Shown here: positions 1 through 64,000 of the stretch, in pieces
How the letters are laid out: each line of letters opens with the position of its first letter
How positions within the stretch are numbered: the first letter of the stretch is position 1
Source: a virus
Taxonomy: Duplodnaviria; Caudoviricetes
Reading direction: 5' to 3' (one strand)
DNA: 64,000 nucleotides
IMG/VR virus record: IMGVR_UViG_3300014208_000024
Coordinates: 192,001 to 256,000 of that record
Made by a program: the position numbers and the translations under genes
The notes under the pieces: model-generated
What the model was told of the DNA's origin: nothing
Seen by the model: only the letters and a program-made list of their open reading frames with translations
Database searches by the model: none

Positions 1-240
1 ACAGGAAGAGGAGAAGATCCAAATGTAGTAGTTCACCATAATAAAGCCAAAGCACTAGAAGCTTTAATGTGTGGAGTAAATGCATATTGTCAAGATGGTA
101 TAAAAACAATAAATTATGATAAATATTTGAAAAAATTTGACCAAATTCCAAACCCCGTTCCAATAGATTTTGACAGAGAAGAAATTTTTAAAATAAACGA
201 AAAGGTTGTTAAAGAATTTTTAACAGAATGTGAAAAATAA
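1..240 (+). CDS. 3' end of an upstream ORF truncated by the window edge; unknown function
   Basis: Frame 1 is open from position 1 (TGRGEDPNVVVHHNKAKALEALMCG...KEFLTECEK) to TAA at 238-240. No family recognised. Confidence 0.6.
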   Translation, partial: TGRGEDPNVVVHHNKAKALEALMCGVNAYCQDGIKTINYDKYLKKFDQIPNPVPIDFDREEIFKINEKVVKEFLTECEK

Positions 241-250
241 AAAATATAAT

Positions 251-1123
251 ATGAAAAAAAGAAAAATTTATGATTGTTTTGCGTTTTTTAATGAATTAGA
301 TTTATTGGAATTAAGATTGAACATATTAGACCAATATGTGGATTATTTTATCATTTCAGAAGCATCTGTTACGCACACTGGAAAAGAAAAGCCTTTTTAT
401 TTTGAAGAAAATAAAAAAAGATATGAAAAATTTTTACCAAAAATAATACACTTAAAAATAGAAGATACGCCATCAAATTTTGTTAACTTACAAATAATTC
501 AAGAACCAAAAACAAAAGATGAAGAATATTTGAATGAAATATATGAGTTCATTAGAAAACAAACTAATGCTTTTAACATTCATACTCAAAGTGAATATGG
601 AAGAGATTTTTTTCAAAAAGAATGTATAAGGCGTGGAATGCAAACGTGTAACGATGAAGACATTATAATTTCTTCAGATTGTGATGAAATTCCAAATCCA
701 GAAATTTTAAAAAATTTGGATTCTTTTTTTGAACCAAACAAGATGTATACATTTAATCAAACAATGTATTATTATTATCTTAATGTTCTCAAAGAACTTA
801 ATTGGAAAGGATCAAGAATGGGAACGTTTGGTGAATTAAAAAATTATTCATATTGTCAATTAAGAATTCAAGATAATATAAACATTGAAAATGGGGGGTG
901 GCATTTTAGTTTTATGGGTGGAGCTGAAAAAGTTAAAGAAAAAATTCAATCTTTTTCTGCTCAAGAAATGAACAACAGTAATGTAATTAACAGTATTTCT
1001 TCTAACATGGAAAACAATGTGGACCCATTTTTTAGGTGTAAATTAAAAAAAGTTGATATTGATAGTTCATATCCAAAATATATTTTAGAAAATTTAGAAA
1101 GTTATAAACACATGGTTAAATGA
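251..1123 (+). CDS. Glycosyltransferase family 17-like (beta-1,4-GlcNAc transferase/MGAT3-like)
   Basis: N-terminal IYDCFAFFNELDLLELRL..LDQYVDYFIISEA..THTG.EKP, an SDCDEIP motif and C-terminal GGWHFSFMGG are characteristic of GT17. ATG at 251 is preferred over the track start at 230. Confidence 0.8.
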   Translation: MKKRKIYDCFAFFNELDLLELRLNILDQYVDYFIISEASVTHTGKEKPFYFEENKKRYEKFLPKIIHLKIEDTPSNFVNLQIIQEPKTKDEEYLNEIYEFIRKQTNAFNIHTQSEYGRDFFQKECIRRGMQTCNDEDIIISSDCDEIPNPEILKNLDSFFEPNKMYTFNQTMYYYYLNVLKELNWKGSRMGTFGELKNYSYCQLRIQDNINIENGGWHFSFMGGAEKVKEKIQSFSAQEMNNSNVINSISSNMENNVDPFFRCKLKKVDIDSSYPKYILENLESYKHMVK

Positions 1124-1842
1124 TATCTTTAGCTACAACTGTTTATGATAAGAATTTAGATTTTGTTTTATCAAATGATAGCTGGTTTTTAAATTATGAA
1201 AACGAGCTTATAAAAGAAAAAATCTTAGTTGTAAATAACATTTCAAACAAAGACGTTTTTTTGGAAAAAATTCAAAAAAATGAAAAGGCAAAACTTTTAA
1301 ACGTTGTATTTGTAGATTTATTTAAAGAAGAAGCAAAAAAGTTTTTTAACATAAATATAAACGAAAGCACTCTTGGATATTTTTACACTATTCAATATTT
1401 TGTTTTGTTGTTAAAATGCAACAATCCATTTTTATTTAATGTAAGTACAGATTGTACATTAAATTTTGAAAAAGATTTTCTTTATGATTCGATTGATGAG
1501 TTAAAAAAAAATGAACGTGCAATAGCAACGACAATTCCGTGGTGTACAAATGTAAATTGTGGCCTTGGAGAAGAAGAACGAACTTTTAAAATGATTGAAG
1601 AAGAGGAAAAACATCTTGATAAGTTTTATTATAGTGTGTTTTTTTCAGATCAAGTTTTTTTGTCAGATGTAGAAAAAATGAAAAAAATAAACTTTAACAC
1701 AAATCATCCATTGTCCAATTTTTTTCCAATATATGGAGGAAATTGTTTCGAAAAGCGTGTTTGTAGTCATTTTTTAACAGAAAAAAACTTTAGATTAGTT
1801 TATAAAAAACACAATTACATTCATCCAAATAATCTATATTAA
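1120..1842 (+). CDS. Hypothetical protein, possibly a GT-A-like glycosyltransferase
   Basis: 240-aa ORF with ATGA overlap to the GT17 gene, inside the sugar cluster. Only weak fold resemblance. Confidence 0.45.
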   Translation: MISLATTVYDKNLDFVLSNDSWFLNYENELIKEKILVVNNISNKDVFLEKIQKNEKAKLLNVVFVDLFKEEAKKFFNININESTLGYFYTIQYFVLLLKCNNPFLFNVSTDCTLNFEKDFLYDSIDELKKNERAIATTIPWCTNVNCGLGEEERTFKMIEEEEKHLDKFYYSVFFSDQVFLSDVEKMKKINFNTNHPLSNFFPIYGGNCFEKRVCSHFLTEKNFRLVYKKHNYIHPNNLY

Positions 1843-1859
1843 AAAACTCCTTTGTTTTC

Positions 1860-1890
1860 TTGATATATTCTTTTGATTTTATTATATTTG
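1860..1890 (+). promoter_or_regulatory. Bacteroidota-type sigma70 promoter (-33/-7)
   Basis: TTG (1860-62), a 20-nt spacer, then TATATTTG (1883-90), matching TAnnTTTG, upstream of ATG 1909. Confidence 0.55.
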
Positions 1891-1908
1891 TGAACAAAAC
1901 TTTAATAA

Positions 1909-3228
1909 ATGACAAAAACATCTGTTCACGAACAAATAGAAAATTTAATTAATAGTATTGGAAAAGAATTTAACACACTCAAATATGTTTATAACGATGC
2001 TAAGTTTGTTCCAGGAACTACTCCAGCTTATTATTCTGGTCCTTATTGGGATTCAACAGAAATAGTAGAAGCAATAAAATCTCTTATATTAGGCTCTTGG
2101 CTTTCTGCTGGAGAAAATGTTGATTTATTTGAAAAAGTTTTTTCTATTAAATTTAACCAAAGACATTCAGTTATGGTTAATTCTGGTAGCTCTGCTAATT
2201 TAATGTTAATTGCTGCATTAAAAAAAGTTTTTGGATGGAAAGATGGTGATGAAATAATTTTGTCTGTCGTTGGTTTCCCAACAACATTATCTGCAATTGT
2301 AATTAACAATTTAAAACCTGTCTTTATAGACATAGAAATTGATACTTTAAATTTTGATTTATCTTTAATTGAAAAAAATATAAATTCAAAAACAAAAGCA
2401 ATATTTTTATCTCCAGTTTTAGGAAACACATGTGATATTGATTTTCTCGTAGAATTATGTAACAAAAAAAACATTATGCTTGTTTTGGATAATTGTGATA
2501 GTTTAGGGAGTAAATGGAATGGGAAATTTTTAAACGAATACGCAATTGCATCTTCTCAATCTTTTTATCCAGCACATCATATTACCACTGGAGAGGGTGG
2601 AATGGTCTGTTCAGACAATTATGAAATCATAAAAACAGCAAGAAGTATAGCTTGGTGGGGAAGAGATTGTTCTTGTGTTGGATCTCAAAACATAATACCA
2701 AATGGAATATGTAAAAAAAGATTTGCAAAATGGCTTCCAGATTATGATAAAATTATAGATCACAAATATTTTTTTGTAAACTTAGGATATAATTTAAAAC
2801 CATTAGATTTACAAGGATCAATTGGACAAGTTCAAATAAAAAAATTTGATGAAATTCACAAAAAACGTGTTAACAGTAAAAATAAAATACAAAAAATATT
2901 TGAAAAATATATTCCAGAAGCAAGAATAATAAACGAATTACCAAAAGCATCAACATCTTGGTTTGGAACTCCAGTAATTTGTGACAATTATGATTTTAAA
3001 CAAAAACTTGTAACATATCTTGAAAAAAATAAAATACAAACAAGAAATTATTTTGCTGGAAACCTATTGTTACACCCCGCATACAAAGAATTTGGCGATT
3101 TTAAAGATTATCCAGTTGCAAATAGAGTTTTAGATGAAGTTTTTTTTGTTGGGGCCTCTCCACATTATAATGAAGAAATTTTTGGTTATTTCGAAACAGT
3201 TTTAAAAAATTTTAAAAATGAAAAGTAG
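1909..3228 (+). CDS. rfbH: RfbH/DdhC-type NDP-4-keto-6-deoxyhexose 3-dehydratase (DegT/DnrJ fold, PMP- and Fe-S-dependent)
   Basis: VNSGSSANL; SFYPAHHITTGEGG with His in place of the aminotransferase Lys; Cys-rich GRDCSC...GICKKRF; DHKYFF..LGYNLKP; C-terminal TRNYFAGNLLLHPAY. Confidence 0.85.
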   Translation: MTKTSVHEQIENLINSIGKEFNTLKYVYNDAKFVPGTTPAYYSGPYWDSTEIVEAIKSLILGSWLSAGENVDLFEKVFSIKFNQRHSVMVNSGSSANLMLIAALKKVFGWKDGDEIILSVVGFPTTLSAIVINNLKPVFIDIEIDTLNFDLSLIEKNINSKTKAIFLSPVLGNTCDIDFLVELCNKKNIMLVLDNCDSLGSKWNGKFLNEYAIASSQSFYPAHHITTGEGGMVCSDNYEIIKTARSIAWWGRDCSCVGSQNIIPNGICKKRFAKWLPDYDKIIDHKYFFVNLGYNLKPLDLQGSIGQVQIKKFDEIHKKRVNSKNKIQKIFEKYIPEARIINELPKASTSWFGTPVICDNYDFKQKLVTYLEKNKIQTRNYFAGNLLLHPAYKEFGDFKDYPVANRVLDEVFFVGASPHYNEEIFGYFETVLKNFKNEK

Positions 3229-3910
3229 ATTAATTTTAGGAGATGGTCTTTTGGGGAGTCAAATTCACAAAATCACAAATTGGGATTTTATAAGTAGAAA
3301 AAAAAATAAAATTGATTTTAATAACATTCATTCATATTATGATTATTTAAATAACTATGAAGAAATAATTAACTGCATTGCAAATACAAACACATATTCT
3401 ACAGACAAAGATTTAATGTGGAAAACAAATGTGGTCGGGCTTTCTGATTTGGTTGACACATGTTCAATTTGTAAAAAAAAGATTATTCATATTTCATCAG
3501 ACTATATTTATTCCAATTCAATAGAGAATGCATCAGAAGAAGATGTTCCAGTGCATTGCGCAAACTGGTATGGATACACAAAACTCATAGGAGATGCATA
3601 TGTTCAACTAAAAGCTGGTGAATATTTACTAATAAGAACTACACAAAAGAAAAAACCATTTACTCATGAATGTGCATTTATAAATCAAATTGGTAACTTT
3701 GATTATGTTGACAAAATAGCTCCAATAATAGTTGATTTAATTGAAAAAAATGCCACAGGAGTATTTAATGTTGGAACCGAATTAAAAACTATGATGGATT
3801 TAGCAAAACAAACTAAAAATGATGTTAAACCAGGAACTTATTTGTTTGATCCAACAATGCCTACAAATGTTTCTATGAATATTAATAAATTAAAAAATTT
3901 TTTAAAATAA
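3218..3910 (+). CDS. RmlD-like NDP-4-keto-sugar reductase (extended SDR)
   Basis: LILGDGLLGSQI nucleotide-binding loop, IIHISSDYIY, catalytic YGYTK (YxxxK), GVFNVG. Confidence 0.75.
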   Translation: MKSRLILGDGLLGSQIHKITNWDFISRKKNKIDFNNIHSYYDYLNNYEEIINCIANTNTYSTDKDLMWKTNVVGLSDLVDTCSICKKKIIHISSDYIYSNSIENASEEDVPVHCANWYGYTKLIGDAYVQLKAGEYLLIRTTQKKKPFTHECAFINQIGNFDYVDKIAPIIVDLIEKNATGVFNVGTELKTMMDLAKQTKNDVKPGTYLFDPTMPTNVSMNINKLKNFLK

Positions 3911-3916
3911 AATAAT

Positions 3917-4537
3917 ATGTACAACAGCCAGCACCTACAAGATAAATATATGAATGAAAATATCTTTAAAAATAAAAGAAATGGTGTTTTTTTAGATATT
4001 GGAGCCAATGATGGAATTGCTATAAACAATACTTTGTTTTTTGAAAAAGAACTTGGATGGACTGGGATATGTATAGAACCCTATCCTTCTATTTTTGAAA
4101 AACTAAAAAATAATAGAAGTTGCATTTGTATCAATGGTTGTATTGCTAAAGAAACGAAAAAAGATATTTTTTTAGAGGTTTCAGGATATCCAGCAATGCT
4201 TAGCGGATTAAAGTCGGAATATTGTGAAAAGCATTTACAAAGAATAGATTATGAAATAGGATTGTTTGGGGGATCTAAAAAAGAAATAGAAGTTCAATGC
4301 TACAACATAAACGAAGTCTTAACACAACATAATATGTTTAATATTGATTTTTGCAGCTTAGATATAGAAGGTGGAGAGTTTAATGTTCTTCAAACAATAG
4401 ATTTTGATAAAATAAACATACATGCTTTCAGTATAGAAAACGCATATAGTGAATCAAAATTTAAAAAATTTATGAAAACAAAAGGATATAAACTAATTGA
4501 TGTATTAGAGTGTGATGATATATATGTTAAACAATAA
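3917..4537 (+). CDS. FkbM-family methyltransferase
   Basis: FLDIGANDG...SNT-like NNTLFFEKELGWTGICIEP and IDFCSLDIEGGEFNVL motifs. Confidence 0.85.
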   Translation: MYNSQHLQDKYMNENIFKNKRNGVFLDIGANDGIAINNTLFFEKELGWTGICIEPYPSIFEKLKNNRSCICINGCIAKETKKDIFLEVSGYPAMLSGLKSEYCEKHLQRIDYEIGLFGGSKKEIEVQCYNINEVLTQHNMFNIDFCSLDIEGGEFNVLQTIDFDKINIHAFSIENAYSESKFKKFMKTKGYKLIDVLECDDIYVKQ

Positions 4538-4548
4538 TTTTTAAAGCT

Positions 4549-5199
4549 ATGTTAAATTTTTATGGTCAAGAAAGAAAAATTCTAGTTTATTGCGGAATCA
4601 ATAACGGAGATGGTTTAATGGAAGAAATTAACGATTATGATATTATATATGGATTTGATGCAAATATTGATAAAGTAAAAATTTGTCAAGAAAGATTTAA
4701 ATCTAACATGAAAAAAACTTTTAAATTCTTTAATTATGCCCTAACAGAAAATGATAATGAATTTATTAGATTTAATATATTTGAAAACTGGGATGCCTCT
4801 TCTACAATCGGAACAGTTAATCCAGAATATGGACATTTAAAAAACGAAAATGGAGTTTTACACAATTCGCCTATAAAATCAATAGAGGTAAAAACTATAA
4901 ATTTGGGAAATTTTTTAAAAAAAATGGGCATAAAAAAAATTCACAAATTAGTCACTGACTTACAGGGATACGATTTAACGGTTTTAAAAACATTAAAAGA
5001 GTTTATCGATACTCAAAATATTGATATGATTAAAAGTGAAGTGGAATGGGATAAAACCCCTCCAATTCACATCAATTCACCTTCAAATAAATTTTCTGAT
5101 TTTGAAAAACTTTTTGATGGAAAATACGAAAAATACTGGCATCTTCCAGAATCAGAAGAGTGGTGGGAAACTGATATGGTCTTTATTCCTAAAAAATAA
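4549..5199 (+). CDS. FkbM-like methyltransferase (divergent)
   Basis: LVYCGINNG SAM loop, IYGFDAN, FFNYAL, EVKTINLGNFL and LVTDLQGYDLTVLK resemble the FkbM family. Confidence 0.65.
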   Translation: MLNFYGQERKILVYCGINNGDGLMEEINDYDIIYGFDANIDKVKICQERFKSNMKKTFKFFNYALTENDNEFIRFNIFENWDASSTIGTVNPEYGHLKNENGVLHNSPIKSIEVKTINLGNFLKKMGIKKIHKLVTDLQGYDLTVLKTLKEFIDTQNIDMIKSEVEWDKTPPIHINSPSNKFSDFEKLFDGKYEKYWHLPESEEWWETDMVFIPKK

Positions 5200-5201
5200 G
5201 C

Positions 5202-7160
5202 ATGAAACAAAAATATACAATACAACTTGTACAATTTAACAACAAATATGGTTCACAAGTTTATTTGCCTTATAGTGTTGGAGTATTATCAAGTTACGTA
5301 TCAACAGATAAGTTTATATTAGATAAATTCGAATTTAAAGAATTTGTTTTTATTACAGAAAAATTACATGATTTAATTAAAAGAATAGGAAAAGTCGATA
5401 TATTGGGAATTTCTTGTTATAATTGGAACTGGGCGTTAAGTTTAAAATTGGCCGAAGAGGTTAAAAAAAACAACCCAAGTTGTTTAATAATTTTAGGAGG
5501 TCCACAAGTTCCAAATGAAACATCTGATTTTTTTAAAAAAAATCCATTTATTGATATTACAGTTCATGGAGAAGGAGAAAAAACTTTCTATGAAATATTA
5601 AAAAATTATTCACAATCTAATTTTGAAACTCTTAAGCATATTTCTGGAACTACATTCTATGATAGAAAAAACGATGAGGTTGTAAAATCGCTTCAAAGGA
5701 ATTTTATTGAAGACTTAAGTAGTATGCAATCTCCATATCTAGATGGAACATTTGATGATTTGTTAAATAACAAAAAATATGCTTGGATGATAATTTGGGA
5801 AACAAACCGTGGATGTCCTTTTAAATGTTCTTTTTGTGATTGGGGTTCTGCCACTAAATCTAAAATTAGAAAGTTTGACAATGACAGATTGATAAAAGAA
5901 TTAGATTACTTTGCAGAAAAAAAAATAGAACTTATATTTGGAGCAGATGCTAATTTTGGAATCTTCAAAAGAGATAAAGATTATGCAATTAAAATGACAC
6001 AGAATAAAAAAAAATATGGATATCCAAAACAATTTAGAGTTTGCTTTACTAAAAATTCAACAGATAAAGTTTTTGAATTGTCTAAAATCTTTGATGATGC
6101 TGGAATGAATAAGGGAATATCGATAAGTATGCAATCGCTAAACGAACAGGCATTGGTTAACATACAAAGAACAAATATTAAAATGGAATTTTTTAATGAA
6201 TTACAAAAAAAATATACTACAAATGGACTTATAACATATACTGAATTGATATTACCACTTCCAGGAGAAACTTATGATTCTTTTGTAGAAGGAATAGATT
6301 CTTTATTAAATAACTCACAACATTCTGGTATAGTTGTATATAACTGTGTTATAATGCCAAATGCAAAAATGGGAGATAAAAATTACCAGCAAGAATTTGG
6401 ATTGAAAAATGTTGAAATTCCAATATTTCAAGCACATTCTGATTTTAAGGATTCAAGTTGTATTATAGAAAAAGAAGAAATTGTTGTTGAAACAAAAACT
6501 ATGAATAAATATGATTACATTAGATCATTTAAATATAGTTGGATAATTCAAAGCATGCACACTCTAGGAATGTTGCAAGTTGTTTCTATAATATTTAAAT
6601 ATCATTTTGGAATTAAATATTCAGAATTTTATAGTAGTATTATAAAATATGGAGAAGACAATCCTTGTACAATTATTGGAAAAGAATTAAAAAAGATTGA
6701 TACATTATTAAACGGGGTACTATCTGGAAGTGGATTTGATCAGGAAGTTCCTGGGTTTGAATCTGTGTCTTGGCCTCCAGAAGAAGCTACATATTTGAGA
6801 GTATCAGAGAAAATTGATGACTTTTATTTTGAAATAAAAAAATTTTTACAAAGTAAGTATAAAAATTTATTTATAGATAACAAAGTTTTATCTGATGTTT
6901 TCGATTACCAAAAAGCCAGAAGTGTGAGATTTGATAATCAAGATTCACAAAGCATTTTGTTGTCTTATGATATACATAACTTTTTTGAAAACTGTAGAGC
7001 TGGAATTATCGATGAACTTAAAAAAACAAAAATGAACTTAATAACAAATCCAAAAATGAGTTTTACGGATAAAAAAGAATTTTCAAGAGAAATTGTTTGG
7101 TATGGAAGAAAGGGTGGAAAATTCTTTCATCCAATTAAAAATAAAATTGATATAAAATGA
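5202..7160 (+). CDS. Cobalamin-binding radical SAM protein (class B methyltransferase-like)
   Basis: N-terminal B12-binding domain (YLPYSVGVL, DILGISCYNWN, IILGGPQV, GEGE) followed by ETNRGCPFKCSFCDWG (CxxxCxxC), DANFG and ELILPLPGET. Confidence 0.85.
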   Translation: MKQKYTIQLVQFNNKYGSQVYLPYSVGVLSSYVSTDKFILDKFEFKEFVFITEKLHDLIKRIGKVDILGISCYNWNWALSLKLAEEVKKNNPSCLIILGGPQVPNETSDFFKKNPFIDITVHGEGEKTFYEILKNYSQSNFETLKHISGTTFYDRKNDEVVKSLQRNFIEDLSSMQSPYLDGTFDDLLNNKKYAWMIIWETNRGCPFKCSFCDWGSATKSKIRKFDNDRLIKELDYFAEKKIELIFGADANFGIFKRDKDYAIKMTQNKKKYGYPKQFRVCFTKNSTDKVFELSKIFDDAGMNKGISISMQSLNEQALVNIQRTNIKMEFFNELQKKYTTNGLITYTELILPLPGETYDSFVEGIDSLLNNSQHSGIVVYNCVIMPNAKMGDKNYQQEFGLKNVEIPIFQAHSDFKDSSCIIEKEEIVVETKTMNKYDYIRSFKYSWIIQSMHTLGMLQVVSIIFKYHFGIKYSEFYSSIIKYGEDNPCTIIGKELKKIDTLLNGVLSGSGFDQEVPGFESVSWPPEEATYLRVSEKIDDFYFEIKKFLQSKYKNLFIDNKVLSDVFDYQKARSVRFDNQDSQSILLSYDIHNFFENCRAGIIDELKKTKMNLITNPKMSFTDKKEFSREIVWYGRKGGKFFHPIKNKIDIK

Positions 7161-7954
7161 AGCAAATTATAAATTCTTACACATATCCAGATTGGCCAAA
7201 CATAGAGGTTGATTATAAAAAAAAAATTAGATATTTTGTTGATGGGTTCCATGGATATAATCCATCTGAAGATAGCTTTAAAGTCCTACATATAAAAGAG
7301 GCAGAAGCTATATGTAAATTAAGAGAAGAAGTTATAAAAAATCAAGAAAAATTTGATGTCATAATAACTTTTGATGAAGAAATTTTAAAAAATTGCAAAA
7401 ACTCTTATTTTTTCCCATTTGGAACAACTTGGGTCCACAAATACTCATTTATAGAAAAAAGATTTCAAATTTCAAACATCACTGGACATAAAGAAATAAC
7501 AGAAGGCCATATTTTAAGAAAAAAAATACACTATAAACAAACAAAAATTTCTAATCCAACCGATTTTTACATAAGTAAACATTTAGGTGTAGAAAATTTT
7601 AATAATAACAAAATTCTTGGAGATTTAAAAGAGCCTTTATTTGATTCTCAATTTCACATTTGTATAGAAAACTCAAAACAAAAAAACTATTTTACTGAAA
7701 AAATAATGGATTGTTTTGTAACCAAAACAGTTCCTATATATTGGGGATGTCCAAATATAAAAGATTTTTTTGACACAAGCTCAATCATCATAGTCAATGA
7801 TTTTAAGGAAATTATTGATGTTTGTAACAGTTTGACTTCTGAAAGTTATAAAAAAATGCTTCCTGGAATAGAAAAAAATTTGATTTTATCAAAAAATTAT
7901 ATAGATTTAGTTAGAAATATCAAGAAATTATTAATAGAAAAAATTTTATTATGA
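7157..7954 (+). CDS. Glycosyltransferase family 10-like (alpha-1,3-fucosyltransferase motif)
   Basis: FHICIENSKQKNYFTEKIMDCFVTKTVPIYWG matches the GT10 alpha-1,3 motif (F.l..EN....YvTEK.......vPiy.G). Confidence 0.8.
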   Translation: MKQIINSYTYPDWPNIEVDYKKKIRYFVDGFHGYNPSEDSFKVLHIKEAEAICKLREEVIKNQEKFDVIITFDEEILKNCKNSYFFPFGTTWVHKYSFIEKRFQISNITGHKEITEGHILRKKIHYKQTKISNPTDFYISKHLGVENFNNNKILGDLKEPLFDSQFHICIENSKQKNYFTEKIMDCFVTKTVPIYWGCPNIKDFFDTSSIIIVNDFKEIIDVCNSLTSESYKKMLPGIEKNLILSKNYIDLVRNIKKLLIEKILL

Positions 7955-8874
7955 AAGCAATAGTAACAGGAGCAAATGGTCTTTTGGGATCAGCATTGAA
8001 AAAACAACTTGGAGAAGATCATATTTATCACACAAGACAACAGTGTGACCTACTAAGAATAAACGAAATAAATCAATATTTTTACCATATAAACGAAACA
8101 GAGCATCCAGACACACTCATACACTGTGCCGCAAAGGTTGGTGGGGTGCAAGCCAATATAAATGATAATAGTGGATTCTTTTTACAAAATCTTTTTATAA
8201 ACAACAATGTAATCGGGACTGCAATTGTTTATGAATACAAAAACGTTGTAAACATATTGTCAACCTGTGTATTTCCTGACAAAGAAGTGATATATCCATT
8301 AACGGCAAACCAAATAGACAATGGAAAACCACATCCATCTAATCACGGCTATTCTTATGCAAAAAGACTTTTGTATTATTCAACAAAATACGCAAGAGAA
8401 ATAACTGGAAATAATTGGATTTCTATTATACCGACCAACATCTATGGTGAACAAGATAATTTTAATTTAGAAAACGGACACTTAATGCCAGCTTTAATTA
8501 ATAAAGCACACACAGCATCAAAATTAAATCAAGATTTTGTTGTTTGGGGAGATGGAACACCATTAAGACAATTTATATATTCAGAAGATTTGGCAAAAAT
8601 AATTTTATGGGCCATTGATAATTGGAAATCTGGAACCCCAATGATGGCTGTAAATGAAAAAGAATATTCAATTAAAGACATTGTTAACATTATAGCAGAC
8701 AGATTTAAAATTTCACAAGAAAGAATTAAATTTGACATTACAAAACCAAATGGACAATTTAGAAAACCAGCAAAACCTGATGTTCCTGCAGATTTTAAAT
8801 TTACACCGTTGGATGAAGGAATAAATAAAACAATTGATTGGTATTTAAAAAACATAAACAATGCTAGAAAATAA
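7951..8874 (+). CDS. fcl: GDP-4-keto-deoxymannose epimerase/reductase (GDP-fucose synthase Fcl/ColC family)
   Basis: VTGANGLLG, IHCAAKVGGV.AN, ILSTCVFP, GYSYAKR, PTNIYGEQDNF...HLMPALI, WGDGTPLRQFIYSEDLA, KPNGQFRK. Confidence 0.9.
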   Translation: MKAIVTGANGLLGSALKKQLGEDHIYHTRQQCDLLRINEINQYFYHINETEHPDTLIHCAAKVGGVQANINDNSGFFLQNLFINNNVIGTAIVYEYKNVVNILSTCVFPDKEVIYPLTANQIDNGKPHPSNHGYSYAKRLLYYSTKYAREITGNNWISIIPTNIYGEQDNFNLENGHLMPALINKAHTASKLNQDFVVWGDGTPLRQFIYSEDLAKIILWAIDNWKSGTPMMAVNEKEYSIKDIVNIIADRFKISQERIKFDITKPNGQFRKPAKPDVPADFKFTPLDEGINKTIDWYLKNINNARK

Positions 8875-10039
8875 TATGAAAAAAATTACATTAGTAAGCG
8901 ACACAATAAACAAAGATGACGTTAATGCAATAATAGAATGGTTAAAACAAGATCCAACTCCTAAATTAACAAAAGGCGATTTGACCATTTTGCTAGAAAA
9001 AAGATGGGCAGAAAAAGTTGGTACAAAACATTCTATATTTGTTAATTCTGGTTCTTCTGCTATTTTATTATTACTTGCAGCACTCAAGGAAACTGGAAAG
9101 TATAGTAATAAAATTGTTTGTCCAGCTCTTAGTTGGATAACAGATGTTAGCACTCCAATCTTATTAGGTTTTGATCCAATATTGTGTGATTGTAACTTGG
9201 AAGATTTGTCTTGTGATCTAAATGAGTTGGAAAATATATTTAAAAAAAACCAAAGTGACAAACCAATGCTTTTTATTTCTGTTTCTACTTTAGGAATAGT
9301 TCCAAAAATTAATGAATTACTTTGTTTATGTAAAAAGTATAACGTAGAACTAATAGAAGACAATTGTGAAAGCATGGGTTCCACTTACGAAAACAAGATG
9401 CTTGGATCGTTTGGCCTTGCATCAGTGTATAGTATGTACTTCGGTCACCACATATCAACAATAGAGGGTGGGTTTATTAATACAAGCGACGAAGAATTAA
9501 ATACAATTTTACTTTCAATGAGAAGTCATGGATGGAATAGAGATTTGTCATATGAAGCAAAACAAAGTTTAAAAAAAGAATGGAATACATCTGACTTTGA
9601 TGAGTTGTATTGCTTTTATTATCCAGGACTTAATCTTAGATCAACCGATCTTCAAGCGTTTATTGGATTAAGAGCAATAGAAAAACTTGATTTTTATAGC
9701 TTAATGAGAAATAAAAATTTTTTTTACTACCAAAAGACAATAAAAAACAATGAACTTAAAATAGAAAAAAGAGAAAACTCATTTATATCAAATCTTGGTT
9801 ATCCAGTTTTAAATAAAAATAGAAATTTAATTGCAAAAGAGTTACAAAAAAACAATATAGAATCAAGACCATTAATAGCAGGCTCAATAGCAAACAAACC
9901 GTTCTGGATTAAAAAGTATGGTAGATCATCTTTTACAAATGCAGATAAAGTTGATAAATTTGGTTTGTATTTGCCTAATCACCACGATTTATTAGAATGC
10001 GATATAGAAACTATAGCAAATATTATTAATAAATTTTAA
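8861..10039 (+). CDS. colD: ColD-like GDP-4-keto-6-deoxymannose 3-dehydratase (DegT fold, His at the Schiff-base position)
   Basis: FVNSGSSAILL, IEDNCESMG, YSMYFGHHISTIEGG (HH in place of Lys, as in ColD SHHIATMEGG), MRSHGWNRDL, FYYPGLNLRSTD, RPLIAGSI. Confidence 0.75.
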   Translation: MLENNMKKITLVSDTINKDDVNAIIEWLKQDPTPKLTKGDLTILLEKRWAEKVGTKHSIFVNSGSSAILLLLAALKETGKYSNKIVCPALSWITDVSTPILLGFDPILCDCNLEDLSCDLNELENIFKKNQSDKPMLFISVSTLGIVPKINELLCLCKKYNVELIEDNCESMGSTYENKMLGSFGLASVYSMYFGHHISTIEGGFINTSDEELNTILLSMRSHGWNRDLSYEAKQSLKKEWNTSDFDELYCFYYPGLNLRSTDLQAFIGLRAIEKLDFYSLMRNKNFFYYQKTIKNNELKIEKRENSFISNLGYPVLNKNRNLIAKELQKNNIESRPLIAGSIANKPFWIKKYGRSSFTNADKVDKFGLYLPNHHDLLECDIETIANIINKF

Positions 10040-10113
10040 AAAGTGTTTTATTATTGGATTTGATGGTTTAAAAATTTTTTACTATATAAAAACAAAAAAT
10101 ACAAAATAGAATT

Positions 10114-11142
10114 ATGAAAAAAATCGCATTTTGCACAGGAATAAATGGACAGGATGGAAGTTATCTATCTGAAATGTTGTTAGAGAAAGGATATGAAGTT
10201 CATGGAATGATTAGAAGGAGCAGTTCTTTTAATACAAAAAAGATAGACCACATTTATGATAAGTTAAAATTACATTTTGGAGACGTAACAGATCCGTTGG
10301 TTATTTCAGCTTTAATTTCAAAAATACAACCAGATGAAATTTATAATCTAGCAGCTCAATCACACGTTAAGGTTTCTTTTGAAATACCGTATTATACAGG
10401 ACAAGTAGATGCAATTGGAACATTAAACATACTTGAGGCCATTAAAAACCATTGTCCAAAAGCTAAGTTTTATCAAGCTTCTACATCTGAATTGTATGGA
10501 AAGGTTCAAGAAATTCCACAAAAAGAAACGACTCCGTTTTATCCAAGAAGCCCCTATGGTGTTGCAAAGCTTTATGGTTATTGGATTGTTAAAAATTACA
10601 GAGAAGCTTATGGGGTGTTTGCTTGTAACGGAATATTGTTTAATCACGAATCTCCTAAAAGAGGACTTACTTTTGTTACAAGAAAAATAACATCAGAGCT
10701 TGTAAAAATAAAACATGGAGAGAAAAAAACCCTTCTCCTCGGAAATTTGGATGCAAAAAGAGATTGGGGACACGCAAAAGAATATGTAGAAGGAATGTGG
10801 AGAATGCTTCAATTAGATGAACCAGAAGACTTTGTTTTAGCAACTGGAAAGGCATATTCTGTTAGACATTTTATTGAAGTTGCTACAGAATATCTTGGAT
10901 ATGAAATTGAGTGGATAGGAGATGGAATAGATGAAAAGGGATATGATAAAAAAACTGGACAATTATTAATTGAAATTGATCCAAAATATTTTAGACCATC
11001 AGAGGTTGATTTTTTACTTGGTGATGCAACAAAAGCAAAAGAAATATTGGGCTGGGAACCAAAAATTCACTTTAATGAACTAATTATAGACATACTAAAG
11101 GGAGACATTGAACAGTATGAAAAATTTGGAAAAATAGAATAA
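10114..11142 (+). CDS. gmd: GDP-mannose 4,6-dehydratase
   Basis: [109 protein letters not shown]. Confidence 0.97.
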
Positions 11143-11144
11143 AT

Positions 11145-11176
11145 TTTGCATTATTGAATTTTTTTTTATATATTTG
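11145..11176 (+). promoter_or_regulatory. Bacteroidota-type sigma70 promoter, full consensus
   Basis: TTTG (11145-48), exactly 20 nt, then TATATTTG (11169-76), 21 nt before ATG 11198. Confidence 0.7.
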
Positions 11177-11197
11177 CAAAAAAACAAAACAAAGACT

Positions 11198-12769
11198 ATG
11201 AAATTCAAAAACCTAAAACAGACAGATATTGATTATGCACGTAGAATCTACAAAGATAAATCAATGACTTTTCAACAGAGAATGAATATTTTAACAGATT
11301 ATTTCGAAAAAGATGAACGAACAATTCGCAGATGGTTTTCAAAAAAATTAGAAGGTTTTAAAGAAAAAGAAGATATAGTTGTAGAAAGCGAACATTTTAA
11401 ATTAGCAAAATTAGCACAAATTGATAAAGGGAGAAAATATTATTTAATTTCATCTGCTCAAAACAACACCCTTCCAAATGCAGAATTTATAAAAAACATA
11501 GAGGCATATAGTAATTTTTTAAAAGGACAATTAATTCTCGTTCCATATAGATACAAAAATCCAACATCAATATTTTCAAAAGCAGATAAAGAAAGTGAGT
11601 TTTGGCATCCGAGTCTTGTTAAATATTTGAACGCAAACAGAATAGATTTAAATTCAAAGTTAACTGTTCTTGGAGACATTAAAATTCAGCCTACAAATTC
11701 TGATCCATTGCGAGGAATTCAAGGTATAAGCTCTAAAAAAAGTTGTATTTTGGCACATCCATCAATACATTTTAAAACTATGCATGTTTTAGAAGGATAT
11801 GATAAAAAATTCATGATGACAACTGGCTCTGTAACAAAAGAAAACTATACTGACACTCTATTAGGAAAAAAAGGATCATTTAATCACACATATTCGTTTG
11901 TAATTGTAGAAATTGTTAATGAAGATAAATTTTATTGTAGACAAGTTACGGCAAATTCATCTGGATCTTTTACAGACCTTCATTTTAAAGTTTCTAATGG
12001 AGAAGTGAAAAAAATAAATAGTTGTGGTGCTGTTGTGTTTGGAGACATTCATTCGGGTGACCACAACAAAAAAGTTGTAGACTGTGGTATGGAATTGTGT
12101 AAAAAAATAAACCCCGAACACATTGTTCTTCACGATTTGTTTAATGCTAAATCCATAAATCATCACGAATTTAACAATCCTTTTATTCAATATGAATTGG
12201 AAAAAGAAAATAAAAATTCTTTGAAAAAAGAAATAGACGAGATGCTAAATTGGCTTGAACAATTAAATAAATTTAATGTTGTTGTTGTAAAAAGCAATCA
12301 TGATGATTTTGTATCAACATGGTTAATGCAAGATTGGCGCAAAATGAGCACCTGTAAAAATTCAATAGAATATGTAAAATTTGCATCAATATTATTAGAA
12401 GGAAAAGCAAAAAACGGAATTATTCCTTACTTAATAAATGAAAAATTTCCTAAAATCAAATGTTTAACGGCAAATGATAGTTTTATTGTTAATTCTTGGG
12501 AGCTTGCGCAACACAGTTCTGTTGGAAGTTCGGGAACAAGAGGGTCTTTAAATTCTTATAGTTCTTTAAGTATAAAATGTGTATTGGGACACGGGCATAC
12601 GGCCACTAGAAAAATGGGTACTATAATGGTTGGAACATTTACCAATTTACGTGTTGGATATAATAATGGCCCTAGCAACTGGGTAAACTCTTTAGTAATC
12701 ATTCACAATGACAAAAAAGCACAATTAATTATAATGGACGAGGATGGAAAATTTACTACTTTGAAATAA
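11198..12769 (+). CDS. Calcineurin-like metallophosphoesterase with N-terminal HTH-like region
   Basis: VVFGDIHSGD, IVLHDLFN, VVKSNHDDF and VLGHGHT motifs; N-terminal ERTIRRW helix. ATG at 11198 is used because the track's TTG start lies inside the promoter. Confidence 0.65.
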   Translation: MKFKNLKQTDIDYARRIYKDKSMTFQQRMNILTDYFEKDERTIRRWFSKKLEGFKEKEDIVVESEHFKLAKLAQIDKGRKYYLISSAQNNTLPNAEFIKNIEAYSNFLKGQLILVPYRYKNPTSIFSKADKESEFWHPSLVKYLNANRIDLNSKLTVLGDIKIQPTNSDPLRGIQGISSKKSCILAHPSIHFKTMHVLEGYDKKFMMTTGSVTKENYTDTLLGKKGSFNHTYSFVIVEIVNEDKFYCRQVTANSSGSFTDLHFKVSNGEVKKINSCGAVVFGDIHSGDHNKKVVDCGMELCKKINPEHIVLHDLFNAKSINHHEFNNPFIQYELEKENKNSLKKEIDEMLNWLEQLNKFNVVVVKSNHDDFVSTWLMQDWRKMSTCKNSIEYVKFASILLEGKAKNGIIPYLINEKFPKIKCLTANDSFIVNSWELAQHSSVGSSGTRGSLNSYSSLSIKCVLGHGHTATRKMGTIMVGTFTNLRVGYNNGPSNWVNSLVIIHNDKKAQLIIMDEDGKFTTLK

Positions 12770-13838
12770 TATTAGCCTTTAACAACATTTCTTCTATATT
12801 TTCATTATATTTTATAACTACAAGTAAAATTTTGTTGTTTTTACAATATTCCATTTTTATTTTATCTCTTTTTTGCTGAGATTTAAACATTTTTTCTCCA
12901 CCAAACCATTCAATGGGTTCATAGTGTTGTATTCCATGAAATTCTATGCAAATTTTTTTGTCTAACAAATAAAAATCAAAAGGAAGTGTATATTTATCAT
13001 AACAATCGATAAATCTTTTTTGCTGTTTAAAACAAATACCAAATTTAAGCAACATGAATTTAATTTGTGTTTCTCCAGTAGGTTCTTTACAAATTGGACA
13101 CCCTTTTCTTCGAAGGTGATTGTTTGGAGTCTGTAAAAATAAACCATGTTTATTACAAACTATACTTACTTTAATGTTGTCCCCTTTGTATTCTACAAAA
13201 TCATAATTATATTTATTGCCATGAATTTTTTCAAATTGCTTTATTAAAAAATCTGTTTTATTAACAGCATTGTGTTTAGTACATTTTACATGATAATTAT
13301 AAGGTAATATAAGGTGTTCTGTGTTATAATCTTTATTTATAATAGTTATTTTTGTATTGGCATTAATATAATTTATTTTTGAATAATCATATTTATCTCC
13401 ATGAATATTTTTAAATCTTTTAATTATATCATTATTTGAGTAATTAAAGTGTCTTCCATTACATTTTGGACATCCACTACCAAACATGTGACTTCCTGGC
13501 GTTTGTTTAAAATCTCCATGAAGTTTACATGTAATGATTATTTTTGTTTTTTCATCTTTATAAGTTACTTTTGAATAATCATATTTTTCTCCGTGCTTTT
13601 TAACAAATCTTTTTATTAAAACATCTAATGGGATTTTAAATTTATCAAATGCACATTTTTTACATATGCATCCATTTATGTGATCATGCGCTATTTGTAA
13701 AAATTCTCCATGTGTTGGACACACTATTTTTACTTTTGTGTGATTATTTATATATTCAACTAAACCATAATCATATTTATCTCCATGTACAAATTTAGCT
13801 TTTTCTACAAATTCTTGTGTTGTTAATTTTTTAGGCAT
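12756..13838 (-). CDS. Free-standing putative homing endonuclease: four HG(D/E/N)KY(D/N)Y repeats (DUF723-like) plus C-terminal PD-(D/E)XK/DUF559-like nuclease
   Basis: Repeats HGDKYDY..V.Y....K..I.C..HG.F.Q....H..G..C..C, of which repeat 3 lacks the Cys/His ligands; C-terminal LPFDFYL...KICIEFHGIQHY...RDKIK.EYC..NKI.L..IKY. ATG at 13838. Confidence 0.7.
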   Translation of the reverse strand: MPKKLTTQEFVEKAKFVHGDKYDYGLVEYINNHTKVKIVCPTHGEFLQIAHDHINGCICKKCAFDKFKIPLDVLIKRFVKKHGEKYDYSKVTYKDEKTKIIITCKLHGDFKQTPGSHMFGSGCPKCNGRHFNYSNNDIIKRFKNIHGDKYDYSKINYINANTKITIINKDYNTEHLILPYNYHVKCTKHNAVNKTDFLIKQFEKIHGNKYNYDFVEYKGDNIKVSIVCNKHGLFLQTPNNHLRRKGCPICKEPTGETQIKFMLLKFGICFKQQKRFIDCYDKYTLPFDFYLLDKKICIEFHGIQHYEPIEWFGGEKMFKSQQKRDKIKMEYCKNNKILLVVIKYNENIEEMLLKANIISK

Positions 13839-13839
13839 A

Positions 13840-13995
13840 TCATTTATTTTTAACCTGATTAAAATGTTCAATTAACAACCATTCAATAAACTTAGACTTA
13901 TTTTTTATTTCCTCTAAATGAATATATAATTCATTAGGTATTCTTACAGCAATTGTCTGTTTCTGCTTTTCTAAATTTATTTTTCTTCTTCCCAT
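13840..13995 (-). CDS. Small ribbon-helix-helix (RHH/CopG-like) DNA-binding protein, 51 aa, absent from the ORF track
   Basis: Hand translation MGRRKINLEKQKQTIAVRIPNELYIHLEEIKNKSKFIEWLLIEHFNQVKNK*: strand TIAVRIP, helix, then NKSKFIEWLL. Its TGA is 1 nt before the endonuclease ATG. Confidence 0.7.
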   Translation of the reverse strand: MGRRKINLEKQKQTIAVRIPNELYIHLEEIKNKSKFIEWLLIEHFNQVKNK

Positions 13996-14061
13996 AATAA
14001 ATAATTTTTAGTGTTTATTATAAATAGAAGAAAAAAATAAAAACAGAACAGGTCGTGTAAA

Positions 14062-14196
14062 TTATTTTTTGTTTTTTTCTATATATTCTTTTAACAATCG
14101 TATTATCAACTTACTACGATTATAATCGCCATCATCTAATTTTTTTATAATTTCTGGAGGAAGCGTTATGCTTAATTTTATTGATTTGTCTTTCAT
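14062..14196 (-). CDS. Small ribbon-helix-helix protein, 44 aa, absent from the ORF track
   Basis: Hand translation MKDKSIKLSITLPPEIIKKLDDGDYNRSKLIIRLLKEYIEKNKK* fits the RHH consensus (sitLp.el...Ld......rSkli..ll..y). Confidence 0.75.
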   Translation of the reverse strand: MKDKSIKLSITLPPEIIKKLDDGDYNRSKLIIRLLKEYIEKNKK

Positions 14197-14314
14197 AGTT
14201 TTTCTTTTTTTTAAATATAATCAAAAAAATTATAAATACAAAAAATTTTTTTTTAAAAAAAACCTTTACTATTGTAGAGGCTTTTTTTATATTATGTGCA
14301 TAAAATAAAAAAAA

Positions 14315-14752
14315 ATGTACTTAAAAAATGAAATAAATTGGTACGATTCTGGGCTGATAGATGGAATACATTCAGACAAAATGAAAGATAAAGTTATAAG
14401 GTCTTTTAATGTAGCCAGGGAATTAATACTTGAAAATAATTCTAACAAAAAACTTCCACAATTAAGGGAGTGTGTGAATGTAGTTGTCTTCCCAATAATA
14501 CGAAGATGTTTATATGTAAACGACTCAGAACTCAGTTGTATTAAAGATGAGGAATTTGAATTTGATAGAGAAAAAATGAATTCTTTTTTATGGATGATAA
14601 GTGATCTTTCTGATATATATTTAATAGAGAAGCATTTTAGAACTTTAGATGCTCAGGCGGAAATATGCTCTCATCTGTGTACATTGTATGTTGCTGAGCA
14701 AAACAACACATTTAGAACTCAACAAAGATTAATTAAGAAACAAATAAACTAA
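14315..14752 (+). CDS. Hypothetical protein with segments resembling a T4 gp23-type major capsid protein
   Basis: WYDSGLIDGI...VVVFPIIRRC and LDAQAEICSHL recall the capsid N-terminal W...GL.eGl...vfPivRR and DAEAEL..lL segments (recalled, not searched). Confidence 0.4.
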   Translation: MYLKNEINWYDSGLIDGIHSDKMKDKVIRSFNVARELILENNSNKKLPQLRECVNVVVFPIIRRCLYVNDSELSCIKDEEFEFDREKMNSFLWMISDLSDIYLIEKHFRTLDAQAEICSHLCTLYVAEQNNTFRTQQRLIKKQIN

Positions 14753-14757
14753 CTAAC

Positions 14758-15522
14758 ATGAAAAAATTAGGAATTTCAATTGATGGTGTTATCAGAAACT
14801 ATCTTGATGCTTTTGACAAGCAATATCGAAAACATTTCATTCACAACGAAAGCATTGTAGAAATGAATGAAGAATTTCAATACAAAGAACCAACGGAACA
14901 AGATTTTGAAGAAAAGACAAAACAAATAGAAGCAAGAATAAAAGAATTAATATCATTGCCTGTTGATTCTCCAGATTTGTTAAATCATTATCAATTTAAA
15001 GAAATAAAAGAATTCGAAACTGAAAACGCATTTAAGCCAGAGGAAGAAAATGTTATTTTTGAAAATTTTAAATCATTTGAGAACAAAATTTTAACACCCC
15101 AAGAAGCTTTAAATCAATTTATGTATGAAAAACATCCATTTAGAATCTTTGGAGATTCAGAAGAATATCAAAATGCAATGAGTCATTTTAACAGAATTCA
15201 GGCTTATGGATTACAAAAAGGGTTATTTGAAACTGTTTTAATTACTGATTTAAAAGCATCTGCAATATCTGCAAACTATTTCTTTCTACACAGAACTGGA
15301 TGTAGAGCAAGAAATGTACAAATAGCAAAAGATGATGCCGACAAATGGAATTATTGTGATATTTTGGTGGATGCATCTCCATTGGCAATTCAAGCAAAAC
15401 CAGAAGGAAAAACATCAATTAAAATTGATAGATTATACAATCAATATGATGAGGCCGATTATACACTTAAACATTTAAAAGATTTAAACAACGAAATGTT
15501 ACTAAAAAAATTATTTGAATAA
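14758..15522 (+). CDS. HAD-superfamily 5'(3')-deoxyribonucleotidase-like protein with degenerate motif I
   Basis: N-terminal LGISIDGVIRN (DxDGV with the first Asp replaced by Ser), C-terminal CDILVDASP and KIDRLYNQ. Confidence 0.55.
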   Translation: MKKLGISIDGVIRNYLDAFDKQYRKHFIHNESIVEMNEEFQYKEPTEQDFEEKTKQIEARIKELISLPVDSPDLLNHYQFKEIKEFETENAFKPEEENVIFENFKSFENKILTPQEALNQFMYEKHPFRIFGDSEEYQNAMSHFNRIQAYGLQKGLFETVLITDLKASAISANYFFLHRTGCRARNVQIAKDDADKWNYCDILVDASPLAIQAKPEGKTSIKIDRLYNQYDEADYTLKHLKDLNNEMLLKKLFE

Positions 15523-15527
15523 AAATT

Positions 15528-16505
15528 ATGAAAAAGAAAATTAAAAATTCTGTAAAAACAGAAATGAAAAACATGGTTCAAAAAGAATTGTCAAGAATCA
15601 TGGCAAAACAAATCTCAAACGAAGACTTTTTTAAAGAAATGGTACAAGAAGTTATAAGTGACTTTTATGAAGTAGAAAAAGAAGAGATAAAAGAAAAAAC
15701 AAGTTATGATTCAATTAAAGAGTTTGGAAGAGATAAGGCTAGTGTTATTAATGATATTATGGAAGGAAAATATAGAGAAGATTTTTCTAAAATAATAAAC
15801 AAAGATATTAATAAAAACAAAACCGAAGTTTGCTTTGATCCAATTTCTCAGTTAAAAACAAGAGTTTCAAACTCTAAGATTGAATTAACTCCAGAACAAA
15901 TGAATGTTTTATTTGGAAAAAGAAAAGAAAATTCAGAACCTGAAATAGAAAATAAATTACTTTTTTCGCAACCAAACCCACATAATCTTAACATTTTAAA
16001 AAACATAAATGGAGAACAAGCAATTCAAGATTATGAAAGGATTCAATACACAAAAGAGGTTATAAAAGATTTGTTTGATTATATTGAAAAAAACAAATCT
16101 CACTTGAAAGCTATACATGAACAAATGCATATAAACAATAAATCTGTTGAAATATATAAAATTCAAAACGAAGCTGAAAAAGATTTGATAAATGATTTTA
16201 GAATATATAAAACTTTTTCCACAAGAATAAATCCAGAATATTTTTCTTTTGAAGTAGAAATTAAAACAAGTGAAATAACAAAACAGAAAATTATTGCTTT
16301 AAAAAACGTAGTAATGAAAAGTGTTGATATTTCTGATGGAGTTATTGGAGCAGAAGATGCAGAAAAATTGTTAGAAATAGCTCAGGACATTTATTCTAAC
16401 ACTACAATTAAACCGCTTTCTCAAACAGAACCAATTACAAAAGAAGAAATTCTTGTAACAAAAAAATTAAAAAATAAAAAAAAACAAATAAAAGTAAAAA
16501 AATAA
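15528..16505 (+). CDS. Hypothetical protein (charged, helical)
   Basis: 325-aa ORF in operon context; no motif recognised. Confidence 0.55.
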   Translation: MKKKIKNSVKTEMKNMVQKELSRIMAKQISNEDFFKEMVQEVISDFYEVEKEEIKEKTSYDSIKEFGRDKASVINDIMEGKYREDFSKIINKDINKNKTEVCFDPISQLKTRVSNSKIELTPEQMNVLFGKRKENSEPEIENKLLFSQPNPHNLNILKNINGEQAIQDYERIQYTKEVIKDLFDYIEKNKSHLKAIHEQMHINNKSVEIYKIQNEAEKDLINDFRIYKTFSTRINPEYFSFEVEIKTSEITKQKIIALKNVVMKSVDISDGVIGAEDAEKLLEIAQDIYSNTTIKPLSQTEPITKEEILVTKKLKNKKKQIKVKK

Positions 16506-16570
16506 AATAACCATTTATTTTATTTTTAAAAATAAGTATAATTTATTTAAATAATTGTAAAAAAATTAAT

Positions 16571-17758
16571 ATGGAAAAAGAAGTTATTGATAACACACAG
16601 ATTGATCACAACACATTAGTTCAATCTGTAATTGAAAAAGTAAGAAATAATGAATCAAAATATTATTTCTATTGTCCTGCATTAAATTCTCCCAGTGGCG
16701 GAATTAGTGTTTTGATAAAATTGGCAAAAATATTAAAAGACGGGGGATATAATTCTAAAATCGTTTTTGAACCAAGACAAGATCAAAAGGCATCTTATGA
16801 AGAATCAAGAAAACAAAATAAACAAGTTGTAATATTTGAAAAATTTAACCCAACATGGTTAGATTTTGATTATTCAGATGTTGAATTTATTCCACTTGGA
16901 GATAAAGATATTGTTTATAATGATGGAACAAAACAGGCGTGTTTACCTTTGAATGTTAATCCTGAAGATTTTTTTATAATTCCAGAAGGGTTTCCAAATG
17001 TAATGAAAAAAACTGCACAAGTAGCTTGTAAAAAAATTGTTTTAGCACAAAGTTGGTTTTATGTTCTTAATGCCTTAAATACTGGAGAAACATGGCAAGG
17101 AATGGGTGTTTTTGATGTAATTTCAGTATCAGATGCAATTACAGAATATTTAAATACAGTTATGCCTGGTTTAAGAATTAAAAACTTTTCACAAGGAATC
17201 AATAGAAAGATTTTCCGTGTTCCTGGAAAAAAATCCTCTAAATATCCAATGATTGGATTTACTGGAAACAGAGGTCAAGAAAATCAAATGAAAACATTTA
17301 ACATTATAAAAACATTTCAAGCTTTTTATCCACACTTAAGGTGGGTTAGGTTTATTCAATTAAGTGGATTGTCCAAAAAAGAATTTGCAGAAAGATTACA
17401 AAGTTGCGCATTTGTTTTGTATACAGATGATGTTGCTGGATTTGGAACCCTCCCTCTTGAATCAATGGCATCTGGAACTCATGTTGTAGGATGGAATTCA
17501 TATGGTGGAAAAGAGTATGTAACACAAGATAATGGATTTTGGACTGTTAATGGAGATATTTTCCAGACAGCAGAAATTCTAGGTGTTGCCGTTGATAAAT
17601 GGTTAAATGGAGAATTAGATGTCAACGAAATTCAAGAGTCTTATGAAAAAACTCTCGAAAGATATACAGAAGATGGAGAAAAAGAAGGCTTTTTAAATAT
17701 TATTAACGAATATAAAAATGAAAGAATCAATGAACTTGAAGGACTTAAAAAACAGTAA
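16571..17758 (+). CDS. GT-B fold glycosyltransferase (GT4-like)
   Basis: YFYCPALNSPSGGISVLIKLA.IL, FFIIPEGF and the C-terminal donor-binding motif FGTLPLESMASGTHVVG. Confidence 0.75.
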   Translation: MEKEVIDNTQIDHNTLVQSVIEKVRNNESKYYFYCPALNSPSGGISVLIKLAKILKDGGYNSKIVFEPRQDQKASYEESRKQNKQVVIFEKFNPTWLDFDYSDVEFIPLGDKDIVYNDGTKQACLPLNVNPEDFFIIPEGFPNVMKKTAQVACKKIVLAQSWFYVLNALNTGETWQGMGVFDVISVSDAITEYLNTVMPGLRIKNFSQGINRKIFRVPGKKSSKYPMIGFTGNRGQENQMKTFNIIKTFQAFYPHLRWVRFIQLSGLSKKEFAERLQSCAFVLYTDDVAGFGTLPLESMASGTHVVGWNSYGGKEYVTQDNGFWTVNGDIFQTAEILGVAVDKWLNGELDVNEIQESYEKTLERYTEDGEKEGFLNIINEYKNERINELEGLKKQ

Positions 17759-18671
17759 CATACTTGTCTCTATATTTATAGACGACTTAAGTAATTTAAT
17801 CACATTAGAAGAAACTCTTTATAGTGTTTCTAAACAAAGTCATAATGTGGATTTATTAGTGTTGCACTCAGAAGATTTTTCTGAAGAACAACTTAATTTA
17901 TTAAAAAATGCACTTAACAATCCTAAACTTATTTTAAGAAAGAAAAATCAACAAGGGTTGTTAGAGGAACAAATATTAGAAACTGATGGAAGAGTAAATT
18001 ATTTTCTAAAATCATCTAGTATTAATAATTTTCCAAAAATTTTTAATGAAACATTTAATATTGCTTTAGAAAATGAATATGAATTCTTTTCTGCAATAGA
18101 ACCAAACGATGTTGTTGGGTTAAACTGGTTTTTGCAAGCAAACTTATATGCAATTGAAAATGAAAATATTTCAATTTTTTTCCCAATCATTAGAAATACA
18201 GTAAATGGAATTTTCAATGGTCTACTTAATGAAGCTCCTTGGGCTGAGGGACTCTCAGAAGAAGCTGGAAAAGTAGATATTAATCTTTTAAACCGCTTTA
18301 ATTGTATGGTTCCTATTGGTACAATGTTTAGAGTAAGTGGGATTAAAGAATATAGCGAACAAAAAGAAGATGGAAAATATTACCCATTCAAAGAAAGTAT
18401 AAAAATTAGTCATTATTATGAGTTTTTAATGAGAATGGTATATAATGATGTAAAAGCAATGTGTGTTCCAAGAATTGGATATGAATTTAAAGCAAAAAAC
18501 AGTGACGTTTTCAAACACATATATTGTAAAATTCCAGGTAATATTTCACAAATTCCAATAGAAAAAGGAGGAATAACTCCAGCTGAAGGAAAGTTTTGGA
18601 TGGATTTAGCTAAAAAAGAATATTTCTTTGATGAAGATAGAAATAAAGTCTATGAAGAAGAAAAACAGTAA
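17718..18671 (+). CDS. GT-A fold glycosyltransferase-like protein (GT2-like, divergent)
   Basis: LEETLYSVSKQ, FNIALENEYEFFSAIEPNDVV, FLMRMVYNDVKAMCVPRIGY pattern; follows the GT-B gene. Confidence 0.55.
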   Translation: MKESMNLKDLKNSNILVSIFIDDLSNLITLEETLYSVSKQSHNVDLLVLHSEDFSEEQLNLLKNALNNPKLILRKKNQQGLLEEQILETDGRVNYFLKSSSINNFPKIFNETFNIALENEYEFFSAIEPNDVVGLNWFLQANLYAIENENISIFFPIIRNTVNGIFNGLLNEAPWAEGLSEEAGKVDINLLNRFNCMVPIGTMFRVSGIKEYSEQKEDGKYYPFKESIKISHYYEFLMRMVYNDVKAMCVPRIGYEFKAKNSDVFKHIYCKIPGNISQIPIEKGGITPAEGKFWMDLAKKEYFFDEDRNKVYEEEKQ

Positions 18672-19668
18672 AAAGAATAAAAAACAAAGTTTTGATAAAC
18701 AAAATGAAAATGGAGTTTTGTTTTCTTTAAGTGAAGAGTGTGATGGAAGGTTAAAAATTGAAGACACTCTAAGCCCAGAGGATTCAGCTTTATTAAATGA
18801 AGAAATTGAAGATGAACTTTCTGAAGTAATCACTGAAGTCAAAGAATTAGCTCTTGATGAAAAAAGTATTAAAACCTATTGGACAGATGATACTGAAACT
18901 GGAATTATTGATTTTCTTTATTTAAACGAGTTCTTTTACGAAAATAGAATAAAAGAAGAACACGAAGAAGCAGAAAAAGAAAAAAGAGTTGTAAATAAAT
19001 TTTATTGCAATGAAATGCAAAGAAGAAAAGATGAAGTTTTACAAATTGTAGATCGTGCAGAACAAAGAGAGAAAATTTTTAGAAATAAAATAGAAACTCC
19101 GCTAAAAAAGCTGGTAGAGAATATTCTTTTTAACTACAGACTTTTTCTTCCAGACACAGACGCAAGAACACAACAAAAGGACTGTTTCACTTTTTTATAT
19201 CTTAAATTTTCAAATTTTAATCCATGGAGAAAAACAAAATCATTTTCTTATTTTGGAACCATAGCAAAACATTATTTTCTTGGAAACAAAAAAGAATATT
19301 CAAAAAGTGTAAAAATTCTTTATGATTATGATTCTAATAAAGAAGAAGCCGACAATAAAAAAATAGAAGATCCAAAACCATATGTAAAAGAAGATGTATC
19401 GTTAGACCTATTTAATTTTATTATTAATTCAATAGAAACAGAGTTAAATAAAAGTTCGTTGTCAAAAAATGATCAAAAAGTTGGTGATGCTATTATACAA
19501 ATATTTAAAAATCATGAAATATTAGGAGTTTACAATAAAAATCAAGTTTATCAACTGATCAAAGAAAATACTGGACTAGAAACAAAAGATATAACTTATT
19601 CCTTGCATAGATTTAGAATAGTCTATAAAGTTTTAAAACAAGATTTTGTGCAAAAAAGAGAAGATTGA
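18652..19668 (+). CDS. Phage sigma-factor-like protein (late-transcription sigma, gp55-like region 2)
   Basis: PLKKLVENILFNY, FNPWRKTKSFSYFGTIAKHYFL (compare gp55-type ..AFsYFt.Ia.n.f) and a C-terminal HTH-like NKNQVYQLIKENTGLETKDITYSL. The track start 18628 is also possible. Confidence 0.55.
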   Translation: MKKKNSKKNKKQSFDKQNENGVLFSLSEECDGRLKIEDTLSPEDSALLNEEIEDELSEVITEVKELALDEKSIKTYWTDDTETGIIDFLYLNEFFYENRIKEEHEEAEKEKRVVNKFYCNEMQRRKDEVLQIVDRAEQREKIFRNKIETPLKKLVENILFNYRLFLPDTDARTQQKDCFTFLYLKFSNFNPWRKTKSFSYFGTIAKHYFLGNKKEYSKSVKILYDYDSNKEEADNKKIEDPKPYVKEDVSLDLFNFIINSIETELNKSSLSKNDQKVGDAIIQIFKNHEILGVYNKNQVYQLIKENTGLETKDITYSLHRFRIVYKVLKQDFVQKRED

Positions 19669-19684
19669 TTTTTTTTTAGCCACA

Positions 19685-19692
19685 TATTTATA
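19685..19692 (+). promoter_or_regulatory. Putative late-promoter box TATTTATA
   Basis: 14 nt upstream of ATG 19707; the same 8-mer recurs 11-17 nt before several structural genes. Confidence 0.5.
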
Positions 19693-19706
19693 AAAAAATA
19701 ATAGTT

Positions 19707-20081
19707 ATGGCTGAAAAATTAGAAATTTCAAAAGATGGGTATCTAAATTTAATAGAGAAAGTTTTCAAAAACAAACTTGAAGAAAGAGAACTTGCTTTAG
19801 ATAGATACAGAAAAGCTGATGACCAAATGGAAACCGCAGAGCAGTTTGTGTTAATGGGAAAAAATGCTGTTGCATTTTTAAATTTAGCTTCAGTTTCAAC
19901 AAATGACTTAGCAACTCTAGCTAAGGAAATTAAAAGTATTGTTTATAAAGATGAAATAACTGGAGATATAAATGTTAATCTTCCAGATAGTTGGAAAGAC
20001 GCTATTTCTGACAGAATTGAGGAAGTGGAAAAAACAAGAAACAAAAGAGTTATTACAGAAACAGATAACGAAGAAAAATAA
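19707..20081 (+). CDS. Hypothetical protein (coiled-coil)
   Basis: 124-aa ORF, TAATG-coupled to the next gene. Confidence 0.6.
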   Translation: MAEKLEISKDGYLNLIEKVFKNKLEERELALDRYRKADDQMETAEQFVLMGKNAVAFLNLASVSTNDLATLAKEIKSIVYKDEITGDINVNLPDSWKDAISDRIEEVEKTRNKRVITETDNEEK

Positions 20082-21520
20082 TGGCATACACAGTACCATT
20101 AGATCAACCATTAAGTGAAAGCCAAGCAAAGTTGATTTCCCAAATGGGAACAATGAAAAACTTAGCAGACATACCTTTTTTGAAAAAATTTAAAATCAAA
20201 AAAGAAGATGGGGTATCTATGTTTGATTATATGATAAAAGTATTGAGATCGATGGGTATTGATCCACAGTTAATATTAACTGCATTTCTTAATGAATTAT
20301 TTAGAACAGAAAAGCTCATATCGTTAATATTACAAGGAATGGCCCAATTGTGTACAGCAATGAAAATTAAGTTAGATTCAAATAATACGACATTTATTAT
20401 GCCGCCTGGAAGTTTAACTTCAGATCAAAAAAAAGAATTGTCAAAAATAAACTATAATTGGTTAAACTCTGGAATTATAAAAAGCTCTTTGTCTATAGTA
20501 GTTGAAGCTCTTAAAACAAGAATTTTACAAGAACTTATGGTTTTGATTTTTGGAAAACCAAAAAAAGCCAACACTGGGGAAAATGAACTAGTAAATAGCG
20601 ATGAAAGAATGAGTGATCTTATTGATGAAGCTACTTGTGGAGGAGATCAAATTTTTAGTTTATCAAGTCCAGCAAACATAAACTATGGAGAAGTGGAATA
20701 TAATAAATTAAAAAAACTAGAACAGATACAAAACGGAAATCTTTCATTTCAAATTACTTGCCAAGGTGTAAACATTAGTATACCAGACGATCCAATGTAT
20801 TTATTTAAAACAGCTCCACCAGGATTGCCTGGAGGAGAAACTGTAACTCCACAAGAAGCTATGTCTAATGTCTTTAGTTTTACTCAAAATCAAATTCAGA
20901 AAAAAACATCTGGAGACAGCAGTTTGTCAAATGCAAAAACAGGATCGAAAAGTTTTATTCAAAAATTTTTAGAGACACTAATTTCATCTATAACTTGTTT
21001 ATTAAAACCATTTTTCGTGGGAGTTATTGGTACAGTTCCTGGAGAAGCTAATGGTGTTGCTGGAGATGCATATGTAATGTTGATGAATGGATTGATGGGG
21101 TATTTAGTCGGTATGCCAAATTCCCCAGTTCCACCAACATTTAAAACTGATTGTTACCCAGCATCAAGTTGTGAAATTACAAAAGGTGGATATGATAAAA
21201 ACAATCTAACGGAAGTGCAAAAAAAGAAAGTTTCTTTAATGATTATATTATGTAACTTAATATTGAATATGGCGATAGGTTTTATTTTGGCATATGTTAT
21301 TGAAAAAGTTAAAAAATTAATTAAAAAATATATAGCTAAAAGAGCCCAGGAAAAAATGAAAAGAAAGACAGAAAAAATGAAAGCTAATTATGATATAAAA
21401 TATGGTGGTGCACAAAGAAAAAAAGCACAAAAATCAGCAACACAAGTGGCGCTTTTAAAAGTTGTGCAACCAGCTTTGCAACCATCAGAAAACACAATTG
21501 AATTACCGTTTAACGTTTAA
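20081..21520 (+). CDS. Hypothetical protein, probably virion/baseplate-associated
   Basis: 479-aa ORF in the baseplate operon; no catalytic motif seen. Confidence 0.55.
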   Translation: MAYTVPLDQPLSESQAKLISQMGTMKNLADIPFLKKFKIKKEDGVSMFDYMIKVLRSMGIDPQLILTAFLNELFRTEKLISLILQGMAQLCTAMKIKLDSNNTTFIMPPGSLTSDQKKELSKINYNWLNSGIIKSSLSIVVEALKTRILQELMVLIFGKPKKANTGENELVNSDERMSDLIDEATCGGDQIFSLSSPANINYGEVEYNKLKKLEQIQNGNLSFQITCQGVNISIPDDPMYLFKTAPPGLPGGETVTPQEAMSNVFSFTQNQIQKKTSGDSSLSNAKTGSKSFIQKFLETLISSITCLLKPFFVGVIGTVPGEANGVAGDAYVMLMNGLMGYLVGMPNSPVPPTFKTDCYPASSCEITKGGYDKNNLTEVQKKKVSLMIILCNLILNMAIGFILAYVIEKVKKLIKKYIAKRAQEKMKRKTEKMKANYDIKYGGAQRKKAQKSATQVALLKVVQPALQPSENTIELPFNV

Positions 21521-21528
21521 TTTTTATT

Positions 21529-21951
21529 ATGGCACTCCCATTTATAGATATAGACCCAAGTTTAAACATAGCAGATGAAGTATCAGAATTGCTCTTGACT
21601 TTTATTAGCGATTCCTTTGAATTCAATAGAAATTTAACTGTTTATGAAATTTTAGCACAAAAAACAAGATCAGGATTAAATTCTGAAGTTATATCAAATG
21701 CTATTATATCTAGATTTGATTCCATTGGAATACCACGTGGCCCACTTGTAAATGGAGCTCCGAATGTTATGGAATTATTAGTTGTTGCCATATGTGAAGA
21801 GTTGGTAGATTCAATACAAAATGATATGAGAGTTGATATTGGTATTTTTCCAGGAGGAACTGTAAATGCTAATGGAGCAAATGCAGGAGGGCCTGTTGCA
21901 TCTATTGGAACAACTATTAATGCCCAAGAGGGAATTGGAGTTGCAAATTAA
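21529..21951 (+). CDS. Hypothetical protein (Gly-rich C-terminus)
   Basis: 140-aa ORF upstream of the gp5-like gene. Confidence 0.55.
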   Translation: MALPFIDIDPSLNIADEVSELLLTFISDSFEFNRNLTVYEILAQKTRSGLNSEVISNAIISRFDSIGIPRGPLVNGAPNVMELLVVAICEELVDSIQNDMRVDIGIFPGGTVNANGANAGGPVASIGTTINAQEGIGVAN

Positions 21952-21952
21952 T

Positions 21953-22114
21953 ATGGAAGAAAATAAAAAAAATAAAAAAGATTTACTTGAGTATGCTCAA
22001 AAAATGGCAGAAAAACATGCTGAATTAAAATCAATAGTCATAAGCATGCTTGATGAAATGGATAAAATTGAATTGGAATATTTAAAAACTATTGAAGAAA
22101 TTAAAAAAAATTAA
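21953..22114 (+). CDS. Small coiled-coil hypothetical protein (53 aa)
   Basis: ATG at 21953 (MEENKKNKKDLLEYAQ...) lies 1 nt after the previous stop; the track's TTG start at 21866 is probably an over-extension. Confidence 0.55.
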   Translation: MEENKKNKKDLLEYAQKMAEKHAELKSIVISMLDEMDKIELEYLKTIEEIKKN

Positions 22115-22117
22115 CAA

Positions 22118-23446
22118 ATGGGCGGAGCAAGTGGTTTAGATATTTTATCGCAAAGCGGTTTACAACAATCTGGAATAGGAGATTACAGTGGTTCTTTAGC
22201 AAATAATAGAACTGTTTGGCCTGCTATTGTTGTTCCATTTGGAACCAATGATAATTCTGAACAGAACAGAATAAGAGTTAGAATAGTAAAACTAGATGAA
22301 AATGGAAATATTGTAGGAAAGATGTCAAGTAATGATGAAAATTATAATAATTACGCAGGAAAAGATCAAAATATACCAGACAACAAATTAGTTATATGTG
22401 TACCTCTTCTTCCAGAATTTTTTCACGTAAGGCCACAAGTGGGAGAAATGGTTTTTGTTATAATGGAAAATTCCAAAGAAAATTCAGGAACAAGATATTG
22501 GATAGGTCCAATTATTACATCAAAATTAAAATTAAATGGGCAACTTTATGAAGAATCTGTAAAAATATTTAACGAAACTACATTTATATCTAATAGAAAA
22601 ATAGAAAGTTCTCAAGAATTAATGTCCATATTTCCACAAGATTCTGATGTTGCGATACAAGGAAGAAATGATGCAGATTTAATATTAAAAAACAGAGAAA
22701 CATTACTTATTGCTGGAAAATTGAACAGAGAAAACTTTATTATAAATACAGAAACCCCATCGTATTTAAGATTAAAACAAGTTGATCAAATAAATAAAAC
22801 AGAAATAAAAGAAAGTCCAAAAAAAATAACACATAACATTAATACGTTTTTAGAAATAGACACAAATGGAAGATTTGTGGGGACAATAGTTATAACAGAA
22901 TTAAAAACAAACTTTCAATTAAAAAACGATAAAAACTCTTATTCAGTAAGAAAAATGACAATTGATTGGTTAGATTCAGAAATTAAAGCAGCAAAAGAAA
23001 AATATAAAACATGGAGCTTTACAACAACCATTCAAGAATATAAAAACTTACCAGCTAATTATAACATAAAAGCAACTCCAACTGCTACAACACCTCCTTC
23101 TACGACAAACAATCAAGATTTGCTAACAAAATTTTCTCAAGCAACTTTAGTGTCAACAAGCATCAACATGTATTCTCCAAGAGGAAAATTTAGGGGAAAT
23201 GATTTAAAACCTTTTGAAAAAAACAAAGATTTAAAATCTTTTGGCGATTTTTCAGATTCACTTCATCCATCTATTTTTGGAGATGAGGCAGTTAGATTGT
23301 TTGACCTAATAATTAGGCTGTTGTTAACGCACTCACATCACCCACAAAAACCTTTGTTGCAAACTTCAATATCCGATGAGTTAAAAAAATACACAGTAGA
23401 TGGTTGGTTACAAAATCTTTTATCTAATCACGTAAGGATTAATTAA
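22118..23446 (+). CDS. Baseplate hub/central spike protein (gp5/VgrG-like N-terminal OB fold)
   Basis: WPAIVV...NRIRVRI...CVPLLPEFFHVRPQVGEMVFVIM...RYWIGP, then DVAIQGRNDADLIL; C-terminal LLTHSH. Located just upstream of the gp25/gp6-like genes. Confidence 0.6.
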   Translation: MGGASGLDILSQSGLQQSGIGDYSGSLANNRTVWPAIVVPFGTNDNSEQNRIRVRIVKLDENGNIVGKMSSNDENYNNYAGKDQNIPDNKLVICVPLLPEFFHVRPQVGEMVFVIMENSKENSGTRYWIGPIITSKLKLNGQLYEESVKIFNETTFISNRKIESSQELMSIFPQDSDVAIQGRNDADLILKNRETLLIAGKLNRENFIINTETPSYLRLKQVDQINKTEIKESPKKITHNINTFLEIDTNGRFVGTIVITELKTNFQLKNDKNSYSVRKMTIDWLDSEIKAAKEKYKTWSFTTTIQEYKNLPANYNIKATPTATTPPSTTNNQDLLTKFSQATLVSTSINMYSPRGKFRGNDLKPFEKNKDLKSFGDFSDSLHPSIFGDEAVRLFDLIIRLLLTHSHHPQKPLLQTSISDELKKYTVDGWLQNLLSNHVRIN

Positions 23447-24858
23447 AAAGGTTTTACCACACGCAAATCTATTCTTTCTGGCATTACTCTTTGGGTTCCA
23501 GCTTCGCTTATTTTAAAGCTTATTTGATAGGTTTGGTTATGTAGTAACCAGGAAGCATCTAAATCAAAATAATTGGTTTTACAGTCATCTAATACAGCTT
23601 GGTTGACCTCTGTCCATGGAACAACTTCTTCTTGATTGTTCATAATTATTCTGTATTGTAAAGAATAAGACGTAGACGGTTTACTTGTGCTAAAATTAAC
23701 TCTTAAGTCACAATATATTCTTAATTTTTCATCTTGATGAACAATCATTCCTTGTTCTACCCCATATGTTTCTATTACATAATCATTAATTGAAGGTTTG
23801 GTAGCTGTAAAATAATTCTTTTGTATTTGAAAAGATTGTTCTATATTTTGATTATCATAAATACTAAAGCTTACATTTTTCCAGGTGTCAGTATATTTTT
23901 CTCCAGCTGTTGCTCCAGACATCCAAACATTAATGTAATATATTCCAGTAGAAAGTTGGTTTGGAATCAAATCAGAATAAATAACTGTATTCCCCTTTTT
24001 TATATCAACTGTTACAGCTGTTAAATTAACATTTGCAAAGTTATGCCCACTAAAAGCATAAAAAAATAGATTTGATGGCCTATTGTTTGAAACTTGCTTT
24101 CTATCGTCTTGAATTACTTGATTATAATTAACCTCCAAAAATGGTTTAAATGCTGAATTTGTTTTTTCTGTAAAAAACGAACAAATATATCTTGTGTCAG
24201 TACTTAATATTTCATAATCTCTTCTAAATGCGATTCCTAGACCGTAGTTTTGGGAACCGCCACTCAACCAATTTTTAACTATATCTGTTATGTCTACATC
24301 TATATCTTCGTTTCCTATGTCAAAATGTTGTGTAGTATAAAACGCTGTGGATGCAGTTGGGTTTTCATATACCCCTGGTTCATTCCAACTTACAGTAGAA
24401 GTTGCACTATTCCAATTAGAAACACCAGAAACTTGATAATTTCCAAACTGTCTTGCTACGTAAATTTCTTTTGTTAAATCATATCCTCTTCCTTCTTCCC
24501 AATATTTATTTATTGGGAAAAAAATTAAATCAAAAGAAGTTGCCACTTTTTTGAATAATACATCATATTCATATTCATCTTCAAGAGCCAAATCGCTTGG
24601 CTTTGAATTTTTTAGCTTTAATTTATATGAAGACACTAAAGATTCATTAATTTCTTTACTACTAAATTTTTGTTGTAAATCAGATAAATCAAAATTAAGT
24701 AAAAATCTGCTAATTGAATTTCTTTTACTTGGAGCAGTGTCAGTTCCTCCGCCACCATACCATAGGTCTGTTACAGAATTTTGTCCTGAATTTATACTGC
24801 TATATACTCCAGAAGCAATCGTATTGCTTTTTGATGGGTAGATTCTAAAAATTGACAT
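23443..24858 (-). CDS. Structural protein with DNRLRE-like beta-sandwich domain
   Basis: SRFLLNFDLSDL, W.EG.GYD, SNWNSAT..VSW..PG, DVDITDIVKNWLSG..NYGLGI and F.TE.TN.AFKPFLEV pattern. Confidence 0.5.
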   Translation of the reverse strand: MSIFRIYPSKSNTIASGVYSSINSGQNSVTDLWYGGGGTDTAPSKRNSISRFLLNFDLSDLQQKFSSKEINESLVSSYKLKLKNSKPSDLALEDEYEYDVLFKKVATSFDLIFFPINKYWEEGRGYDLTKEIYVARQFGNYQVSGVSNWNSATSTVSWNEPGVYENPTASTAFYTTQHFDIGNEDIDVDITDIVKNWLSGGSQNYGLGIAFRRDYEILSTDTRYICSFFTEKTNSAFKPFLEVNYNQVIQDDRKQVSNNRPSNLFFYAFSGHNFANVNLTAVTVDIKKGNTVIYSDLIPNQLSTGIYYINVWMSGATAGEKYTDTWKNVSFSIYDNQNIEQSFQIQKNYFTATKPSINDYVIETYGVEQGMIVHQDEKLRIYCDLRVNFSTSKPSTSYSLQYRIIMNNQEEVVPWTEVNQAVLDDCKTNYFDLDASWLLHNQTYQISFKISEAGTQRVMPERIDLRVVKPF

Positions 24859-24871
24859 TTTCTTTTTTTAT

Positions 24872-24879
24872 TATAAATA
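24872..24879 (-). promoter_or_regulatory. Putative late-promoter box TATTTATA (minus strand)
   Basis: Plus-strand TATAAATA, 13 nt upstream of the minus-strand ATG at 24858. Confidence 0.5.
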
Positions 24880-24944
24880 TCTCAGTTTATTATTTTTCAC
24901 AAATGCTTAATGAAAAATATAAATGTTTATTTTTTTTTAAGCAA

Positions 24945-24952
24945 TATTTATA
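24945..24952 (+). promoter_or_regulatory. Putative late-promoter box TATTTATA
   Basis: 16 nt upstream of ATG 24969 (gp25-like gene); divergent partner of the 24872 box. Confidence 0.5.
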
Positions 24953-24968
24953 TTTAAACAAAACAATT

Positions 24969-25349
24969 ATGCAATCATTAGGAATAAAGTTTCCGTTTAC
25001 AGAAACATACAACGGAGGCGTAATCGGATATACAGAATTAGATACTGACGCTATAAGGTCTAATTTAACAGCATTTTTAACTTTAAAAAAGAGACAAAGG
25101 GTAATGAATAACAAACTTTATTCCCCGCTATATGATTACATTATGGAAATATGGGATCCGATAAGTGAATCTATTTTAACTGATGAGTTAAAAAAGAAGC
25201 TTACGGAATTTTTTCCAGAAATAAGTGTAAAAAAAATAAAATTTGAATTCGAAGAAGAATCAAATCTTTTACATTTATCTCTTTATTATATCATTAATGA
25301 TTTAAAAATAGAAGACTCTGTTTCTGTAAGCATATATGTTCAATCTTAA
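24969..25349 (+). CDS. Baseplate wedge protein, gp25/GPW-like
   Basis: GIKFPF...DAIRSNL..FLTLKKRQRVMN..LYSPLYDYIME...LKKKLTEFFPEISV pattern. ATG at 24969 is preferred over the track start at 24852. Confidence 0.8.
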   Translation: MQSLGIKFPFTETYNGGVIGYTELDTDAIRSNLTAFLTLKKRQRVMNNKLYSPLYDYIMEIWDPISESILTDELKKKLTEFFPEISVKKIKFEFEEESNLLHLSLYYIINDLKIEDSVSVSIYVQS

Positions 25350-25360
25350 AAAATTAAAAA

Positions 25361-27262
25361 ATGGCAAATCTAAATTTAAACGCACAATTTACTCAGTCAA
25401 TAGTTGGAATTAAACAAGTTAACTATCTAAGTAGAGATTTTCAAACCATAAGAACAGATTTAATTAATTATTTAAAAGCTTTTTTCCCAGATCAATGGCA
25501 AGATTTCAATGTTGCTTCCCCAGGTATGGCGCTTTTGGAATTAAATTCTTATGTTGGAGATTTACTTTCTTATTCAATTGATAAGAAATATAATGAACTT
25601 TTTATAGATGGAGTAACACAAAGAAGTTCTGTGTACAGAATGGCAAAAACATTTGGATTTAAGGTTCCAGGAGTTCGTCCTGCACTTACAATTGTAGACG
25701 TAATTGTAGAAGTTCCAACTACAGCAAATGGGCCCGATTATTCATATACACCAGTTTTAAGAACAGGACTTCAAATTGGAGGAGGGGGACAAACTTTTGA
25801 AACTGTTTATGATATCGATTTTTCTAGTGACTTTAGTGAAGACGGTAAAGCAAATAGAACAATACAACCAGTATTAAACGGAAACCAAGATCTTGTAAAA
25901 TATAGAATTCTCAAAAGAGAAATGGTTAAAGCTGGAGTTTCAAAAATATTAAAAGTAGAAATTGTATCTGGAGAAGAAAAACCATTCATGCAAATTACAC
26001 TTCCAGAAACAAATGTTTTGGAAATAGTTGATGTAATGGTAGAACCTGGGGTTGGATTAAATAAAACTCCTACATATGAAGATTTTCATGACAACTCAAA
26101 AAGATTCTGGGAAGTTGATTATTTAGCAACAGACAAAATTTTTGTTGAAGATGATAATGAACCATCAGTTAATGGAGTAAAAATAGGAAAATACTTACAG
26201 GTATCAAAAAGATTTATTAAAGAATTTATGTCTGATGGAACTTGTAAATTAACTTTTGGCGGGGGATCTGAAAATTATGATTCATATGAAGAATATTTAA
26301 CAAATTTAACAAGTACAAGTTGTTGTGATATAACAACCAGCCTCAATGTATCTTCTTTACTTTTAAATCCATCATTAGGAGAAATGGTTCCTGGAAATTC
26401 AACGCTGTATATAAAATATAGAATTGGTGGAGGAATTTTAAGTAACGTGGGATCAAATGTTTTACAATCTGTTGGTAATGTAAAAGGGGTTATATTAGGA
26501 TCTGATGCATCTATAAACCAATCAGTGTTATCTTCTATTAGAGCAAATAACCCAATTCCAGCTATAGGCGGAAGAGGTCTTCCTACTGTTAGTGAAATAA
26601 AGAATTTTATAGCTTCAAATTTTGCTTCACAAGATAGATGTGTTACCCTAGAAGATTACATTTCGAGATCATATCAAATACCTGGAAAGTTTGGTGCCCC
26701 ATTTAGAATTCATGGAGAAGTGAATGATAATAAAGTTATCTTATATATACTAACTAAAGATGCAAATGGAAGATTAAACGCAACATCAACAGGGGAAGTT
26801 AAAAGAAATTTGGCAACTTATGTGATTCCATATAGAATGATTAATGATTTTATTGAAATTAATGATGGAAAATTTGTAAACATAGAAGTTCAAGCTGATT
26901 TATTTATAGATAAAACATATAATGGTAGCGAAGTAAAATTAAATTCTATATTAAAAATTAAAGACTTTTTTGATACAGATAATTGGCAAATGAATCAACA
27001 TATATATGTTTCTCAATTAACAGACATTTTGAGAGAAATTCCTGGAGTAATAAACGTTGTTGATGTTAGATTTTATAATATTGAAAATGGTGCGTATTCA
27101 TCTACTCTTTGTTCACAAGCTACTGGAGGGAGAACGGAAGATACTACAGCTGGGGTTTATAAAACTCAAATAGAATTTATAGACAATACTATATTTAGTA
27201 CCCCACTTTCTATGTTCGAAGTGCGTTTCCCTGAAAAAGACATAAAAATCAGAATTGCTTAA
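25361..27262 (+). CDS. Baseplate wedge protein, T4 gp6/baseplate-J-like
   Basis: YLSRDFQTIRTDLINYLK.FFPDQWQDFN.ASPGMALLELNSYVGDLLSY.ID; YRIGGG...N; AIGG...TVSEIK...SQDRCVTLEDY. Confidence 0.85.
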   Translation: MANLNLNAQFTQSIVGIKQVNYLSRDFQTIRTDLINYLKAFFPDQWQDFNVASPGMALLELNSYVGDLLSYSIDKKYNELFIDGVTQRSSVYRMAKTFGFKVPGVRPALTIVDVIVEVPTTANGPDYSYTPVLRTGLQIGGGGQTFETVYDIDFSSDFSEDGKANRTIQPVLNGNQDLVKYRILKREMVKAGVSKILKVEIVSGEEKPFMQITLPETNVLEIVDVMVEPGVGLNKTPTYEDFHDNSKRFWEVDYLATDKIFVEDDNEPSVNGVKIGKYLQVSKRFIKEFMSDGTCKLTFGGGSENYDSYEEYLTNLTSTSCCDITTSLNVSSLLLNPSLGEMVPGNSTLYIKYRIGGGILSNVGSNVLQSVGNVKGVILGSDASINQSVLSSIRANNPIPAIGGRGLPTVSEIKNFIASNFASQDRCVTLEDYISRSYQIPGKFGAPFRIHGEVNDNKVILYILTKDANGRLNATSTGEVKRNLATYVIPYRMINDFIEINDGKFVNIEVQADLFIDKTYNGSEVKLNSILKIKDFFDTDNWQMNQHIYVSQLTDILREIPGVINVVDVRFYNIENGAYSSTLCSQATGGRTEDTTAGVYKTQIEFIDNTIFSTPLSMFEVRFPEKDIKIRIA

Positions 27263-27311
27263 TAATCAAATAGTTACAACATAAAAACGGCAAAAAAATA
27301 TAACTATTAAC

Positions 27312-30300
27312 ATGCAAGAAGAAATTTTAATAAATAGAAGCAGAACTGGTACGACAATTTATTTTTTTAACACAGACATCAATGAATATAATTATTCTGT
27401 TTCAACTGATCCTGCTGTTTTAAAATTTGGTACAACAGAAAGTGTTCCAATAGAGCTTGGGGTTTTTGATGGTGTTTTTTTATCTGCAAATCCAACTACT
27501 GTTTTGTGGAAAAGAAATACACAACAAAATAACATATTCAGTCCTGAAATAAGAATGGATTTTATATTAGACACACCTTATTCTCCACCTTCTGCCGATG
27601 ATTTACTAACAAGAAGTTCTTATACAACTTTTTCAACAAACAATCACGTTTCTTTTGCATTAGATCATATTACAGGAAGAACTTTTTCTCAAGTCAATAA
27701 TACAAAATTATCACAATCACAAAAAGATTCTATTACAAATAGATTTTTACAATCTATGAATTCTTTGTTTACTGCAGGAACAACTTCTTATGTGTTCTTT
27801 GAAGATATGCCAATTGATGATTTTTATGCAAACATTAAATTAGAAAGAAGTTTTGATGTTCTTAACACTTTAAATATTTACAACAAAGTAAGCGGAGAAT
27901 ATTCTTTAAGAGAATCTGCAACTGGAGTAGTTTTTGGTAAACTTGAGGCTGTTCAAAAATTAACCGACTCTGATGGTAATAAAATTAGAATTCCATTAAG
28001 AAATGTTCCAATTGGAATATTTAATTCATCAAATGATTTTGAAACCCCAAACTCATTAGATGCAGATGGAAATAGATTGAGATTAAACTTTAGACCTTTA
28101 GATTCAAGCGAAGATAATTATCCACGTGATCATTTAAATGAATATTTTAATATAGAAACTTCTACATTTGATAATAAATTTTTAAATGGAATTCCATTGG
28201 ATGGTTTAAATATTCATCCAACTTTCAAAAATGTTGTTTATACAAATGAAAATGGAGAATTTTTCCTACATGATATAAGCGTTGGTGCACAAATATTGTT
28301 TTTTGAAGTTGACTTATTAAAACAAGGTTTAACAAAAGATGAAGTTGCTTTGAATTATTTTCCTTATCCACCTTCTTTTGAAAACTTTTCTATTGACACT
28401 ATTCCTCATTATTTTTATAGAGCATTACCAATCGAAGTTGTTCCTTCGTGGGGAGAATTTGGACAAACTGGATATACACAAATAAATGTTTCGGTAAATT
28501 TAGATCTAAGAAAATGGTCAACATATATAATCCCGCCCGTTACATATAAGGGTTTTCCAATAGACTCTGCAGGATATCAAGATTATTCAAGGGCTCCTCT
28601 TATTGTACAGGTTAGAGATATGTCAAAATTTAACCAAAAAGTGGCTAGTGCACAAACCCCTGAAGAAAGATTAGAGACTTATCCTTCGAGACAAATTCAA
28701 ATGGTTGAAATATTAGATATAATTGACAGAAGTGTTGAGCAACAATGGGATTTTGCAAATGAATTTTCTCAAATAAAAGATAAGGCTATTTTTCACACAT
28801 ACGGATATCATGCTATAAAACTTCCATCAAACATATATGATGATGCTGGATATAAAACTGACAAATTTGGAGATCCAATGTCTTCAAATACATCAACAAA
28901 AGGGGTTTGGTTGTGTGGATACCAACTTAAAATGTTTTTAACAAAAGAATCAGAATTGTATAGAACAACAAGCTTAGCACTCTCACATGATGCAAATGGT
29001 ACTTGGTATGACAGAGACCATTTCCACTGCTGTTTAAATGAAGAAATACAAAACTACTACTCTTCTTCATATGATGCATATGAAAAAAGAGGAAGTGGAA
29101 TCGGAATATTTCCATACGAAAAAGCCTGGGACAAAAATTACCCAGAAAGATATTCAATTCCTAAATGTCCAAAAGAAAAAACATATGTTGATTATTATCT
29201 AAATAATTACAGAGACAGAATAGAATGTCCAGAATTTCAAGATGGAGATTTAATTAAAGGAAATTCTATGATAAATCCTGGAATTAATGGCCAAAACTGG
29301 AATGGTTTTGGATTAAGTTGGAATGGTTGGATAGAACAGTATACAGATTTTTCAACAGATGTAATTGGAAGTGCTCCAACTTCTGGAATGTATAAATATG
29401 AACCAATTGGAATGGGTAAATATGGACAAAATCAATATTTTGGATGCTATGCTAGTGGATATTACAACGACATTGATTACATAATAGGGAAACACTCAGA
29501 AGTAAAAAATGCAGAAAACTATCAAAGATTAGAAGCTGGTTATGGATATTTTTTGTTTCCATCAAGCATGCCAAGAATTGTTCCAGTAATTACCGAATCA
29601 TCAATTAGGGTTGATGGATTTTTACCAACAGAAGTAGATTCTACACACAGAAAACATGTTCAAAATTATTGTCAAACAACCATTGATGAATACGTTGATA
29701 ATAGTACAACAGACCTTGGAATGTCTAAAAACTCTTTAAACTTAAAAGGAACTGCAAATCACATGATTTCTTTTAGTGTGTTAAACAACGGAAAAACTAT
29801 TGCAATGGATTTATCTAAAAAACTAGGAACATTTCCTTTAATAAATGATAAATTAAATATTTATAGAATTATTGACAGTAAATATACAGTTTCTCATGAT
29901 ACTTTACAACCAACTATTCCAACTTTTACTTCTTTTGTTTTTGAAGAATTTAGAGTTACTAAAGAAAAAATTTACAAATCAGTATTGATACCATTTGTTA
30001 AATATGATTACAACAGAGTTATTCCAGAAGAAGAGCCTTTGTTAACAGATTCTGGGTCAATTAATCTTGATGTAGCTACTATTGAAATTTATAACACAGG
30101 AGATATTCCGCTTGTTCTTTTAATTCAATCAGAGGGCCAAGGTACTGATTTGGAAATAACTATTGAAGTAGGATTTAAAATAATTTTATATACTGGAGAT
30201 GTTAATTTTATAGAAACAACAACAGATACACAAAAAATGATAGATGTAGTTATGAAAAAAATTAAAATATTAGCCAGTGGAAATAAAGATTATGACGAGG

Positions 30301-30851
30301 TAGATAATAGATATACAAACACATCTATAACTTTTAAATTTTCAGCCAGTTGGCCTGGAGAATATAATTGTTCTAAAGTAATAAGTATACCAATAAAAGA
30401 TAAAGCTAATGTTAATTGCGTATTTCCAGCAAGTAATACTAAATATGATATTGAAAGTCAATATTATGCAAACACAATATGGAGAGCTGTAGATGTTAAA
30501 ACATATAAAAACTGGGATTCAAATGGATGGTTGGAAAATACAAATAATAATAAAAAGAATTATGATGGATATAGACTTTATTCAAGTGGTGTTTTTGCAA
30601 ATCCTGGAAAATACAATGCAATGGGTGCCGATTCAAATGGAACTTCTTTTGCATATATAGATGACAGCTGTTCAGCTAACACTAACGATTATAGAACTGA
30701 AAGAATGAATGCAGGTGGAACAATGGAGTTATATTGGTCTAAAGGAGAAAGAAAAAATCCAAATGCAAGCTTTACTCCAAATCTTCAATTGTTAAGTGAT
30801 GCGAAATGGGATGTTAATGAATTATGGAAATTAACCGATCCTCAATATTAA
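27312..30851 (+). CDS. Large virion structural protein (beta-rich; carboxypeptidase-regulatory-like segment)
   Basis: 1179 aa, rich in Asn/Tyr/Thr; GVVFGKL...LRNVPIGIF...YTNENGEFFL.DI.VG.Q.LFFEVDL; follows the gp6-like gene. Confidence 0.55.
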   Translation: MQEEILINRSRTGTTIYFFNTDINEYNYSVSTDPAVLKFGTTESVPIELGVFDGVFLSANPTTVLWKRNTQQNNIFSPEIRMDFILDTPYSPPSADDLLTRSSYTTFSTNNHVSFALDHITGRTFSQVNNTKLSQSQKDSITNRFLQSMNSLFTAGTTSYVFFEDMPIDDFYANIKLERSFDVLNTLNIYNKVSGEYSLRESATGVVFGKLEAVQKLTDSDGNKIRIPLRNVPIGIFNSSNDFETPNSLDADGNRLRLNFRPLDSSEDNYPRDHLNEYFNIETSTFDNKFLNGIPLDGLNIHPTFKNVVYTNENGEFFLHDISVGAQILFFEVDLLKQGLTKDEVALNYFPYPPSFENFSIDTIPHYFYRALPIEVVPSWGEFGQTGYTQINVSVNLDLRKWSTYIIPPVTYKGFPIDSAGYQDYSRAPLIVQVRDMSKFNQKVASAQTPEERLETYPSRQIQMVEILDIIDRSVEQQWDFANEFSQIKDKAIFHTYGYHAIKLPSNIYDDAGYKTDKFGDPMSSNTSTKGVWLCGYQLKMFLTKESELYRTTSLALSHDANGTWYDRDHFHCCLNEEIQNYYSSSYDAYEKRGSGIGIFPYEKAWDKNYPERYSIPKCPKEKTYVDYYLNNYRDRIECPEFQDGDLIKGNSMINPGINGQNWNGFGLSWNGWIEQYTDFSTDVIGSAPTSGMYKYEPIGMGKYGQNQYFGCYASGYYNDIDYIIGKHSEVKNAENYQRLEAGYGYFLFPSSMPRIVPVITESSIRVDGFLPTEVDSTHRKHVQNYCQTTIDEYVDNSTTDLGMSKNSLNLKGTANHMISFSVLNNGKTIAMDLSKKLGTFPLINDKLNIYRIIDSKYTVSHDTLQPTIPTFTSFVFEEFRVTKEKIYKSVLIPFVKYDYNRVIPEEEPLLTDSGSINLDVATIEIYNTGDIPLVLLIQSEGQGTDLEITIEVGFKIILYTGDVNFIETTTDTQKMIDVVMKKIKILASGNKDYDEVDNRYTNTSITFKFSASWPGEYNCSKVISIPIKDKANVNCVFPASNTKYDIESQYYANTIWRAVDVKTYKNWDSNGWLENTNNNKKNYDGYRLYSSGVFANPGKYNAMGADSNGTSFAYIDDSCSANTNDYRTERMNAGGTMELYWSKGERKNPNASFTPNLQLLSDAKWDVNELWKLTDPQY

Positions 30852-30860
30852 TAAATTAAA

Positions 30861-32321
30861 ATGGATAATAGAAAAAAAATATTATTAGGCAATAAAGATA
30901 TTTTATCAAGGACTGTTAAAGACTTTTATATTGATGTAAATCTTTCTAAAGACAATAGAGAAATTTGGCAATATAAATATGATAATGTTTTTGACATTAC
31001 ATATTTTTACAACAAAGAGCGTAGGGAAAGTAGGGAATTTATTATATATGGAGCAATTGATTCTTATTTGTGTGATTGTAATGATTTAATAATAAAAGTT
31101 TATGACAATAGTCAATGCATTGGACAACCAATTGCAACCACAAATTCAAAAGAGTTGGTTAGTCAGTATATGCCTTTTAAAAATCTATACGGAAAAAGAA
31201 GAGGAAGATATATTGTTGACAACATTCCTTTAGGGTTTTCTGGATTTTCTATCTACATGAAAGTAGAATCTCAAAATAGTTCAATAAATGATATAATACA
31301 ACATAATGTTTACGAACAACAAATAATATTTACAACATTAACTTTTAGTAATTCTGGAGAAAAAATAGTTGAGAAATTAGATTATGGGTTAAACGAAGCT
31401 GTTACTGATTGTGACGGAAATGTTTTCGAAGTAAATAATGATTTTGATTTTTTTTATAACAAACATTGGATTAAAAAAAATTTAAACATTATTAACTCTA
31501 ATAAAATTTGGATTGGTGATGAAAGTACAAAATATTGTGCAACAGAAGTAAAAAAACTTTATCATGATAGAATAGTTGTAGGAATTTTTAACACTGGATA
31601 TTTTGAATTTGTAAAAACTATGGAAGTTTACGAAATAGATATGTCTCCTACTGGAAATATTGAATTTAACGACGCTTCAAATATTGAACATTATCAACCG
31701 CCAATATATAATGACGGAATGTGTCCAATTCCAAAAGAATTTTCATTAAAAATAGAGATTCTTTTTTCTCCAGCTGATGGAAACAATTTTTTTACTGCGC
31801 CAACAGACAACATATTACTTTCTGTTTCTCCCGACGATTTTATTTTTGATAGCAACCAACCTGTTAGAAAATACCTTGAAACTGAAACAGTTACAGTAAT
31901 AATAGAAAACAATAATCCTCTATGGGAGTTTAATGATTTTTATTTAAACTCACAGCCTCAAAATTTAAATTCCTCTTTAAGTGTAAAAATGTTACAAGAC
32001 ACCGTTGTTCAAATTTATTACAAAGAAGTTTGTTCTTGGAGTTTATCTATTAATAGTACATTTTTGGATTATAGTGGAAATGTGTCTATTTCACCTACTG
32101 GAGAAACAATTTCTTATAGTGTTATAAAAAATAAATATTACAACAACGAACCTATTACAATATCTCCAACAGATAATTATTATATAGAATCTTTCATTAT
32201 AAATGGAAATAATGGAACATTAACTAGTGTTGAAGATGTTGCCGACGGGACAACAAAAAACATAATATCTTTTAACATAACAAGCAATACTATATTATCT
32301 TTTATTTATAGAAAATATTAA
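30861..32321 (+). CDS. Putative structural protein with C-terminal Ig-like repeats
   Basis: 486 aa; two C-terminal beta-sandwich-like units ending V.IYYKE and LSFIYRKY. Confidence 0.5.
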   Translation: MDNRKKILLGNKDILSRTVKDFYIDVNLSKDNREIWQYKYDNVFDITYFYNKERRESREFIIYGAIDSYLCDCNDLIIKVYDNSQCIGQPIATTNSKELVSQYMPFKNLYGKRRGRYIVDNIPLGFSGFSIYMKVESQNSSINDIIQHNVYEQQIIFTTLTFSNSGEKIVEKLDYGLNEAVTDCDGNVFEVNNDFDFFYNKHWIKKNLNIINSNKIWIGDESTKYCATEVKKLYHDRIVVGIFNTGYFEFVKTMEVYEIDMSPTGNIEFNDASNIEHYQPPIYNDGMCPIPKEFSLKIEILFSPADGNNFFTAPTDNILLSVSPDDFIFDSNQPVRKYLETETVTVIIENNNPLWEFNDFYLNSQPQNLNSSLSVKMLQDTVVQIYYKEVCSWSLSINSTFLDYSGNVSISPTGETISYSVIKNKYYNNEPITISPTDNYYIESFIINGNNGTLTSVEDVADGTTKNIISFNITSNTILSFIYRKY

Positions 32322-32331
32322 CGATTAAAAA

Positions 32332-33258
32332 ATGGACTTAAACAAATCATTCATACAAAAAAAAATATTCTTAAAGAACAACTCGAAATTTGCAGATTCA
32401 GTAGATGACATAAGTTTGTTTAGTTTTTCTCCTGCATCTAGGGCCGTTGGAGTAAATCTTTCTTATAGTGATTATTATGTTGACATTTTCCTTACAAAAA
32501 CAAATGAGGTTTTTGAATATGTTGATGTTAAAAGGGATGAAAAAATTTTTAAAATTGAAAGACAGTTAATTAATCCATATTTTATTGATTACGATTTTTT
32601 TGATACAGTAAATAGAATATCAACAAATAAAGGAAGTGAACTAAATAATGAAATGATAAAATATCTAAGAACAAATTATGCATTTGAAGAGGTTTTGGAT
32701 GAATATAGAATAAGTTATGTGGCCAAACTATCACAGGCAGCTTTAAATTCAAATCCAAATCACGAAAAAAAGGATCTATTTATTCTTGGAATTTTTCCTG
32801 GTGACAGAAAGGCTTCTTTACCAGAATCTAATAAATTTAGACTAACGGGATCAACATATTTTGATGGAATATATATATATGATAAAACAAGCGGAGGCTA
32901 TCAACAACCATCGACAGGATTGTTTGAATCATTTGCTTGCAAACCAAACAAACAATGGCCAGTTGGAATAAACATACAGACTATTGGAGAGTTTGATTGT
33001 TATTTCTTTGATGACCCCAATATTACAAAATCATATGTTATAAGAGACTCTCTGCAAAGTTTAATTTATGATGCGTATTTTGACAATCCAAACTGGGATA
33101 TAATAAGCTGGTTTGATGCAGTTGGATATAATAAACTTTCTACAATAAAAGATCAAGAAACCAATGATACAGAATTAGACAAATTAGAAAAACTTAGAGT
33201 AGACATAACCAGTGTTGTTTCAAAAGCTTTTTATTTTCCTATATCTATAAATAAATAA
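32332..33258 (+). CDS. Hypothetical protein (structural operon)
   Basis: 308-aa ORF, tightly coupled to its neighbours. Confidence 0.5.
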   Translation: MDLNKSFIQKKIFLKNNSKFADSVDDISLFSFSPASRAVGVNLSYSDYYVDIFLTKTNEVFEYVDVKRDEKIFKIERQLINPYFIDYDFFDTVNRISTNKGSELNNEMIKYLRTNYAFEEVLDEYRISYVAKLSQAALNSNPNHEKKDLFILGIFPGDRKASLPESNKFRLTGSTYFDGIYIYDKTSGGYQQPSTGLFESFACKPNKQWPVGINIQTIGEFDCYFFDDPNITKSYVIRDSLQSLIYDAYFDNPNWDIISWFDAVGYNKLSTIKDQETNDTELDKLEKLRVDITSVVSKAFYFPISINK

Positions 33259-33259
33259 A

Positions 33260-36200
33260 ATGGAACAAAAACATGAAATATTAAAAAATAGACTTTTTAC
33301 ATCTACAACGACAGTTTCAACGGTGTCGGATAATTTAGAATTGGTAAACAATTATTATTTAAATCCCACTGGTGAAATAGAAAAAATTGTAGATTACACA
33401 AATGTTAGAGGATTTCTGTCGAATGAAAATAATCAGAAAATAGTAAATGCTTACTATTCTTATTTAACTTCATCAACAGAAATGAATGAATCATATTCTA
33501 ATTCTACATTTAAAGCAAGTGCAAAATTTAAAGCAATTTATTATGATGATGAAAAATTGGCAGACTCATTTAATGAATACTATAATTCTATAATCCTAAG
33601 AGGTGCACAAAATTCATCTATTTACATTTCTGGATCACCAACTGATACAACAACAGATGCATATAAAAACACTGTAAACAATCAATTGTTAGGAACTCAA
33701 GAATATGAATATGTAACACAAAATGTTTCTCATAACAATTTTTATTGGAAAAGTAATGTTCCACATTCTCAAGCAAATTCTCCACAAAAACCTCCTTTTC
33801 CAGAAGCGTCTACAAATGCTGTTTTAGACATATATGGTGGAGATAGAATATTATTAGAGGAACAAAAAATAGTTGAAAAACCTTTGGGGGAAAACTATTT
33901 TGTAAATGTATTTTTACAAAAAAGGCATACACAAATTGCAAGAATAGCATTTGAAGCTTGTAATAAAGATTCAATTTTTAGAGTAACAAATAACAATTCT
34001 TCTTTTTCTCAGAATGTAACGGATAAAATTAGACATAATGATTTTTTAAGTACATTGGAAAAGAAAGAAGTTGGAATAGATGGATATGAAATAAATGACT
34101 CTCAACAAACAAATGTGTTGTTACCATCACAGTCGTTTGGAAGTGCATATAATTATTCATCTAATATTATTACAAGCAATGGGACTATATTATATGGAAT
34201 AACTGATTCAGAGGGAAATCCTGTGCTTTTACCAGCAGAACCTATAGGAGCCACAACAGGAACTACTGGAAATACGATAATTCAATGTTTTGTTGATCCA
34301 AATTTTAAAACAAACGCAAACGAATATTGGACAAATTATTTTCCAAATATTTCTTTTGAATTAAGCAATTATATTTTACAAAGAACAAATTTAACATTAA
34401 ATGAAGAAAAAGAAATAAAAATAGTTTTTTCTAATACGGCTGATGAAAGCTATTCTTTTAAAGTTAAAATAACATATTTGCAGGGAAGTTCAACAAATGC
34501 CATAATAAAAGAAATACAAACAAATGTTATTGAACAAGAATTTATTCCCTCTGCTGGCGCAACAAAACAAATTTTAACTATAATAGGATTGGCTAATTCT
34601 CTAGTTGCATCAACAATTAAATTAGAAATAACAGATTATGGAAAATTTATTGCAGGAACAAAAATGTCAACATTAATTAATGTTGTTCCACCTATTATTC
34701 CGCCAAAAAGAGTATATTTTAACCCATTTACAGAAATCAATGGACAACAAGTGGCATTGCCGACAGAAGAAATTAATGGAAGGTTATATGTTGTATTTTC
34801 TGTTTCTGAAATGCCAGACACACAACAACAATGGGGGTTACCAATTCAAGTGCTTATTGATTCTTTGCCAAGTGGAGATGAATACATTGGGTTGAAATAT
34901 TCTCAATCTTCAGGGTCTATAGAAAACGGAATAAACCCATCTATAGATTGGTATGTTTCAATTGATTCTGTTTCAAGTGAGCCAACAAATGGAATTTTAA
35001 ATAATACACTTGCGTGGACAACTCCAGGTCAATCTCCATCAAATCAAATTAAAAATTTACTTTTTCACATTGAAAACAATGAAGATAATGTCCCTGGTGC
35101 TGATGAATATATATTGGTAGAATTATTATACGACACAAATCATGCAAACACACAATCGGTTACTTCGTATAATGATAATTTTGACTTTTCTGGAGTAAAA
35201 ATTATAATTACTGACAGTACAGCTATACCACCAAATGTATCACTATGTTCTTTGCCAGATTTTTATTATATAAATTTTTCAGACTCAAAATATGATAATA
35301 TAGATGAAAGTGTTTTGAGTTATTATAAACCAGATCAAAGTTTAAGATATTTATTAAGAGAAGATTTTCAAGGAAATGTAGATGGCCCAAGATTCAAAGA
35401 ATATATAAATGGATATGCTTTTGACATTGATCCTACTGCACCTTATTATGGTTTATATTCAGATACTGTACAGTTTTTGCCTACAAACTACACAATTCCA
35501 TCAACCAATAACAACATTTTTGTTCTTAGAGGATTAGATGGAAGCTTATGGGAGTTAGCTGGAAAGTGGAATGCATTTGGTATTGACTATCCTACTCTTC
35601 CAACTTTTCCAACTGGACAAATAATATATACAGTCAATGACAAAGGTGGACAATCAATGGGGACAAATCAAATATTTTGGAGAAAAAGAAGTGAGACTGA
35701 AACTATTTGTAATTCTGTAAATGCATTAATGGGAAGAACTGAAATAATAGTTTCTGGATTAAACAACTCACAAATAAATGAAGTAAAAGATGACGAAATA
35801 GTTACTACTTATGTTAATGGTCAAGTTGAAACATCTGCGGACGTTGAATTAATACTAACAGATAGCAGTGGAAATATAATAATTGGACCTCCAAATAGAA
35901 AATTTGCAGCTCAAAATCCTAATGTTGTAGAAACACAAATTCAAGGCGGTGGTAGTGCCAACATTGTTCGATTTACTAACTGTTCTATTCCAATAAATTT
36001 TTCCGAAGACTTTTATAATTATGTGTCTGGATGGGATTTATACAATAGATTTTTAGTTAAGGCAGGAGTACAACCAATTATTGAAAAGACCATTTCAACA
36101 GTTACTGGAGATATTAAAATATCTAAAGTTTCCGTTTATTATTTTATAAACGGTCTAAGAAAATCTTGGGAAACCGACGATCATTTTTATGATGGAATAG

Positions 36201-37120
36201 TGTTTAAAAACAAAATTCAAAGAGCTAGAAGAGTAGATGAGAATGGAGATGTTTGGGAGTGGGCATATAGAGTTGTTTCTCCAATAATATCGCAATCAAA
36301 CATAGATAATCTTTATTATGTAGAGAATGGACAAGATTCTCATGGAAATGATATTTATACAAAAGACATTTTAGGTCAGTATTTTGATAATTTAAATGGA
36401 TGGGGTTGGTACAAAATGATGAATATAAATTCATCTGCTGTTTATGACAATCCTGGTGAAATGATTAATGAAAATCTTGAAAATATAGACGGACACCCAC
36501 TTGATGTTTATCCAGAAGAAAACCCTGATCCAAATGAAAATCTATTTCCACCTGACCATTGCGTAGATGACACTATTACAAACCCACATTTAACATCAGC
36601 AATCGATGGAGACATGTCTCCTCTCATTGGTTCTACTCAAACATATAGTGTAGATGATATTTATGAAATTAATTTTGTTTGGGATGTTCCAATTGATTGG
36701 ACTATTGTTGACGGTCAAGGAACAAACTCAATAAATGTTAATGTGACATCTACTCCTGGAGTTATTAGTGTAATTCCACAAAACGCAGATGGAACAATAG
36801 CAGGTCAAGGTTCATCTTTAAATGTAACGCCTTCAACATCTCAAGTTGTAACATTATATGTTCAAGTGAATAGTCCAAATTATGACTCAGGTTATCCATT
36901 TTTTAAAATATCAATTAATAATGGAACTGCAACACAATATTTAGGAAACGAAAATAGTATAAATATTTTACTAAACAGTTTAGTGAAAATTACTGTATTA
37001 ACAAACAAAATTGATGGAGAATTTTATGATGGAATGAGTGGAGATATAACAACATCTTCTTCACAACTTTCTGCGGAGTTTACAATGGACAATAATAAAA
37101 ACATATTTATTAATTATTAA
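33260..37120 (+). CDS. Large virion protein with Calx-beta-like and PKD-like Ig domains
   Basis: Internal VVFSVSE...IQVLID...DW....TLAW....QIKNLLFHI.N.ED...ADEYILVEL...VKIIITDST (Calx-beta-like); C-terminal GSTQTYSV...FVWDVP.DWTIVDGQGTNSINVNV...GVISV (PKD-like). Confidence 0.55.
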   Translation: MEQKHEILKNRLFTSTTTVSTVSDNLELVNNYYLNPTGEIEKIVDYTNVRGFLSNENNQKIVNAYYSYLTSSTEMNESYSNSTFKASAKFKAIYYDDEKLADSFNEYYNSIILRGAQNSSIYISGSPTDTTTDAYKNTVNNQLLGTQEYEYVTQNVSHNNFYWKSNVPHSQANSPQKPPFPEASTNAVLDIYGGDRILLEEQKIVEKPLGENYFVNVFLQKRHTQIARIAFEACNKDSIFRVTNNNSSFSQNVTDKIRHNDFLSTLEKKEVGIDGYEINDSQQTNVLLPSQSFGSAYNYSSNIITSNGTILYGITDSEGNPVLLPAEPIGATTGTTGNTIIQCFVDPNFKTNANEYWTNYFPNISFELSNYILQRTNLTLNEEKEIKIVFSNTADESYSFKVKITYLQGSSTNAIIKEIQTNVIEQEFIPSAGATKQILTIIGLANSLVASTIKLEITDYGKFIAGTKMSTLINVVPPIIPPKRVYFNPFTEINGQQVALPTEEINGRLYVVFSVSEMPDTQQQWGLPIQVLIDSLPSGDEYIGLKYSQSSGSIENGINPSIDWYVSIDSVSSEPTNGILNNTLAWTTPGQSPSNQIKNLLFHIENNEDNVPGADEYILVELLYDTNHANTQSVTSYNDNFDFSGVKIIITDSTAIPPNVSLCSLPDFYYINFSDSKYDNIDESVLSYYKPDQSLRYLLREDFQGNVDGPRFKEYINGYAFDIDPTAPYYGLYSDTVQFLPTNYTIPSTNNNIFVLRGLDGSLWELAGKWNAFGIDYPTLPTFPTGQIIYTVNDKGGQSMGTNQIFWRKRSETETICNSVNALMGRTEIIVSGLNNSQINEVKDDEIVTTYVNGQVETSADVELILTDSSGNIIIGPPNRKFAAQNPNVVETQIQGGGSANIVRFTNCSIPINFSEDFYNYVSGWDLYNRFLVKAGVQPIIEKTISTVTGDIKISKVSVYYFINGLRKSWETDDHFYDGIVFKNKIQRARRVDENGDVWEWAYRVVSPIISQSNIDNLYYVENGQDSHGNDIYTKDILGQYFDNLNGWGWYKMMNINSSAVYDNPGEMINENLENIDGHPLDVYPEENPDPNENLFPPDHCVDDTITNPHLTSAIDGDMSPLIGSTQTYSVDDIYEINFVWDVPIDWTIVDGQGTNSINVNVTSTPGVISVIPQNADGTIAGQGSSLNVTPSTSQVVTLYVQVNSPNYDSGYPFFKISINNGTATQYLGNENSINILLNSLVKITVLTNKIDGEFYDGMSGDITTSSSQLSAEFTMDNNKNIFINY

Positions 37121-37122
37121 TA

Positions 37123-37130
37123 TATTTATA
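37123..37130 (+). promoter_or_regulatory. Putative late-promoter box TATTTATA
   Basis: 13 nt upstream of ATG 37144. Confidence 0.5.
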
Positions 37131-37143
37131 AAAAAATAAAACT

Positions 37144-38019
37144 ATGGCAGTAGGAATTTATGGAACGAAGAAATTAGCTGACGTTGACTACAATGATGTC
37201 GATGTTTTGTATGCTTATTCACCAAATAGAGAAACGGTAACAGACAATCAATTGAGACCTTTATTTTCAACGATATCAAACAGTGATTTTGCAAAAATGT
37301 TTGGAGCAGATGGTGCATATAAATTAAAATTACCAGCAGCTGTGTTCAATCAACTTGGATTTTATGTAGTGTTAATAAAGCCAAAAACTTTTGAAACAAA
37401 TATCATAGATTGTTCTTTTATTGTAACAGAAACAAGCGAAGAAATACAAATTTCTAGAAAAGGTATTGTTATACCAAAATTACAATTTCAAGGAACTGGA
37501 AGTTTAATTGGGTATCAAGTTGAATATTTTGACGACAATGGAATAAAAATTAAAAATTTTCATAAAATTATTACAGGTAGCGATCCAGTAAGTCCTGCTC
37601 AGAACCCATCTGTTCCATCTCAAAACTCTACAACAAGTTATTCTCTTAGCGATAATGGAGCATCATTGTTTTTAACCTTAACTCCAGATGAAGTAAGTTT
37701 GGTGTCAAATACTGCCAGAGCAGATCTTGGAAAGGCAGGGCAAAAAATCCTTATTTCAAATACATTTTTTGATCCAGTTATGTTAGAAATAGAAATGGTA
37801 GATCAGACTGTAAAAACATTAAGTTACGGTATTTTTGGAAACTCAACCAGGGATATGGAAAGCGGACTGTTTTCTATATTTGATGAAAACAACAATCTTT
37901 ATAAACAATATAATTTACTTACCAGGAAGAAAGTTTTCTCTAATGGAAATGTTGATTATAAAGAACAAAGAACGATTGTTAATTATAATCAATCTTTTAA
38001 TAGTCTTTCGCAGCAATAA
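37144..38019 (+). CDS. Phage hypothetical protein, probably structural
   Basis: 291-aa ORF (MAVGIYGTKKLADVDYNDVDVLY...) with its own late-type box and a downstream terminator. Confidence 0.55.
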   Translation: MAVGIYGTKKLADVDYNDVDVLYAYSPNRETVTDNQLRPLFSTISNSDFAKMFGADGAYKLKLPAAVFNQLGFYVVLIKPKTFETNIIDCSFIVTETSEEIQISRKGIVIPKLQFQGTGSLIGYQVEYFDDNGIKIKNFHKIITGSDPVSPAQNPSVPSQNSTTSYSLSDNGASLFLTLTPDEVSLVSNTARADLGKAGQKILISNTFFDPVMLEIEMVDQTVKTLSYGIFGNSTRDMESGLFSIFDENNNLYKQYNLLTRKKVFSNGNVDYKEQRTIVNYNQSFNSLSQQ

Positions 38020-38050
38020 AAAAAGCCCCAAAATCTGGGGCTTTTATTTT
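38018..38050. terminator. Bidirectional intrinsic terminator
   Basis: AAAAAAAGCCCCA-AAATC-TGGGGCTTTTATTTT between the convergent genes ending at 38019 and 38050. Confidence 0.8.
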
Positions 38051-41000
38051 TAATTAAAATCTTTGTCCATTTTCCAATAGAAATTAGAACCAGTATTATC
38101 AGTAACATATTTGAAGTTTAAAATATCTGATTTTGTTGCCCCTGTCGTAAGATTAATTGTAGTTCCCGTTCCATATGCGCTCGCAATTTTACTATTTGCT
38201 GGCAAATTAATTATATGTCCACCAACACCATCTTGTTTAACTAAAATATTTCCCTCTTGTCCACTTGCAACATTTTGTATATTTAATGTTCCATTGGCTC
38301 CAGTTAATGTTATATATGTATTGTGTTTTACACTTGCATCCCAATAAACTGTAACATCATCATTTAGTGAATAAAAAGAACCTCCAAGAAAATTTAGAGC
38401 TTCTGTTACGGAGTCAGTATAAGATATTCCAAAAGAAGTTCCAGTTACTTGAATGTTTGAATCATTTCTTATATAATTTGATGAATATTTTAAAGAAATA
38501 GAACTTCCAGTTGTTGGTATATAATCATTTAAAATAGCTCCTCCATACATGTTTGTAACTCCTGAAAAATTTAAAAAGTCTTCCGTAATAACAGAATTAA
38601 AACAATTAAACGTAACTCCAGTTGAAAGATTTGCTGCATTTAAAATTACACTATTAAAAGCATTTATTTCAACATCTCCTTCTATTGTTGTTGAAGAAAG
38701 TGCTTTTATATTAGAGTTTGATAAAGAAAATAATGTATTTGTATATCCAGCAGGTTTATAAATGTTATTATCTGCGTAAACATGAATATTTGCATCTGAA
38801 TAACTTCCTCTAAAATAAAATTTTCCATTTTTAAAAACAGAATCTTCAGCACCAGAAAGTAGTTGACAATTTTTTATTGAAAGAGAATTTGTGTTATAAC
38901 AATTAATTTTTCCGTAAAAATAACAATCGGAAAAAATAAAACCAGTAGATCCAAAACCAGTTCCATTAGTTTCTCCAGAAACAGAAATTGGAGAGTAGAA
39001 TATAAGTTTCGAAAATTCTAAGGCTGCTAAATTTGTGTTGTTTGTTTCGCTAACAATAGAATAAGGACTTCCGCTGATAATAGTAGTTCCATTTCCATTT
39101 ATTGTTATAAACCTTAAAGAACTATTTTGTAATGTAATTGGTTCATAATATATACCTGAATTAATATTTATTCTATATGGATTTGCCGTGGTACTTCCAC
39201 CGTTTTCTATTATATAATTTGTTGCTCCAGAAATAGATTTAAAGGGTGAATTTACATTACCGTTTTCAACATAAGAATCCGTTCTTTGTTTATCAACATA
39301 AACTGTTTTTGTCGAATTAAAAACAGCTCCAAAAACATCTGTTGTTCCTGAATAAAGGTTGTTTACATATGTTGAATATGGTTGTGATGCAGTAACTCCG
39401 CTGGCTCCAAGAATTACACTTCCAATTGCTGATGTTGTTGTTGTATTTCCGCTACCACCAATTATATTAGAATATTGTCCATTTGTAACATTATATTGAC
39501 CAGAAGCATGACTATGTTCGCCGATAGTTGTTGTTTTATATCCTTCAGCATGACTCCAATTTCCAATTGCTGTTGTATAACCACCTTCAGCATGACTTGA
39601 TGTTCCAGATGTTTTGGTGCCTATACCTTCAGCGTGACTATATTCTCCAATTGAAGTTGTGAAATTACCTTCAGCATGACTTGATGTTCCAGAGGATCTA
39701 GTTAATATACCTTCAGCATGACTATAATCACCATCAGAGGTTGAATAAAATCCCTCAGCATGGCTTGATACTCCACTAGATATTGTACCATATCCTTCTG
39801 CATGACTATATTGTCCATAAGTTCTACAATCATTTCCTTCAGTATGACTATAATCTCCACTTGCTATTGTAACATAACCCTCAGCATGACTTGATGCCCC
39901 AGAAGATATTGTTAATTTACCCTCTGCGTGACTATAATTTCCTATTGAAGTACTATTTATCCCTTCAGCATGGCTCGAATCACCAAAAGATTTTGTTTCA
40001 TTACCTTCTGTGTGACCATAAGCTCCATTTGAAATGCTGTACAATCCTTCTGAATGACTATATAAACCATTAGCTGTCGTTAATCTACCTTCTGCGTGAC
40101 TTGCATATCCACTTGCCAAAGTAGATTCTCCTTCTGCATGACCATAAAATCCTGTAGTTATTGCACTAAGTCCTTCTGCATGACTCCATTTTTCATTCGT
40201 TGTTGTTTTATCTCCCTCTGTATGAGAAAAATCACTAACAGCAACAGTATCAAGACCCTCAGCGTGACTTTGTGCTCCAATTGATTGTGTTTGATAACCT
40301 TCAGAGTGGCTCCAATTTCCCAATGCTGTAGTTGCATTTCCCTCTGCGTGACTTGAAGTTGCACTGGCTATTGTATTTAAACCTTCAGCATGACTATTAG
40401 ATCCTATAGAAATACAACTTTTTCCCTCTGCATGACTACTGTTTCCACTGGAAGTTGTACTATCTCCTTCGGCGTGACTTTGTTTTCCAGTAGAAATAGT
40501 GCTATATCCTTCCGCATGACTACTTACTCCACTAGACAATGTTTCTCTTCCTTCAGAATGACCAGCAAATCCAACAGCTGTTGTTAAATACCCTTCTGAA
40601 TGAGATGCGTTTCCACTAGCTGTTGTTGCCACTCCTTCTGCATGAGTATTATCACCAAAAGCTATGTTTAAATTTCCTTCTGCGTGACTAAAAACACCAA
40701 CAGATGTTGTTCCACTTCCTTCTGCGTGACTTGAATATCCACTGGCCGTTGAAAAATAACCCTCTGCATGTGTGTAATATCCTATTGATGTTGTTGAAAA
40801 TCCTTCAACGTGTGAATATGTTCCATTTGCTATAGTAGCATTTCCTTCTGCATGACTTCCAACTCCACTTGTAATAGTTTGAGTTCCTTCAGCATGACTG
40901 TAAAGTTCGTTTGATGTTGTTGAAAAACCTTCGGCATGACTGCTTTTCCCATAAGCTATTGTATATTCACCTTCACTATGTCCATATTGTCCAAAAGATG

Positions 41001-41643
41001 TTGTACTATATCCTTCACTATGACTGTGTAATCCAAGAGAAGTTGTTTCTTTTCCTTCAGAATGGCTATAATCAGCATTACTTTTTGTAGCATATCCTTC
41101 AGCATGGCTTTCGTTTCCACTTGATATAGAGGTTTTCCCTTCAGCATGACTACCTATACCAATAGATGTAGTTTCTGATCCTTCAGAATGACTATAATTA
41201 CCATTTGAATTTGTTATTTCCCCCTCTGAATGGCTTGCATTCCCATTGGTAGTTGTGTTATATCCTTCAGAATGACTGTTGTCACCTAATGAACTTGACA
41301 AATTTCCTTCTGCATGGCTATTATCATTAGATGCTAAATTACAATAACCATGAGCTAAAGAATATTGTCCTGTTGAATTTAATGTATTTCCAGTACCAAC
41401 AACTGCTTTTATGGAATAAGAACCAGAACTTCCAGATATCCAATAATTATCAGAACCTCCAATAGGTTTAAATATATCATATAAATTTGTAGTTCCAGAA
41501 ATCATTGTTCCAGCACTTAATAAGACAGAGTTTGCTTCGTTAAAAGTAGCAACATTAAAAGATGCAGTTGCACTAAATGCTTGATTTATTGCAACTCTTC
41601 CTTGATCTAAGGTATTTGAACTTAATATTAATTCACCAGTCAT
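38050..41643 (-). CDS. Tail fibre/adhesin-like protein with YadA-head-like 14-aa (S/G)H(A/S/T)EG repeats
   Basis: 1197 aa: N-terminal anchor (SNTLDQGRVAINQAFSA), 44 tandem 14-mers, a beta-helix-like region, and a C-terminal domain (TLTGANGTLNIQNV.SGQEG.ILVKQDG.GGH.I.LP). Confidence 0.75.
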   Translation of the reverse strand: MTGELILSSNTLDQGRVAINQAFSATASFNVATFNEANSVLLSAGTMISGTTNLYDIFKPIGGSDNYWISGSSGSYSIKAVVGTGNTLNSTGQYSLAHGYCNLASNDNSHAEGNLSSSLGDNSHSEGYNTTTNGNASHSEGEITNSNGNYSHSEGSETTSIGIGSHAEGKTSISSGNESHAEGYATKSNADYSHSEGKETTSLGLHSHSEGYSTTSFGQYGHSEGEYTIAYGKSSHAEGFSTTSNELYSHAEGTQTITSGVGSHAEGNATIANGTYSHVEGFSTTSIGYYTHAEGYFSTASGYSSHAEGSGTTSVGVFSHAEGNLNIAFGDNTHAEGVATTASGNASHSEGYLTTAVGFAGHSEGRETLSSGVSSHAEGYSTISTGKQSHAEGDSTTSSGNSSHAEGKSCISIGSNSHAEGLNTIASATSSHAEGNATTALGNWSHSEGYQTQSIGAQSHAEGLDTVAVSDFSHTEGDKTTTNEKWSHAEGLSAITTGFYGHAEGESTLASGYASHAEGRLTTANGLYSHSEGLYSISNGAYGHTEGNETKSFGDSSHAEGINSTSIGNYSHAEGKLTISSGASSHAEGYVTIASGDYSHTEGNDCRTYGQYSHAEGYGTISSGVSSHAEGFYSTSDGDYSHAEGILTRSSGTSSHAEGNFTTSIGEYSHAEGIGTKTSGTSSHAEGGYTTAIGNWSHAEGYKTTTIGEHSHASGQYNVTNGQYSNIIGGSGNTTTTSAIGSVILGASGVTASQPYSTYVNNLYSGTTDVFGAVFNSTKTVYVDKQRTDSYVENGNVNSPFKSISGATNYIIENGGSTTANPYRININSGIYYEPITLQNSSLRFITINGNGTTIISGSPYSIVSETNNTNLAALEFSKLIFYSPISVSGETNGTGFGSTGFIFSDCYFYGKINCYNTNSLSIKNCQLLSGAEDSVFKNGKFYFRGSYSDANIHVYADNNIYKPAGYTNTLFSLSNSNIKALSSTTIEGDVEINAFNSVILNAANLSTGVTFNCFNSVITEDFLNFSGVTNMYGGAILNDYIPTTGSSISLKYSSNYIRNDSNIQVTGTSFGISYTDSVTEALNFLGGSFYSLNDDVTVYWDASVKHNTYITLTGANGTLNIQNVASGQEGNILVKQDGVGGHIINLPANSKIASAYGTGTTINLTTGATKSDILNFKYVTDNTGSNFYWKMDKDFN
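39499..41346 (-). repeat. 44 x 42-bp (14-aa) coding tandem repeat
   Basis: Counted 43 HxEG units plus a final HASG. The span is exactly 44 x 42 = 1848 bp with no indel (first unit YCNLASNDNSHAEG, last YKTTTIGEHSHASG). Confidence 0.9.
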
Positions 41644-41656
41644 TTTTTTTATTTTT

Positions 41657-41664
41657 TATAAATA
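41657..41664 (-). promoter_or_regulatory. Putative late-promoter box TATTTATA (minus strand)
   Basis: 13 nt upstream of the fibre ATG at 41643. Confidence 0.5.
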
Positions 41665-41678
41665 GTTAAACAAAATTA

Positions 41679-43382
41679 TTATTCACTAAAAAGAACATTT
41701 CTCATGGTATCAAAAGTATCCCATCTATTTCCCCAAATTAAACGTAATTTTATTACTCCAAGGGTTGTATTTCCTGAAATATTTACACTTATAGAATCTT
41801 CTATGTATCCTCTATAAAATGTATTTAAATAATATATTCCAGGCTCTAAACCAGTAAAGTAATAATTTCCAACAGAATCAGTTAATTGAGTTTCATAATT
41901 TCCATTGGGATATATAAGTTGCATTGTCGCTCCAGTAACCACGCTTCCAGAGACGGACCCACTCAAAGTATATTCTATCAAAGCGCTATCATCGAGATAT
42001 TCTGGATAAACCAATTGAGAAATCTCGTCTACGTGAGGACTATCAGATTCAACATAAACATAATTTCTAAGAGACGCTGTTGTTGTTGCTGAAGCAACAT
42101 CTGAAAAAGTAACAACTTTTTGTTTAACACCAAATATGTTTATTAATTCTTTAACATTTCCAATTCTATACCAAAAATTCTTTCCATATAATAATGGAAC
42201 AGAATATTTTCTCACAACATCTGTTGTTTTTTGTGTTATTGACCAATCTCCATCTGGAGTACCCAACATTTCATTTGTGCTTAAATTTGAACTTTCTTTA
42301 TCTATTGGATAAGAATAAACTGTCCCACTAAAAGACTGACTGTCTCCTGATTCATAAACAACTTGAAGTAAAAAACTATCTCCATCATCTGTGTGGGACC
42401 AAAAAAATGTTGGAGAAAAAGTTGTCAATTGTCCTGTTACATATGGAGTTTCCCATTTTGGTTTATTTGGAATTAAAAAATATGTAAAATAATTTCCATA
42501 AACAGTAATTCCAGAAAATGTTCCTCCAGTTATTATGTGATTAGTAGTTGGAGTTGTTTCTGTGTATTCTTTTTCATATTCTACAGGAACAAGATTATCG
42601 TTGGCATCTAATTTATAAAAATCAGAAAGATCATCGTCCATTGTTCTGTTAAAAACGAATTGAGTAGTTACAAAATATTGTCCATAATCCAAAAATAATT
42701 GATATTTAAAATCTCCCTTTTTTTTCTGATATTCATCCGCTGATAAATTATATACACTAGTTGAAATTCCAGTGGTTGTTGCAGTTAATGTTAAAATAGG
42801 ATTAGTTAAAAGTTTTTTTATACTTGCGTATTTATCAGTTGTTTCAAACCCATATCCGTCAATTTTTTCTGGAAAAATTTTTGGAGCGAATTTTTCGATT
42901 GTGTTGGATGAGGTAGTTTTTCTCTTGGTGGTTGTGGTGGTTGATTTTCCACTTGAATCAGTAAAAGTCTCTTCAACAGTTTGTTCGGAAACATCTTTAT
43001 TTCCCTCTATGTTTTTTCTTATTGTTTCAGATGTGTATTGTGAAAAAACATCATATGGAATTCTATAAATGTTATGTTTAATCGTTGTTCCAGTTCCAAA
43101 ACTATGTGTGTTTGCTGTGAATATAAATTTAATAAACGGTCTGTATACATTTGTAAAAATAGACCAATAATCTTGTCCATAATAATTTATTGTTCCACCT
43201 AATGTATAATACATAGGAGTTTCAAAAGCGAAATAATCACTGTTATATAAATCCGAATCAACAAAATGATTTACATAAAATGATTCTACTGGACTATCTG
43301 CATAACATGCAGGTTTTCCAGAATGTTTTTGATAATCCTGTTTTACAAAAATTCTATTATTTGAATCATATATTATTGACAT
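41679..43382 (-). CDS. Putative structural protein with C-terminal carboxypeptidase-regulatory/SdrD-B-like domain
   Basis: C-terminal YTLSGSV...TGATMQL....TQLTDSVGNYYFTGLEPGIYYL...RGY; Thr-rich low-complexity insert. Confidence 0.5.
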   Translation of the reverse strand: MSIIYDSNNRIFVKQDYQKHSGKPACYADSPVESFYVNHFVDSDLYNSDYFAFETPMYYTLGGTINYYGQDYWSIFTNVYRPFIKFIFTANTHSFGTGTTIKHNIYRIPYDVFSQYTSETIRKNIEGNKDVSEQTVEETFTDSSGKSTTTTTKRKTTSSNTIEKFAPKIFPEKIDGYGFETTDKYASIKKLLTNPILTLTATTTGISTSVYNLSADEYQKKKGDFKYQLFLDYGQYFVTTQFVFNRTMDDDLSDFYKLDANDNLVPVEYEKEYTETTPTTNHIITGGTFSGITVYGNYFTYFLIPNKPKWETPYVTGQLTTFSPTFFWSHTDDGDSFLLQVVYESGDSQSFSGTVYSYPIDKESSNLSTNEMLGTPDGDWSITQKTTDVVRKYSVPLLYGKNFWYRIGNVKELINIFGVKQKVVTFSDVASATTTASLRNYVYVESDSPHVDEISQLVYPEYLDDSALIEYTLSGSVSGSVVTGATMQLIYPNGNYETQLTDSVGNYYFTGLEPGIYYLNTFYRGYIEDSISVNISGNTTLGVIKLRLIWGNRWDTFDTMRNVLFSE

Positions 43383-43392
43383 TTTTTAAAAA

Positions 43393-45936
43393 TTAAAAAG
43401 TAAATATTTCCTGAGTTATTAAATTTTGAGATGTTTCACTTACGTCACCAATTGGTACACTTACAGCAACAATAGATGAAGAAATTACAGAATTATTTCC
43501 ACCTGCATTTACAATAAGATTTATGTTAAAAGATTTTATATTTGCGCTCCTTGTACTTATATGTGTATAATGTGGAATTCCAACATTTATTAAATTAGAT
43601 GTTAAAATTTCATTTTTCTTTGACGAAACAGAATGTAGTTTAGTTCTTGCTGATGGATGAATGTTTCCTATGGGAATATTTCTTAAGTTCCCAGAACTAC
43701 TCATTAAACTTCTTGATGTCATGTCAATTTGTCCAACAAAAACAAATATTTTACCTGTATTTAAAAATGAGTATCTTATAGGCTCTGGAACTACTTCTGG
43801 AGGAAACTCTTTTCTAAACATAGAACCTAAATCAACCCCTTCTCTATAAACAAATCTCTGTCTATGAAAAACAGGGTTTTTATATAACGTAGGAACAGTA
43901 TCATCAAAAATTGTAGTTGCAGGAACTAATTGAAGTATATAATCTCCCAACTGAACTTCTAATAATTGAAGATATGCTTCGAGTCTACACATTGTTAAAC
44001 TATTGCTATCTGGACATGTTGAATAATAATATGCCAAATATATGTTTTTTAATTCTGGATATGACCAAGTTGTATGACTTTGTGTGTTTGTTTTCCTATT
44101 TGTTGGGTTAATAGAATTTGTATAAACATAATCTATATATTCTGTCAAAGTCATGGAACTTATGCTTGTTGGATAAACATCATCCTGACTAAAAGTTAAA
44201 TATTCATATGGAATTGTTGTACAACTAAGTAAAGGACACGGGTTTCCCCAAACCCAAGTAGAACAAACGTTTTGGTAATACTCCCAAACATCATCTTCTA
44301 TTGCTTGTGATGGCGTAAATGAAAGTTGAACTTCTTTTGTATTAACAATATTTCTTGTTCCACCAGTAGAATCACCTATTTCTACTTTTTCGTTATCAAC
44401 TCTTGAAATTGGATTAAATTCTGGTTTCCATTGATTTATATATGCGTCCCCATTTCCTCTACCTTCTCCTCTATGTTGAAATGGGTATAAACTAGAGCTG
44501 AATTCAATATATCCATCATCAGCTACCTTATTGGTTACAAATGGGGTTGTTTTGGTAATATCATAAACAAATTCATTAAAGTTTATTAAGCAATCTGGGG
44601 CACCCAATAATTTAAATATAAACATTATTGCGTCTCTAGTTCCCTTTTTCTTATATAACCAAACAATATTTATTAAAATTCTTCTCCAAATTTCAACATT
44701 AAAATAAGAAAAAGAATTAGACTGTTGATCTAAATCCGTTGTTAAATAATCAAACATGTCTAATTCACTAAATCCGTCAGAAAGTTTCCAACCAAGAAGA
44801 TTACTTAATTTAATTAAAAATTTTCTAGGAACAGTTTCTTCATTATTATATTCAACACTATGAGCATATGCAATAGCATCTATATAGTTTTTTAATTTAT
44901 CAAATTCATAAGCATATGTTTGAACGATTGTTCTGTAAATTTGTCCATCAGAATCTAATTCTAAAAAATTTTCTGGAATTACTGTTTTTATAAAGATATC
45001 TGTTTTTTCTTCGTCAACTTTTTCTGCTGCCGTTAATATTTTTTCTTTATAATCTTCAAAACCAGAACCATATGAATCTGGCGCCCAACCATCTATTGTT
45101 CTTGGCCATATAAAGGTTTGTTCAAATGAATCATCTTGAGGAGTGTCAGTTGCTGGTATTAAAAATATTCCATCATTTAACATTTGAGTTTCCAAAGCGG
45201 TTATTGAATCGTTATAATTAAACATCCTTTCTTTAGTTGGTCTAATAAAAAGACTATCAACATATGTTGTGATGGAATTATTTTTTAAAAACTCATTAAC
45301 TTCAAAATACAAATATGTTCCAGAAAAAGAATAACTTTTTATTGAAAAAACATCTGTTTGTCCACTAATTTGAATACAAAAGTCTGCATAATCGTAAGGT
45401 AAGCTGTAAACATTTTCAGTGTTTGCCGAAACCAAAGCAATATTTCCTTGATTAGTTAAACCAGATATTGGAATTTTAAAAGAAGATGTTCTTTCTAAAG
45501 TTATTGCATTAAAACTTTCAGTATAATCAAAAATATTTATATTACCACTGTTATAGGAAAAAATAGCATATGGATAATTTGAAATTATATTATTAATTGA
45601 TGAAGCTACACTTGTATAAAAAGAGGAAAAATAAGAGTGGCTTTTTGGATTTTTTTTAGGTAAATTTAATTCATTTTGTTGAACAAATGGAATAGAAATA
45701 TTATTGCTGCTAGAAAAATTTGTAGCGTTTAAAGTTTCTAAATTATCAAAACCACCAAATTGAAGATTTTTTGTATCAGCTGTTAAATAATCTAATGAAT
45801 AATCTCTTTCTATTGTAAAATCTCCAAATGTAAATATTGCCTCAGATTTTGAAGCCAACAATCTTTTATTTTGTCCTGGTCTATAATTTACAGATAATGT
45901 AGTAGCAGAATTTGGTATTGTGTCAAAAATAGGCAT
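43393..45936 (-). CDS. Baseplate wedge protein, P2 gpI/T4 gp7-like core
   Basis: VPRKFLIKLSNLLGW...EIWRRILINIVWLYKKKGTRDAIMFIFKLLG matches the gpI/gp7 'lA..lGw...rr.i....lyk.KGT..ai...l..lG' pattern. Confidence 0.6.
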   Translation of the reverse strand: MPIFDTIPNSATTLSVNYRPGQNKRLLASKSEAIFTFGDFTIERDYSLDYLTADTKNLQFGGFDNLETLNATNFSSSNNISIPFVQQNELNLPKKNPKSHSYFSSFYTSVASSINNIISNYPYAIFSYNSGNINIFDYTESFNAITLERTSSFKIPISGLTNQGNIALVSANTENVYSLPYDYADFCIQISGQTDVFSIKSYSFSGTYLYFEVNEFLKNNSITTYVDSLFIRPTKERMFNYNDSITALETQMLNDGIFLIPATDTPQDDSFEQTFIWPRTIDGWAPDSYGSGFEDYKEKILTAAEKVDEEKTDIFIKTVIPENFLELDSDGQIYRTIVQTYAYEFDKLKNYIDAIAYAHSVEYNNEETVPRKFLIKLSNLLGWKLSDGFSELDMFDYLTTDLDQQSNSFSYFNVEIWRRILINIVWLYKKKGTRDAIMFIFKLLGAPDCLINFNEFVYDITKTTPFVTNKVADDGYIEFSSSLYPFQHRGEGRGNGDAYINQWKPEFNPISRVDNEKVEIGDSTGGTRNIVNTKEVQLSFTPSQAIEDDVWEYYQNVCSTWVWGNPCPLLSCTTIPYEYLTFSQDDVYPTSISSMTLTEYIDYVYTNSINPTNRKTNTQSHTTWSYPELKNIYLAYYYSTCPDSNSLTMCRLEAYLQLLEVQLGDYILQLVPATTIFDDTVPTLYKNPVFHRQRFVYREGVDLGSMFRKEFPPEVVPEPIRYSFLNTGKIFVFVGQIDMTSRSLMSSSGNLRNIPIGNIHPSARTKLHSVSSKKNEILTSNLINVGIPHYTHISTRSANIKSFNINLIVNAGGNNSVISSSIVAVSVPIGDVSETSQNLITQEIFTF

Positions 45937-45953
45937 TTAGTTTTTTATTTTTT

Positions 45954-45961
45954 TATAAATA
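45954..45961 (-). promoter_or_regulatory. Putative late-promoter box TATTTATA (minus strand)
   Basis: 17 nt upstream of ATG 45936; divergent with the 46046 box. Confidence 0.5.
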
Positions 45962-46045
45962 TTAACAAAAAAGATTTAAAAATAAATCAAAAAGATTTTT
46001 TTAAATGCCCTATTTAAAGATTTATTTATAAAAAAAAATTTTTTA

Positions 46046-46053
46046 TATTTATA
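46046..46053 (+). promoter_or_regulatory. Putative late-promoter box TATTTATA
   Basis: 12 nt upstream of ATG 46066; a second copy lies at 46023-46030. Confidence 0.5.
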
Positions 46054-46065
46054 AAAAAAAAGAAA

Positions 46066-48267
46066 ATGAGTTACATAATCCAAGAGCCTTCAAATTTTAT
46101 AAACATCAAACTTACAGATACTGGAAGAAGATTGTTATCGTTGGGTACATTAACTTTTAATAAAATAATCCTTTCTGATAGAGAAGTTAATTATTTAATG
46201 GACAGAGTTAATTATGATATTTGTCAAAACAGAATTTTAGCACCAAAAGATGATCATCCAAAGTTTTCGTATACAACCACACCAACTTCAATAGGTGGAT
46301 CAGGTGCTGTTTCGCTTCCAGACATGGGAATTGCCGCAGGCAATCAGGGATTTACTACTTCTGTTAACAATTCAATGTCAAGAAGTACCTTAGCCGCTTC
46401 AGTTCCTGGAGTTTATGCTGGAACTATTGGTAGTTTTAATGGAGCCGCTGCTGTTACAATAAATGCACAAAATTTAACTAGTGCAAGACAAATTGTTTCA
46501 GCCATGACAAGTGCTGCTGGATTTTTTTCTGGAAGCTCTGGAAATTGGTCAATAAAAACCACTGCTGGAGTCGGAGAAGGTCAAACTCTTGGTGTTTCGC
46601 AAATAGATTATTCGCAATTTATCCCAAGTGGAGGTACAGAAATTTATGTTCTACCTGGCGGATATTCTGCATCAACTGGAGATTTGGTTTTTATTCCATG
46701 GGAACCACCTCAATATAGTGCAATAACAAATAATACATCTTTTATATATAGTGGCAGACCAAATGTGTCTTTGTGGTATAGAGTTCAAAGTAGAAGTGGA
46801 TTGAAATTAAATCTTGATAGAAGTGTTCCAAATTTTGGAAGTGTTCCAAATGCAAGTTCTAATCAAAAAATTCAAACTTACTTTTATCCATATGAAGCTA
46901 TATCAACTTATTATGGTACTGCTACCACGGTTAATTGTGGTGTATGGAACATGAATATAGTTAGAACATCATCTATCGAAGGAACCTCTTCTGCAATGAG
47001 CGGTTTTACAACATATGGTTCCATAGAATACAATGGAACTAAACAATATTTAGGATTTGATAATGAAACAAAGGCTTTGGGGGTAATTCATTATACAAAC
47101 AAGTTCTCTGGTAACACCTATGCTGAACAGTTTGTTCCTGGTACTGTTAAATTAGAAATACCACATGTAATGTGGCATAAATATTATGGAATTCAAAGCT
47201 CAACTATAGGAAGAGAAATGAGCTGCGGAATAACACTATATGATTATTATGGACTAAATACGTTTGATCCAATATCAAATACTCACTATAGAGAACTAAG
47301 AGATGGAATGACAAGTACATCAAATGTTGTTGGAAGAGTTTATTATAAACTTAAAATAATAGTAATAACAGATCAAGAACTTCTGACAGTGTTAACTTAT
47401 AAATCTAACAGAAACTACACACTACCAGAACCAACAGTTACCACAGTTGCTTCAACATTGGGAATATCTACTGGATTATGTAAGTCTGATTATTCTTACT
47501 ATGTAACATATACAGTATCAAGTAATTCTTTCCAAAACGGATCAAGCTATGGATATCCACAAAGTTTACCATGTTCATACGTTAAAAAGGTATATGGTGA
47601 AACAGATTCTCAAACAGGATTGCCGTCTATTTTAAGAGTTGGTTTCCCAACACTTTCATTCCCATATATGAGAACAAGTTCTGATTTATCTACTTTAAGT
47701 GGAACTGGTTGGAACGCAAATTCAGTTCAAATTTTTGTTCAAGAAATCGTTACTTCTGCAAGTACGTTAGTTGGAGATTTGCCAACAGATGATTGGAAGT
47801 TAATTTCAAGTGGAATTGGAAATGGAATATATACTGGAGAAACAGGAACATCAACAATTAGTCCATCTGATTTACAAAGTCATATTTTTAACATTACTCA
47901 AGCAGACTATGATTCTGGAACTACATATTCTTTAACTGGGAACTATTCAGCATTTACATCTAATATAGATTCAATAAATAACAGTGGATTAACTTTTGGA
48001 GACGAATCTTTCTTTTATGGAAATTTAACAACAGGAATTTTAGCAAGTGTATACAAAACGGTAATTTCAATATATGCAAAAAATGATCAATATAACTCTT
48101 CAATGTTCAATGACACATTTGATAGCACATATAATGAAGATACTTTTATTACAGAAATAGGAATTTTAAATAAAAACAACGAACTTGTTGCGGTTGCAAA
48201 ACCAGCTTATCCAATAAAGAAAAATGAATCAAGATATTTAGCATTTCAATTAGAATTAGATTTTTAA
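46066..48267 (+). CDS. Tail/baseplate structural protein with tail-fibre-attachment-like (DUF3751-like) termini
   Basis: N-terminal KLTDTGRRLL...F..I.LSDREVNY; C-terminal FITEIGILNKNNELVAVAKPAYPIKK; Ser/Thr/Gly-rich interior. Confidence 0.55.
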   Translation: MSYIIQEPSNFINIKLTDTGRRLLSLGTLTFNKIILSDREVNYLMDRVNYDICQNRILAPKDDHPKFSYTTTPTSIGGSGAVSLPDMGIAAGNQGFTTSVNNSMSRSTLAASVPGVYAGTIGSFNGAAAVTINAQNLTSARQIVSAMTSAAGFFSGSSGNWSIKTTAGVGEGQTLGVSQIDYSQFIPSGGTEIYVLPGGYSASTGDLVFIPWEPPQYSAITNNTSFIYSGRPNVSLWYRVQSRSGLKLNLDRSVPNFGSVPNASSNQKIQTYFYPYEAISTYYGTATTVNCGVWNMNIVRTSSIEGTSSAMSGFTTYGSIEYNGTKQYLGFDNETKALGVIHYTNKFSGNTYAEQFVPGTVKLEIPHVMWHKYYGIQSSTIGREMSCGITLYDYYGLNTFDPISNTHYRELRDGMTSTSNVVGRVYYKLKIIVITDQELLTVLTYKSNRNYTLPEPTVTTVASTLGISTGLCKSDYSYYVTYTVSSNSFQNGSSYGYPQSLPCSYVKKVYGETDSQTGLPSILRVGFPTLSFPYMRTSSDLSTLSGTGWNANSVQIFVQEIVTSASTLVGDLPTDDWKLISSGIGNGIYTGETGTSTISPSDLQSHIFNITQADYDSGTTYSLTGNYSAFTSNIDSINNSGLTFGDESFFYGNLTTGILASVYKTVISIYAKNDQYNSSMFNDTFDSTYNEDTFITEIGILNKNNELVAVAKPAYPIKKNESRYLAFQLELDF

Positions 48268-48282
48268 AAAAATTTTTTAATA

Positions 48283-48290
48283 TATTTATA
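48283..48290 (+). promoter_or_regulatory. Putative late-promoter box TATTTATA
   Basis: 11 nt upstream of ATG 48302. Confidence 0.5.
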
Positions 48291-48301
48291 AAAAAAAAAT
48301 T

Positions 48302-48733
48302 ATGGGACACGTTTTATCATCAGATACAATTTATGCAGCAGCATATTTAACAGAGTTAGGAAGAAAATATTTGTTTGATCCTCTGACCAACAACAGATTT
48401 GTGTCAGATGGAGCTGGTGGAACTATTGACGCTTTTAAAATAGTATATTTTTCTATGTCTGACCCAGACTATAATTACAATTTAACACCTGGAATTGTTT
48501 TTGAAACTGGTGATATAGCTAATATTTCTGGAAAAAATGAAGATTGTATAAAAGGTACAATTGTTAATGAAGAAGATAATTTAATATCTGTTAACGGACA
48601 AGTTGATGGAGTAACTGGATTAAATCCAAATGACAATGTTACAGTAGATGTTCCTTTTACATTAGCAACAAATATAGCAGATAGTACAGTTAGAATTAAC
48701 ATAAGTGCTTTACCAGTTTCTACAACTGCATAA
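48302..48733 (+). CDS. Structural protein, paralogous to the N-terminus of 46066..48267
   Basis: YLTELGRKYL...FKIVYFSMSDPDYNY aligns by eye with KLTDTGRRLL...FNKIILSDREVNY. Confidence 0.55.
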   Translation: MGHVLSSDTIYAAAYLTELGRKYLFDPLTNNRFVSDGAGGTIDAFKIVYFSMSDPDYNYNLTPGIVFETGDIANISGKNEDCIKGTIVNEEDNLISVNGQVDGVTGLNPNDNVTVDVPFTLATNIADSTVRINISALPVSTTA

Positions 48734-48755
48734 TTTAAATTATAAAAAAAATAAC

Positions 48756-49460
48756 ATGGCAACAAATACACAAATTTCAAGAATGACGAGCATAGCTTCA
48801 AAAAATGGGGTTACTTTTGAACAGGCTGTTAACACAGATTCTGGTAAAGCTACTTTGTTTTTAAAAGAAAATCCACACCCAACAAACTCTGTGGTTGCAA
48901 AGTCAGTTCAATTAATTACTTATTATGGAGGAAATATAAACAACAACAACATTGCTGTTGAACAATATTTTATAAAACCAAACTCTGTTGGATGGCTTCG
49001 TGTTGGAACACAAAAGGGAACATGGGTTCTTAATATTCCAAATAGTATATATGCACTTAAAGTTTATGGACCAGACGATAGTAATGCAAAATATTACAAC
49101 TATGTATTTGTTGTACCTTGTGTACAAGACAGAGGATATATAACTGGATATAGGGATTACACAAATTCAGTTCCAAAAGAATTTGTTACTGCATTTGTAA
49201 AATTTGCAAGTACTTTGCCAAATAATCTTGAAGATATATCTCCAGCCGCAGTGCCAATGACACAAAAAAGAAAAGGTTTTGATGCCACACTAGCAACTCA
49301 AAGTGTTCAATATGCATTTAGTTTTTGGGGAAGTTTAAGTGGTACACTAAGTAAAACATCAAGTTTTTATTTTGAATTTGTATTTTATCCTGGCCAAGCC
49401 CCAGAAGCACCATCATTGTCTCCAATAACTAGCGTCGCAACACCAATATCAAGAATTTAA
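48756..49460 (+). CDS. Hypothetical structural protein
   Basis: ATG at 48756 (MATNTQISR...) follows an A-rich leader; the track start at 48705 is a TTG over-extension. Confidence 0.5.
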   Translation: MATNTQISRMTSIASKNGVTFEQAVNTDSGKATLFLKENPHPTNSVVAKSVQLITYYGGNINNNNIAVEQYFIKPNSVGWLRVGTQKGTWVLNIPNSIYALKVYGPDDSNAKYYNYVFVVPCVQDRGYITGYRDYTNSVPKEFVTAFVKFASTLPNNLEDISPAAVPMTQKRKGFDATLATQSVQYAFSFWGSLSGTLSKTSSFYFEFVFYPGQAPEAPSLSPITSVATPISRI

Positions 49461-49472
49461 AAAAACAGCATT

Positions 49473-50651
49473 ATGGCAGAAATAAACAAAAGACTGGTAA
49501 ATTCAGCAACTTCCGTAAGGAAAGAAGTATCAACATGGACTAGTTTGTCTGACGTTCAGCTATCATATACTTTAGCAGATAGATCAGTAGTTGGTTCAAA
49601 AAATGGGCATTATTTTTCATCGTTTAATATGCCACACAAACGTTCAAATTCTATTTTTTATAGTGCGGACACATTATCAAGATTAAATCCACAATTGTTT
49701 CAATTAAATGTTGACAAAATTGTTGTAATTCCTATAAGTGAAAATAATTACAGTGAATATATTGATGGAAGATCAATTACCTTACAAGTTCCTCAATGGG
49801 GCGGATCTTATAAAACGGTTATTTCTAGTTTTTATTCAGACAAAATGAGAACATCCAAAGTATCTGATTCACCAATAAAATACTTTGGTCCAAATAATGT
49901 TGCATTTTTATTTTCTGACGATGTAAATAAACCTTTTACTGGAACAACTGAAGGTGGCGCTGTGAATCACAATGCTGTTACTTCATGGAATCCATCAACT
50001 GATTTTAGACAGAGACCTGCGGCTGTTGCTTATTCTCCAGAAGTGAAACCACTTGACTACAACAAAGACCAACGTCCATGGTCTTCTGTAAAGTTATCAG
50101 TACCAGTAAATCAAGCTTATCCAAAATCACTTAATTCATATGATGATGTTGCAACTGGATATAATTATGATATTCCTGTTGGATTTGTTTGTCTTGATAA
50201 AGGATTTGTAGTGTTAACTCATCCAGAAATAATTAATAATATTCCATGGACTTCTGGAAGTACGACATACGAAGCTGGCTATGCAGATACAAGTGCTGGA
50301 ACAAATATAATAAACGGATCAAATGCAGGATCTACAAGTGCAACAACTAGAATTGTATTTACCAGTACAACTTCTACTATGTCATACGAAGATATTAGTA
50401 TAAGATATATGACATCCATTGTATGTATTGCAATGCCAGGAGAATTTTTTATTTCAAAAAATCCAACATGGCCTTTGTCTAGAAATATGGCAGAAATTAG
50501 CAATCAATCAACAAATTTTGATTCTATATTTATTACGCAAGTTGGTTTGTATAATATTTACGAGCAATTAATTGCAGTGGCAAAATTAGATAGACCAGTC
50601 GAAAAAACATATGATAGTATTCTTTCGTTTAACTTGGAAATTGACATATAA
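49473..50651 (+). CDS. Structural protein, paralogous to the C-terminus of 46066..48267
   Basis: C-terminal IFITQVGLYNIYEQLIAVAKLDRPVEK...LSFNLEIDI versus FITEIGILNKNNELVAVAKPAYPIKK...LAFQLELDF. Confidence 0.6.
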   Translation: MAEINKRLVNSATSVRKEVSTWTSLSDVQLSYTLADRSVVGSKNGHYFSSFNMPHKRSNSIFYSADTLSRLNPQLFQLNVDKIVVIPISENNYSEYIDGRSITLQVPQWGGSYKTVISSFYSDKMRTSKVSDSPIKYFGPNNVAFLFSDDVNKPFTGTTEGGAVNHNAVTSWNPSTDFRQRPAAVAYSPEVKPLDYNKDQRPWSSVKLSVPVNQAYPKSLNSYDDVATGYNYDIPVGFVCLDKGFVVLTHPEIINNIPWTSGSTTYEAGYADTSAGTNIINGSNAGSTSATTRIVFTSTTSTMSYEDISIRYMTSIVCIAMPGEFFISKNPTWPLSRNMAEISNQSTNFDSIFITQVGLYNIYEQLIAVAKLDRPVEKTYDSILSFNLEIDI

Positions 50652-50667
50652 TAATTAAACAATTTTT

Positions 50668-50700
50668 AAAAAGGGGAAAATAAAAAGTTCCCCTTTTTTT
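50668..50700 (+). terminator. Intrinsic terminator ending the structural block
   Basis: AAAAAGGGGAA-AATAAAAAG-TTCCCCTTTTTTT. Confidence 0.8.
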
Positions 50701-50716
50701 ATTTTATCTATTGATT

Positions 50717-50724
50717 TATATTTG
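50717..50724 (+). promoter_or_regulatory. Bacteroidota-type -7 box (TATATTTG)
   Basis: TAnnTTTG lies 38 nt upstream of ATG 50763, just after the terminator; no clear -33 element. Confidence 0.4.
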
Positions 50725-50762
50725 TTTTTTTTATATATTTTATTTAAATAAAATTTAAAAAT

Positions 50763-51305
50763 ATGTTATTATCTTTAGATATAAGTACATCTTGTATAGG
50801 ATATTCGGTGTTTAACGAAAAAAACACTTTGATTGAAATGGATTTTGTAAAATTCGATAGTAAAAAAAGTCTGTTTGAAAAATTAGAAACATTCAAAGAT
50901 AAACTTTGTCATTTATTGAAATTTGAGATCACATCAATAGCAATAGAAGAACCTCTTCAAAAATTTCAAGGAAAGTTTTCAAGTGCTCATACCATTTCTA
51001 TTTTAAACTTCTTTAATGGGATGATTAGTTCTTTTTTATATAATCACTTTAAAATAGAACCAATTTATTATAATGTGAATAATGCTAGGTCAGTAGTATT
51101 GCCTGGTTTTAAAATAAAAAAAGAAGGCGCCTCTACAAAACACCAAATTTGGGAAAAGGTTGTGGAAATGGAACCACAAATCAATTGGAAATACGGAATA
51201 AAAAGCAGAAAGCTGTTGGAGGAAAATTATGATATGGCAGATTCATATATAATTGGAAAGTGTTTTATAAAAATGTCTGATATTCAAAGAAATAAAGTTT
51301 CTTAA
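50763..51305 (+). CDS. RuvC-like Holliday junction resolvase
   Basis: LLSLDISTSCIGYSVF (catalytic Asp), IAIEEP (Glu), K.QIWEKV and YDMADSYIIG (DxxD). Confidence 0.8.
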   Translation: MLLSLDISTSCIGYSVFNEKNTLIEMDFVKFDSKKSLFEKLETFKDKLCHLLKFEITSIAIEEPLQKFQGKFSSAHTISILNFFNGMISSFLYNHFKIEPIYYNVNNARSVVLPGFKIKKEGASTKHQIWEKVVEMEPQINWKYGIKSRKLLEENYDMADSYIIGKCFIKMSDIQRNKVS

Positions 51306-51336
51306 TTTTTCCATTAGTATTTTCACTTTTTTTTTA

Positions 51337-51344
51337 TATTTATA
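51337..51344 (+). promoter_or_regulatory. Putative late-promoter box TATTTATA
   Basis: 27 nt upstream of the lipoprotein ATG at 51372. Confidence 0.4.
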
Positions 51345-51371
51345 GGCAACTTTAATTAAAAATTTATAAAA

Positions 51372-51563
51372 ATGAAAAAATTTATCACATTATTATTTGC
51401 ACTTTTAGTAGTTGCATTAATTTCCTGTAACTCTGGAGAAACAAAAGATGTTGTAGTGGATTCAACATTAGTTAGCATTGATACATGTATTGTAAAACCA
51501 GATTCATGCATGACATCTGTAGATACTTGTAAAAAAGTAGATTCCATAGTTGTAAAAAAATAA
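51372..51563 (+). CDS. Small lipoprotein (63 aa) with repeated D(S/T)x motifs
   Basis: MKK, a hydrophobic core and the lipobox ALISC (Cys19); mature part contains DST, DTC, DSC, DTC and DSI. Confidence 0.75.
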   Translation: MKKFITLLFALLVVALISCNSGETKDVVVDSTLVSIDTCIVKPDSCMTSVDTCKKVDSIVVKK

Positions 51564-51579
51564 ATCAGCAACAAATGGC

Positions 51580-51615
51580 AAAAAAACTCTCAAGTCGATG
51601 ATTTGGGAGTTTTTT
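51580..51615 (+). terminator. Intrinsic terminator after the lipoprotein gene
   Basis: AAAAAACTCTCAA-GTCGATGAT-TTGGGAGTTTTTT. Confidence 0.75.
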
Positions 51616-51632
51616 ATTTTTACACATTTTGT

Positions 51633-51663
51633 TTTGATTTTTCAATAAATAATACTATATTTG
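51633..51663 (+). promoter_or_regulatory. Bacteroidota-type sigma70 promoter, full consensus
   Basis: TTTG (51633-36), 19 nt, then TATATTTG (51656-63), upstream of primase ATG 51670. Confidence 0.65.
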
Positions 51664-51669
51664 CAAACT

Positions 51670-52668
51670 ATGGAAGATCAAAAATTCATAATACTGTCTA
51701 TTTTAAAAAATTTTCTCGGAGACCCCAAATCATTTAAAGACTTGGAAACTAGAAAACAGTTGGAATTTAATTGCCAAAGTCATCAGTGTAAAAACGATGT
51801 AGATAAATACAATTTAGCTTTCAATACAGATGAAAATATATACAAATGTTGGAAATGTAAAGACAGTGGAATAATTCACAAATTAGTTTATAAATATGGA
51901 TCAACAGAAGATAATAAAAGGTTAAAATTAATAATGCCTACATATACAGGTAATTATATAAATGTTTTTCGCAAACACACGATAAATCACAATTTAATTA
52001 CCTGCCCACTTCCAGAAGGGTATATTCCAATAACTTCAACAATAAAAACAACAATGCATAAATTGGCATATGATTATGTCATAAAAAAAAGAAAACTATC
52101 AATAGATCAATTGTTTCATAATAAAATAGGGTACACAGAAATTGGTGCTTATAGAAATAGAATAATAATCCCATCATTCAACGATTATGGTAATGTTAAT
52201 TATTTTGAAGCGAGAACATTTCTTAAAAACGTAAAACTACCATATTACAAACCAGATCAAAAGGCTTTTCCAGAAAAAAACATACCAGAGAAATATGATA
52301 TAATTTTTAACGAAATAAATATAAATTGGGATTTGCCCATTTATTTAGTTGAAGGAGTGTTTGATATGTTTAGAATTCCAAACTCCATTCCGATGCTTGG
52401 AAAAACACCATCTTGGTTATTAATATCAAAATTAATTGAACATAACTCTACAATTATTATATGTTTAGACGAAGATGCAATTAAAGACAGTTTTGAAATA
52501 TATGAACAGCTTTCGTCTTTAGGTTTGGATGTTTATTTTGTAGACTTAAAAGGATTGGGAGATATTTCATATCATTATGAACAAAACGGAGAAAAAGCAA
52601 TAGTTGAACTTTTGAAAAAAAGGAAAAAAATAGATTTTATTTATAAAATGTCAAGAATATTAAATTAA
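51670..52668 (+). CDS. DNA primase (Zn-binding domain + TOPRIM)
   Basis: FNCQSHQC...YKCWKC zinc site, YRNRIIIPSF...YFEAR, YLVEGVFD and ICLDEDA (DxD). ATG at 51670; the track's TTG start is within the promoter. Confidence 0.85.
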   Translation: MEDQKFIILSILKNFLGDPKSFKDLETRKQLEFNCQSHQCKNDVDKYNLAFNTDENIYKCWKCKDSGIIHKLVYKYGSTEDNKRLKLIMPTYTGNYINVFRKHTINHNLITCPLPEGYIPITSTIKTTMHKLAYDYVIKKRKLSIDQLFHNKIGYTEIGAYRNRIIIPSFNDYGNVNYFEARTFLKNVKLPYYKPDQKAFPEKNIPEKYDIIFNEININWDLPIYLVEGVFDMFRIPNSIPMLGKTPSWLLISKLIEHNSTIIICLDEDAIKDSFEIYEQLSSLGLDVYFVDLKGLGDISYHYEQNGEKAIVELLKKRKKIDFIYKMSRILN

Positions 52669-53549
52669 TTAGTTGTTTTTACAAACAGCTTGCTTTTAGA
52701 ATTTAATCCAGCAAGCCTAAAGTGTTCTTTAATTTCTAAAAATTTTTTATATTTTCTTTGTAATCCAATGTTGTCCAATTCTGTTGTTTTATAAATATAT
52801 TCACCAAAACTTAATAATGAATTTTTATTAGTAAATCTAAGATGAGAATATTTGTTTCCATTTTTAGTAATTATTCTTTTTATTGTATAACTACATTTTA
52901 ATTGTTTCATAAGATTTTCTAAATCAATCCAACATTGTTCATAGGAACCAGATATACTATATTGTTTACAAAATCCATTTGGATTTGTGTAAAAACAACC
53001 ATCTCCATCTGAAAATCCAAGAAAAAAATAACTTTTTAAATTATCAGGAATTTTATTTAATATTTTTGTTGGAGAAACCAATGATTTTTTATCATAATCA
53101 TTTTCTAATAAAAAATTATATATAAATGGATTTGTAGTTGACACCGATATTGTTTCTTTCCAATGTTTTTTATCTTTACGTTTATAATATTTCCATGTTC
53201 CAATTGACTCAAATAAAAATTTTATTTGTTTCATATCTTCACTTGCTATTTTTAAAATTGTAATACAGGAATTATATTTTTTATTATGAGCAATACACCC
53301 ATCTGCCCACAAAAAACCTAATATATAAGCCGACTCTGGAGTTGATATATTTGTAATTTTGTTGTGATTTATATTAAACTTATCATTTTTTATATAAGAT
53401 AGATTTAATTTTTGCACCATCCATTTAACATTAGATTTAGTTTTTTTTAAAAAGTCTATACAATACTTCATTTTCTTTTCTTTGTAATTTTTTTTTAAAA
53501 AACACACCTCTTCTTTTGTCCACTTTTTAGACATAACACGATCTTTCAT
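52665..53549 (-). CDS. Free-standing double-motif LAGLIDADG homing endonuclease
   Basis: SAYILGFLWADGCI and YFFLGFSDGDGCF motifs; N-terminal KWTKEEVCFLKKNY helical extension; C-terminal GLQRKY.KF. Confidence 0.85.
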   Translation of the reverse strand: MKDRVMSKKWTKEEVCFLKKNYKEKKMKYCIDFLKKTKSNVKWMVQKLNLSYIKNDKFNINHNKITNISTPESAYILGFLWADGCIAHNKKYNSCITILKIASEDMKQIKFLFESIGTWKYYKRKDKKHWKETISVSTTNPFIYNFLLENDYDKKSLVSPTKILNKIPDNLKSYFFLGFSDGDGCFYTNPNGFCKQYSISGSYEQCWIDLENLMKQLKCSYTIKRIITKNGNKYSHLRFTNKNSLLSFGEYIYKTTELDNIGLQRKYKKFLEIKEHFRLAGLNSKSKLFVKTTN

Positions 53550-53559
53550 GGTTGTTTTA

Positions 53560-53736
53560 TTAATTATTTAACATTTGCTCCATAGATTCTCTGACAAATT
53601 CAGATATTTTAATAATTTTACCTCGTTGAACACTTTGCTCAATTGTTTTTTTAACACATCTTTGATATAAATCATCACTTAATCTAAATGTTAATGTCCT
53701 AAACTCTATTGCTTTATTTTCATCTTCTTTTTTCAT
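53560..53736 (-). CDS. Small ribbon-helix-helix protein, 58 aa, absent from the ORF track
   Basis: Hand translation MKKEDENKAIEFRTLTFRLSDDLYQRCVKKTIEQSVQRGKIIKISEFVRESMEQMLNN*. Its stop lies 10 nt before the LAGLIDADG ATG. Confidence 0.7.
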   Translation of the reverse strand: MKKEDENKAIEFRTLTFRLSDDLYQRCVKKTIEQSVQRGKIIKISEFVRESMEQMLNN

Positions 53737-53833
53737 AATTGTTTTTTAAATTGTTTTGTCTTACATAAATATATGAAAAAATTATAAAATAAAAATATTT
53801 AAAACAATTCTTTTAAAAACAGAATAAATGTTA

Positions 53834-53841
53834 TATCTTTG
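53834..53841 (+). promoter_or_regulatory. Bacteroidota-type -7 box (TATCTTTG)
   Basis: TAnnTTTG 15 nt upstream of ATG 53857. Confidence 0.55.
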
Positions 53842-53856
53842 CATAAATAAAATTTT

Positions 53857-56800
53857 ATGAAAAATAACATTTCCATAGCACATATAAGTGACCAGCATAT
53901 CCGATTTTCATCAAGACACCAAGAATATAAAGAAGTTTTTGAAAGATTATATGAGGATTTAAAAAAAATAAAACCAGATTACATAATTTGTACAGGAGAT
54001 TTAAATCATTTAAAAATAAACATGTCGCCTTCGTCTATTGATTTGGCATCTGAATTTCTAATTAGTTTAGCAAAAATCTCTCCAACATATTTAATATTAG
54101 GAAATCATGATCTTAATGTCCAATGTAAGGAGCAAGGAGATACTGTATCTCCAATAATAGATATTGCAAATAAATTTTATGATTTAACAAATCCAACACC
54201 TAGAATAGATAACAAAGTAGCTCATATTGTTTCAGAAAGAAATAAGGAAAAAATAGACTTTTCAAAAAAAGGAATTTATTTATTTCCAGAAAGTGGATTT
54301 TACAAAATTTCAAATAAACTTATATTTGGAGTTTATTCATGTAAAGACAATAAAATATTAACATTAGACAAAAAAGAACCAGGTGTTAAATATGTAGCAT
54401 TATATCACGGAAAAATAAAGGGAGCTAGAGGGGATAATGGATATGAATTAATGGGTGATGATTTATTAAATATATCTACATTTAACAATTTTGATGCTGT
54501 TTTAATGGGAGATATTCATTTATATCAATCATTTCAAAATGATTCTATTGCATATTCAGGCGCTCTCATTCAACAAGATTATGGAAGTGATATAAATTGT
54601 GGATATTTATTGTGGAGTTTAAATTTGGAAAGCGAAACTGTAACTCACCAAAGAAAATATATTTTAAATGATTATGGTTTTGCAAAAATAACAATTGCAA
54701 AAGGAGAAAATATAGAAGAAAGAATTGAAAACATTAAATTCAGTAACAATAAAAAACAAACAAAAGTTTATATAATCTGGGAAGATTATGAGGAAAATTA
54801 TTCTACAGAAAAAGAATCTCAAATTGCAAAATTAGTAAAAGAAAAATTTGGTTGTGACGTTGTGAAGGTAGAATTTTCTGAAATCAAAAAAATACAACAA
54901 GACAATACTGATGTAGCAGATTCAAAAAATCAAGAAACATTTTTACAACAAATATCTACATATCTAAAAGAAATAAATCCAGATGAAGATGAGTCTATAA
55001 TAAAAGAAGTTCTTTCTTTGGCAGAGTTTATTGATAAAGAATTGGAGATTACAGATAAAGTTGAAGATGTTAAGCTTTGGGATGTTGATAGTATTGAAAT
55101 TTCTAACATATTTTCATTTCCAGAAAAACCAATTTTTATTAATCTGGAAAAAATGAGAGGTTCTACTGGAGTGTTTGGTAAAAACTATTCTGGTAAATCC
55201 AATGTTGTCAAAGCAATTGTTTGGGGATTATATCAACACATTCTTGGAGGCGGAAGTGCAAAGAAAATTGTAAACATTTACACATCTTCTAATAAGGGAT
55301 ATGTAAAAATTCACCTTACAATAGATGGTGAAAAATATTATTTAAAAAGAGAAGTTATAACAAAAGTCGATAAATACGGAGAATCTTCAAACTCTTATCC
55401 AATTGAATATAGAAAACTGATAACTGACGACGATGGAAAACAAAAGTGGGTGCCAGAAATATCAGATAAAAAAGCAAACACAAAAGTAGAAGTTAAAAAC
55501 ATTGTTCTTTCTGCAATTGGAACAGTCGAAGATTTCACAAAAGTTTGTCTACAGACTCAAGGCGGAAAAGAAGATTATATTAATCAAGATCAACAACCAA
55601 AAAACGATTTGGTTAATAAATATCTTGGATTAGAACAGTTTAGAGACAGATATGATTATGGAAACAAAACATTTAACGATGTAAAGAAAAAACAAAAAGA
55701 GCTTGGAGATATAGTATCCCTTCAAGCAAAAGTATTAGAAGTTGAAGCATTAATAACAAAAATTCAGTCAGAATACGATGCTTTAGTTATTGAAAAAAAC
55801 CATTCTGAATCAAAAAAAGATGTTGTTGATAATAAAATTTTAGAATTGTCTAAAAATTTAAAACAGTATGTTAATCTATTAAGAGATGAAATTAACAACA
55901 GACAAGATATATTAAACAACATAAACACATTAGAAAATCAAATAAAAGAAGATGAGGTAAAACACAAATTTCTTTTTGAATGGATTTCTGTAAATTTTAA
56001 AAAAGAATTGCCATTCGATGAAAACGAAACTGTTGAAAAGTTAAATTCAGAATTAACAAAAGAAAGCAATCAATTTACAAAAGAAAGAAATAAATATGTT
56101 GAGATAGAAAAATGGATTAATGAAAATCCAATTAGAAATTTAGAAAGTATAGAGGGGTTTGATTTAATTATTCAAAATTTAAATTTTCAAATAGCAAATT
56201 TACAAGCAAAACTTCCAACATATAAAGGAGAACAGTGCCCAACTTGCGGAAATATTACACAAAAACCAAATATTGAAATGTATAACCAATGTTTGAGTGA
56301 AATTTCAACACAAACTGGAGTTTTAAATAGCTATATAAATGCAATTAACAAACATCGTGAAGACACCACTAATAACAAAAATGTTGAAATACAAAATTCA
56401 AATCTATTAGCTCTTCGTGCTACACTAACATCCAGGAAAGAGAAAAAGGAAAAATTAATAGAAAAAATATCTTTAATATCACAATCTAAAGAAATTTTAA
56501 TACACAATCAATTAGTAGAAGATAATAACAAATTGTTGCAAACTACAAAAAACAACATTGATATTAAAATAAAATTAATAGAAAAGTTAAAATTAAATCT
56601 TGAAAAAATAGTTCAAAATGAAGATGCAAAAAAACATAACATATCAATAGAAAAAGAAATTTTTGAATTACAAGAACAAAGTAAGGCATATAAATTTTCT
56701 ATTTATGGACTTTCACAACAAATAACCAATAAAAATGGGGACCTTAGAGTTGAAAAAAATAATTTGGAAAATTATAATAATAAACTCGAAGAAGTAAAGG

Positions 56801-57348
56801 CTGCAGAAAAAACATATAAAAAGCATTCTTTATATTTACAGGCAGTTCATAGAGATGGTATTCCAGCCAAAATTATTAGAAGAAAACTTCCAATAATTAA
56901 CAACAAAATTAACAGTATATTAAGCACGATTGTTAATTTTAGGATAGAAATGAGCGTAACAACAAAGGGTGATATTATAGAGGAGTTTTATTTCAGTCCA
57001 GACAAATCAGACACTCTTCCTCTTGCATTCGCTTCTGGTGCCCAAAAATTCATTTCTAGCGTTGTTATAAAGGATGCATTACATTATATGAGTAATCTTA
57101 TTAAACCGTCTTTAAACATAATTGATGAAGGATTTGGAACACTTGATGATGATTTGATTTCTGGAATCATAACTGTTTTGCAGTATCTTAAAAACAAATA
57201 TAAAAATGTTTTGATTATTACTCACAGAAATGAAATTAAAGATAGTGTTAATAATATTATAGAAGTTTATAAAACCTATGACAATATTTCACAAGAGGTT
57301 TTAAACACAAACGAACATGCAGGAATAACTCAAATTAATATATCATAA
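53857..57348 (+). CDS. Fused Mre11/SbcD nuclease - Rad50/SbcC ATPase (T4 gp47+gp46-like) in one ORF
   Basis: AHISDQHI, CTGDLNH, LGNHD, LYHG, MGDIH (phosphoesterase), then GVFGKNYSGKS (Walker A), Q-loop, coiled coil with CPTCG zinc hook, ASGAQK signature, IIDEGFGTLD (Walker B/D-loop) and IITH. Confidence 0.9.
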   Translation: MKNNISIAHISDQHIRFSSRHQEYKEVFERLYEDLKKIKPDYIICTGDLNHLKINMSPSSIDLASEFLISLAKISPTYLILGNHDLNVQCKEQGDTVSPIIDIANKFYDLTNPTPRIDNKVAHIVSERNKEKIDFSKKGIYLFPESGFYKISNKLIFGVYSCKDNKILTLDKKEPGVKYVALYHGKIKGARGDNGYELMGDDLLNISTFNNFDAVLMGDIHLYQSFQNDSIAYSGALIQQDYGSDINCGYLLWSLNLESETVTHQRKYILNDYGFAKITIAKGENIEERIENIKFSNNKKQTKVYIIWEDYEENYSTEKESQIAKLVKEKFGCDVVKVEFSEIKKIQQDNTDVADSKNQETFLQQISTYLKEINPDEDESIIKEVLSLAEFIDKELEITDKVEDVKLWDVDSIEISNIFSFPEKPIFINLEKMRGSTGVFGKNYSGKSNVVKAIVWGLYQHILGGGSAKKIVNIYTSSNKGYVKIHLTIDGEKYYLKREVITKVDKYGESSNSYPIEYRKLITDDDGKQKWVPEISDKKANTKVEVKNIVLSAIGTVEDFTKVCLQTQGGKEDYINQDQQPKNDLVNKYLGLEQFRDRYDYGNKTFNDVKKKQKELGDIVSLQAKVLEVEALITKIQSEYDALVIEKNHSESKKDVVDNKILELSKNLKQYVNLLRDEINNRQDILNNINTLENQIKEDEVKHKFLFEWISVNFKKELPFDENETVEKLNSELTKESNQFTKERNKYVEIEKWINENPIRNLESIEGFDLIIQNLNFQIANLQAKLPTYKGEQCPTCGNITQKPNIEMYNQCLSEISTQTGVLNSYINAINKHREDTTNNKNVEIQNSNLLALRATLTSRKEKKEKLIEKISLISQSKEILIHNQLVEDNNKLLQTTKNNIDIKIKLIEKLKLNLEKIVQNEDAKKHNISIEKEIFELQEQSKAYKFSIYGLSQQITNKNGDLRVEKNNLENYNNKLEEVKAAEKTYKKHSLYLQAVHRDGIPAKIIRRKLPIINNKINSILSTIVNFRIEMSVTTKGDIIEEFYFSPDKSDTLPLAFASGAQKFISSVVIKDALHYMSNLIKPSLNIIDEGFGTLDDDLISGIITVLQYLKNKYKNVLIITHRNEIKDSVNNIIEVYKTYDNISQEVLNTNEHAGITQINIS

Positions 57349-57351
57349 AAT

Positions 57352-57744
57352 ATGAGCGTAGACTATTATCATTGCGAAGTGTGTGGAGAATCTCTCTACG
57401 AAGAATATGTTGGTCATTGTAATAAATGCCACAACAGTTTGTGTACACATTGTTTAGTAAATAAAGATATAAATGTTCTATATGCGCACAAATATGGATA
57501 TAAATTTAATTCTAATGATCCAGAATTAATGAGAAAATATGAAAACGAAGGATATACTTTATATAAACCAGACGGAGAATCATACTATAAAGACGGAGAT
57601 ATTATAGATGATTCTGGAATTGATAGTAAATATTGTCCATTTTGTAGCGGAGAAAAAATAGATAACGACGCTCTTTTAAAACATATTATAAAAAAATACA
57701 ATATCGATATTCAAAATGAGTGGAAAGAAATTAAAAAAAAATGA
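57352..57744 (+). CDS. Cys-rich putative zinc-binding hypothetical protein
   Basis: CEVC, CNKC, CTHC and CPFC (four CxxC pairs) in 130 aa. Confidence 0.6.
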   Translation: MSVDYYHCEVCGESLYEEYVGHCNKCHNSLCTHCLVNKDINVLYAHKYGYKFNSNDPELMRKYENEGYTLYKPDGESYYKDGDIIDDSGIDSKYCPFCSGEKIDNDALLKHIIKKYNIDIQNEWKEIKKK

Positions 57745-57763
57745 AAATTGATATATTTATAAA

Positions 57764-57943
57764 ATGAATGATAAAATAAAAAACTGGGACAAATTAAAAT
57801 CTGTAGAAGAAAAAAAAATTCTCATATTTTGGTCTAAAATTACAACTGTCACAATTAATGATGATGGAATATGGATGTTAGATATGATCCCATTCCCAGC
57901 AACCCCAAATGCTCATATGTTTAAAATAAAAGAAAATGAATAA
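57764..57943 (+). CDS. Small hypothetical protein (59 aa), absent from the ORF track
   Basis: Hand translation MNDKIKNWDKLKSVEEKKILIFWSKITTVTINDDGIWMLDMIPFPATPNAHMFKIKENE*. It fills the gap and overlaps the next ATG by 8 nt. Confidence 0.45.
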   Translation: MNDKIKNWDKLKSVEEKKILIFWSKITTVTINDDGIWMLDMIPFPATPNAHMFKIKENE

Positions 57944-58346
57944 CAAAGAATTAAATAAACATAACCAATCTGTTTCCGATGAATATAAAAAAAGAAGAGA
58001 AAAAAATAATTTGGAAAAAAAGAAAGCCAAAGAAGTTCAACAAAAGACTTTGTTGGAGCCAAACATTAAAGATGGTTTAATTATTTGGAAAGACAAACAT
58101 AATGACGGAAGTGTTTATGAAGGAAGTTTTGGAAAAGAAAAATGCTTTGAAATCAAACGTGGGATAATTTCTTTTACTCTGAAAACGATACATAAAGAAT
58201 TAAAAACGGATATAAAAAACAATAGCTCTACAGAACTTATTAAACTTCAAGAAAAAGCAAATAAAATTCTTTGGAACAATCCAGAATTTTTATTAAAATT
58301 TAAACCCGTCTCTCAAAAACTTATTCCAAGGTTTTCTAAGATATAA
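57936..58346 (+). CDS. Hypothetical protein
   Basis: 136-aa basic ORF; its 3' end overlaps the convergent gene by 54 nt. Confidence 0.5.
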   Translation: MNNKELNKHNQSVSDEYKKRREKNNLEKKKAKEVQQKTLLEPNIKDGLIIWKDKHNDGSVYEGSFGKEKCFEIKRGIISFTLKTIHKELKTDIKNNSSTELIKLQEKANKILWNNPEFLLKFKPVSQKLIPRFSKI

Positions 58347-59066
58347 AGCTCTTTTTTCTCTTTCTGTTAAAGGTTTTTCATTTGCTATTTCTGGAGTTTT
58401 CACTTCTGGTTCCTTTATTTCTGGAGGAGTATTTACAACTGGTTCTTCCATATTTTCTGGCGCTTCAGCTGGAACTTGCCCTGTTGCTTTAACTTTTGAC
58501 AAATCAATTGGTTCTCCCATTTTTTCTCCCCTACCTTCTCTATCATCTCTTTCTATTTCTGCAGTTGTTACATCATATTGGTTAAAAATTGTAGAATATC
58601 TTTTATCTCCTTTTTTATATCCTGGAGGATATTCGTAAAAAAACTTGTCAGTTAACCACATTCCTTTAAAACTTTTAAGATCAAGATCAAATAATCTCCA
58701 TTCGTTATTAGTTTCTTGACTTCTCTTTCCAGTTGATTGAGCGGATCTTTCAGATTGTCCAGCTAAGTGAAAAGCACTCAACTTTAAGGGGACTCCACTT
58801 TTTGTTTTATAAGTTCCCAAAGTAACAGGAAGAATTACTCTAAATTTTGTAACAGGCATATCAGTACTTTTATAAGATATTCCAATTGCCCTACCCTCTC
58901 TAATTGCTTGTTTAATTAAGTTTAGATCGAATCCTTGAACTCTTTGCCAGCTTTTATCGTATGCCTTTGTTAAATCTTCTCTACTAAAATCAATTGACTC
59001 TACAATTGTCTTTAGTCCAGCTATCTGCATTATTCTATTTTTGTATGACTCTGAAATTAACCTCAT
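58293..59066 (-). CDS. WYL-like domain protein with Pro/Glu-rich tail
   Basis: IKQAIREGRAIGISYK......KFRVILPVTLG.......KLSAFHL...WRLFDLD...GMWL follows the WYL pattern (l..Ai......i.Y....R.v.P..l....yl.a......R.Frld.i..l.l). Confidence 0.55.
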   Translation of the reverse strand: MRLISESYKNRIMQIAGLKTIVESIDFSREDLTKAYDKSWQRVQGFDLNLIKQAIREGRAIGISYKSTDMPVTKFRVILPVTLGTYKTKSGVPLKLSAFHLAGQSERSAQSTGKRSQETNNEWRLFDLDLKSFKGMWLTDKFFYEYPPGYKKGDKRYSTIFNQYDVTTAEIERDDREGRGEKMGEPIDLSKVKATGQVPAEAPENMEEPVVNTPPEIKEPEVKTPEIANEKPLTEREKRALYLRKPWNKFLRDGFKF

Positions 59067-59112
59067 ATGTAATAAATATGAAAATAAACTTAATTTTTAC
59101 ATTTTTTTTTAT

Positions 59113-59120
59113 TATATTTG
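59113..59120 (+). promoter_or_regulatory. Bacteroidota-type -7 box (TATATTTG)
   Basis: 14 nt upstream of ATG 59135. Confidence 0.55.
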
Positions 59121-59134
59121 TAAAAATTAAAATT

Positions 59135-60079
59135 ATGGCTATAAAAGAAATAGATGGTAAAATAATTAAAAGTGATTTACATTCTGGTTTGGGCATAGAT
59201 GATAACAATACCCATATAAGTTTCAGCGAATTTTCTCTTTATAATGAATGTGGTCAAAAACATTTAATTTTTAAATATTTAGCATTAGATGTACAAGAAC
59301 AATCTATTCACTTATTTTTTGGAAATGCAATCCACGAAGCAATAGAAATGGGAGTAAAAAACAATTTAAGCAAAGATCAAAGAGCAAAATATTTTGCAGA
59401 CAAATTTAAAAAAGACATGATGGACAATATGCTTCACGATAAGCAATTTAAAGATGTTGATGATTTTATTGAACAAGGAAAAAATATTTTATTAATTTTA
59501 GACACTGAAGTTATATTAAAAGGATATCAAATAGTCAGCGTAGAGGAACCATTATATGAAGTAATATATAAAAAATTTCGTTTTAAAGGATTCGTTGATA
59601 TGGTAGTTTTTAATCCTTCAACGGGAAAATATCTTATAATTGATTGGAAAACTTCTGGAGAAGAATGGGATGTTGACAAAAAGAAAAAAGATGAAATATT
59701 CTTGTGTCAAATGAGGTTTTATAAATTTTTCTGGGGAAGAAAAAATAAAGTTTCACTCGATAAAATAGATTGTAAATATGTAGTTTTAAACAGACTTAAA
59801 AATAAAAAAAAATCAACTGGTGGGTTTGGGGAAATTCAAATAGTTGATATAAATTCAACCGAAAATGAAGTTTTTGAATCTTTAATAAAACTAGGAGATA
59901 CACTAAAAAACATTCATGTAGAAAAAATATTTCCAAAAGTTAAATTTACTGGAAGCGAAAAGTTTAATTGCATGTTTTGTAAATATAAAGGAGGAATTCA
60001 TCCATTATGCAATTCTAAATATAATCAATATGTAGAGTTGTTGCAAGAAAACGAAAAGAAAATTAAAATAAATATTTAA
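59135..60079 (+). CDS. PD-(D/E)XK nuclease, Cas4/RecB-like, with 4-Cys (Fe-S-type) motif
   Basis: HISFSEFSLYNECGQK, FFGNAIHEAIE, VEEPL, FKGFVDMV, IIDWKT, QMRFY and C-terminal CMFCKY......C. ATG at 59135; the track start at 58994 is an over-extension. Confidence 0.8.
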   Translation: MAIKEIDGKIIKSDLHSGLGIDDNNTHISFSEFSLYNECGQKHLIFKYLALDVQEQSIHLFFGNAIHEAIEMGVKNNLSKDQRAKYFADKFKKDMMDNMLHDKQFKDVDDFIEQGKNILLILDTEVILKGYQIVSVEEPLYEVIYKKFRFKGFVDMVVFNPSTGKYLIIDWKTSGEEWDVDKKKKDEIFLCQMRFYKFFWGRKNKVSLDKIDCKYVVLNRLKNKKKSTGGFGEIQIVDINSTENEVFESLIKLGDTLKNIHVEKIFPKVKFTGSEKFNCMFCKYKGGIHPLCNSKYNQYVELLQENEKKIKINI

Positions 60080-60081
60080 AT

Positions 60082-60483
60082 ATGGCATACTACAACAAAG
60101 AAGATGTAAAAAAATACATCAATCAAAACAATGAAAAAATTGAAAGTAAAGGACATAAGTCTATTACCCCAATTGAACAATCTTTAACACAAATTAACAA
60201 CGAAGAAGATGTCGTTGGTTTTTTTTGGATGGATATTAATGAAGAAAATGGAGATGGTGCAAAAGTAAAAATGGAAGGAAAAACTTTTATTAGAATTGAT
60301 TTAAATCTATATACAGACGACAGATTTGCCATAGACTTATATCAAGCTCAAGTTGAAACAATTCCTGTTTCTCAGGTTATAAAAAATAGAATGACAGAAC
60401 AAGAAAGAGCTATGAAATCTGTTAAAGAAAACAAAGAAGATTTAGAAAACAGCATCTCAGATAAACTAACAAAAAAAGAATAA
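60082..60483 (+). CDS. Hypothetical protein
   Basis: 133-aa ORF in operon context. Confidence 0.55.
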   Translation: MAYYNKEDVKKYINQNNEKIESKGHKSITPIEQSLTQINNEEDVVGFFWMDINEENGDGAKVKMEGKTFIRIDLNLYTDDRFAIDLYQAQVETIPVSQVIKNRMTEQERAMKSVKENKEDLENSISDKLTKKE

Positions 60484-60484
60484 A

Positions 60485-60820
60485 ATGGAATTAGAAGAAC
60501 TTAATGGATTTGTAAATTTAAATGAATTAGATCTTCTTTACAAACTCATAGAAATCGCAGAATCGAATAAAAAAGATACTGAAAGAGTTCTCAGGGGAGA
60601 AAGTGCTGCTGGAATAAGAGTTCGAAATAAACTACAAGATATTAGAACGTTGTGCGAAATTATAAGAGATAAAATACAAATCAGAAAAGGCGCAGATTGG
60701 GGAAATAAAAGAATTTCTGCGTTAGAAAAAGCAATTCAAGAAGCTCAAAAAAAGATAATAAGTGATAGAGAGTTGATTGAAAAAAGAAAAAGGGAAAGGA
60801 TTGCTAGACTTGCAAGATAA
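60485..60820 (+). CDS. Hc1/'histone H1-like' small DNA-binding protein (Bacteroidota-type) with basic C-terminal extension
   Basis: DTERVLRGESAAGIRVRNKLQDIRTLCEIIRDKIQ resembles the G.kaAG.RvRk.lqel..l...iR signature (recalled, not searched). Confidence 0.55.
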   Translation: MELEELNGFVNLNELDLLYKLIEIAESNKKDTERVLRGESAAGIRVRNKLQDIRTLCEIIRDKIQIRKGADWGNKRISALEKAIQEAQKKIISDRELIEKRKRERIARLAR

Positions 60821-60824
60821 AAAT

Positions 60825-63800
60825 ATGGCAAAAAAGAAAAAAACCGATACCGATACCAAAGAAGTTAGTGTTGTAAAAATAAGAAAACTAAGGGTTAACT
60901 TTGAGTTGAGGTATGATTATTTAAAAATTCTTACAGAATACATAAAAAGGTTGCCAAAAGAACACAGATCTGTTAGAAAGGATAGTGTTATAGGAATGGA
61001 TGGTAATCCAAAAGATGAATGGGTAAGAATTATTAGCGAAGCAAGAATGGGTGAAATTTTAGCTTTTTTAATTGATAATAAAATAAGATTTGCCTTCGAA
61101 AACATTACCCCAGATGTATTAGAAAGATTGAGAAATGAGTTTGTAGAAAGACAAAGAAAAATTGCAGAAGTATTAAAACTGAAGGCTGAAATGCTAGACG
61201 TTTCAATGGAGGATTACTCATTCATGAAAATCCAACCTTATGAATATCAAAAAAAAGCTGTAAAATTTTTTGAAATTAATAATGGAATTTCTATATTAGG
61301 AGATCAACCTGGAGTTGGGAAAGCTCAAAATTTAGATTCATTATTAGCAACACCTAATGGCTGGATTAGAATGGGGGACGTAAAAATAGGTCAAGAAATT
61401 TTTAGTCAAGATGGTTTGATCTACAATGTCAATGGAGTGTTTCCTAAAGGTATTAATTCAACATACAGAGTTACTTTTAATGATGATTTTTACGTTGACT
61501 GTAACTTAGAACACCTGTGGATAGTAAGAGATGTAAATAGACGAAGAAGAAACACGGGGTGGATAACAAAAACTTTGAAAGAACTTATTGATTCTGGACT
61601 AAGCTATTCTCATTCAAAAAATAGCGTAAGAGCAAAAAGCAATAGAAAACCTGTTTTAAAATGGGAAATTCCTATTACTAATCCAGTAAATTACTCTGAA
61701 AAAAACTTTATTGTTAACCCTTATGTGTTAGGCACATTGATTGGTGATGGGTGTTTGGTTCTTGATTCTATTTGCATTTCAATTTCAGACTCACAACTGC
61801 AGATTAAAAATTTAATAGAAAGTAGACTCCCAGAAGAATTTAAATTAAGAAAAACTAAATTTTACGAAAAATCATGTCCTCAATATTATATAACAAGAAA
61901 TCATTCAATAGGAAGAAATATTATAAAATCCAAGATTGTAGATTTAAAACTAAATGTAAAATCAGGAAATAAATTCATTCCAGATATTTACTTGCGTGGA
62001 AATGTAGATCAGCGAATTGAACTTTTAAGAGGACTTATGGATACAGATGGTAGTGCTGATAAAAACAGAGTTCATTATCACACAAAATCAAAACAACTAG
62101 CCTTTGATGTCGCCGAACTCGTTCAATCTTTAGGAGGGCAAGCATTAATTAAAAAATATGACAGAACTAAAAAAAACAAAGGAATTGAATGGAGAGTTAA
62201 TATCAGAATTAACATATGTCCATTTTACTTAAATGAAAAAATTAAAGAGTGGAATATTATAAAAAGAAATTATTGTTCTAGATATATTAAAAAAGTGGAA
62301 TATGTTTGTGATGAAGAACACCAGTGTATATCTGTAAATTCACCAAATAAAACATATTTAACTAACAATTATATAGTAACTCACAATACAGCTCCCGCAT
62401 TTGCTTATGCAATAAAACACAAGTTGAAAACACTTGTAGTTTGTCCAGCGTCACTAAAATTGATGTGGAGAAAAGAAATTTTAAAATTCTCCAATGAAAA
62501 AGCATTTGTATATAAATTTAAACCAAAAAAGAAAAGTAAAATAATAGCGTATACAAAAAACGAATCTTTATTTCATATTACAAATTATGAATCTATTGAA
62601 TCATACATAAAACTCGAATATCACCACAAATGCAGTGGGAACATGCTTCAATCAACAGGAAAAATGGGGAAATGTACGTGGGAACAAACTGACCTCATAA
62701 AGCAGTATAAAAAATGCCCTATTTGTGAAAACACTGGATCAATTAAAACAAGAATAGTGAGTTTGGTTTCATTTCAGGATTCGTTTAGTCAAGAAATAGA
62801 CCCGTCAAACTACGACTTAATCATTATTGATGAATGCCATAGAATGAAAGAATTAAAGACTACCTGGACAAAAATAATTCACAAAGCATTTTCAAAAATT
62901 CCAAAAAAAATTCTCTTGTCTGGAACTGTAATAAAAAGTCGTCCGTTTGAATTTTTCTCTACTCTAAATTTTATATTACCAGAGGAATGGAAAAATTCTC
63001 ATGAATTTGGAGTTAGATATGGTGCAGGATATCAAGATAATTATGGGTGGAAATATGATGGGGCATCTAATTTAGAAGAGTTGTTCACAAGGGTTTCTTC
63101 TTATTTTTTAAGAAGACTTAAAAAAGATGTTTTAAAAGAGCTTCCAGAAAAAACGTATTTAGAAATTCCAATTGAACTTGACGATAAAGAATATTCTGAA
63201 TATCAAAAACTTTTAAATGAAGTAAAAAAAGAAATAGTTGATGGTAAGGAGATTGAAAAAAAGGATTCTTATTTAGCAAAAATACACAAACTTAAAATGT
63301 TTACTGGAAGAATTAAAGTAAACAAGGTTAAAGAAATGATTCAAGATATAATTGAAAGTGGAGAAAAGGTTGTCGTTGTTTCTGACTATGTAGAACTAGC
63401 AAAAGAAATATTTAAAGAATTTCAAGAAATAGCAGTTTTACATACTGGGGAAATGAATGAAGTTGAAAAACAAGAATCTGTAGATAAGTTTCAAGAGGAT
63501 AAAAATATAAAATTATTTTCTGGAATGATACTGGCTTCTGGAGTCGGTCTTACTTTGACAGCATCTAGTAAACTTTTTAAATTAGGATTTGCATGGTCAC
63601 CAGCAGATGAAGAACAAATATGTGATAGAATTCACAGAGCTGGCGCCACTTCCGATACAATAGAAATTATAACCCCATATTGTCAAGACACTGTTGACGA
63701 AGATATAATGGAACTTTTAAATGATAAATCATTTATAGTGACAAAAACACTTGATAACACAGAATTTAAAAAAGAAAGGAAAATAGTTGATCAAAGTATT

Positions 63801-63836
63801 TTCAAACAACTTGTTGAAAGATTAAAAGATAAATAA
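60825..63836 (+). CDS. SNF2-family (SMARCAL1/HARP-like) helicase interrupted by an intein
   Basis: ILGDQPGVGK|T (Walker A split by the intein), LVVCPASLK..W.KEI, IIIDECH, ILLSGT...RP.E, LRRLKKDVL.ELPEK, GVGLTLT and WSPADEEQ..DRIHRAG. ATG at 60825. Confidence 0.9.
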   Translation: MAKKKKTDTDTKEVSVVKIRKLRVNFELRYDYLKILTEYIKRLPKEHRSVRKDSVIGMDGNPKDEWVRIISEARMGEILAFLIDNKIRFAFENITPDVLERLRNEFVERQRKIAEVLKLKAEMLDVSMEDYSFMKIQPYEYQKKAVKFFEINNGISILGDQPGVGKAQNLDSLLATPNGWIRMGDVKIGQEIFSQDGLIYNVNGVFPKGINSTYRVTFNDDFYVDCNLEHLWIVRDVNRRRRNTGWITKTLKELIDSGLSYSHSKNSVRAKSNRKPVLKWEIPITNPVNYSEKNFIVNPYVLGTLIGDGCLVLDSICISISDSQLQIKNLIESRLPEEFKLRKTKFYEKSCPQYYITRNHSIGRNIIKSKIVDLKLNVKSGNKFIPDIYLRGNVDQRIELLRGLMDTDGSADKNRVHYHTKSKQLAFDVAELVQSLGGQALIKKYDRTKKNKGIEWRVNIRINICPFYLNEKIKEWNIIKRNYCSRYIKKVEYVCDEEHQCISVNSPNKTYLTNNYIVTHNTAPAFAYAIKHKLKTLVVCPASLKLMWRKEILKFSNEKAFVYKFKPKKKSKIIAYTKNESLFHITNYESIESYIKLEYHHKCSGNMLQSTGKMGKCTWEQTDLIKQYKKCPICENTGSIKTRIVSLVSFQDSFSQEIDPSNYDLIIIDECHRMKELKTTWTKIIHKAFSKIPKKILLSGTVIKSRPFEFFSTLNFILPEEWKNSHEFGVRYGAGYQDNYGWKYDGASNLEELFTRVSSYFLRRLKKDVLKELPEKTYLEIPIELDDKEYSEYQKLLNEVKKEIVDGKEIEKKDSYLAKIHKLKMFTGRIKVNKVKEMIQDIIESGEKVVVVSDYVELAKEIFKEFQEIAVLHTGEMNEVEKQESVDKFQEDKNIKLFSGMILASGVGLTLTASSKLFKLGFAWSPADEEQICDRIHRAGATSDTIEIITPYCQDTVDEDIMELLNDKSFIVTKTLDNTEFKKERKIVDQSIFKQLVERLKDK
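61323..62387 (+). mobile_element. Intein (355 aa, Ala1, class-3-type WCT triplet) with LAGLIDADG endonuclease
   Basis: Starts AQNLDSLLATPNGW after GVGK and ends IVTHN before Thr. Block B CNLEHLW, block F EHQCISV, block G VTHN; endonuclease motifs PYVLGTLIGDG and ELLRGLMDTDGS. Confidence 0.9.
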
Positions 63837-63854
63837 TTTCACATAACTATAATT

Positions 63855-63998
63855 TTAAAAAATATTATTTTTTTTCATTATATCTTTTATTTTTTTAATT
63901 TCTTTATAATTAATTCTTAATAATTTTATATTATTTTTTTTACAAAATTCCGTTTTTTGATTATCTCTATATTGAAGAGATTTTAAATTTTTACTAAA
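63855..63998 (-). CDS. C-terminus of another DUF559/PD-(D/E)XK-type endonuclease, truncated by the window edge
   Basis: Reverse-strand translation ...FSKNLKSLQYRDNQKTEFCKKNNIKLLRINYKEIKKIKDIMKKNNIF* matches the C-terminus of 12756..13838 (FKSQQKRDKIKMEYCKNNKILLVVIKYNE). Confidence 0.65.
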   Translation of the reverse strand, partial: FSKNLKSLQYRDNQKTEFCKKNNIKLLRINYKEIKKIKDIMKKNNIF

Positions 63999-64000
63999 TA

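Follow-up and report, generated by a model that had tools for sequence, protein, structure and literature searches.

Colitose is a rare 3,6-dideoxy sugar, and the chemistry of the pathway leading to it is already known from bacteria. The Escherichia coli O55 locus carries the trio of Gmd, ColD, and ColC together with a gene annotated as an alpha-1,2-fucosyltransferase, which we take to be the GT11 colitosyltransferase WbgN of E. coli O55:H7, and the GDP-L-colitose pathway is also found in E. coli O111, Yersinia pseudotuberculosis, and Vibrio cholerae O139. ColD is defined by a His in place of Lys, the lack of a [2Fe-2S] cluster, and glutamate-driven regeneration of PMP (PMC8987622). Among viruses, the GMD and GMER of chlorovirus PBCV-1 make GDP-L-fucose, as stated in the part of PMC8987622 that cites Tonetti et al. 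(2003), and cyanophages such as S-SCSM1 and P-SSM2 carry Gmd, Fcl, and a fucosyltransferase as "cell-wall" genes (PMC9602691). Our literature search turned up no publication describing a colitose pathway in a virus. Here we analyze a phage cassette that we read, with moderate confidence, as a GDP-mannose-to-colitose operon feeding a GT10 transferase.

A four-gene cassette in a phage glycan island

The window is a 64,000-nucleotide stretch of a 372-kb phage genome of groundwater origin, and the cassette lies in a sugar/glycan gene island. Four genes, all on the + strand, fill positions 7157 to 11142 in the following order: a glycosyltransferase of the GT10 (alpha-1,3/4-fucosyltransferase) family (265 aa; 7157 to 7954), an Fcl-family GDP-4-keto-6-deoxyhexose epimerase/4-reductase (307 aa; 7951 to 8874), a ColD-type PMP-dependent GDP-4-keto-6-deoxymannose 3-dehydratase (392 aa; 8861 to 10039), and Gmd, a GDP-mannose 4,6-dehydratase (342 aa; 10114 to 11142). 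The first three overlap, by 4 nt for the GT10/Fcl pair and 14 nt for the Fcl/ColD pair, and Gmd follows after a 74-nt gap. The first-pass annotation had placed these open reading frames exactly where we find them, and its assignments to Gmd, a DegT-fold protein, the Fcl/ColC family, and GT10 hold. It had also described the genes as adjacent, and the four are indeed contiguous, but the order in its prose was wrong, as Gmd comes last and the Fcl-like gene lies between the GT10 and DegT genes. For each of the four proteins, sequence establishes both the family and the active site.

A cobalamin-dependent radical-SAM (rSAM) methylase gene of the TokK/CysS type (5202 to 7160, + strand) shares 4 nt with the GT10 gene, and related phage contigs likewise have it upstream of GT10. 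Its product has Pfam B12-binding and Radical_SAM domains, scores 294 bits on the KedN5 family model NF033712, and matches TokK (337 bits) and CysS (220 bits) in the PDB. The rSAM gene probably belongs to the cassette operon, and its product would modify the sugar or the glycan. Other candidate tailoring enzymes are present in the island (this TokK-like rSAM, a short RmlD-like SDR, and FkbM methyltransferases), and through them the final product might not be colitose.

The sequence comes from a metagenome assembly, cellular homologues of the cassette genes are numerous, and the first-pass annotation had named a bacterial insertion or chimeric assembly as a case that would refute its reading. 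We looked at this case and find that the cassette is not chimeric: its GC content is phage-like (0.290, versus 0.286 for the window), its gene order is found again in related phage contigs of three separate samples, and 69% of the sampled words of the stretch are present in an independent second groundwater study, where matches among the short contigs listed were without mismatch. The closest cassette homologues (60 to 83% identity) lie in the same order on those phage-like contigs, which carry T4-type structural genes, whereas the best cellular homologues reach only 30 to 38% identity. In addition, the reading frames are intact as well as overlapping, and the island is flanked by genes for baseplate and neck proteins. 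It is therefore extremely improbable that the four genes are bacterial contamination, an assembly artifact, or functionless decaying remnants.

Gmd and the ColD-type 3-dehydratase

The product of the Gmd gene scored 534 bits on the equivalog-level model TIGR01472 (cut-off, 415) and 478 bits on Pfam GDP_Man_Dehyd. No NTP_transferase was found anywhere in the phage genome, which makes GDP-mannose from the host the likely starting material, as the first-pass annotation had proposed.

The 8861 protein matches Pfam DegT_DnrJ_EryC1 (178 bits), and its best match among solved structures is E. coli O55 ColD (2gms, 177 bits), followed by E1 (122 bits) and perosamine synthase (99 bits). Its active-site motif FGHHISTIEGG (residues 194 to 204; 9440 to 9472, + strand) aligns in HMMER on SHHIATMEGG of ColD, where the mutant entries H188N and H188K (3b8x and 2r0t) identify the first His as catalytic His188. 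The corresponding His196 (codon 9446 to 9448) occupies the position of the Schiff-base Lys of aminotransferases, and ArnB and WecE have Lys in that column. Thus, the His-His replacement noted in the first-pass annotation is present and aligned on His188 of ColD. Of 101 near-invariant ColD columns, 62 are conserved in the protein, among them H188, H189, E162, D159, S183, W88, R219, R331, N248, and R250. It also contains the ColD-specific CESMG and HGW; it has Gly at Ser187, which is invariant in canonical ColD. The alignment showed no iron-sulfur cysteine motif of the E1/SpnQ type. A phylogeny of the kind suggested at first pass, with Lys-type enzymes as the outgroup, placed the protein in a ColD-like clade (support, 100/96) apart from the E1 clade and, within it, in a viral/CPR subclade (100/98) sister to canonical ColD. 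Taken together, the His for Lys, the lack of the Fe-S motif, the ColD-specific residues, and the clade identify the 8861 protein, by sequence criteria, as ColD type. In about 60 of the 80 cellular loci that contain its nearest relatives, the His-His gene has gmd and an fcl-like gene as neighbors.

The same data bear on whether the 8861 protein might instead be an ordinary aminotransferase of the GDP-perosamine synthase type, which would make the cassette product a 4-amino-4,6-dideoxy sugar. The DegT fold, the perosamine synthases among the PDB matches, and the GenBank label "aminotransferase" on the homologue in cyanophage ACG-2014f would fit such an enzyme. However, all characterized 3-dehydratases have His for the Schiff-base Lys, HH is conserved at the active site in 116 of the 120 closest database homologues, and the tree groups the protein with ColD. 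This reading is already disfavored, and we regard it as very unlikely.

A second His-type sugar 3-dehydrase gene lies in the same island (1909 to 3228, + strand). Its product is of the E1/RfbH (Fe-S) type: it matches the RfbH model NF011936 over its full length at 344 bits (cut-off, 423), has PAHHITTGEGG at residues 221 to 231 and a DCSC...C motif, and falls in the E1 clade (support, 95/91). This dehydrase is outside the GDP-colitose route.

The reductase, the transferase, and the proposed pathway

The 7951 reductase has an intact catalytic Ser-Cys-Tyr-Lys-His set (S104, C106, Y134, K138, and H177). Among solved structures it matches human GDP-fucose synthase (GFUS) best (219 bits), ahead of ColC (137 bits) and E. 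coli Fcl (131 bits), and it scored 181 on the Fcl equivalog model NF047922, versus a cut-off of 500. In the tree it forms a separate clade outside the bacterial ColC and bacterial Fcl clades; its lineage is virus-rich and closest to GFUS, and its nearest clusters, which include both Nucleocytoviricota and Uroviricota, contain viral "GDP-L-fucose synthase-like" proteins. Its nearest characterized relatives are true fucose synthases, and four sampled members of its lineage occur with Gmd but without ColD, so the reductase may prefer a 3-hydroxy substrate.

These features would suit a cassette that is essentially for GDP-L-fucose (Gmd, fucose synthase, and GT10), with the ColD product as a side branch to a non-colitose sugar, formed perhaps through reduction without C-5 epimerization by a different SDR in the island or through C-methylation by the TokK-like rSAM. 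Related jumbo-phage contigs carry GT10-FkbM-FkbM-Fcl-Gmd without ColD or rSAM, Gmd-Fcl alone occurs in three other lineages, the rSAM gene that overlaps GT10 accompanies ColD in close relatives, and split transketolase genes adjoin the ColD-like gene in other phages, hinting at branched-chain sugars. Against this, the stop of the Fcl-like gene overlaps the start of the ColD-like gene here and in two more distant phage lineages (L137 and L138, whose Fcl-like proteins are 56 to 58% identical), which argues for joint use. No second full-length 4-reductase lies beside ColD, and the RmlD-like SDR (230 aa) pairs with the E1-like gene rather than with the ColD-like gene. Furthermore, given the established GMER mechanism, the stereochemical course that gives fucose would yield colitose from the 3-deoxy substrate. 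Non-ColC partners are also common, since an Fcl-clade rather than ColC-clade enzyme adjoins ColD in Firmicutes, Methanobrevibacter, and ACG-2014f. We therefore consider a primarily fucose-making cassette possible but rather unlikely, and we infer that the 7951 reductase takes the 3-deoxy substrate.

The 7157 protein is a true GT10, as Pfam, motif, and fold agree. It exceeds the cut-off of PF00852 Glyco_transf_10 (40.3 versus 23.9 bits) and contains FHICIENSKQKNYFTEK at residues 166 to 182 (7652 to 7702), with the pattern FxLxFENSxxxxYxTEK. Of the 18 best PDB fold matches for its predicted model (pLDDT, 75.5; residues 1 to 37 at low confidence), 17 are GT10 enzymes, including Helicobacter pylori FucT (2nzw; E value, 2e-8), plant FUT11/13, and human FUT9. 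The GT10 placed directly upstream in the first-pass annotation is thus borne out. Loci of Rhodobacterales and Prochlorococcus have homologues of it next to the gmd/ColD genes or in their vicinity, and we infer that the phage enzyme transfers a 6-deoxy- or 3,6-dideoxy-L-hexose.

For a colitose operon, we propose that the rSAM, GT10, Fcl-like, ColD-like, and then Gmd genes would be expressed as a single operon during infection, diverting host GDP-mannose. Gmd would convert GDP-mannose to GDP-4-keto-6-deoxy-D-mannose, with which the ColD-type enzyme would form a PMP ketimine; His196 would act as the base that expels the 3-OH to give GDP-4-keto-3,6-dideoxy-D-mannose. L-Glutamate would restore the PMP, making an iron-sulfur cluster or reductase partner unnecessary. 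The Fcl-family enzyme would then epimerize C-5 and use NAD(P)H to reduce C-4, yielding GDP-L-colitose. The ColD-type enzyme and the reductase are in competition for a single substrate, and any that escapes the former would be turned into GDP-L-fucose by the latter. The most likely products would thus be GDP-colitose plus some GDP-fucose, and the earlier wording "colitose and/or fucose" was an apt hedge, with the reductase outside the ColC clade and its lineage also in Gmd-plus-Fcl-only phage cassettes. Finally, GT10, and probably also a GT11-like enzyme about 7 kb upstream, would place the L-sugar on a glycan built on an acceptor by the island's many soluble transferases.

Comparison with known systems

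The phage resembles E. coli O55:H7 (Gmd, ColD/WbdK, and ColC/WbdJ) in its enzyme trio and His-for-Lys dehydratase, and both have a 307-aa reductase whose gene overlaps that of the dehydratase and a fucosyltransferase-family enzyme nearby. In contrast, the phage ColD-like protein shares 33% identity with that of E. coli, carries Gly at the Ser187 position, and belongs to the viral/CPR subclade sister to canonical ColD; the phage reductase falls outside the ColC clade; the neighboring transferase is a GT10 enzyme, not a GT11; and the phage island has none of manB/manC, wzx, and wzy and no membrane protein. For the transferase, the best fold match is the H. pylori alpha-1,3-fucosyltransferase FucT (GT10; 2nzw/2nzy), with which it has in common the Pfam family and a donor-binding motif ending in TEK. 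The phage enzyme is only 265 aa and approximately 18 to 20% identical to FucT, the acceptor sides are not comparable because of the low-confidence N-terminal residues of the phage model, and its donor may be GDP-colitose rather than GDP-fucose.

As in PBCV-1 and S-SCSM1/P-SSM2, a Gmd and an Fcl-family enzyme are virus encoded, and they would feed virus-encoded transferases. Those viruses have no 3-dehydratase, whereas here a ColD-type gene lies between the reductase gene and gmd. The trio itself is not new to phages, since the cultured T4-like cyanophages S-CAM7 (KU686212) and ACG-2014f (NC_047713) already contain gmd, fcl, and a His-type "aminotransferase/3-dehydrase," the last annotated as a putative 3-dehydrase in S-CAM7. 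After the trio come a GT11 gene in S-CAM7 and genes for unclassified glycosyltransferases in ACG-2014f, and tail-fiber genes adjoin. Both cyanophages are like the present phage in having the trio in a glycan island and a dehydratase with GHHMTT(I/V)EGG from the same viral/CPR ColD subclade. Unlike the present phage, they have the bacterial gene order (gmd-fcl-colD), dehydratases only about 29 to 32% identical to the one described here, a reductase of the bacterial Fcl clade (420 bits on NF047922 for ACG-2014f, versus 181 here), and neither a GT10 nor an rSAM partner.

Layout of the cassette and its surroundings

The cassette consists of four genes on the + strand: a GT10 transferase gene (window 7157-7954; assigned by Pfam PF00852, motif, and fold), an Fcl-like reductase gene (7951-8874; catalytic residues and family matches), a DegT-fold, ColD-type gene (8861-10039; PDB match, motif, and tree), and gmd (10114-11142), the product of which scored 534.2 bits against the TIGR01472 equivalog, above its curated cut-off of 415. 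Our ORF calls matched the coordinates given in the first-pass annotation; the gene order in its prose was wrong, since gmd is the last gene. The genes are tightly packed, with 4-nt overlaps between the radical-SAM (rSAM) and GT10 genes and between the GT10 and Fcl-like genes, a 14-nt overlap between the Fcl-like and ColD-type genes, and an AT-rich gap of 74 nt directly before gmd.

The source record, of which the window covers bases 192001-256000, is 372,283 bp long and was rated complete by CheckV. The GC content of the window is approximately 27 to 29%, that of the module is the same, and a baseplate-wedge gene lies at window 25361-27262. The stretch was present in groundwater metagenomes of two studies, and mismatch-free pieces of it were recovered from run X2 (low-depth Logan contigs, with the listed pieces being short); no RNA dataset was among those listed as containing it. 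Contig "joints" in the Logan runs, with sides of only 20 to 32 letters, were taken as noise. The closest homologues of the dehydratase (60 to 83% identity) sit on phage-like contigs of 26 to 540 kb, and its identity to cellular homologues was only 30 to 38%. The order rSAM-GT10-GT11-Fcl-ColD-Gmd, followed by T4 gp13, was found in three samples. In close relatives, the GT11 gene is placed directly between the GT10 and Fcl-like genes.

The cassette is embedded in a long co-oriented run of sugar genes that begins approximately 13 kb before the window with GT2-like, DUF5672, FkbM, and GT11-like genes and goes on within it with a GT17-like gene, a second DegT-fold gene, a short RmlD-like SDR gene, two FkbM methyltransferase genes, and the B12 radical-SAM gene. 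The GT11-like gene (36 bits; L004:18478-19470) and the GT17-like gene (88 bits; window 230-1123) belong to the same island. No convincing transmembrane segment was detected among the 36 proteins scanned. A search for a phage-encoded supply of GDP-mannose found no NTP_transferase in the genome. A lone GalE/4,6-dehydratase-like SDR gene (L135; G000:C1:7596-8345, - strand) lies far from the island, and its best model, GalE, scored 151 bits, below cut-off.

Several neighbors of the cassette were also characterized. The second DegT-fold gene, in window 1909-3910, encodes a 439-aa sugar 3-dehydrase that is also of the His type and belongs with the iron-sulfur E1/RfbH enzymes (PAHHITTGEGG and DCSC...C); it scored 344 bits against the RfbH model (cut-off of 423), and its gene overlaps the short (230 aa) RmlD-like SDR gene. 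A search of the genome for a reductase partner gave no hit to PF00175 or PF00111, and neither an E3-like reductase, a plant-type ferredoxin, nor CDP-glucose genes were found; this E1-like enzyme would therefore need both substrate and electron donor from the host. The cobalamin radical-SAM gene (window 5202-7160), which adjoins the two FkbM genes, encodes a protein that strongly resembles two iterative C-methylases, TokK (337 bits) and CysS (220 bits), and that may carry out O-methyl extension or sugar C-methylation. If so, the phage glycan would depend on host B12. Following gmd, a 531-aa protein (window 11174-12769) carries GDIHSGDH, SNHDD, and GHGH motifs behind a charged N-terminal region; these look like those of a calcineurin-type metallophosphoesterase, and the protein had no match in Pfam, NCBIfam, or the PDB. 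A 519-aa counterpart lies 3' of gmd in related phage contigs. Just past the cassette and antisense to it is a gene for an endonuclease-type DUF723/DUF4379 zinc-finger protein (window 12756-13871, - strand), and a GIY-YIG/NUMOD3 endonuclease gene occupies the matching place in a related jumbo-phage contig (the P0213 context). The presence of endonuclease genes at the matching place in both phages makes the spot beside gmd look like a homing-endonuclease landing site.

The ColD-type dehydratase

ColD is defined by a His in place of the Lys, by the lack of a [2Fe-2S] cluster, and by the regeneration of PMP from glutamate, and the missing [2Fe-2S] cysteine motif is the trait that separates it from E1 and SpnQ (PMC8987622). 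The 8861 ORF product (392 aa) contains the FGHHISTIEGG motif that had been claimed for it, at residues 194 to 204. Its best solved-structure match was E. coli O55 ColD (177 bits), followed by E1 (122 bits) and perosamine synthase (99 bits). The HH pair aligned on that of ColD, with His196 on His188 of the E. coli enzyme, the first His being identified as His188 because mutant entries H188N and H188K exist; in a multiple alignment, the same column holds Lys in the Lys-type enzymes ArnB and WecE. The pair was kept in 116 of 120 close homologues. Where E1-type enzymes have the cysteine motif WGRDCxC...C, the 8861 ORF product has HGWNRDLSYE, without Cys, and it carries the CESMG and HGW of ColD instead. 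An alignment of 67 canonical ColD sequences contains 101 columns with conservation of 95% or more, and the phage protein was identical at 62 of these, including D159, E162, S183, H188, H189, R219, N248, R250, and R331; the departures were Ser187 to Gly, Met193 to Ile, and 37 more. Among the nearest cellular loci, 80 in all, approximately 60 have gmd and an fcl-like gene beside the HH gene.

The phylogeny that the first-pass annotation had proposed as a check placed the 8861 ORF product with the ColD-like clade and not with E1 or the aminotransferases. In a careful tree of 40 rows, with which a quick tree of 104 rows agreed, support was 100/100 for the His-type enzymes, 95/91 for the E1 clade, and 100/96 for the ColD-like clade. 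Within the latter, the phage protein fell in a subclade (100/98) of viral and candidate-phyla-radiation (CPR) sequences, comprising metagenomic phage proteins, the cyanophages ACG-2014f and S-CAM7, and Parcubacteria/Gracilibacteria; the canonical clade that includes E. coli O55 ColD (92/88) was its sister.

In the same careful tree, the phage ColD subclade and the CPR bacteria grouped together at 94/90, the latter represented by Parcubacteria and Gracilibacteria MAGs (L018, L019, L031, and L047) with GHHMSTIEGG. Groundwater, the source of this phage, abounds in CPR bacteria, and the grouping may be a trace of gene transfer or a clue to the host. Under translation table 11, the ColD copies of Gracilibacteria look split, which probably reflects UGA recoding in these bacteria. 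Another phage lineage (L008:4375-8149; also L009 and L010) has a ColD-like gene (61% identical) after split transketolase N and C genes, together with an extra SDR gene; this arrangement resembles the biosynthesis of 3,6-dideoxy sugars with a two-carbon branch, such as yersiniose.

The reductase, the transferase, and the predicted product

The 7951 protein (307 aa), an SDR of the Fcl/GMER superfamily, retains the catalytic Ser, Tyr, and Lys and the epimerization acid/base Cys and His, with S104, C106, Y134, K138, and H177 aligned to E. coli S107, C109, Y136, K140, and H179. It scored 180.7 bits against the Fcl equivalog NF047922, below the cut-off of 500 (E. coli Fcl, 551; E. coli ColC, 304), and its best solved match was human GDP-fucose synthase (GFUS; 219 bits), with 131 bits for E. 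coli Fcl and 137 bits for ColC. In a 95-row tree, most bacterial ColD-adjacent reductases, including E. coli O55 ColC, formed a ColC clade of 43 rows, and those of Firmicutes, Methanobrevibacter, and cyanophage ACG-2014f fell in the Fcl clade. The 7951 protein and its phage relatives made up a third, long-branch clade outside the ColC clade; its diagnostic columns were mixed, being ColC-like at some, Fcl-like at others, and neither at several, and its nearest Atlas clusters were viral.

In four of the neighborhoods sampled (this window, L005, and the phage lineages L137 and L138), the reductase gene is immediately adjacent to a ColD-like gene or overlaps it; in four others (L140, L142, L143, and the P0213 context), it occurs with Gmd alone. 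This distribution suggests that the reductase lineage is basically a fucose synthase that was repeatedly paired with ColD. In the P0213 context, 450- to 530-kb contigs of related huge phages, the order is GT10-FkbM-FkbM-Fcl-Gmd, and the ColD-type and rSAM genes present in window 3917-11142 are missing. This contrast gives ColD the appearance of an insertion that retargeted an older fucose cassette. Judged by sequence, the output of the cassette would most likely be colitose plus some fucose.

The 265-aa GT10 protein scored 40.3 bits against Pfam PF00852 (cut-off of 23.9), and the alpha-1,3-FucT motif FxLxFENSxxxxYxTEK was intact at residues 166 to 182 (FHICIENSKQKNYFTEK); E171, N172, E181, K182, and R121 were invariant among 11 homologues. 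When its model (pLDDT of 75.5 overall, below 50 for residues 1 to 37) was compared with the PDB by Foldseek, 17 of the top 18 matches were GT10 enzymes, with 2nzw at an E value of 2.4e-8 and a TM score of approximately 0.5, indicating the GT-B fold. In loci of Rhodobacterales and Prochlorococcus, GT10 homologues were found next to or near the gmd/ColD genes.

Taken together, these results make a phage GDP-colitose-type pathway a well-founded prediction for this cassette. A broader proposal, which we consider improbable, starts from an ancestral fucose cassette of phages into which a ColD gene of a virus-specific subclade was inserted, between the genes for fucose synthase and Gmd. Acting as a plug-in, ColD would retarget the cassette to a 3,6-dideoxyhexose, which soluble enzymes alone would then incorporate, in the cytoplasm, into a glycan that bears methyl or alkyl groups and is carried by the virion proteins of the phage itself. 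If true, the phage would autonomously glycosylate its own proteins with a rare sugar and would not be remodeling host LPS.

Relation to known systems

Colitose has hitherto been regarded as a bacterial O-antigen sugar. If the prediction is true, 3,6-dideoxyhexoses would no longer be exclusively bacterial, many aquatic phages would make colitose during infection, and phage genes labeled "aminotransferase" or "fucose synthase" would need reannotation. A rare, easily detected sugar would also provide a handle on the old question of which molecules large phages glycosylate with their "LPS/cell-wall" islands. We found no report of a viral colitose pathway in the literature on colitose or 3-dehydrases/3-dehydratases with phages, viruses, or cyanophages, and a 2022 review of nucleotide-sugar dehydratases covers 3-dehydratases from bacteria only (PMC8987622). 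The underlying chemistry is already known. Islands of "cell-wall" genes that encode Gmd, Fcl, and fucosyltransferases have been published for cyanophages (PMC9602691). S-CAM7 and ACG-2014f are cultured, leaving the prediction open to testing, and the genes of S-CAM7 comprise gmd, a "GDP-L-fucose synthetase," a "putative CDP-4-keto-6-deoxy-D-glucose-3-dehydrase" with GHHMTTVEGG, and a GT11.

Follow-up and report, generated by a model that had tools for sequence, protein, structure and literature searches.

Homing endonucleases pose a potential risk to their carrier genomes and, to our knowledge, the restraint of free-standing homing endonucleases is known for only a few genes of phage T4. The control of I-TevI combines autorepression with a late promoter placed inside a hairpin that hides the RBS. 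The promoter of its own gene is the usual binding site of an RHH repressor, and RHH accessory proteins of the TraY and NikA types assist relaxases. Among nucleases, free-standing phage genes are already known from the EDxHD family (Taylor et al. 2011, PMC3239194). In an IS605-family element, the RHH protein Arc binds and represses the element's own promoter (Moon, Zedaveinyte, Wiegand, Sternberg; bioRxiv 10.64898/2026.09.24.754181). In moraphage, a CcdA/HicB-like antitoxin gene lies beside a PacI-like putative homing endonuclease, and regulation was proposed (Arch Virol 2025, PMC12619734); this passing mention is the only published one of the module described here that we found.

We identified a three-gene cassette of about 1.5 kb, with the order rhhB, rhhA, nuclease, in the 372-kb genome of an uncultured phage. 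The window, i.e. the whole stretch of 64,000 nucleotides that was analysed (positions 192,001 to 256,000 of IMG/VR record IMGVR_UViG_3300014208_000024), holds this cassette from position 12770 to about 14240, antisense to a gene similar to A1 of phage T5. The original prediction had recognized here a further instance of an RHH + nuclease cassette, which stands; it missed one of the two RHH genes (rhhB) and ended the unit too early, at 13995. The features of the locus are the following:

11174..12769, plus strand: T5 A1-like host gene, 531 aa, convergent with the nuclease ORF
12756..12769, no strand: tail-to-tail overlap of nuclease and A1-like gene, 14 nt; left insertion edge
12756..13838, minus strand: free-standing EDxHD (Vsr-fold) homing endonuclease, 360 aa, as predicted from PHROG, Pfam, the AF2 model and structural matches
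13840..13995, minus strand: rhhA, 51 aa, predicted CopG/Arc-like RHH protein (PDB profile match, AF2, pN/pS)
13987..14031, minus strand: predicted leader hairpin (folding energy, z-scores, compensatory changes)
14012..14026, minus strand: PA box TATTTATAATAAACA, promoter-like for rhhA and the nuclease, contains TATAAT (sequence occurrence)
14062..14196, minus strand: rhhB, 44 aa, second RHH paralog (Pfam RHH_1, E 0.015)
14212..14238, minus strand: rhhB promoter-like region; TATATTTA box at 14212-14219, with 15 nt between it and the ATG; another TATTTATAAT copy at 14229-14238
14263..14290, two-way: terminator hairpin of the A1-like gene (terminator scan); right flank of the insertion

Synteny with relatives, which had been proposed as a check, set the boundaries of the unit from the A1 stop to the terminator. 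Relatives of the A1-like gene were retrieved with an alignment query, a single-protein query having given no loci. Contigs L076, which carries the cassette, and L079, which is empty, share 77-85% identity on both flanks, and their homology extends exactly to the A1 stop codon. Directly after this codon, 1669 bp comprising the nuclease, rhhA and rhhB stand in L076 in place of 9 bp of L079. The cassette-free site also occurs in four further contigs (L081/L088, L055 and L082). On the left side, the nuclease stop and its last four codons are antisense to the 3′ end of the A1-like gene, which bears out the antisense arrangement and 14-nt overlap reported before, and the same 14-nt overlap was found in the ortholog L007/L076. 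On the right side, the terminator (dG -13 kcal/mol; z -2.9 on one strand and -3.1 on the other) is displaced about 1.5 kb from the A1-like gene by the cassette, and in the empty sites of L079 and L081 a homologous hairpin lies about 20-25 nt past the A1 stop. Because of these empty-site relatives, the whole unit can be placed between the stop codon and the terminator of the A1-like gene. It is a discrete insertion between conserved genes, missing in syntenic relatives, as is typical of a free-standing cassette.

The family of the nuclease is already known. The protein matched PHROG 559, 681 and 9084 (E 1e-76 to 1e-23) as well as Pfam DUF4379 and DUF723, and searches against the PDB by sequence and by profile gave no match. 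The protein consists of four DUF723/DUF4379 treble-clef zinc modules followed by the nuclease domain at the C-terminus (residues 253-359). In the AF2 model (pLDDT 82), this domain takes a Vsr-like fold that aligns best with 3r3p_A (I-Bth0305I), at Z 10.3 with an rmsd of 2.8 A over 89 of 97 residues, so that the PD-(D/E)XK endonuclease originally proposed can be specified as EDxHD/Vsr-like. Vsr itself was matched at Z 9.9 (1cw0) and 9.4 (1vsr). These matches came from a second structural aligner, as Foldseek gave no significant match for the nuclease and rhhA models. Among 14 relatives, residues E256, D288, H305 and D325 show little or no variation. The start codon at 13838 is backed by the N-terminus MPKK(L/F)TT, shared with paralog L003 and ortholog L007; a TTG at 13871 was rejected in favor of this conserved ATG.

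All four HGxKYxY repeats noticed earlier are present in the nuclease (HGDKYDY, HGEKYDY, HGDKYDY and HGNKYNY), and the pattern C..HG..H..GC..C is retained in units 1, 2 and 4. Unit 3 (IINKDYN...HVKCTKHN) has indeed lost its ligands and decayed, and its residues 181-192 form the sole nuclease stretch with pLDDT below 50 in the AF2 model. Meanwhile, ortholog L007 has five intact modules, the present copy three intact and one decayed, and the paralogs 3 to 6, which supports the suggested turnover of the DNA-binding arm. Judging from its family, the protein presumably performs homing, i.e. site-specific double-strand cleavage of the cassette-free allele; that syntenic relatives either have or lack the cassette at a single exact position is indirect evidence of this.

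Structure prediction, suggested together with the synteny check, gave the Vsr-like nuclease described above and an RHH fold for rhhA; both RHH proteins are modelled as CopG/Arc-like folds. RhhA starts with the basic N-terminal arm MGRRKIN, and its profile had CopG (1b01/2cpg) as top match in the PDB, at a marginal E of 0.02. The AF2 monomer (pLDDT 81) displays the beta-strand, helix, helix succession of the RHH fold over about 45 residues, with residues 11-20 extended and residues 21-28 and 33-50 helical. In a comparison of this model with 48,161 chains, RHH proteins made up almost the entire list of 50 matches, at a top Z of only 4.5. A Z of 4.5 is the most that can be expected from a 42-residue domain.

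The two RHH genes are homologous, with HMM cross-hits of 1e-5 to 1e-11. Comparison with their orthologs (pN 0.026 and pS 0.755 for rhhA, dN/dS 0.17 for rhhB) indicates that both are under purifying selection. At 44-51 aa, these proteins are made up of the fold alone and have no C-terminal extension; this size leaves no room for a toxin-binding tail. They show a weak Pfam resemblance to CcdA and CopG-type antitoxins. The RHH family yielded 330 matches, all of 42-72 aa and all metagenomic, and a tblastn search of RhhA against 50,697 GenBank phage records gave no match.

Both RHH genes are preceded by promoter-like boxes. The box TATTTATA lies at 14019-14026, within TATTTATAATAAACA and 23 nt before the rhhA ATG, exactly where it had been reported, and its description has to be amended to a promoter-like motif that is used elsewhere in the genome. 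The 15-mer TATTTATAATAAACA has three exact copies in the 372-kb genome, all of them between rhhB and rhhA of cassettes; the fourth cassette carries it with one mismatch. Its core TATTTATAAT occurs in 33 copies genome-wide, of which 21 lie between genes, for the most part with a start codon 8-45 nt downstream; in other contigs, too, the B-A spacers have kept it. This core was rejected as a cassette-private operator, since it precedes many other genes. A cassette-specific operator was looked for and none was found, as the conserved box serves other genes too, and no co-variation was visible between the RHH beta-strand residues and the box. Most related loci have a TATATTTA(T) box 8-25 nt before rhhB, several with TTGAC(T/A)-N17 upstream of the box. 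A T-run hairpin after rhhB, considered as a terminator, was not significant in the present copy (z -0.46) and was clearer in other contigs.

The leader of rhhA is predicted to fold into a hairpin. Its 5′ arm (14014-14031) spans the promoter box, and the rhhA AUG and codons 2-3 fall within its 3′ arm (13987-14001). The dG of the hairpin is -7.3 kcal/mol (z -2.06), and a leader cut just past the box is unstructured. Related rhhA leaders (n=33) had a mean z of -1.64, versus -0.12 for rhhB leaders, a difference for which a t-test overstates the support because the 33 leaders are mutually related. Compensatory changes occur in a subset of nine leaders picked by eye, and RNAalifold over all 33 leaders gave no single consensus hairpin. 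This hairpin, joining promoter box and rhhA start, suggests a T4-style gating of translation that is moderately supported. No hairpin was found over the nuclease start itself (z +0.6). As first noted, the 51-aa ORF ends 1 nt before the nuclease gene: the TGA of rhhA is followed by one T and then by the nuclease ATG. The same abutting stop/start geometry was found at 32 of 34 related junctions and fits translational coupling, which the spacing had been taken to suggest.

Four rhhB-rhhA pairs occur in this genome, upstream of an HNH-like, a GIY-YIG-like and two EDxHD genes. The order B, A, then ORF was conserved at 43 of 46 IMG/VR loci, and over 90% of the 35 distinct ORFs downstream of the pair are nucleases, from at least four families; the partner classes are EDxHD, HNH/EndoVII, GIY-YIG, LAGLIDADG and PD-ExK. 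On the RHH-A tree, the partner class has to change 15 times, and the well-supported branches by themselves require at least four changes. By this comparison, the twin-RHH unit is generic and has been re-paired many times with unrelated nuclease families. The nucleases do not show the same fidelity. No RHH-like ORF abuts upstream in about 65 of 75 IMG/VR relatives of the nuclease, and two EDxHD paralogs in the same genome lack RHH genes. Most EDxHD nucleases being without RHH, the pair is an optional add-on; the dependence is thus one-way, with the RHH pair accompanying nucleases and the nuclease needing no RHH. The original prediction held that conservation of the nuclease without an RHH partner would count against the partnership. 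Such relatives do occur, and what remains of the claim is that the RHH pair is still linked to nucleases.

Based on these findings, we postulate a mobile and self-contained homing-endonuclease cassette between 12770 and about 14240, held in check by RHH self-repression and hairpin gating, and we consider this joint reading probable. The nuclease would cut copies of the site that lack the cassette during co-infection, and repair would then copy the cassette in, as expected from its family. RhhA and RhhB would be DNA-binding regulators that hold the cassette promoters down, in the way of CopG on its plasmid and Arc in IS605, and such repression is the most likely role of these proteins. The RNA hairpin would add a second layer, its 5′ arm being the promoter box and its 3′ arm hiding the start codon of rhhA. 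Hence RhhA and, by coupling, the nuclease would be made solely from RNAs initiated at the box, with read-through transcripts staying silent. This logic, moderately supported here, would be that of T4 late genes and I-TevI.

The inverted repeat over the box and the rhhA start could also be a palindromic DNA operator for RHH dimers and not an RNA hairpin, in which case control would be purely transcriptional. Each arm (TTTATAAN) is nearly palindromic, as would suit a symmetric RHH dimer, the arm centres are about 21 bp apart on the same helix face, and the own promoter is the usual binding place of such repressors. However, an asymmetric position changes on both arms together (UA, GC, CG), a complementarity that a symmetric dimer does not need. 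Moreover, the pairing register in the present copy is shifted to cover the AUG itself, and the arm core is an ordinary promoter box, making an operator of this kind a rather unlikely explanation. Less likely still is that the RHH proteins are homing accessories which act near the target or insertion site, aiding cleavage or repair or shielding the phage DNA, like TraY/NikA-type proteins with relaxases. The pair does accompany the nuclease as part of the mobile unit, and RHH accessory proteins are well established in relaxosomes; yet near-identical pairs serve unrelated nuclease folds, with presumably unrelated targets, at different genomic sites, and most relatives of the nuclease do without them.

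Another proposal, raised in PMC12619734, regards the RHH genes as cargo that is useful to the phage, e.g. antitoxin mimics against host toxin-antitoxin defence that offset the cost of a selfish nuclease. Besides being stated there, it draws on the Pfam likeness to CcdA and CopG-type antitoxins, but proteins reduced to the DNA-binding fold have no tail for a toxin, and the tight start/stop coupling and shared promoter-hairpin design point to control of the nuclease; we judge it improbable. The order of a small RHH gene followed by a nuclease also resembles antitoxin-toxin operons, from which RhhA and RhhB might inhibit the nuclease protein directly, as a type II antitoxin does its toxin. This is very improbable, given that the RHH family partners at least four structurally unrelated nucleases and offers no C-terminal extension for protein binding. 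A type II toxin-antitoxin pair as such was rejected, there being no toxin-binding region and the partners coming from at least four unrelated nuclease families.

Under the preferred reading of a mobile cassette with RHH self-repression and hairpin gating, the twin-RHH module looks like a common plug-in control in large uncultured phages, separable from any single nuclease. A tentative extension, which we put forward as a possibility, is that the two boxes, rhhB, the start-hiding hairpin, rhhA and the coupled downstream slot form a portable expression controller that was repeatedly captured by homing nucleases of at least five folds, and that trans-action of its RHH proteins on the shared box may link all the nuclease cassettes in a phage genome in one silencing circuit. 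If so, one phage could co-regulate its 20-plus nuclease genes. The empty-site sequences can serve directly as substrate for cleavage, and a simple reporter system is available in the small proteins with their two boxes.

The nuclease shares with I-Bth0305I (PDB 3R3P; PMC3239194) the Vsr-like domain and agrees with the catalytic spacing published for it, D288-H305 being 17 as is D196-H213 of I-Bth0305I. It differs in that I-Bth0305I has NUMOD2/HTH motifs and is intron-encoded, whereas here an array of DUF723/DUF4379 zinc modules is found in a free-standing gene behind two RHH genes. CopG of pMV158 (45 aa), the marginal top match to the RHH profile (E 0.02), has the same fold-only size but is a plasmid copy-number repressor with no nuclease link. 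As with the Arc of IS605 elements, a tiny RHH gene lies beside a nuclease on a selfish element. Those elements are TnpA/RNA-guided TnpB transposons with a single Arc, while here a phage homing cassette combines protein-guided nucleases with two paralogous RHH genes. Moraphages, large aquatic phages with Bacteroidota as presumed hosts, are similar in pairing a small RHH-type gene with multi-copy homing nuclease genes; the single paragraph on this pairing covers one nuclease type and describes no twin RHH, promoter, hairpin, empty sites or partner swapping. As in the seg and mob genes of T4, an autonomous cassette with its own promoter lies between conserved genes and is patchy among relatives, and as with I-TevI, the hairpin predicted here has the promoter in its 5′ arm and masks the start codon with its 3′ arm. 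The T4 nucleases either repress themselves or depend entirely on RNA structure, whereas the present nuclease is accompanied by separate small RHH genes.

The cassette comprises three minus-strand genes that are convergent with a plus-strand neighbour, laid out as follows.

11174..12769, plus strand: A1-like gene, 531 aa
12756..13838, minus strand: nuclease, 360 aa
13840..13995, minus strand: rhhA, 51 aa
14062..14196, minus strand: rhhB, 44 aa, weak Pfam RHH_1 match
14263-14290: two-way terminator hairpin beyond rhhB, z about -3

The original prediction recognised rhhA and the nuclease and missed rhhB. The features it described are present in the sequence: the 51-aa RHH ORF, its TGA-T-ATG junction with the nuclease, four HGxKYxY units of which unit 3 is without Cys/His ligands, the 14-nt tail-to-tail overlap with the A1-like gene, and a TATTTATA box 23 nt upstream of rhhA. 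The neighbour, which it named a phosphoesterase, matches the T5 A1-type 'DNA transfer protein' (PHROG 1745, E 4.5e-126). The window covers bases 192001-256000 of one IMG/VR virus record of 372,283 bp (CheckV 100% complete, ~28% G+C).

Locus L076, on the same contig as the ortholog-bearing locus L007, has the cassette in the same position, again with a 14-nt overlap. Its neighbours (GDP-mannose dehydratase, A1-like gene, and 254-, 325- and 395-aa genes) recur in L079, from which the cassette is absent, with flanks 77-85% identical on both sides. Directly after the A1 stop codon, 1669 bp of L076 (6061-7729) holding the nuclease, rhhA, rhhB and their boxes stand in place of 9 bp of L079. The A1 C-terminus is of equal length with or without the cassette. 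Empty sites have a two-way terminator hairpin after the A1 stop, and the matching hairpin of the window lies beyond rhhB. The L076/L079 comparison and this displaced terminator thus show a discrete insertion at ~12770-14240 and place both RHH genes within the mobile unit. More empty sites were found at L081/L088, L055 and L082. L076 also has an extra 207-bp piece with a 75-aa ORF (7800-8006), located past the displaced terminator and ahead of the gene that follows; L079 lacks it. Divergence in the A1-like gene (11174-12769) far exceeds that of the genes around it: DNA identity to L079 is ~80% for the GDP-mannose dehydratase and 254-aa genes, the A1-like gene has no DNA-level alignment to L079, and its protein shares only 45% identity with that of L076. 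This divergent block has the cassette at its edge.

Conservation and modelling mark both small ORFs as genuine genes coding for an RHH fold. The rhhA gene differs from its ortholog by 18 synonymous and 3 non-synonymous changes (pS 0.755, pN 0.026), rhhB has a dN/dS of 0.17, and their other reading frames contain many stops. The two are paralogs, with a common N(K/E)SK(L/F)I..LL and HMM cross-hits of 1e-5 to 1e-11. In the PDB, the family profile matched the CopG repressor best, with a marginal E value (0.02). In the rhhA model (pLDDT 81), an extended segment leads into two helices; against 48,161 representative chains, RHH proteins made up nearly all of the best 50 matches listed (CopA-SO, PutA, omega, NikR, AmrZ, ParD, Arc and others), with low Z (best listed 4.5), as expected for 42 residues. 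By family precedent and analogy, RhhA and RhhB would bind DNA and may repress the cassette; no cassette-private operator was found.

The nuclease matches PHROGs 559, 681 and 9084 (endonuclease/homing endonuclease) and Pfam DUF4379 and DUF723. In its AF2 model (pLDDT 82), four helix-plus-hairpin modules precede an alpha/beta domain at the C-terminus. The best structural match of this domain is the catalytic domain of I-Bth0305I (3r3p_A; Z 10.3 over 89 residues, rmsd 2.8 A), followed by Vsr (Z 9.9 and 9.4). Residues E256, D288, H305 and D325, kept across 14 relatives, are consistent with the EDxHD motif of the I-Bth0305I family (Taylor et al., PMC3239194). Sequence and model thus assign the nuclease to a known family, by whose precedent it would be a homing enzyme. 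The decayed third module is the sole low-confidence stretch of the model (at residues 181-192). In the ortholog at L007, from a related phage, 5 modules are intact, and the number in paralogs ranges from three to six; therefore the arm does acquire, lose and degrade modules, in agreement with the modular turnover originally proposed.

The whole genome contains exactly four A-type (RhhA-type) and four B-type (RhhB-type) genes, every pair immediately ahead of a nuclease gene. Three other nuclease genes have a lone, more distant RHH-like ORF in front.

Genome 38372: pair, HNH/EndoVII-like gene
Genome 59817: pair, GIY-YIG-like gene (motif-only call, no Pfam/PHROG match)
Genome 128993: pair, EDxHD gene
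Window 12756..13838, minus strand: pair, EDxHD gene of this cassette
Window 52665-53736: single, LAGLIDADG gene
Genome 286650/285862: single, GIY-YIG gene
Genome 17354/17541: single, HNH-like gene

At least nine further nuclease genes are without RHH, among them the EDxHD paralogs at 344863 and 255855, and homing-type nuclease genes in the genome number well over 20. At genome 17354-18930, only 1 nt separates the end of a 61-aa RHH-like ORF from a truncated HNH-like ORF with a RhhA-like N-terminus (MGRKKLNL), and a second, intact HNH-like ORF lies downstream; a cassette may have decayed or fused here. A 1019-aa gene at window 60777-63836 (plus strand) has a LAGLIDADG (intein-like) segment, and an EDxHD paralog without an RHH gene (63855-64000, minus strand) converges on its stop and continues past the window end.

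Across databases, the RHH family gave 330 hits, all 42-72 aa and metagenomic, often on contigs of 200-540 kb, and none from GenBank phages. The order B, A, then ORF was found in 43 of 46 IMG/VR loci. The 35 distinct downstream ORFs included ~13 EDxHD, ~17 HNH/EndoVII, 3 GIY-YIG or T5orf172, 1 LAGLIDADG and 1 PD-ExK; two more are non-nuclease (one without assigned function, one 2H phosphoesterase). At L051 (3348-4169), a weak RHH-like ORF directly precedes a 2H phosphoesterase matching Acb1 (anti-CBASS) and 2'-5' RNA ligase. The RhhA tree needs 15 partner-class changes; its well-supported branches, taken by themselves, require a minimum of four, both for HNH and for EDxHD. Besides the ortholog, the closest relatives of the window RhhA lie upstream of GIY-YIG and HNH genes. 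At L008 (IMGVR_UViG_3300045970_000794, 362 kb; 3310-4306), an RHH pair with RhhA 71% identical to the window copy is coupled to a GIY-YIG nuclease, which looks like a recent partner swap. Judged from these sequences, the twin-RHH unit is generic. From the nuclease side, only ~10 of 75 IMG/VR EDxHD loci have an abutting upstream RHH-like ORF, and 0 of 75 a twin pair. One paragraph of a moraphage paper (PMC12619734) describes CcdA/HicB-like antitoxin genes beside PacI-like homing endonucleases, proposing regulation or fitness offset.

The B-A spacer is kept across contigs as a T-rich run, (C/A)TATTTATAATAAACA, and 10-25 nt to the rhhA ATG. The TATTTATAAT core is promoter-like genome-wide: it has 33 copies, 21 of them within the 8% of sequence that is intergenic, mostly 8-45 nt ahead of a start codon. 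Among ten genes tested behind TATTTATAAT-type boxes, four were homing-type nucleases; such boxes also precede a GIY-YIG gene and the cassettes. Outside the window, homing-type nuclease genes (PHROG 3339/559/945) without an RHH gene stand directly behind a TATTTATAAT box at L169, L171, L172 and L175 (genome 162062-163558, 155083-156138, 81978-83162 and 29970-30923). In the window, a 471-aa ORF antisense among plus-strand genes (23443-24858, minus strand), with no match in PHROG or Pfam, starts 11 nt downstream of a TATTTATAAT box. The rhhB gene has its own TATATTTA box, preceded in some contigs by a TTGAC(T/A)-N17 element. In 32 of 34 distinct junctions, the nuclease ATG lies -23 to +10 nt from the end of rhhA, with any nuclease class, a geometry that fits the translational coupling suggested from the spacing.

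In most cassettes, the rhhA start sequence pairs with the box region. In the window copy, 13987-14001 is predicted to pair with 14014-14031, burying the AUG (dG -7.3, z -2.06), and the 26-nt leader starting just past the box is predicted to be unstructured. Mean leader z was -1.64 for 33 distinct but related rhhA leaders vs -0.12 for rhhB leaders. In nine leaders in one register, a subset chosen by eye, 96% of cells pair, two pairs are altered on both sides (one showing UA, GC and CG), and the covariation score was reached by 0 of 500 shuffles; RNAalifold on all 33 leaders gave no single consensus. A rival reading takes this region as a DNA-level palindromic operator instead of an RNA hairpin. 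As a start-hiding RNA hairpin, the rhhA leader design matches that of T4, in which a late promoter lies inside a hairpin that hides the RBS.

Follow-up and report, generated by a model that had tools for sequence, protein, structure and literature searches.

A ribbon-helix-helix gene ahead of a LAGLIDADG homing endonuclease gene in a groundwater jumbo phage: a candidate self-regulating homing cassette

A free-standing homing endonuclease gene is commonly regarded as a solitary gene that relies on expression signals borrowed from its host, and, to our knowledge, how such genes avoid harm to the carrier genome has been worked out for a few T4 cases only. In the 372-kb genome of an uncultured groundwater jumbo phage, a predicted gene of this kind lies antisense between a primase gene and an SbcCD-like gene and is preceded by a 58-aa reading frame. 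The locus raises the question of whether this small frame belongs to the homing element and what it might do there. An earlier note on the window (the whole stretch of 64,000 nucleotides analyzed here) proposed that the two form a self-regulating selfish element with a ribbon-helix-helix (RHH) controller. The computational tests that it proposed (fold, linkage, gain and loss, and nuclease exchange) were all favorable, and the presence of an RHH module ahead of homing nucleases points to an undescribed mode of self-control of such elements; no published description of such modules was found. The features of the locus, in window positions, are the following.

51661..52668, + strand: primase gene, left flank (phrog_47, 2.6e-24; 72 related loci)
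52665..53549, - strand: predicted free-standing double-motif LAGLIDADG homing endonuclease gene, 294 aa (Pfam and PHROG matches)
52669..53856, - strand: whole inserted cassette, 1,188 bp, from the primase stop to the SbcCD start
53560..53736, - strand: RHH58, gene for a 58-aa RHH protein, first in the cassette (model, family, and selection)
53739..53746, - strand: box 2, AAAAACAA, a degenerate second copy of the box just ahead of the start codon, weaker than box 1
53756..53763, - strand: box 1, TAAGACAA, candidate RHH operator directly after the promoter-like element
53765..53773, - strand: promoter-like element of the cassette, TATATTTAT, of putative function
53834..53841, + strand: TATCTTTG, possible replacement promoter element for SbcCD
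53857..57348, + strand: fused SbcD/SbcC-like nuclease-ATPase gene, right flank (Pfam Metallophos, 1.5e-11; phrog_77, 9e-35)

The coordinates and layout given in the earlier note are correct: both reading frames are antisense, are separated by 10 nt, and reach the primase stop codon, which overlaps that of the 294-aa frame. The primase and SbcCD genes abut or overlap in eight close relatives (L001, L002, L003, L005, L006, L008, L009, and L010), while one relative, L007, carries the same insert of approximately 1.19 kb with both genes present. Eight empty sites and one filled site show the mobility of a LAGLIDADG homing endonuclease. The cassette is younger than its flanks, as the dS of the insert (0.48 to 0.67) is less than half that of the flanking genes (approximately 1.45 to 1.5). 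An intron-borne nuclease was ruled out because the insert is intergenic, antisense, and without an Rfam match; the Rfam search of positions 51500..54500 found no intron or other RNA family. A blastn search of the region against phage records gave no match. Among sequencing runs, the sequence is listed for two groundwater DNA metagenomes, one of them its probable source, and for no RNA data set.

The 294-aa protein matches Pfam LAGLIDADG_3 over two stretches (3.4e-10) and phrog_4645 (8e-23), and its N terminus forms an HTH-like module (residues about 6 to 62; phrog_323, 7.6e-4). The catalytic acidic residue, an Asp, is kept in both LAGLIDADG motifs of this single chain (LGFLWADG and LGFSDGDG). 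Core identity is 25 to 33% to phage LAGLIDADG enzymes of the same family, for example, the I-MsaII-type enzymes of Staphylococcus phages and ORF036 of Bacillus phage 0305phi8-36. The genes for these are annotated as single genes and are often intron borne, whereas the window gene is intergenic and antisense with an RHH gene ahead of it. Direct homology to another LAGLIDADG copy, found at locus L087 behind a pair of RHH genes (RHH-A and RHH-B, described below), was rejected: the two share a PHROG, but the pairwise BLASTP match is weak (E = 0.003).

The 58-aa frame, which had been missed by the gene track, is a real gene under purifying selection and encodes an RHH fold. Its product is 91% identical in L007, where residues 10 to 58, which make up the RHH fold, differ by nine synonymous and no nonsynonymous changes (core omega of 0; core 100% conserved), and residues 1 to 9 form a variable tail. 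Omega is 0.10 for RHH58 and 0.20 for its nuclease. A profile search recovered 22 further small proteins of the family; a chance reading frame is ruled out by these homologues and by the pattern of synonymous changes, and the claim of an overlooked gene stands. Other searches returned little: tblastn against phages gave one spurious match, a word-indexed protein search gave two proteins only, a search of PDB sequences with the family profile gave nothing meaningful, and short exact peptide patterns, a method of limited sensitivity, found no relatives of the family in 185,579 prokaryote genomes.

The AF2 model of RHH58 (pLDDT 89.5) has an extended segment at residues 11 to 20 and helices at residues 21 to 38 and 44 to 57, which is the strand-helix-helix domain of approximately 45 residues of the RHH superfamily. 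All 50 best structural matches (VIA) are RHH proteins, with Z values of 6.3 to 3.7 and an rmsd of 0.8 to 2 Å over 41 to 47 residues. The best of these include TraM (Z of 6.3; rmsd of 1.6 over 46 residues), NikR, AmrZ, PutA, Arc, and MetJ, and ParG, omega, and many RHH antitoxins are also present. The top eight Foldseek matches of the model in the PDB are likewise all RHH proteins, with E values that are not significant. The homodimer model scored 0.49 against 0.00 for the best control, with at least 77% contact agreement and a pLDDT of at least 75 in the runs; among reference proteins, 20 of 30 with structures solved as pairs and one of 23 with structures solved as single chains attained this mark. 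The predicted interface pairs strand 13 to 19 in antiparallel orientation and helix B with helix B (closest contacts, 15-17, 16-16, and 18-14), forming in silico the antiparallel beta-ribbon of RHH dimers. RHH dimers are already well known, so this result indicates likeness rather than proof and may reflect resemblance to solved RHH dimers. The RHH fold that the earlier note had assigned is nevertheless upheld by both the structural matches and the ribbon.

The window RHH58 has no significant RHH match in Pfam or PHROG (Pfam RHH models are unmatched, and the Arc-like phrog_6506 is reached at 0.035). Among the 24 family members, RHH_3 is matched by 10 (best, 8.6e-6) and RHH_1 by seven (best, 4e-5), and R18, S45, and R49 are conserved.

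The DNA ahead of RHH58 is conserved with the family. For 13 of the 14 family members, the upstream DNA contains TATATTTAT or a nearly identical element at a matching position, and this element is a putative promoter, so assigned from its conservation; a sigma-70 scan found promoter sites no more frequent than in shuffled sequence and no terminator. The upstream word TGTCTTACA, which the earlier note had singled out, belongs to a box shared by the entire family and overlaps TAAGACAA. This box, TAA[GT]ACA, is present beside the promoter-like element at all 14 family loci, the window included, versus four of 421 control reading frames. Box 1 is located at -24 to -31 from the ATG at 13 loci and at -14 in L128, and a second box-like word is found at -9 to -14 at 10 of the 14 and at -21 in L118. 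Box 1 is not overrepresented in the genome: GTAAGACA occurs seven times versus 12.6 expected, and the composite of GTAAGACA and the promoter-like element occurs at the RHH58 cassette only. Rather than operators, the boxes could mark the start of transcription or form a leader element that has been passed on together with the module.

A second cassette in the window, at 12.7 to 14.2 kb, comprises the following features.

12756..13871, - strand: Vsr/DUF723-type homing endonuclease gene, 371 aa, with a zinc-module array and a Vsr-like nuclease (phrog_559, 5e-77; phrog_9084, 3e-23; Pfam DUF4379 and DUF723)
13840..13995, - strand: RHH-B, 51 aa, overlapping the nuclease start by 32 nt (33 viral loci; model and selection)
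14012..14026, - strand: conserved spacer motif TATTTATAATAAACA between RHH-A and RHH-B (approximately 20 distinct viral loci)
14062..14196, - strand: RHH-A, 44 aa, first gene of the cassette (four paralogues in the genome; Pfam RHH_1, 0.015; hhalign to RHH-B, 98.4%)

The same architecture had been claimed for this site. RHH-like genes do precede an unrelated nuclease here, but there are two small RHH-like frames and not one. RHH-A and RHH-B are paralogous. The RHH-B model (pLDDT 72) has mostly RHH proteins as its best structural matches (Z up to 4), and omega for RHH-B is 0.025 (against L083) versus 0.32 for its nuclease. G002 carries the complete three-gene unit, and G001, G003, and G005 lack it entirely; thus, as had been predicted of RHH and nuclease genes, both cassettes are present or absent in relatives as whole units. 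The spacer motif TATTTATAATAAACA is exact in three of the four RHH-A/B cassettes of the genome and occurs nowhere else there, the fourth having a one-base variant. Tandem cassettes contain two promoter-like elements, often a hairpin and T-run after RHH-A, and the conserved motif ahead of RHH-B only. Scans of genome contigs for RHH-B-like relatives gave two partial matches only.

Linkage of these genes to nucleases is nearly complete. All nine RHH HMM matches in the 372-kb genome lie directly upstream of nucleases, and seven RHH-nuclease cassettes are present there. Elsewhere, a nuclease (Vsr/DUF723, HNH, or HTH plus Vsr-like type) immediately follows the RHH58 relatives (46 to 65 aa) at 11 of 12 loci and directly downstream of RHH-B at approximately 31 of 32, in agreement with the enrichment that had been anticipated. 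The proposed exchange of the nuclease is also supported for Vsr/DUF723, HNH/EndoVII-like, and LAGLIDADG types and more weakly for a GIY-YIG/NUMOD3-like type; the RHH-A/B pair by itself precedes Vsr-type, HNH-type, LAGLIDADG, and weakly supported GIY-YIG-like nucleases on approximately 30 viral contigs. No RHH gene accompanies about 13 homing-type nuclease genes of the genome, approximately two thirds of the total; the module is therefore an optional addition rather than something that such genes generally have. Six of the seven RHH cassettes are antisense to both neighbors; among 21 viral loci with co-oriented flanks, the same is true of 17. This mostly antisense orientation fits a unit that needs its own promoter and control. 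Five of the nuclease genes without RHH are also antisense, and the contrast in orientation within the genome is a trend only (Fisher P = 0.07).

The explanation that we consider best, and somewhat more probable than its competitors together, is a portable module of promoter, operator, and RHH autorepressor that would drive a homing endonuclease cassette. A free-standing cassette would have entered the intergenic primase/SbcCD joint in antisense orientation as a self-contained expression unit of promoter-like element, one or two TAAGACAA-type boxes, RHH58, and LAGLIDADG gene. RHH58 most likely dimerizes and would bind the boxes at the probable transcription start. As RHH58 accumulates, negative autoregulation would shut down the RHH-nuclease transcript. 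Production of the nuclease would be confined to a brief pulse at low dose, and less antisense transcription would reach the primase gene, to the presumed benefit of the element. The module would be portable, since the RHH58 family and the related tandem RHH-A/RHH-B family are ahead of nucleases of at least four families. A broader proposal, on which we are evenly divided, is that the RHH genes with their conserved promoter and operator form an "expression platform" joined separately by LAGLIDADG, HNH/EndoVII-like, Vsr/DUF723-type, and probably GIY-YIG/NUMOD3 nucleases. This would be a widespread class of two- or three-gene self-regulating phage homing elements, in which the regulator permits antisense insertion in essential operons and outlasts the nuclease.

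Autorepression is not the only possible role for a small regulator encoded ahead of an endonuclease. The C proteins of restriction-modification systems are small HTH regulators that serve a methylase/endonuclease pair and act through C-boxes on their own promoter, and their genes precede and are cotranscribed with the endonuclease gene. RHH58 has in common with them a small DNA-binding regulator gene ahead of a dangerous endonuclease gene; it differs in its RHH fold and in the lack of a methylase gene in the cassette, and may still work like a C protein. The RHH protein would then first activate and later repress the cassette promoter (in the tandem form, RHH-A would control the promoter of RHH-B and the nuclease), so that the nuclease is delayed after entry and not simply damped. 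The coupled gene order of C-protein/endonuclease operons, the two boxes of unequal quality upstream of RHH58, and the paired promoter-like elements, hairpin, and single motif of the tandem cassettes would suit such a timer, which we nevertheless regard as unlikely: there is no sign of activation, the boxes are downstream of the promoter-like element in the typical position for a repressor, and C proteins are HTH and not RHH proteins. Somewhat less probable still is a role unrelated to the nuclease, in which the RHH protein silences outward or antisense transcription and so spares primase and SbcCD or has been co-opted by the phage to regulate other genes. The nuclease gene of L007 has an in-frame premature stop codon while its RHH gene is intact, which suggests that the RHH protein may have a purpose besides control of the nuclease. 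The tighter constraint on RHH genes than on their nucleases and the antisense position of most cassettes beside essential neighbors would also be accommodated. However, the scarcity of GTAAGACA in the genome, its composite at the cassette only, and the failure to find any RHH gene of these families away from a nuclease gene argue against such a role, and the single stop codon in L007 may have arisen very recently or reflect an error in sequencing.

The RHH protein might also assist homing directly by binding at or near the target to aid cleavage or repair or by shielding the carrier genome from its own nuclease. RHH proteins are known as accessory factors for relaxases and partition, and the structural matches include TraM, ParG, and omega. 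Such a function is improbable, as one RHH family serves nucleases with very different DNA-binding modules and insertion sites and the conserved box travels with the cassette, beside its promoter. The target-site reading is further weakened because none of the eight relatives has a TAA[GT]ACA box at a distance of 200 bp or less from the empty site. Least probable of all, and very much so, is a toxin-antitoxin-like module in which the RHH protein would bind and neutralize the nuclease and the host or phage genome would not survive loss of the RHH protein. Type II modules with RHH antitoxins (ParD, CopG-like, TacA, and VapB) share the fold, the order of a small RHH gene followed closely or with overlap by that of a toxic enzyme, and probable autoregulation, and many RHH antitoxins are among the best structural matches. 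RHH antitoxins such as ParD2 are reported to have an ordered DNA-binding domain and a disordered C-terminal toxin-neutralizing domain. In contrast, the RHH fold takes up nearly the whole chain of RHH58 (58 aa), RHH-A (44 aa), and RHH-B (51 aa), and the toxin-antitoxin analogy of the earlier note is therefore weak, as nothing in these proteins extends past the DNA-binding fold to serve for toxin binding. Furthermore, a single RHH family would need to neutralize nucleases of four unrelated folds, and an RHH gene has been retained where the adjacent nuclease gene is broken. The partners are site-specific nucleases of several folds, and the unit behaves as a homing insert and not as an addiction module.

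Autorepression by a cassette-borne RHH protein would resemble published cases in part. The seg and mob genes of T4-like phages share with the cassettes intergenic insertion between conserved genes, presence/absence polymorphism, and the need to limit and time the nuclease (PMC2988022). Their control relies on borrowed or embedded promoters, hairpins at the ribosome-binding site, translational coupling, or the nuclease as its own repressor, and the operator of I-TevI overlaps the element's own promoter (PMC2988022), similar to the proposed layout of the RHH cassette. No dedicated regulator gene is described for the T4 elements, and all but segD are co-oriented with their neighbors (PMC2988022), whereas RHH cassettes are mostly antisense and carry an RHH gene. 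The closest published parallel is in IS605-family transposons, where Arc, a tiny RHH protein in a selfish element, is reported to repress gene expression of the element, TnpB being a homing-type nuclease (bioRxiv 10.64898/2026.09.24.754181). IS605 is a bacterial transposon with TnpA/TnpB and a guide RNA, while the nucleases here are protein only, of four families, and in phage genomes; RHH58 lies beside LAGLIDADG, primase, and SbcCD genes and not tnpA or tnpB. The parallel suggests that nuclease-driven selfish elements may share a general strategy. If true, regulation by a dedicated and exchangeable module would be a further layer of homing-gene control and would account for homing genes sitting antisense inside replication operons. 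It would also allow hundreds of phage reading frames of 45 to 60 aa that now lack annotation to be assigned by a simple rule and provide compact repressor/operator pairs with directly testable candidate sites.

The insert may also affect its right flank. The Bacteroidota -7 promoter consensus is TAnnTTTG, which TATCTTTG matches, and this word may act as a replacement promoter element for SbcCD if the host uses such promoters. It is located 15 nt upstream of the SbcCD start, still inside the insert, and is conserved as TATATTTG in L007.

The virus record containing the window is a single contig of 372,283 bp (28.7% G+C) from a groundwater metagenome assembly. The main cassette has the layout described in the earlier note, in which a 58-aa ORF lies 10 nt upstream of a double-motif LAGLIDADG gene, both being antisense and abutting the primase stop codon:

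52665..53549, minus strand: 294-aa LAGLIDADG ORF; its stop codon shares bases with that of the plus-strand primase gene
53560..53736, minus strand: 58-aa ORF (RHH58), 10 nt before the LAGLIDADG ORF
53857 onward, plus strand: fused SbcD/SbcC-like gene, the next plus-strand gene after the cassette

Matches to Pfam LAGLIDADG_3 (3.4e-10, in two stretches) and phrog_4645 (8e-23) mark the 294-aa protein as a double-motif LAGLIDADG enzyme. It retains the catalytic Asp in both motifs, and its closest annotated relatives are phage “mobile intron” and “DOD homing endonuclease” genes (25 to 33% identity). It has an additional N-terminal HTH-like module, “W-T-x-E-E ... L-x-x-N-Y” (window 53370..53549, residues about 6 to 62; phrog_323, 7.6e-4). 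The same module was seen by eye in an unrelated Vsr-like nuclease following an RHH58-family gene (L128:3155-3925), which suggests that DNA-binding modules are shuffled among LAGLIDADG and Vsr-like cassette nucleases.

The small ORF is a real ribbon-helix-helix (RHH) gene. Between the window and L007, the sole relative with the main cassette, residues 10 to 58 differ by nine synonymous and zero nonsynonymous changes, and the first nine residues vary freely. Profile searches of 1.84 billion representative proteins recovered 22 more proteins of 46 to 65 aa with the same pattern. Pfam RHH_3 matches 10 of the 24 family members (best, 8.6e-6) and RHH_1 matches 7 of 24; the window protein alone is below significance against the Pfam and PHROG RHH models. 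The AlphaFold model built from the family alignment (pLDDT 89.5) shows two helices preceded by an extended N-terminal stretch. When it was compared exhaustively with solved structures, all 50 top-ranked matches were RHH proteins, among them TraM, NikR, AmrZ, PutA, TacA, Arc, omega, and MetJ (Z 6.3 to 3.7; rmsd 0.8 to 2 Å over 41 to 47 residues). The predicted fold agrees with the earlier RHH assignment. A two-copy model scored 0.49, versus 0.00 for the best control, and pairs residues 13 to 19 antiparallel with helix B on helix B, the RHH dimer arrangement. Many solved structures are RHH dimers, so this is a likeness to such dimers and not proof of binding.

For comparison, 72 primase-encoding viral loci were collected. 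The joint is empty in eight close relatives (primase identity, 65 to 87%), with 0 to 10 nt between primase stop and SbcCD start, and the insert is present only in L007, with both genes (RHH58, 91% identity; nuclease, 79%). In alignments, the 1,188-bp insert follows the primase stop directly and ends shortly ahead of the SbcCD start. In line with the two-gene element proposed in the earlier note, RHH and nuclease genes are present or absent together, and the main cassette is, on these alignments, an insertion gained as one piece. Synonymous divergence from L007 is 0.48 (RHH58) and 0.67 (nuclease gene) within the cassette, versus 1.5 (primase) and 1.45 (SbcCD) in the flanking genes; the cassette is thus younger than the genomes carrying it, which fits a homing element. 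The L007 nuclease gene (L007:7005-7889, minus strand), the sole other copy, reads in-frame TAA at codon 108 where the window has CAA, next to an intact RHH gene; this reflects either early decay or an assembly error. More distant relatives have other inserts at this joint, some being sense-direction nuclease genes without any RHH gene, and the primase-SbcCD region is an insert hot spot. Three of them (L017, L019, and L029) have the otherwise fused SbcD/SbcC gene broken after about residue 226, and inserts of 0.5 to 2.4 kb in the SbcCD region hold additional ORFs, among them Vsr-like nuclease genes and one that is methyltransferase-like.

The link to homing nucleases expected from the earlier note extends through the RHH58 family. 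A nuclease gene is directly next in 11 of 12 loci examined, usually with stop/start overlap, and the twelfth contig ends right behind the RHH gene. These nucleases are of the Vsr/DUF723 “KYDYS” type (seven), the HNH “NHYTNLQPLC” type (three), or an HTH plus Vsr-like protein (one). In L120, L121, L123, L124, and L126 (about 2500-5900 each), the RHH58-family and Vsr-type nuclease genes lie antisense between two minus-strand ORFs that together resemble a single RNase R/II-like gene (a 509- to 530-aa RNB part and a 124-aa S1 part), which the cassette may have split. At L114/L135, a 425,361-bp contig deposited in GenBank as a “Candidatus Pacearchaeota archaeon” MAG and an IMG/VR viral contig are equal in length and matched at the same peptide; the GenBank entry may be a large phage misassigned to an archaeal bin.

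The second cassette in the window is similar in architecture and has an unrelated nuclease, as noted earlier, but it contains two RHH genes rather than one:

14062..14196, minus strand: RHH-A
13840..13995, minus strand: RHH-B
12756..13871, minus strand: Vsr/DUF723-type nuclease gene

RHH-A and RHH-B are paralogous (hhalign 98.4%, E 1e-14), and RHH-B is distantly akin to the RHH58 family (67.6%, E 5e-5); structural matches of its lower-confidence model are again mostly RHH proteins. The three-gene unit is whole in one relative and missing in three, so that here too RHH and nuclease genes come and go together. Four copies of the pair occur in this genome and about 32 loci in other viral contigs, with RHH-A 27 to 99 bp upstream of RHH-B in 29. 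In all of these about 32 loci, an ORF of at least 136 aa begins near the RHH-B stop (from 56 nt before it to 2 nt after it), and it is a nuclease gene everywhere except in L091, where a 136-aa ORF without known family precedes a Vsr-type nuclease gene. The proposed exchange of nucleases behind the RHH holds for Vsr/DUF723 (phrog_559), HNH/EndoVII-like (phrog_1035), and LAGLIDADG (L087; LAGLIDADG_3, 9e-16) types, along with further nuclease PHROGs; the GIY-YIG-like cases are weak (L093, 0.0015, below the Pfam cut-off) or by eye only (L080, a 226-aa protein without family match).

All RHH58-family genes have an upstream promoter-like TATATTTAT or near variant, followed a few bases later by TAA(G/T)ACA(A). 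This box, flagged in the earlier note as TGTCTTACA upstream of RHH58, is conserved in 14/14 loci (position relative to the start codon: −24 to −31 in 13, −14 in L128), with a looser second copy at −9 to −14 in 10/14. Such a word occurs within 70 nt upstream of just 4 of 421 genome ORFs of at least 100 aa. The 8-mer is not overrepresented in the genome (7 found versus 12.6 expected), and none lies within 200 bp of empty target sites. Proteins of box-bearing loci are just 35 to 48% identical and their downstream nucleases differ, so common descent alone does not account for how well the box is conserved. RHH-A/B cassettes are laid out in a similar way, with a TATATTTA-like element ahead of RHH-A. 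The spacer (window 13996..14061; about 20 viral loci) often contains a short hairpin with a T-run and then a conserved TATTTATAATAAACA ahead of RHH-B (exact in three of the four cassettes of this genome, with a one-base variant in the fourth), and RHH-A and RHH-B may therefore be separate transcription units.

The genome contains seven RHH-nuclease cassettes and about 13 homing-type nuclease genes without an RHH gene, and no RHH-family match was found away from nuclease genes, every match being directly before one. Cassettes are antisense to both neighbors in 6/7 cases versus 5/13 for RHH-less nuclease genes (Fisher p = 0.07), and in 17/21 viral loci with codirected flanks, which are not all independent. 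In contrast, the homing endonuclease genes of T4 run in the same direction as their neighbors, segD being the only exception, and many use host promoters; their control is exerted through promoter choice, RBS hairpins, translational coupling, or autorepression by the nuclease (PMC2988022).

What distinguishes these homing endonuclease cassettes is a dedicated and exchangeable putative regulator. A full-text literature search found no description of RHH/CopG/Arc/MetJ-bearing homing endonuclease cassettes in phages, in keeping with the earlier view that the two-gene element is not a described class. The nearest published parallel is an Arc-like RHH protein reported in a 2026 preprint to repress gene expression in IS605-family transposons (bioRxiv 10.64898/2026.09.24.754181); TnpB itself is described in a related paper as a programmable homing endonuclease.

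The observations are most simply explained by a portable promoter-operator-RHH module, through which the nuclease gene would become transcriptionally autonomous and self-limiting: an RHH dimer would bind the boxes at the transcription start and switch the operon off. The anatomy alone is established; binding and repression we infer from the general behavior of RHH proteins of this size. The earlier analogy with toxin-antitoxin modules is unlikely, since these RHH proteins are too small to hold a toxin-binding tail. Two observations warn against interpreting the module too narrowly: RHH genes are more tightly constrained than their partner nucleases (omega, 0.10 versus 0.20 for RHH58 and 0.025 versus 0.32 for RHH-B), and the RHH core is unchanged beside the interrupted L007 nuclease gene. 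The phage may have a use for the RHH even when no functional nuclease is present, e.g., to silence antisense transcription into primase.

Elsewhere in the genome, another single RHH gene (RHH_3, 2.7e-4) lies directly before the gene of a nuclease carrying four NUMOD3 motifs, and a 61-aa Arc-like gene precedes an HNH-type gene. The latter cassette (G000:C1:17354-18930 of the whole record; L082:854-2430) looks compound or decaying: the HNH-type gene, apparently truncated at 167 aa, is followed by an RHH-B remnant (about 18014-18115) and a 271-aa HNH-type gene. A Vsr/DUF723-type nuclease gene without an upstream RHH gene, antisense to its neighbors, crosses the right end of the window (63855..64000 onward; G000:C1:255855-256742, minus strand). 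LAGLIDADG_3 matches within long stop-free frames of 1019 and 945 aa (window 60777..63836, plus strand; G000:C1:145525-145773) are probably inteins with homing endonuclease domains. Two paralogous 226- to 233-aa genes with a weak Vsr-like C terminus (G000:C1:50689-51369 and 71886-72587) lie where spurious ORFs read like tRNA genes and could represent nuclease gene insertions into a tRNA cluster.
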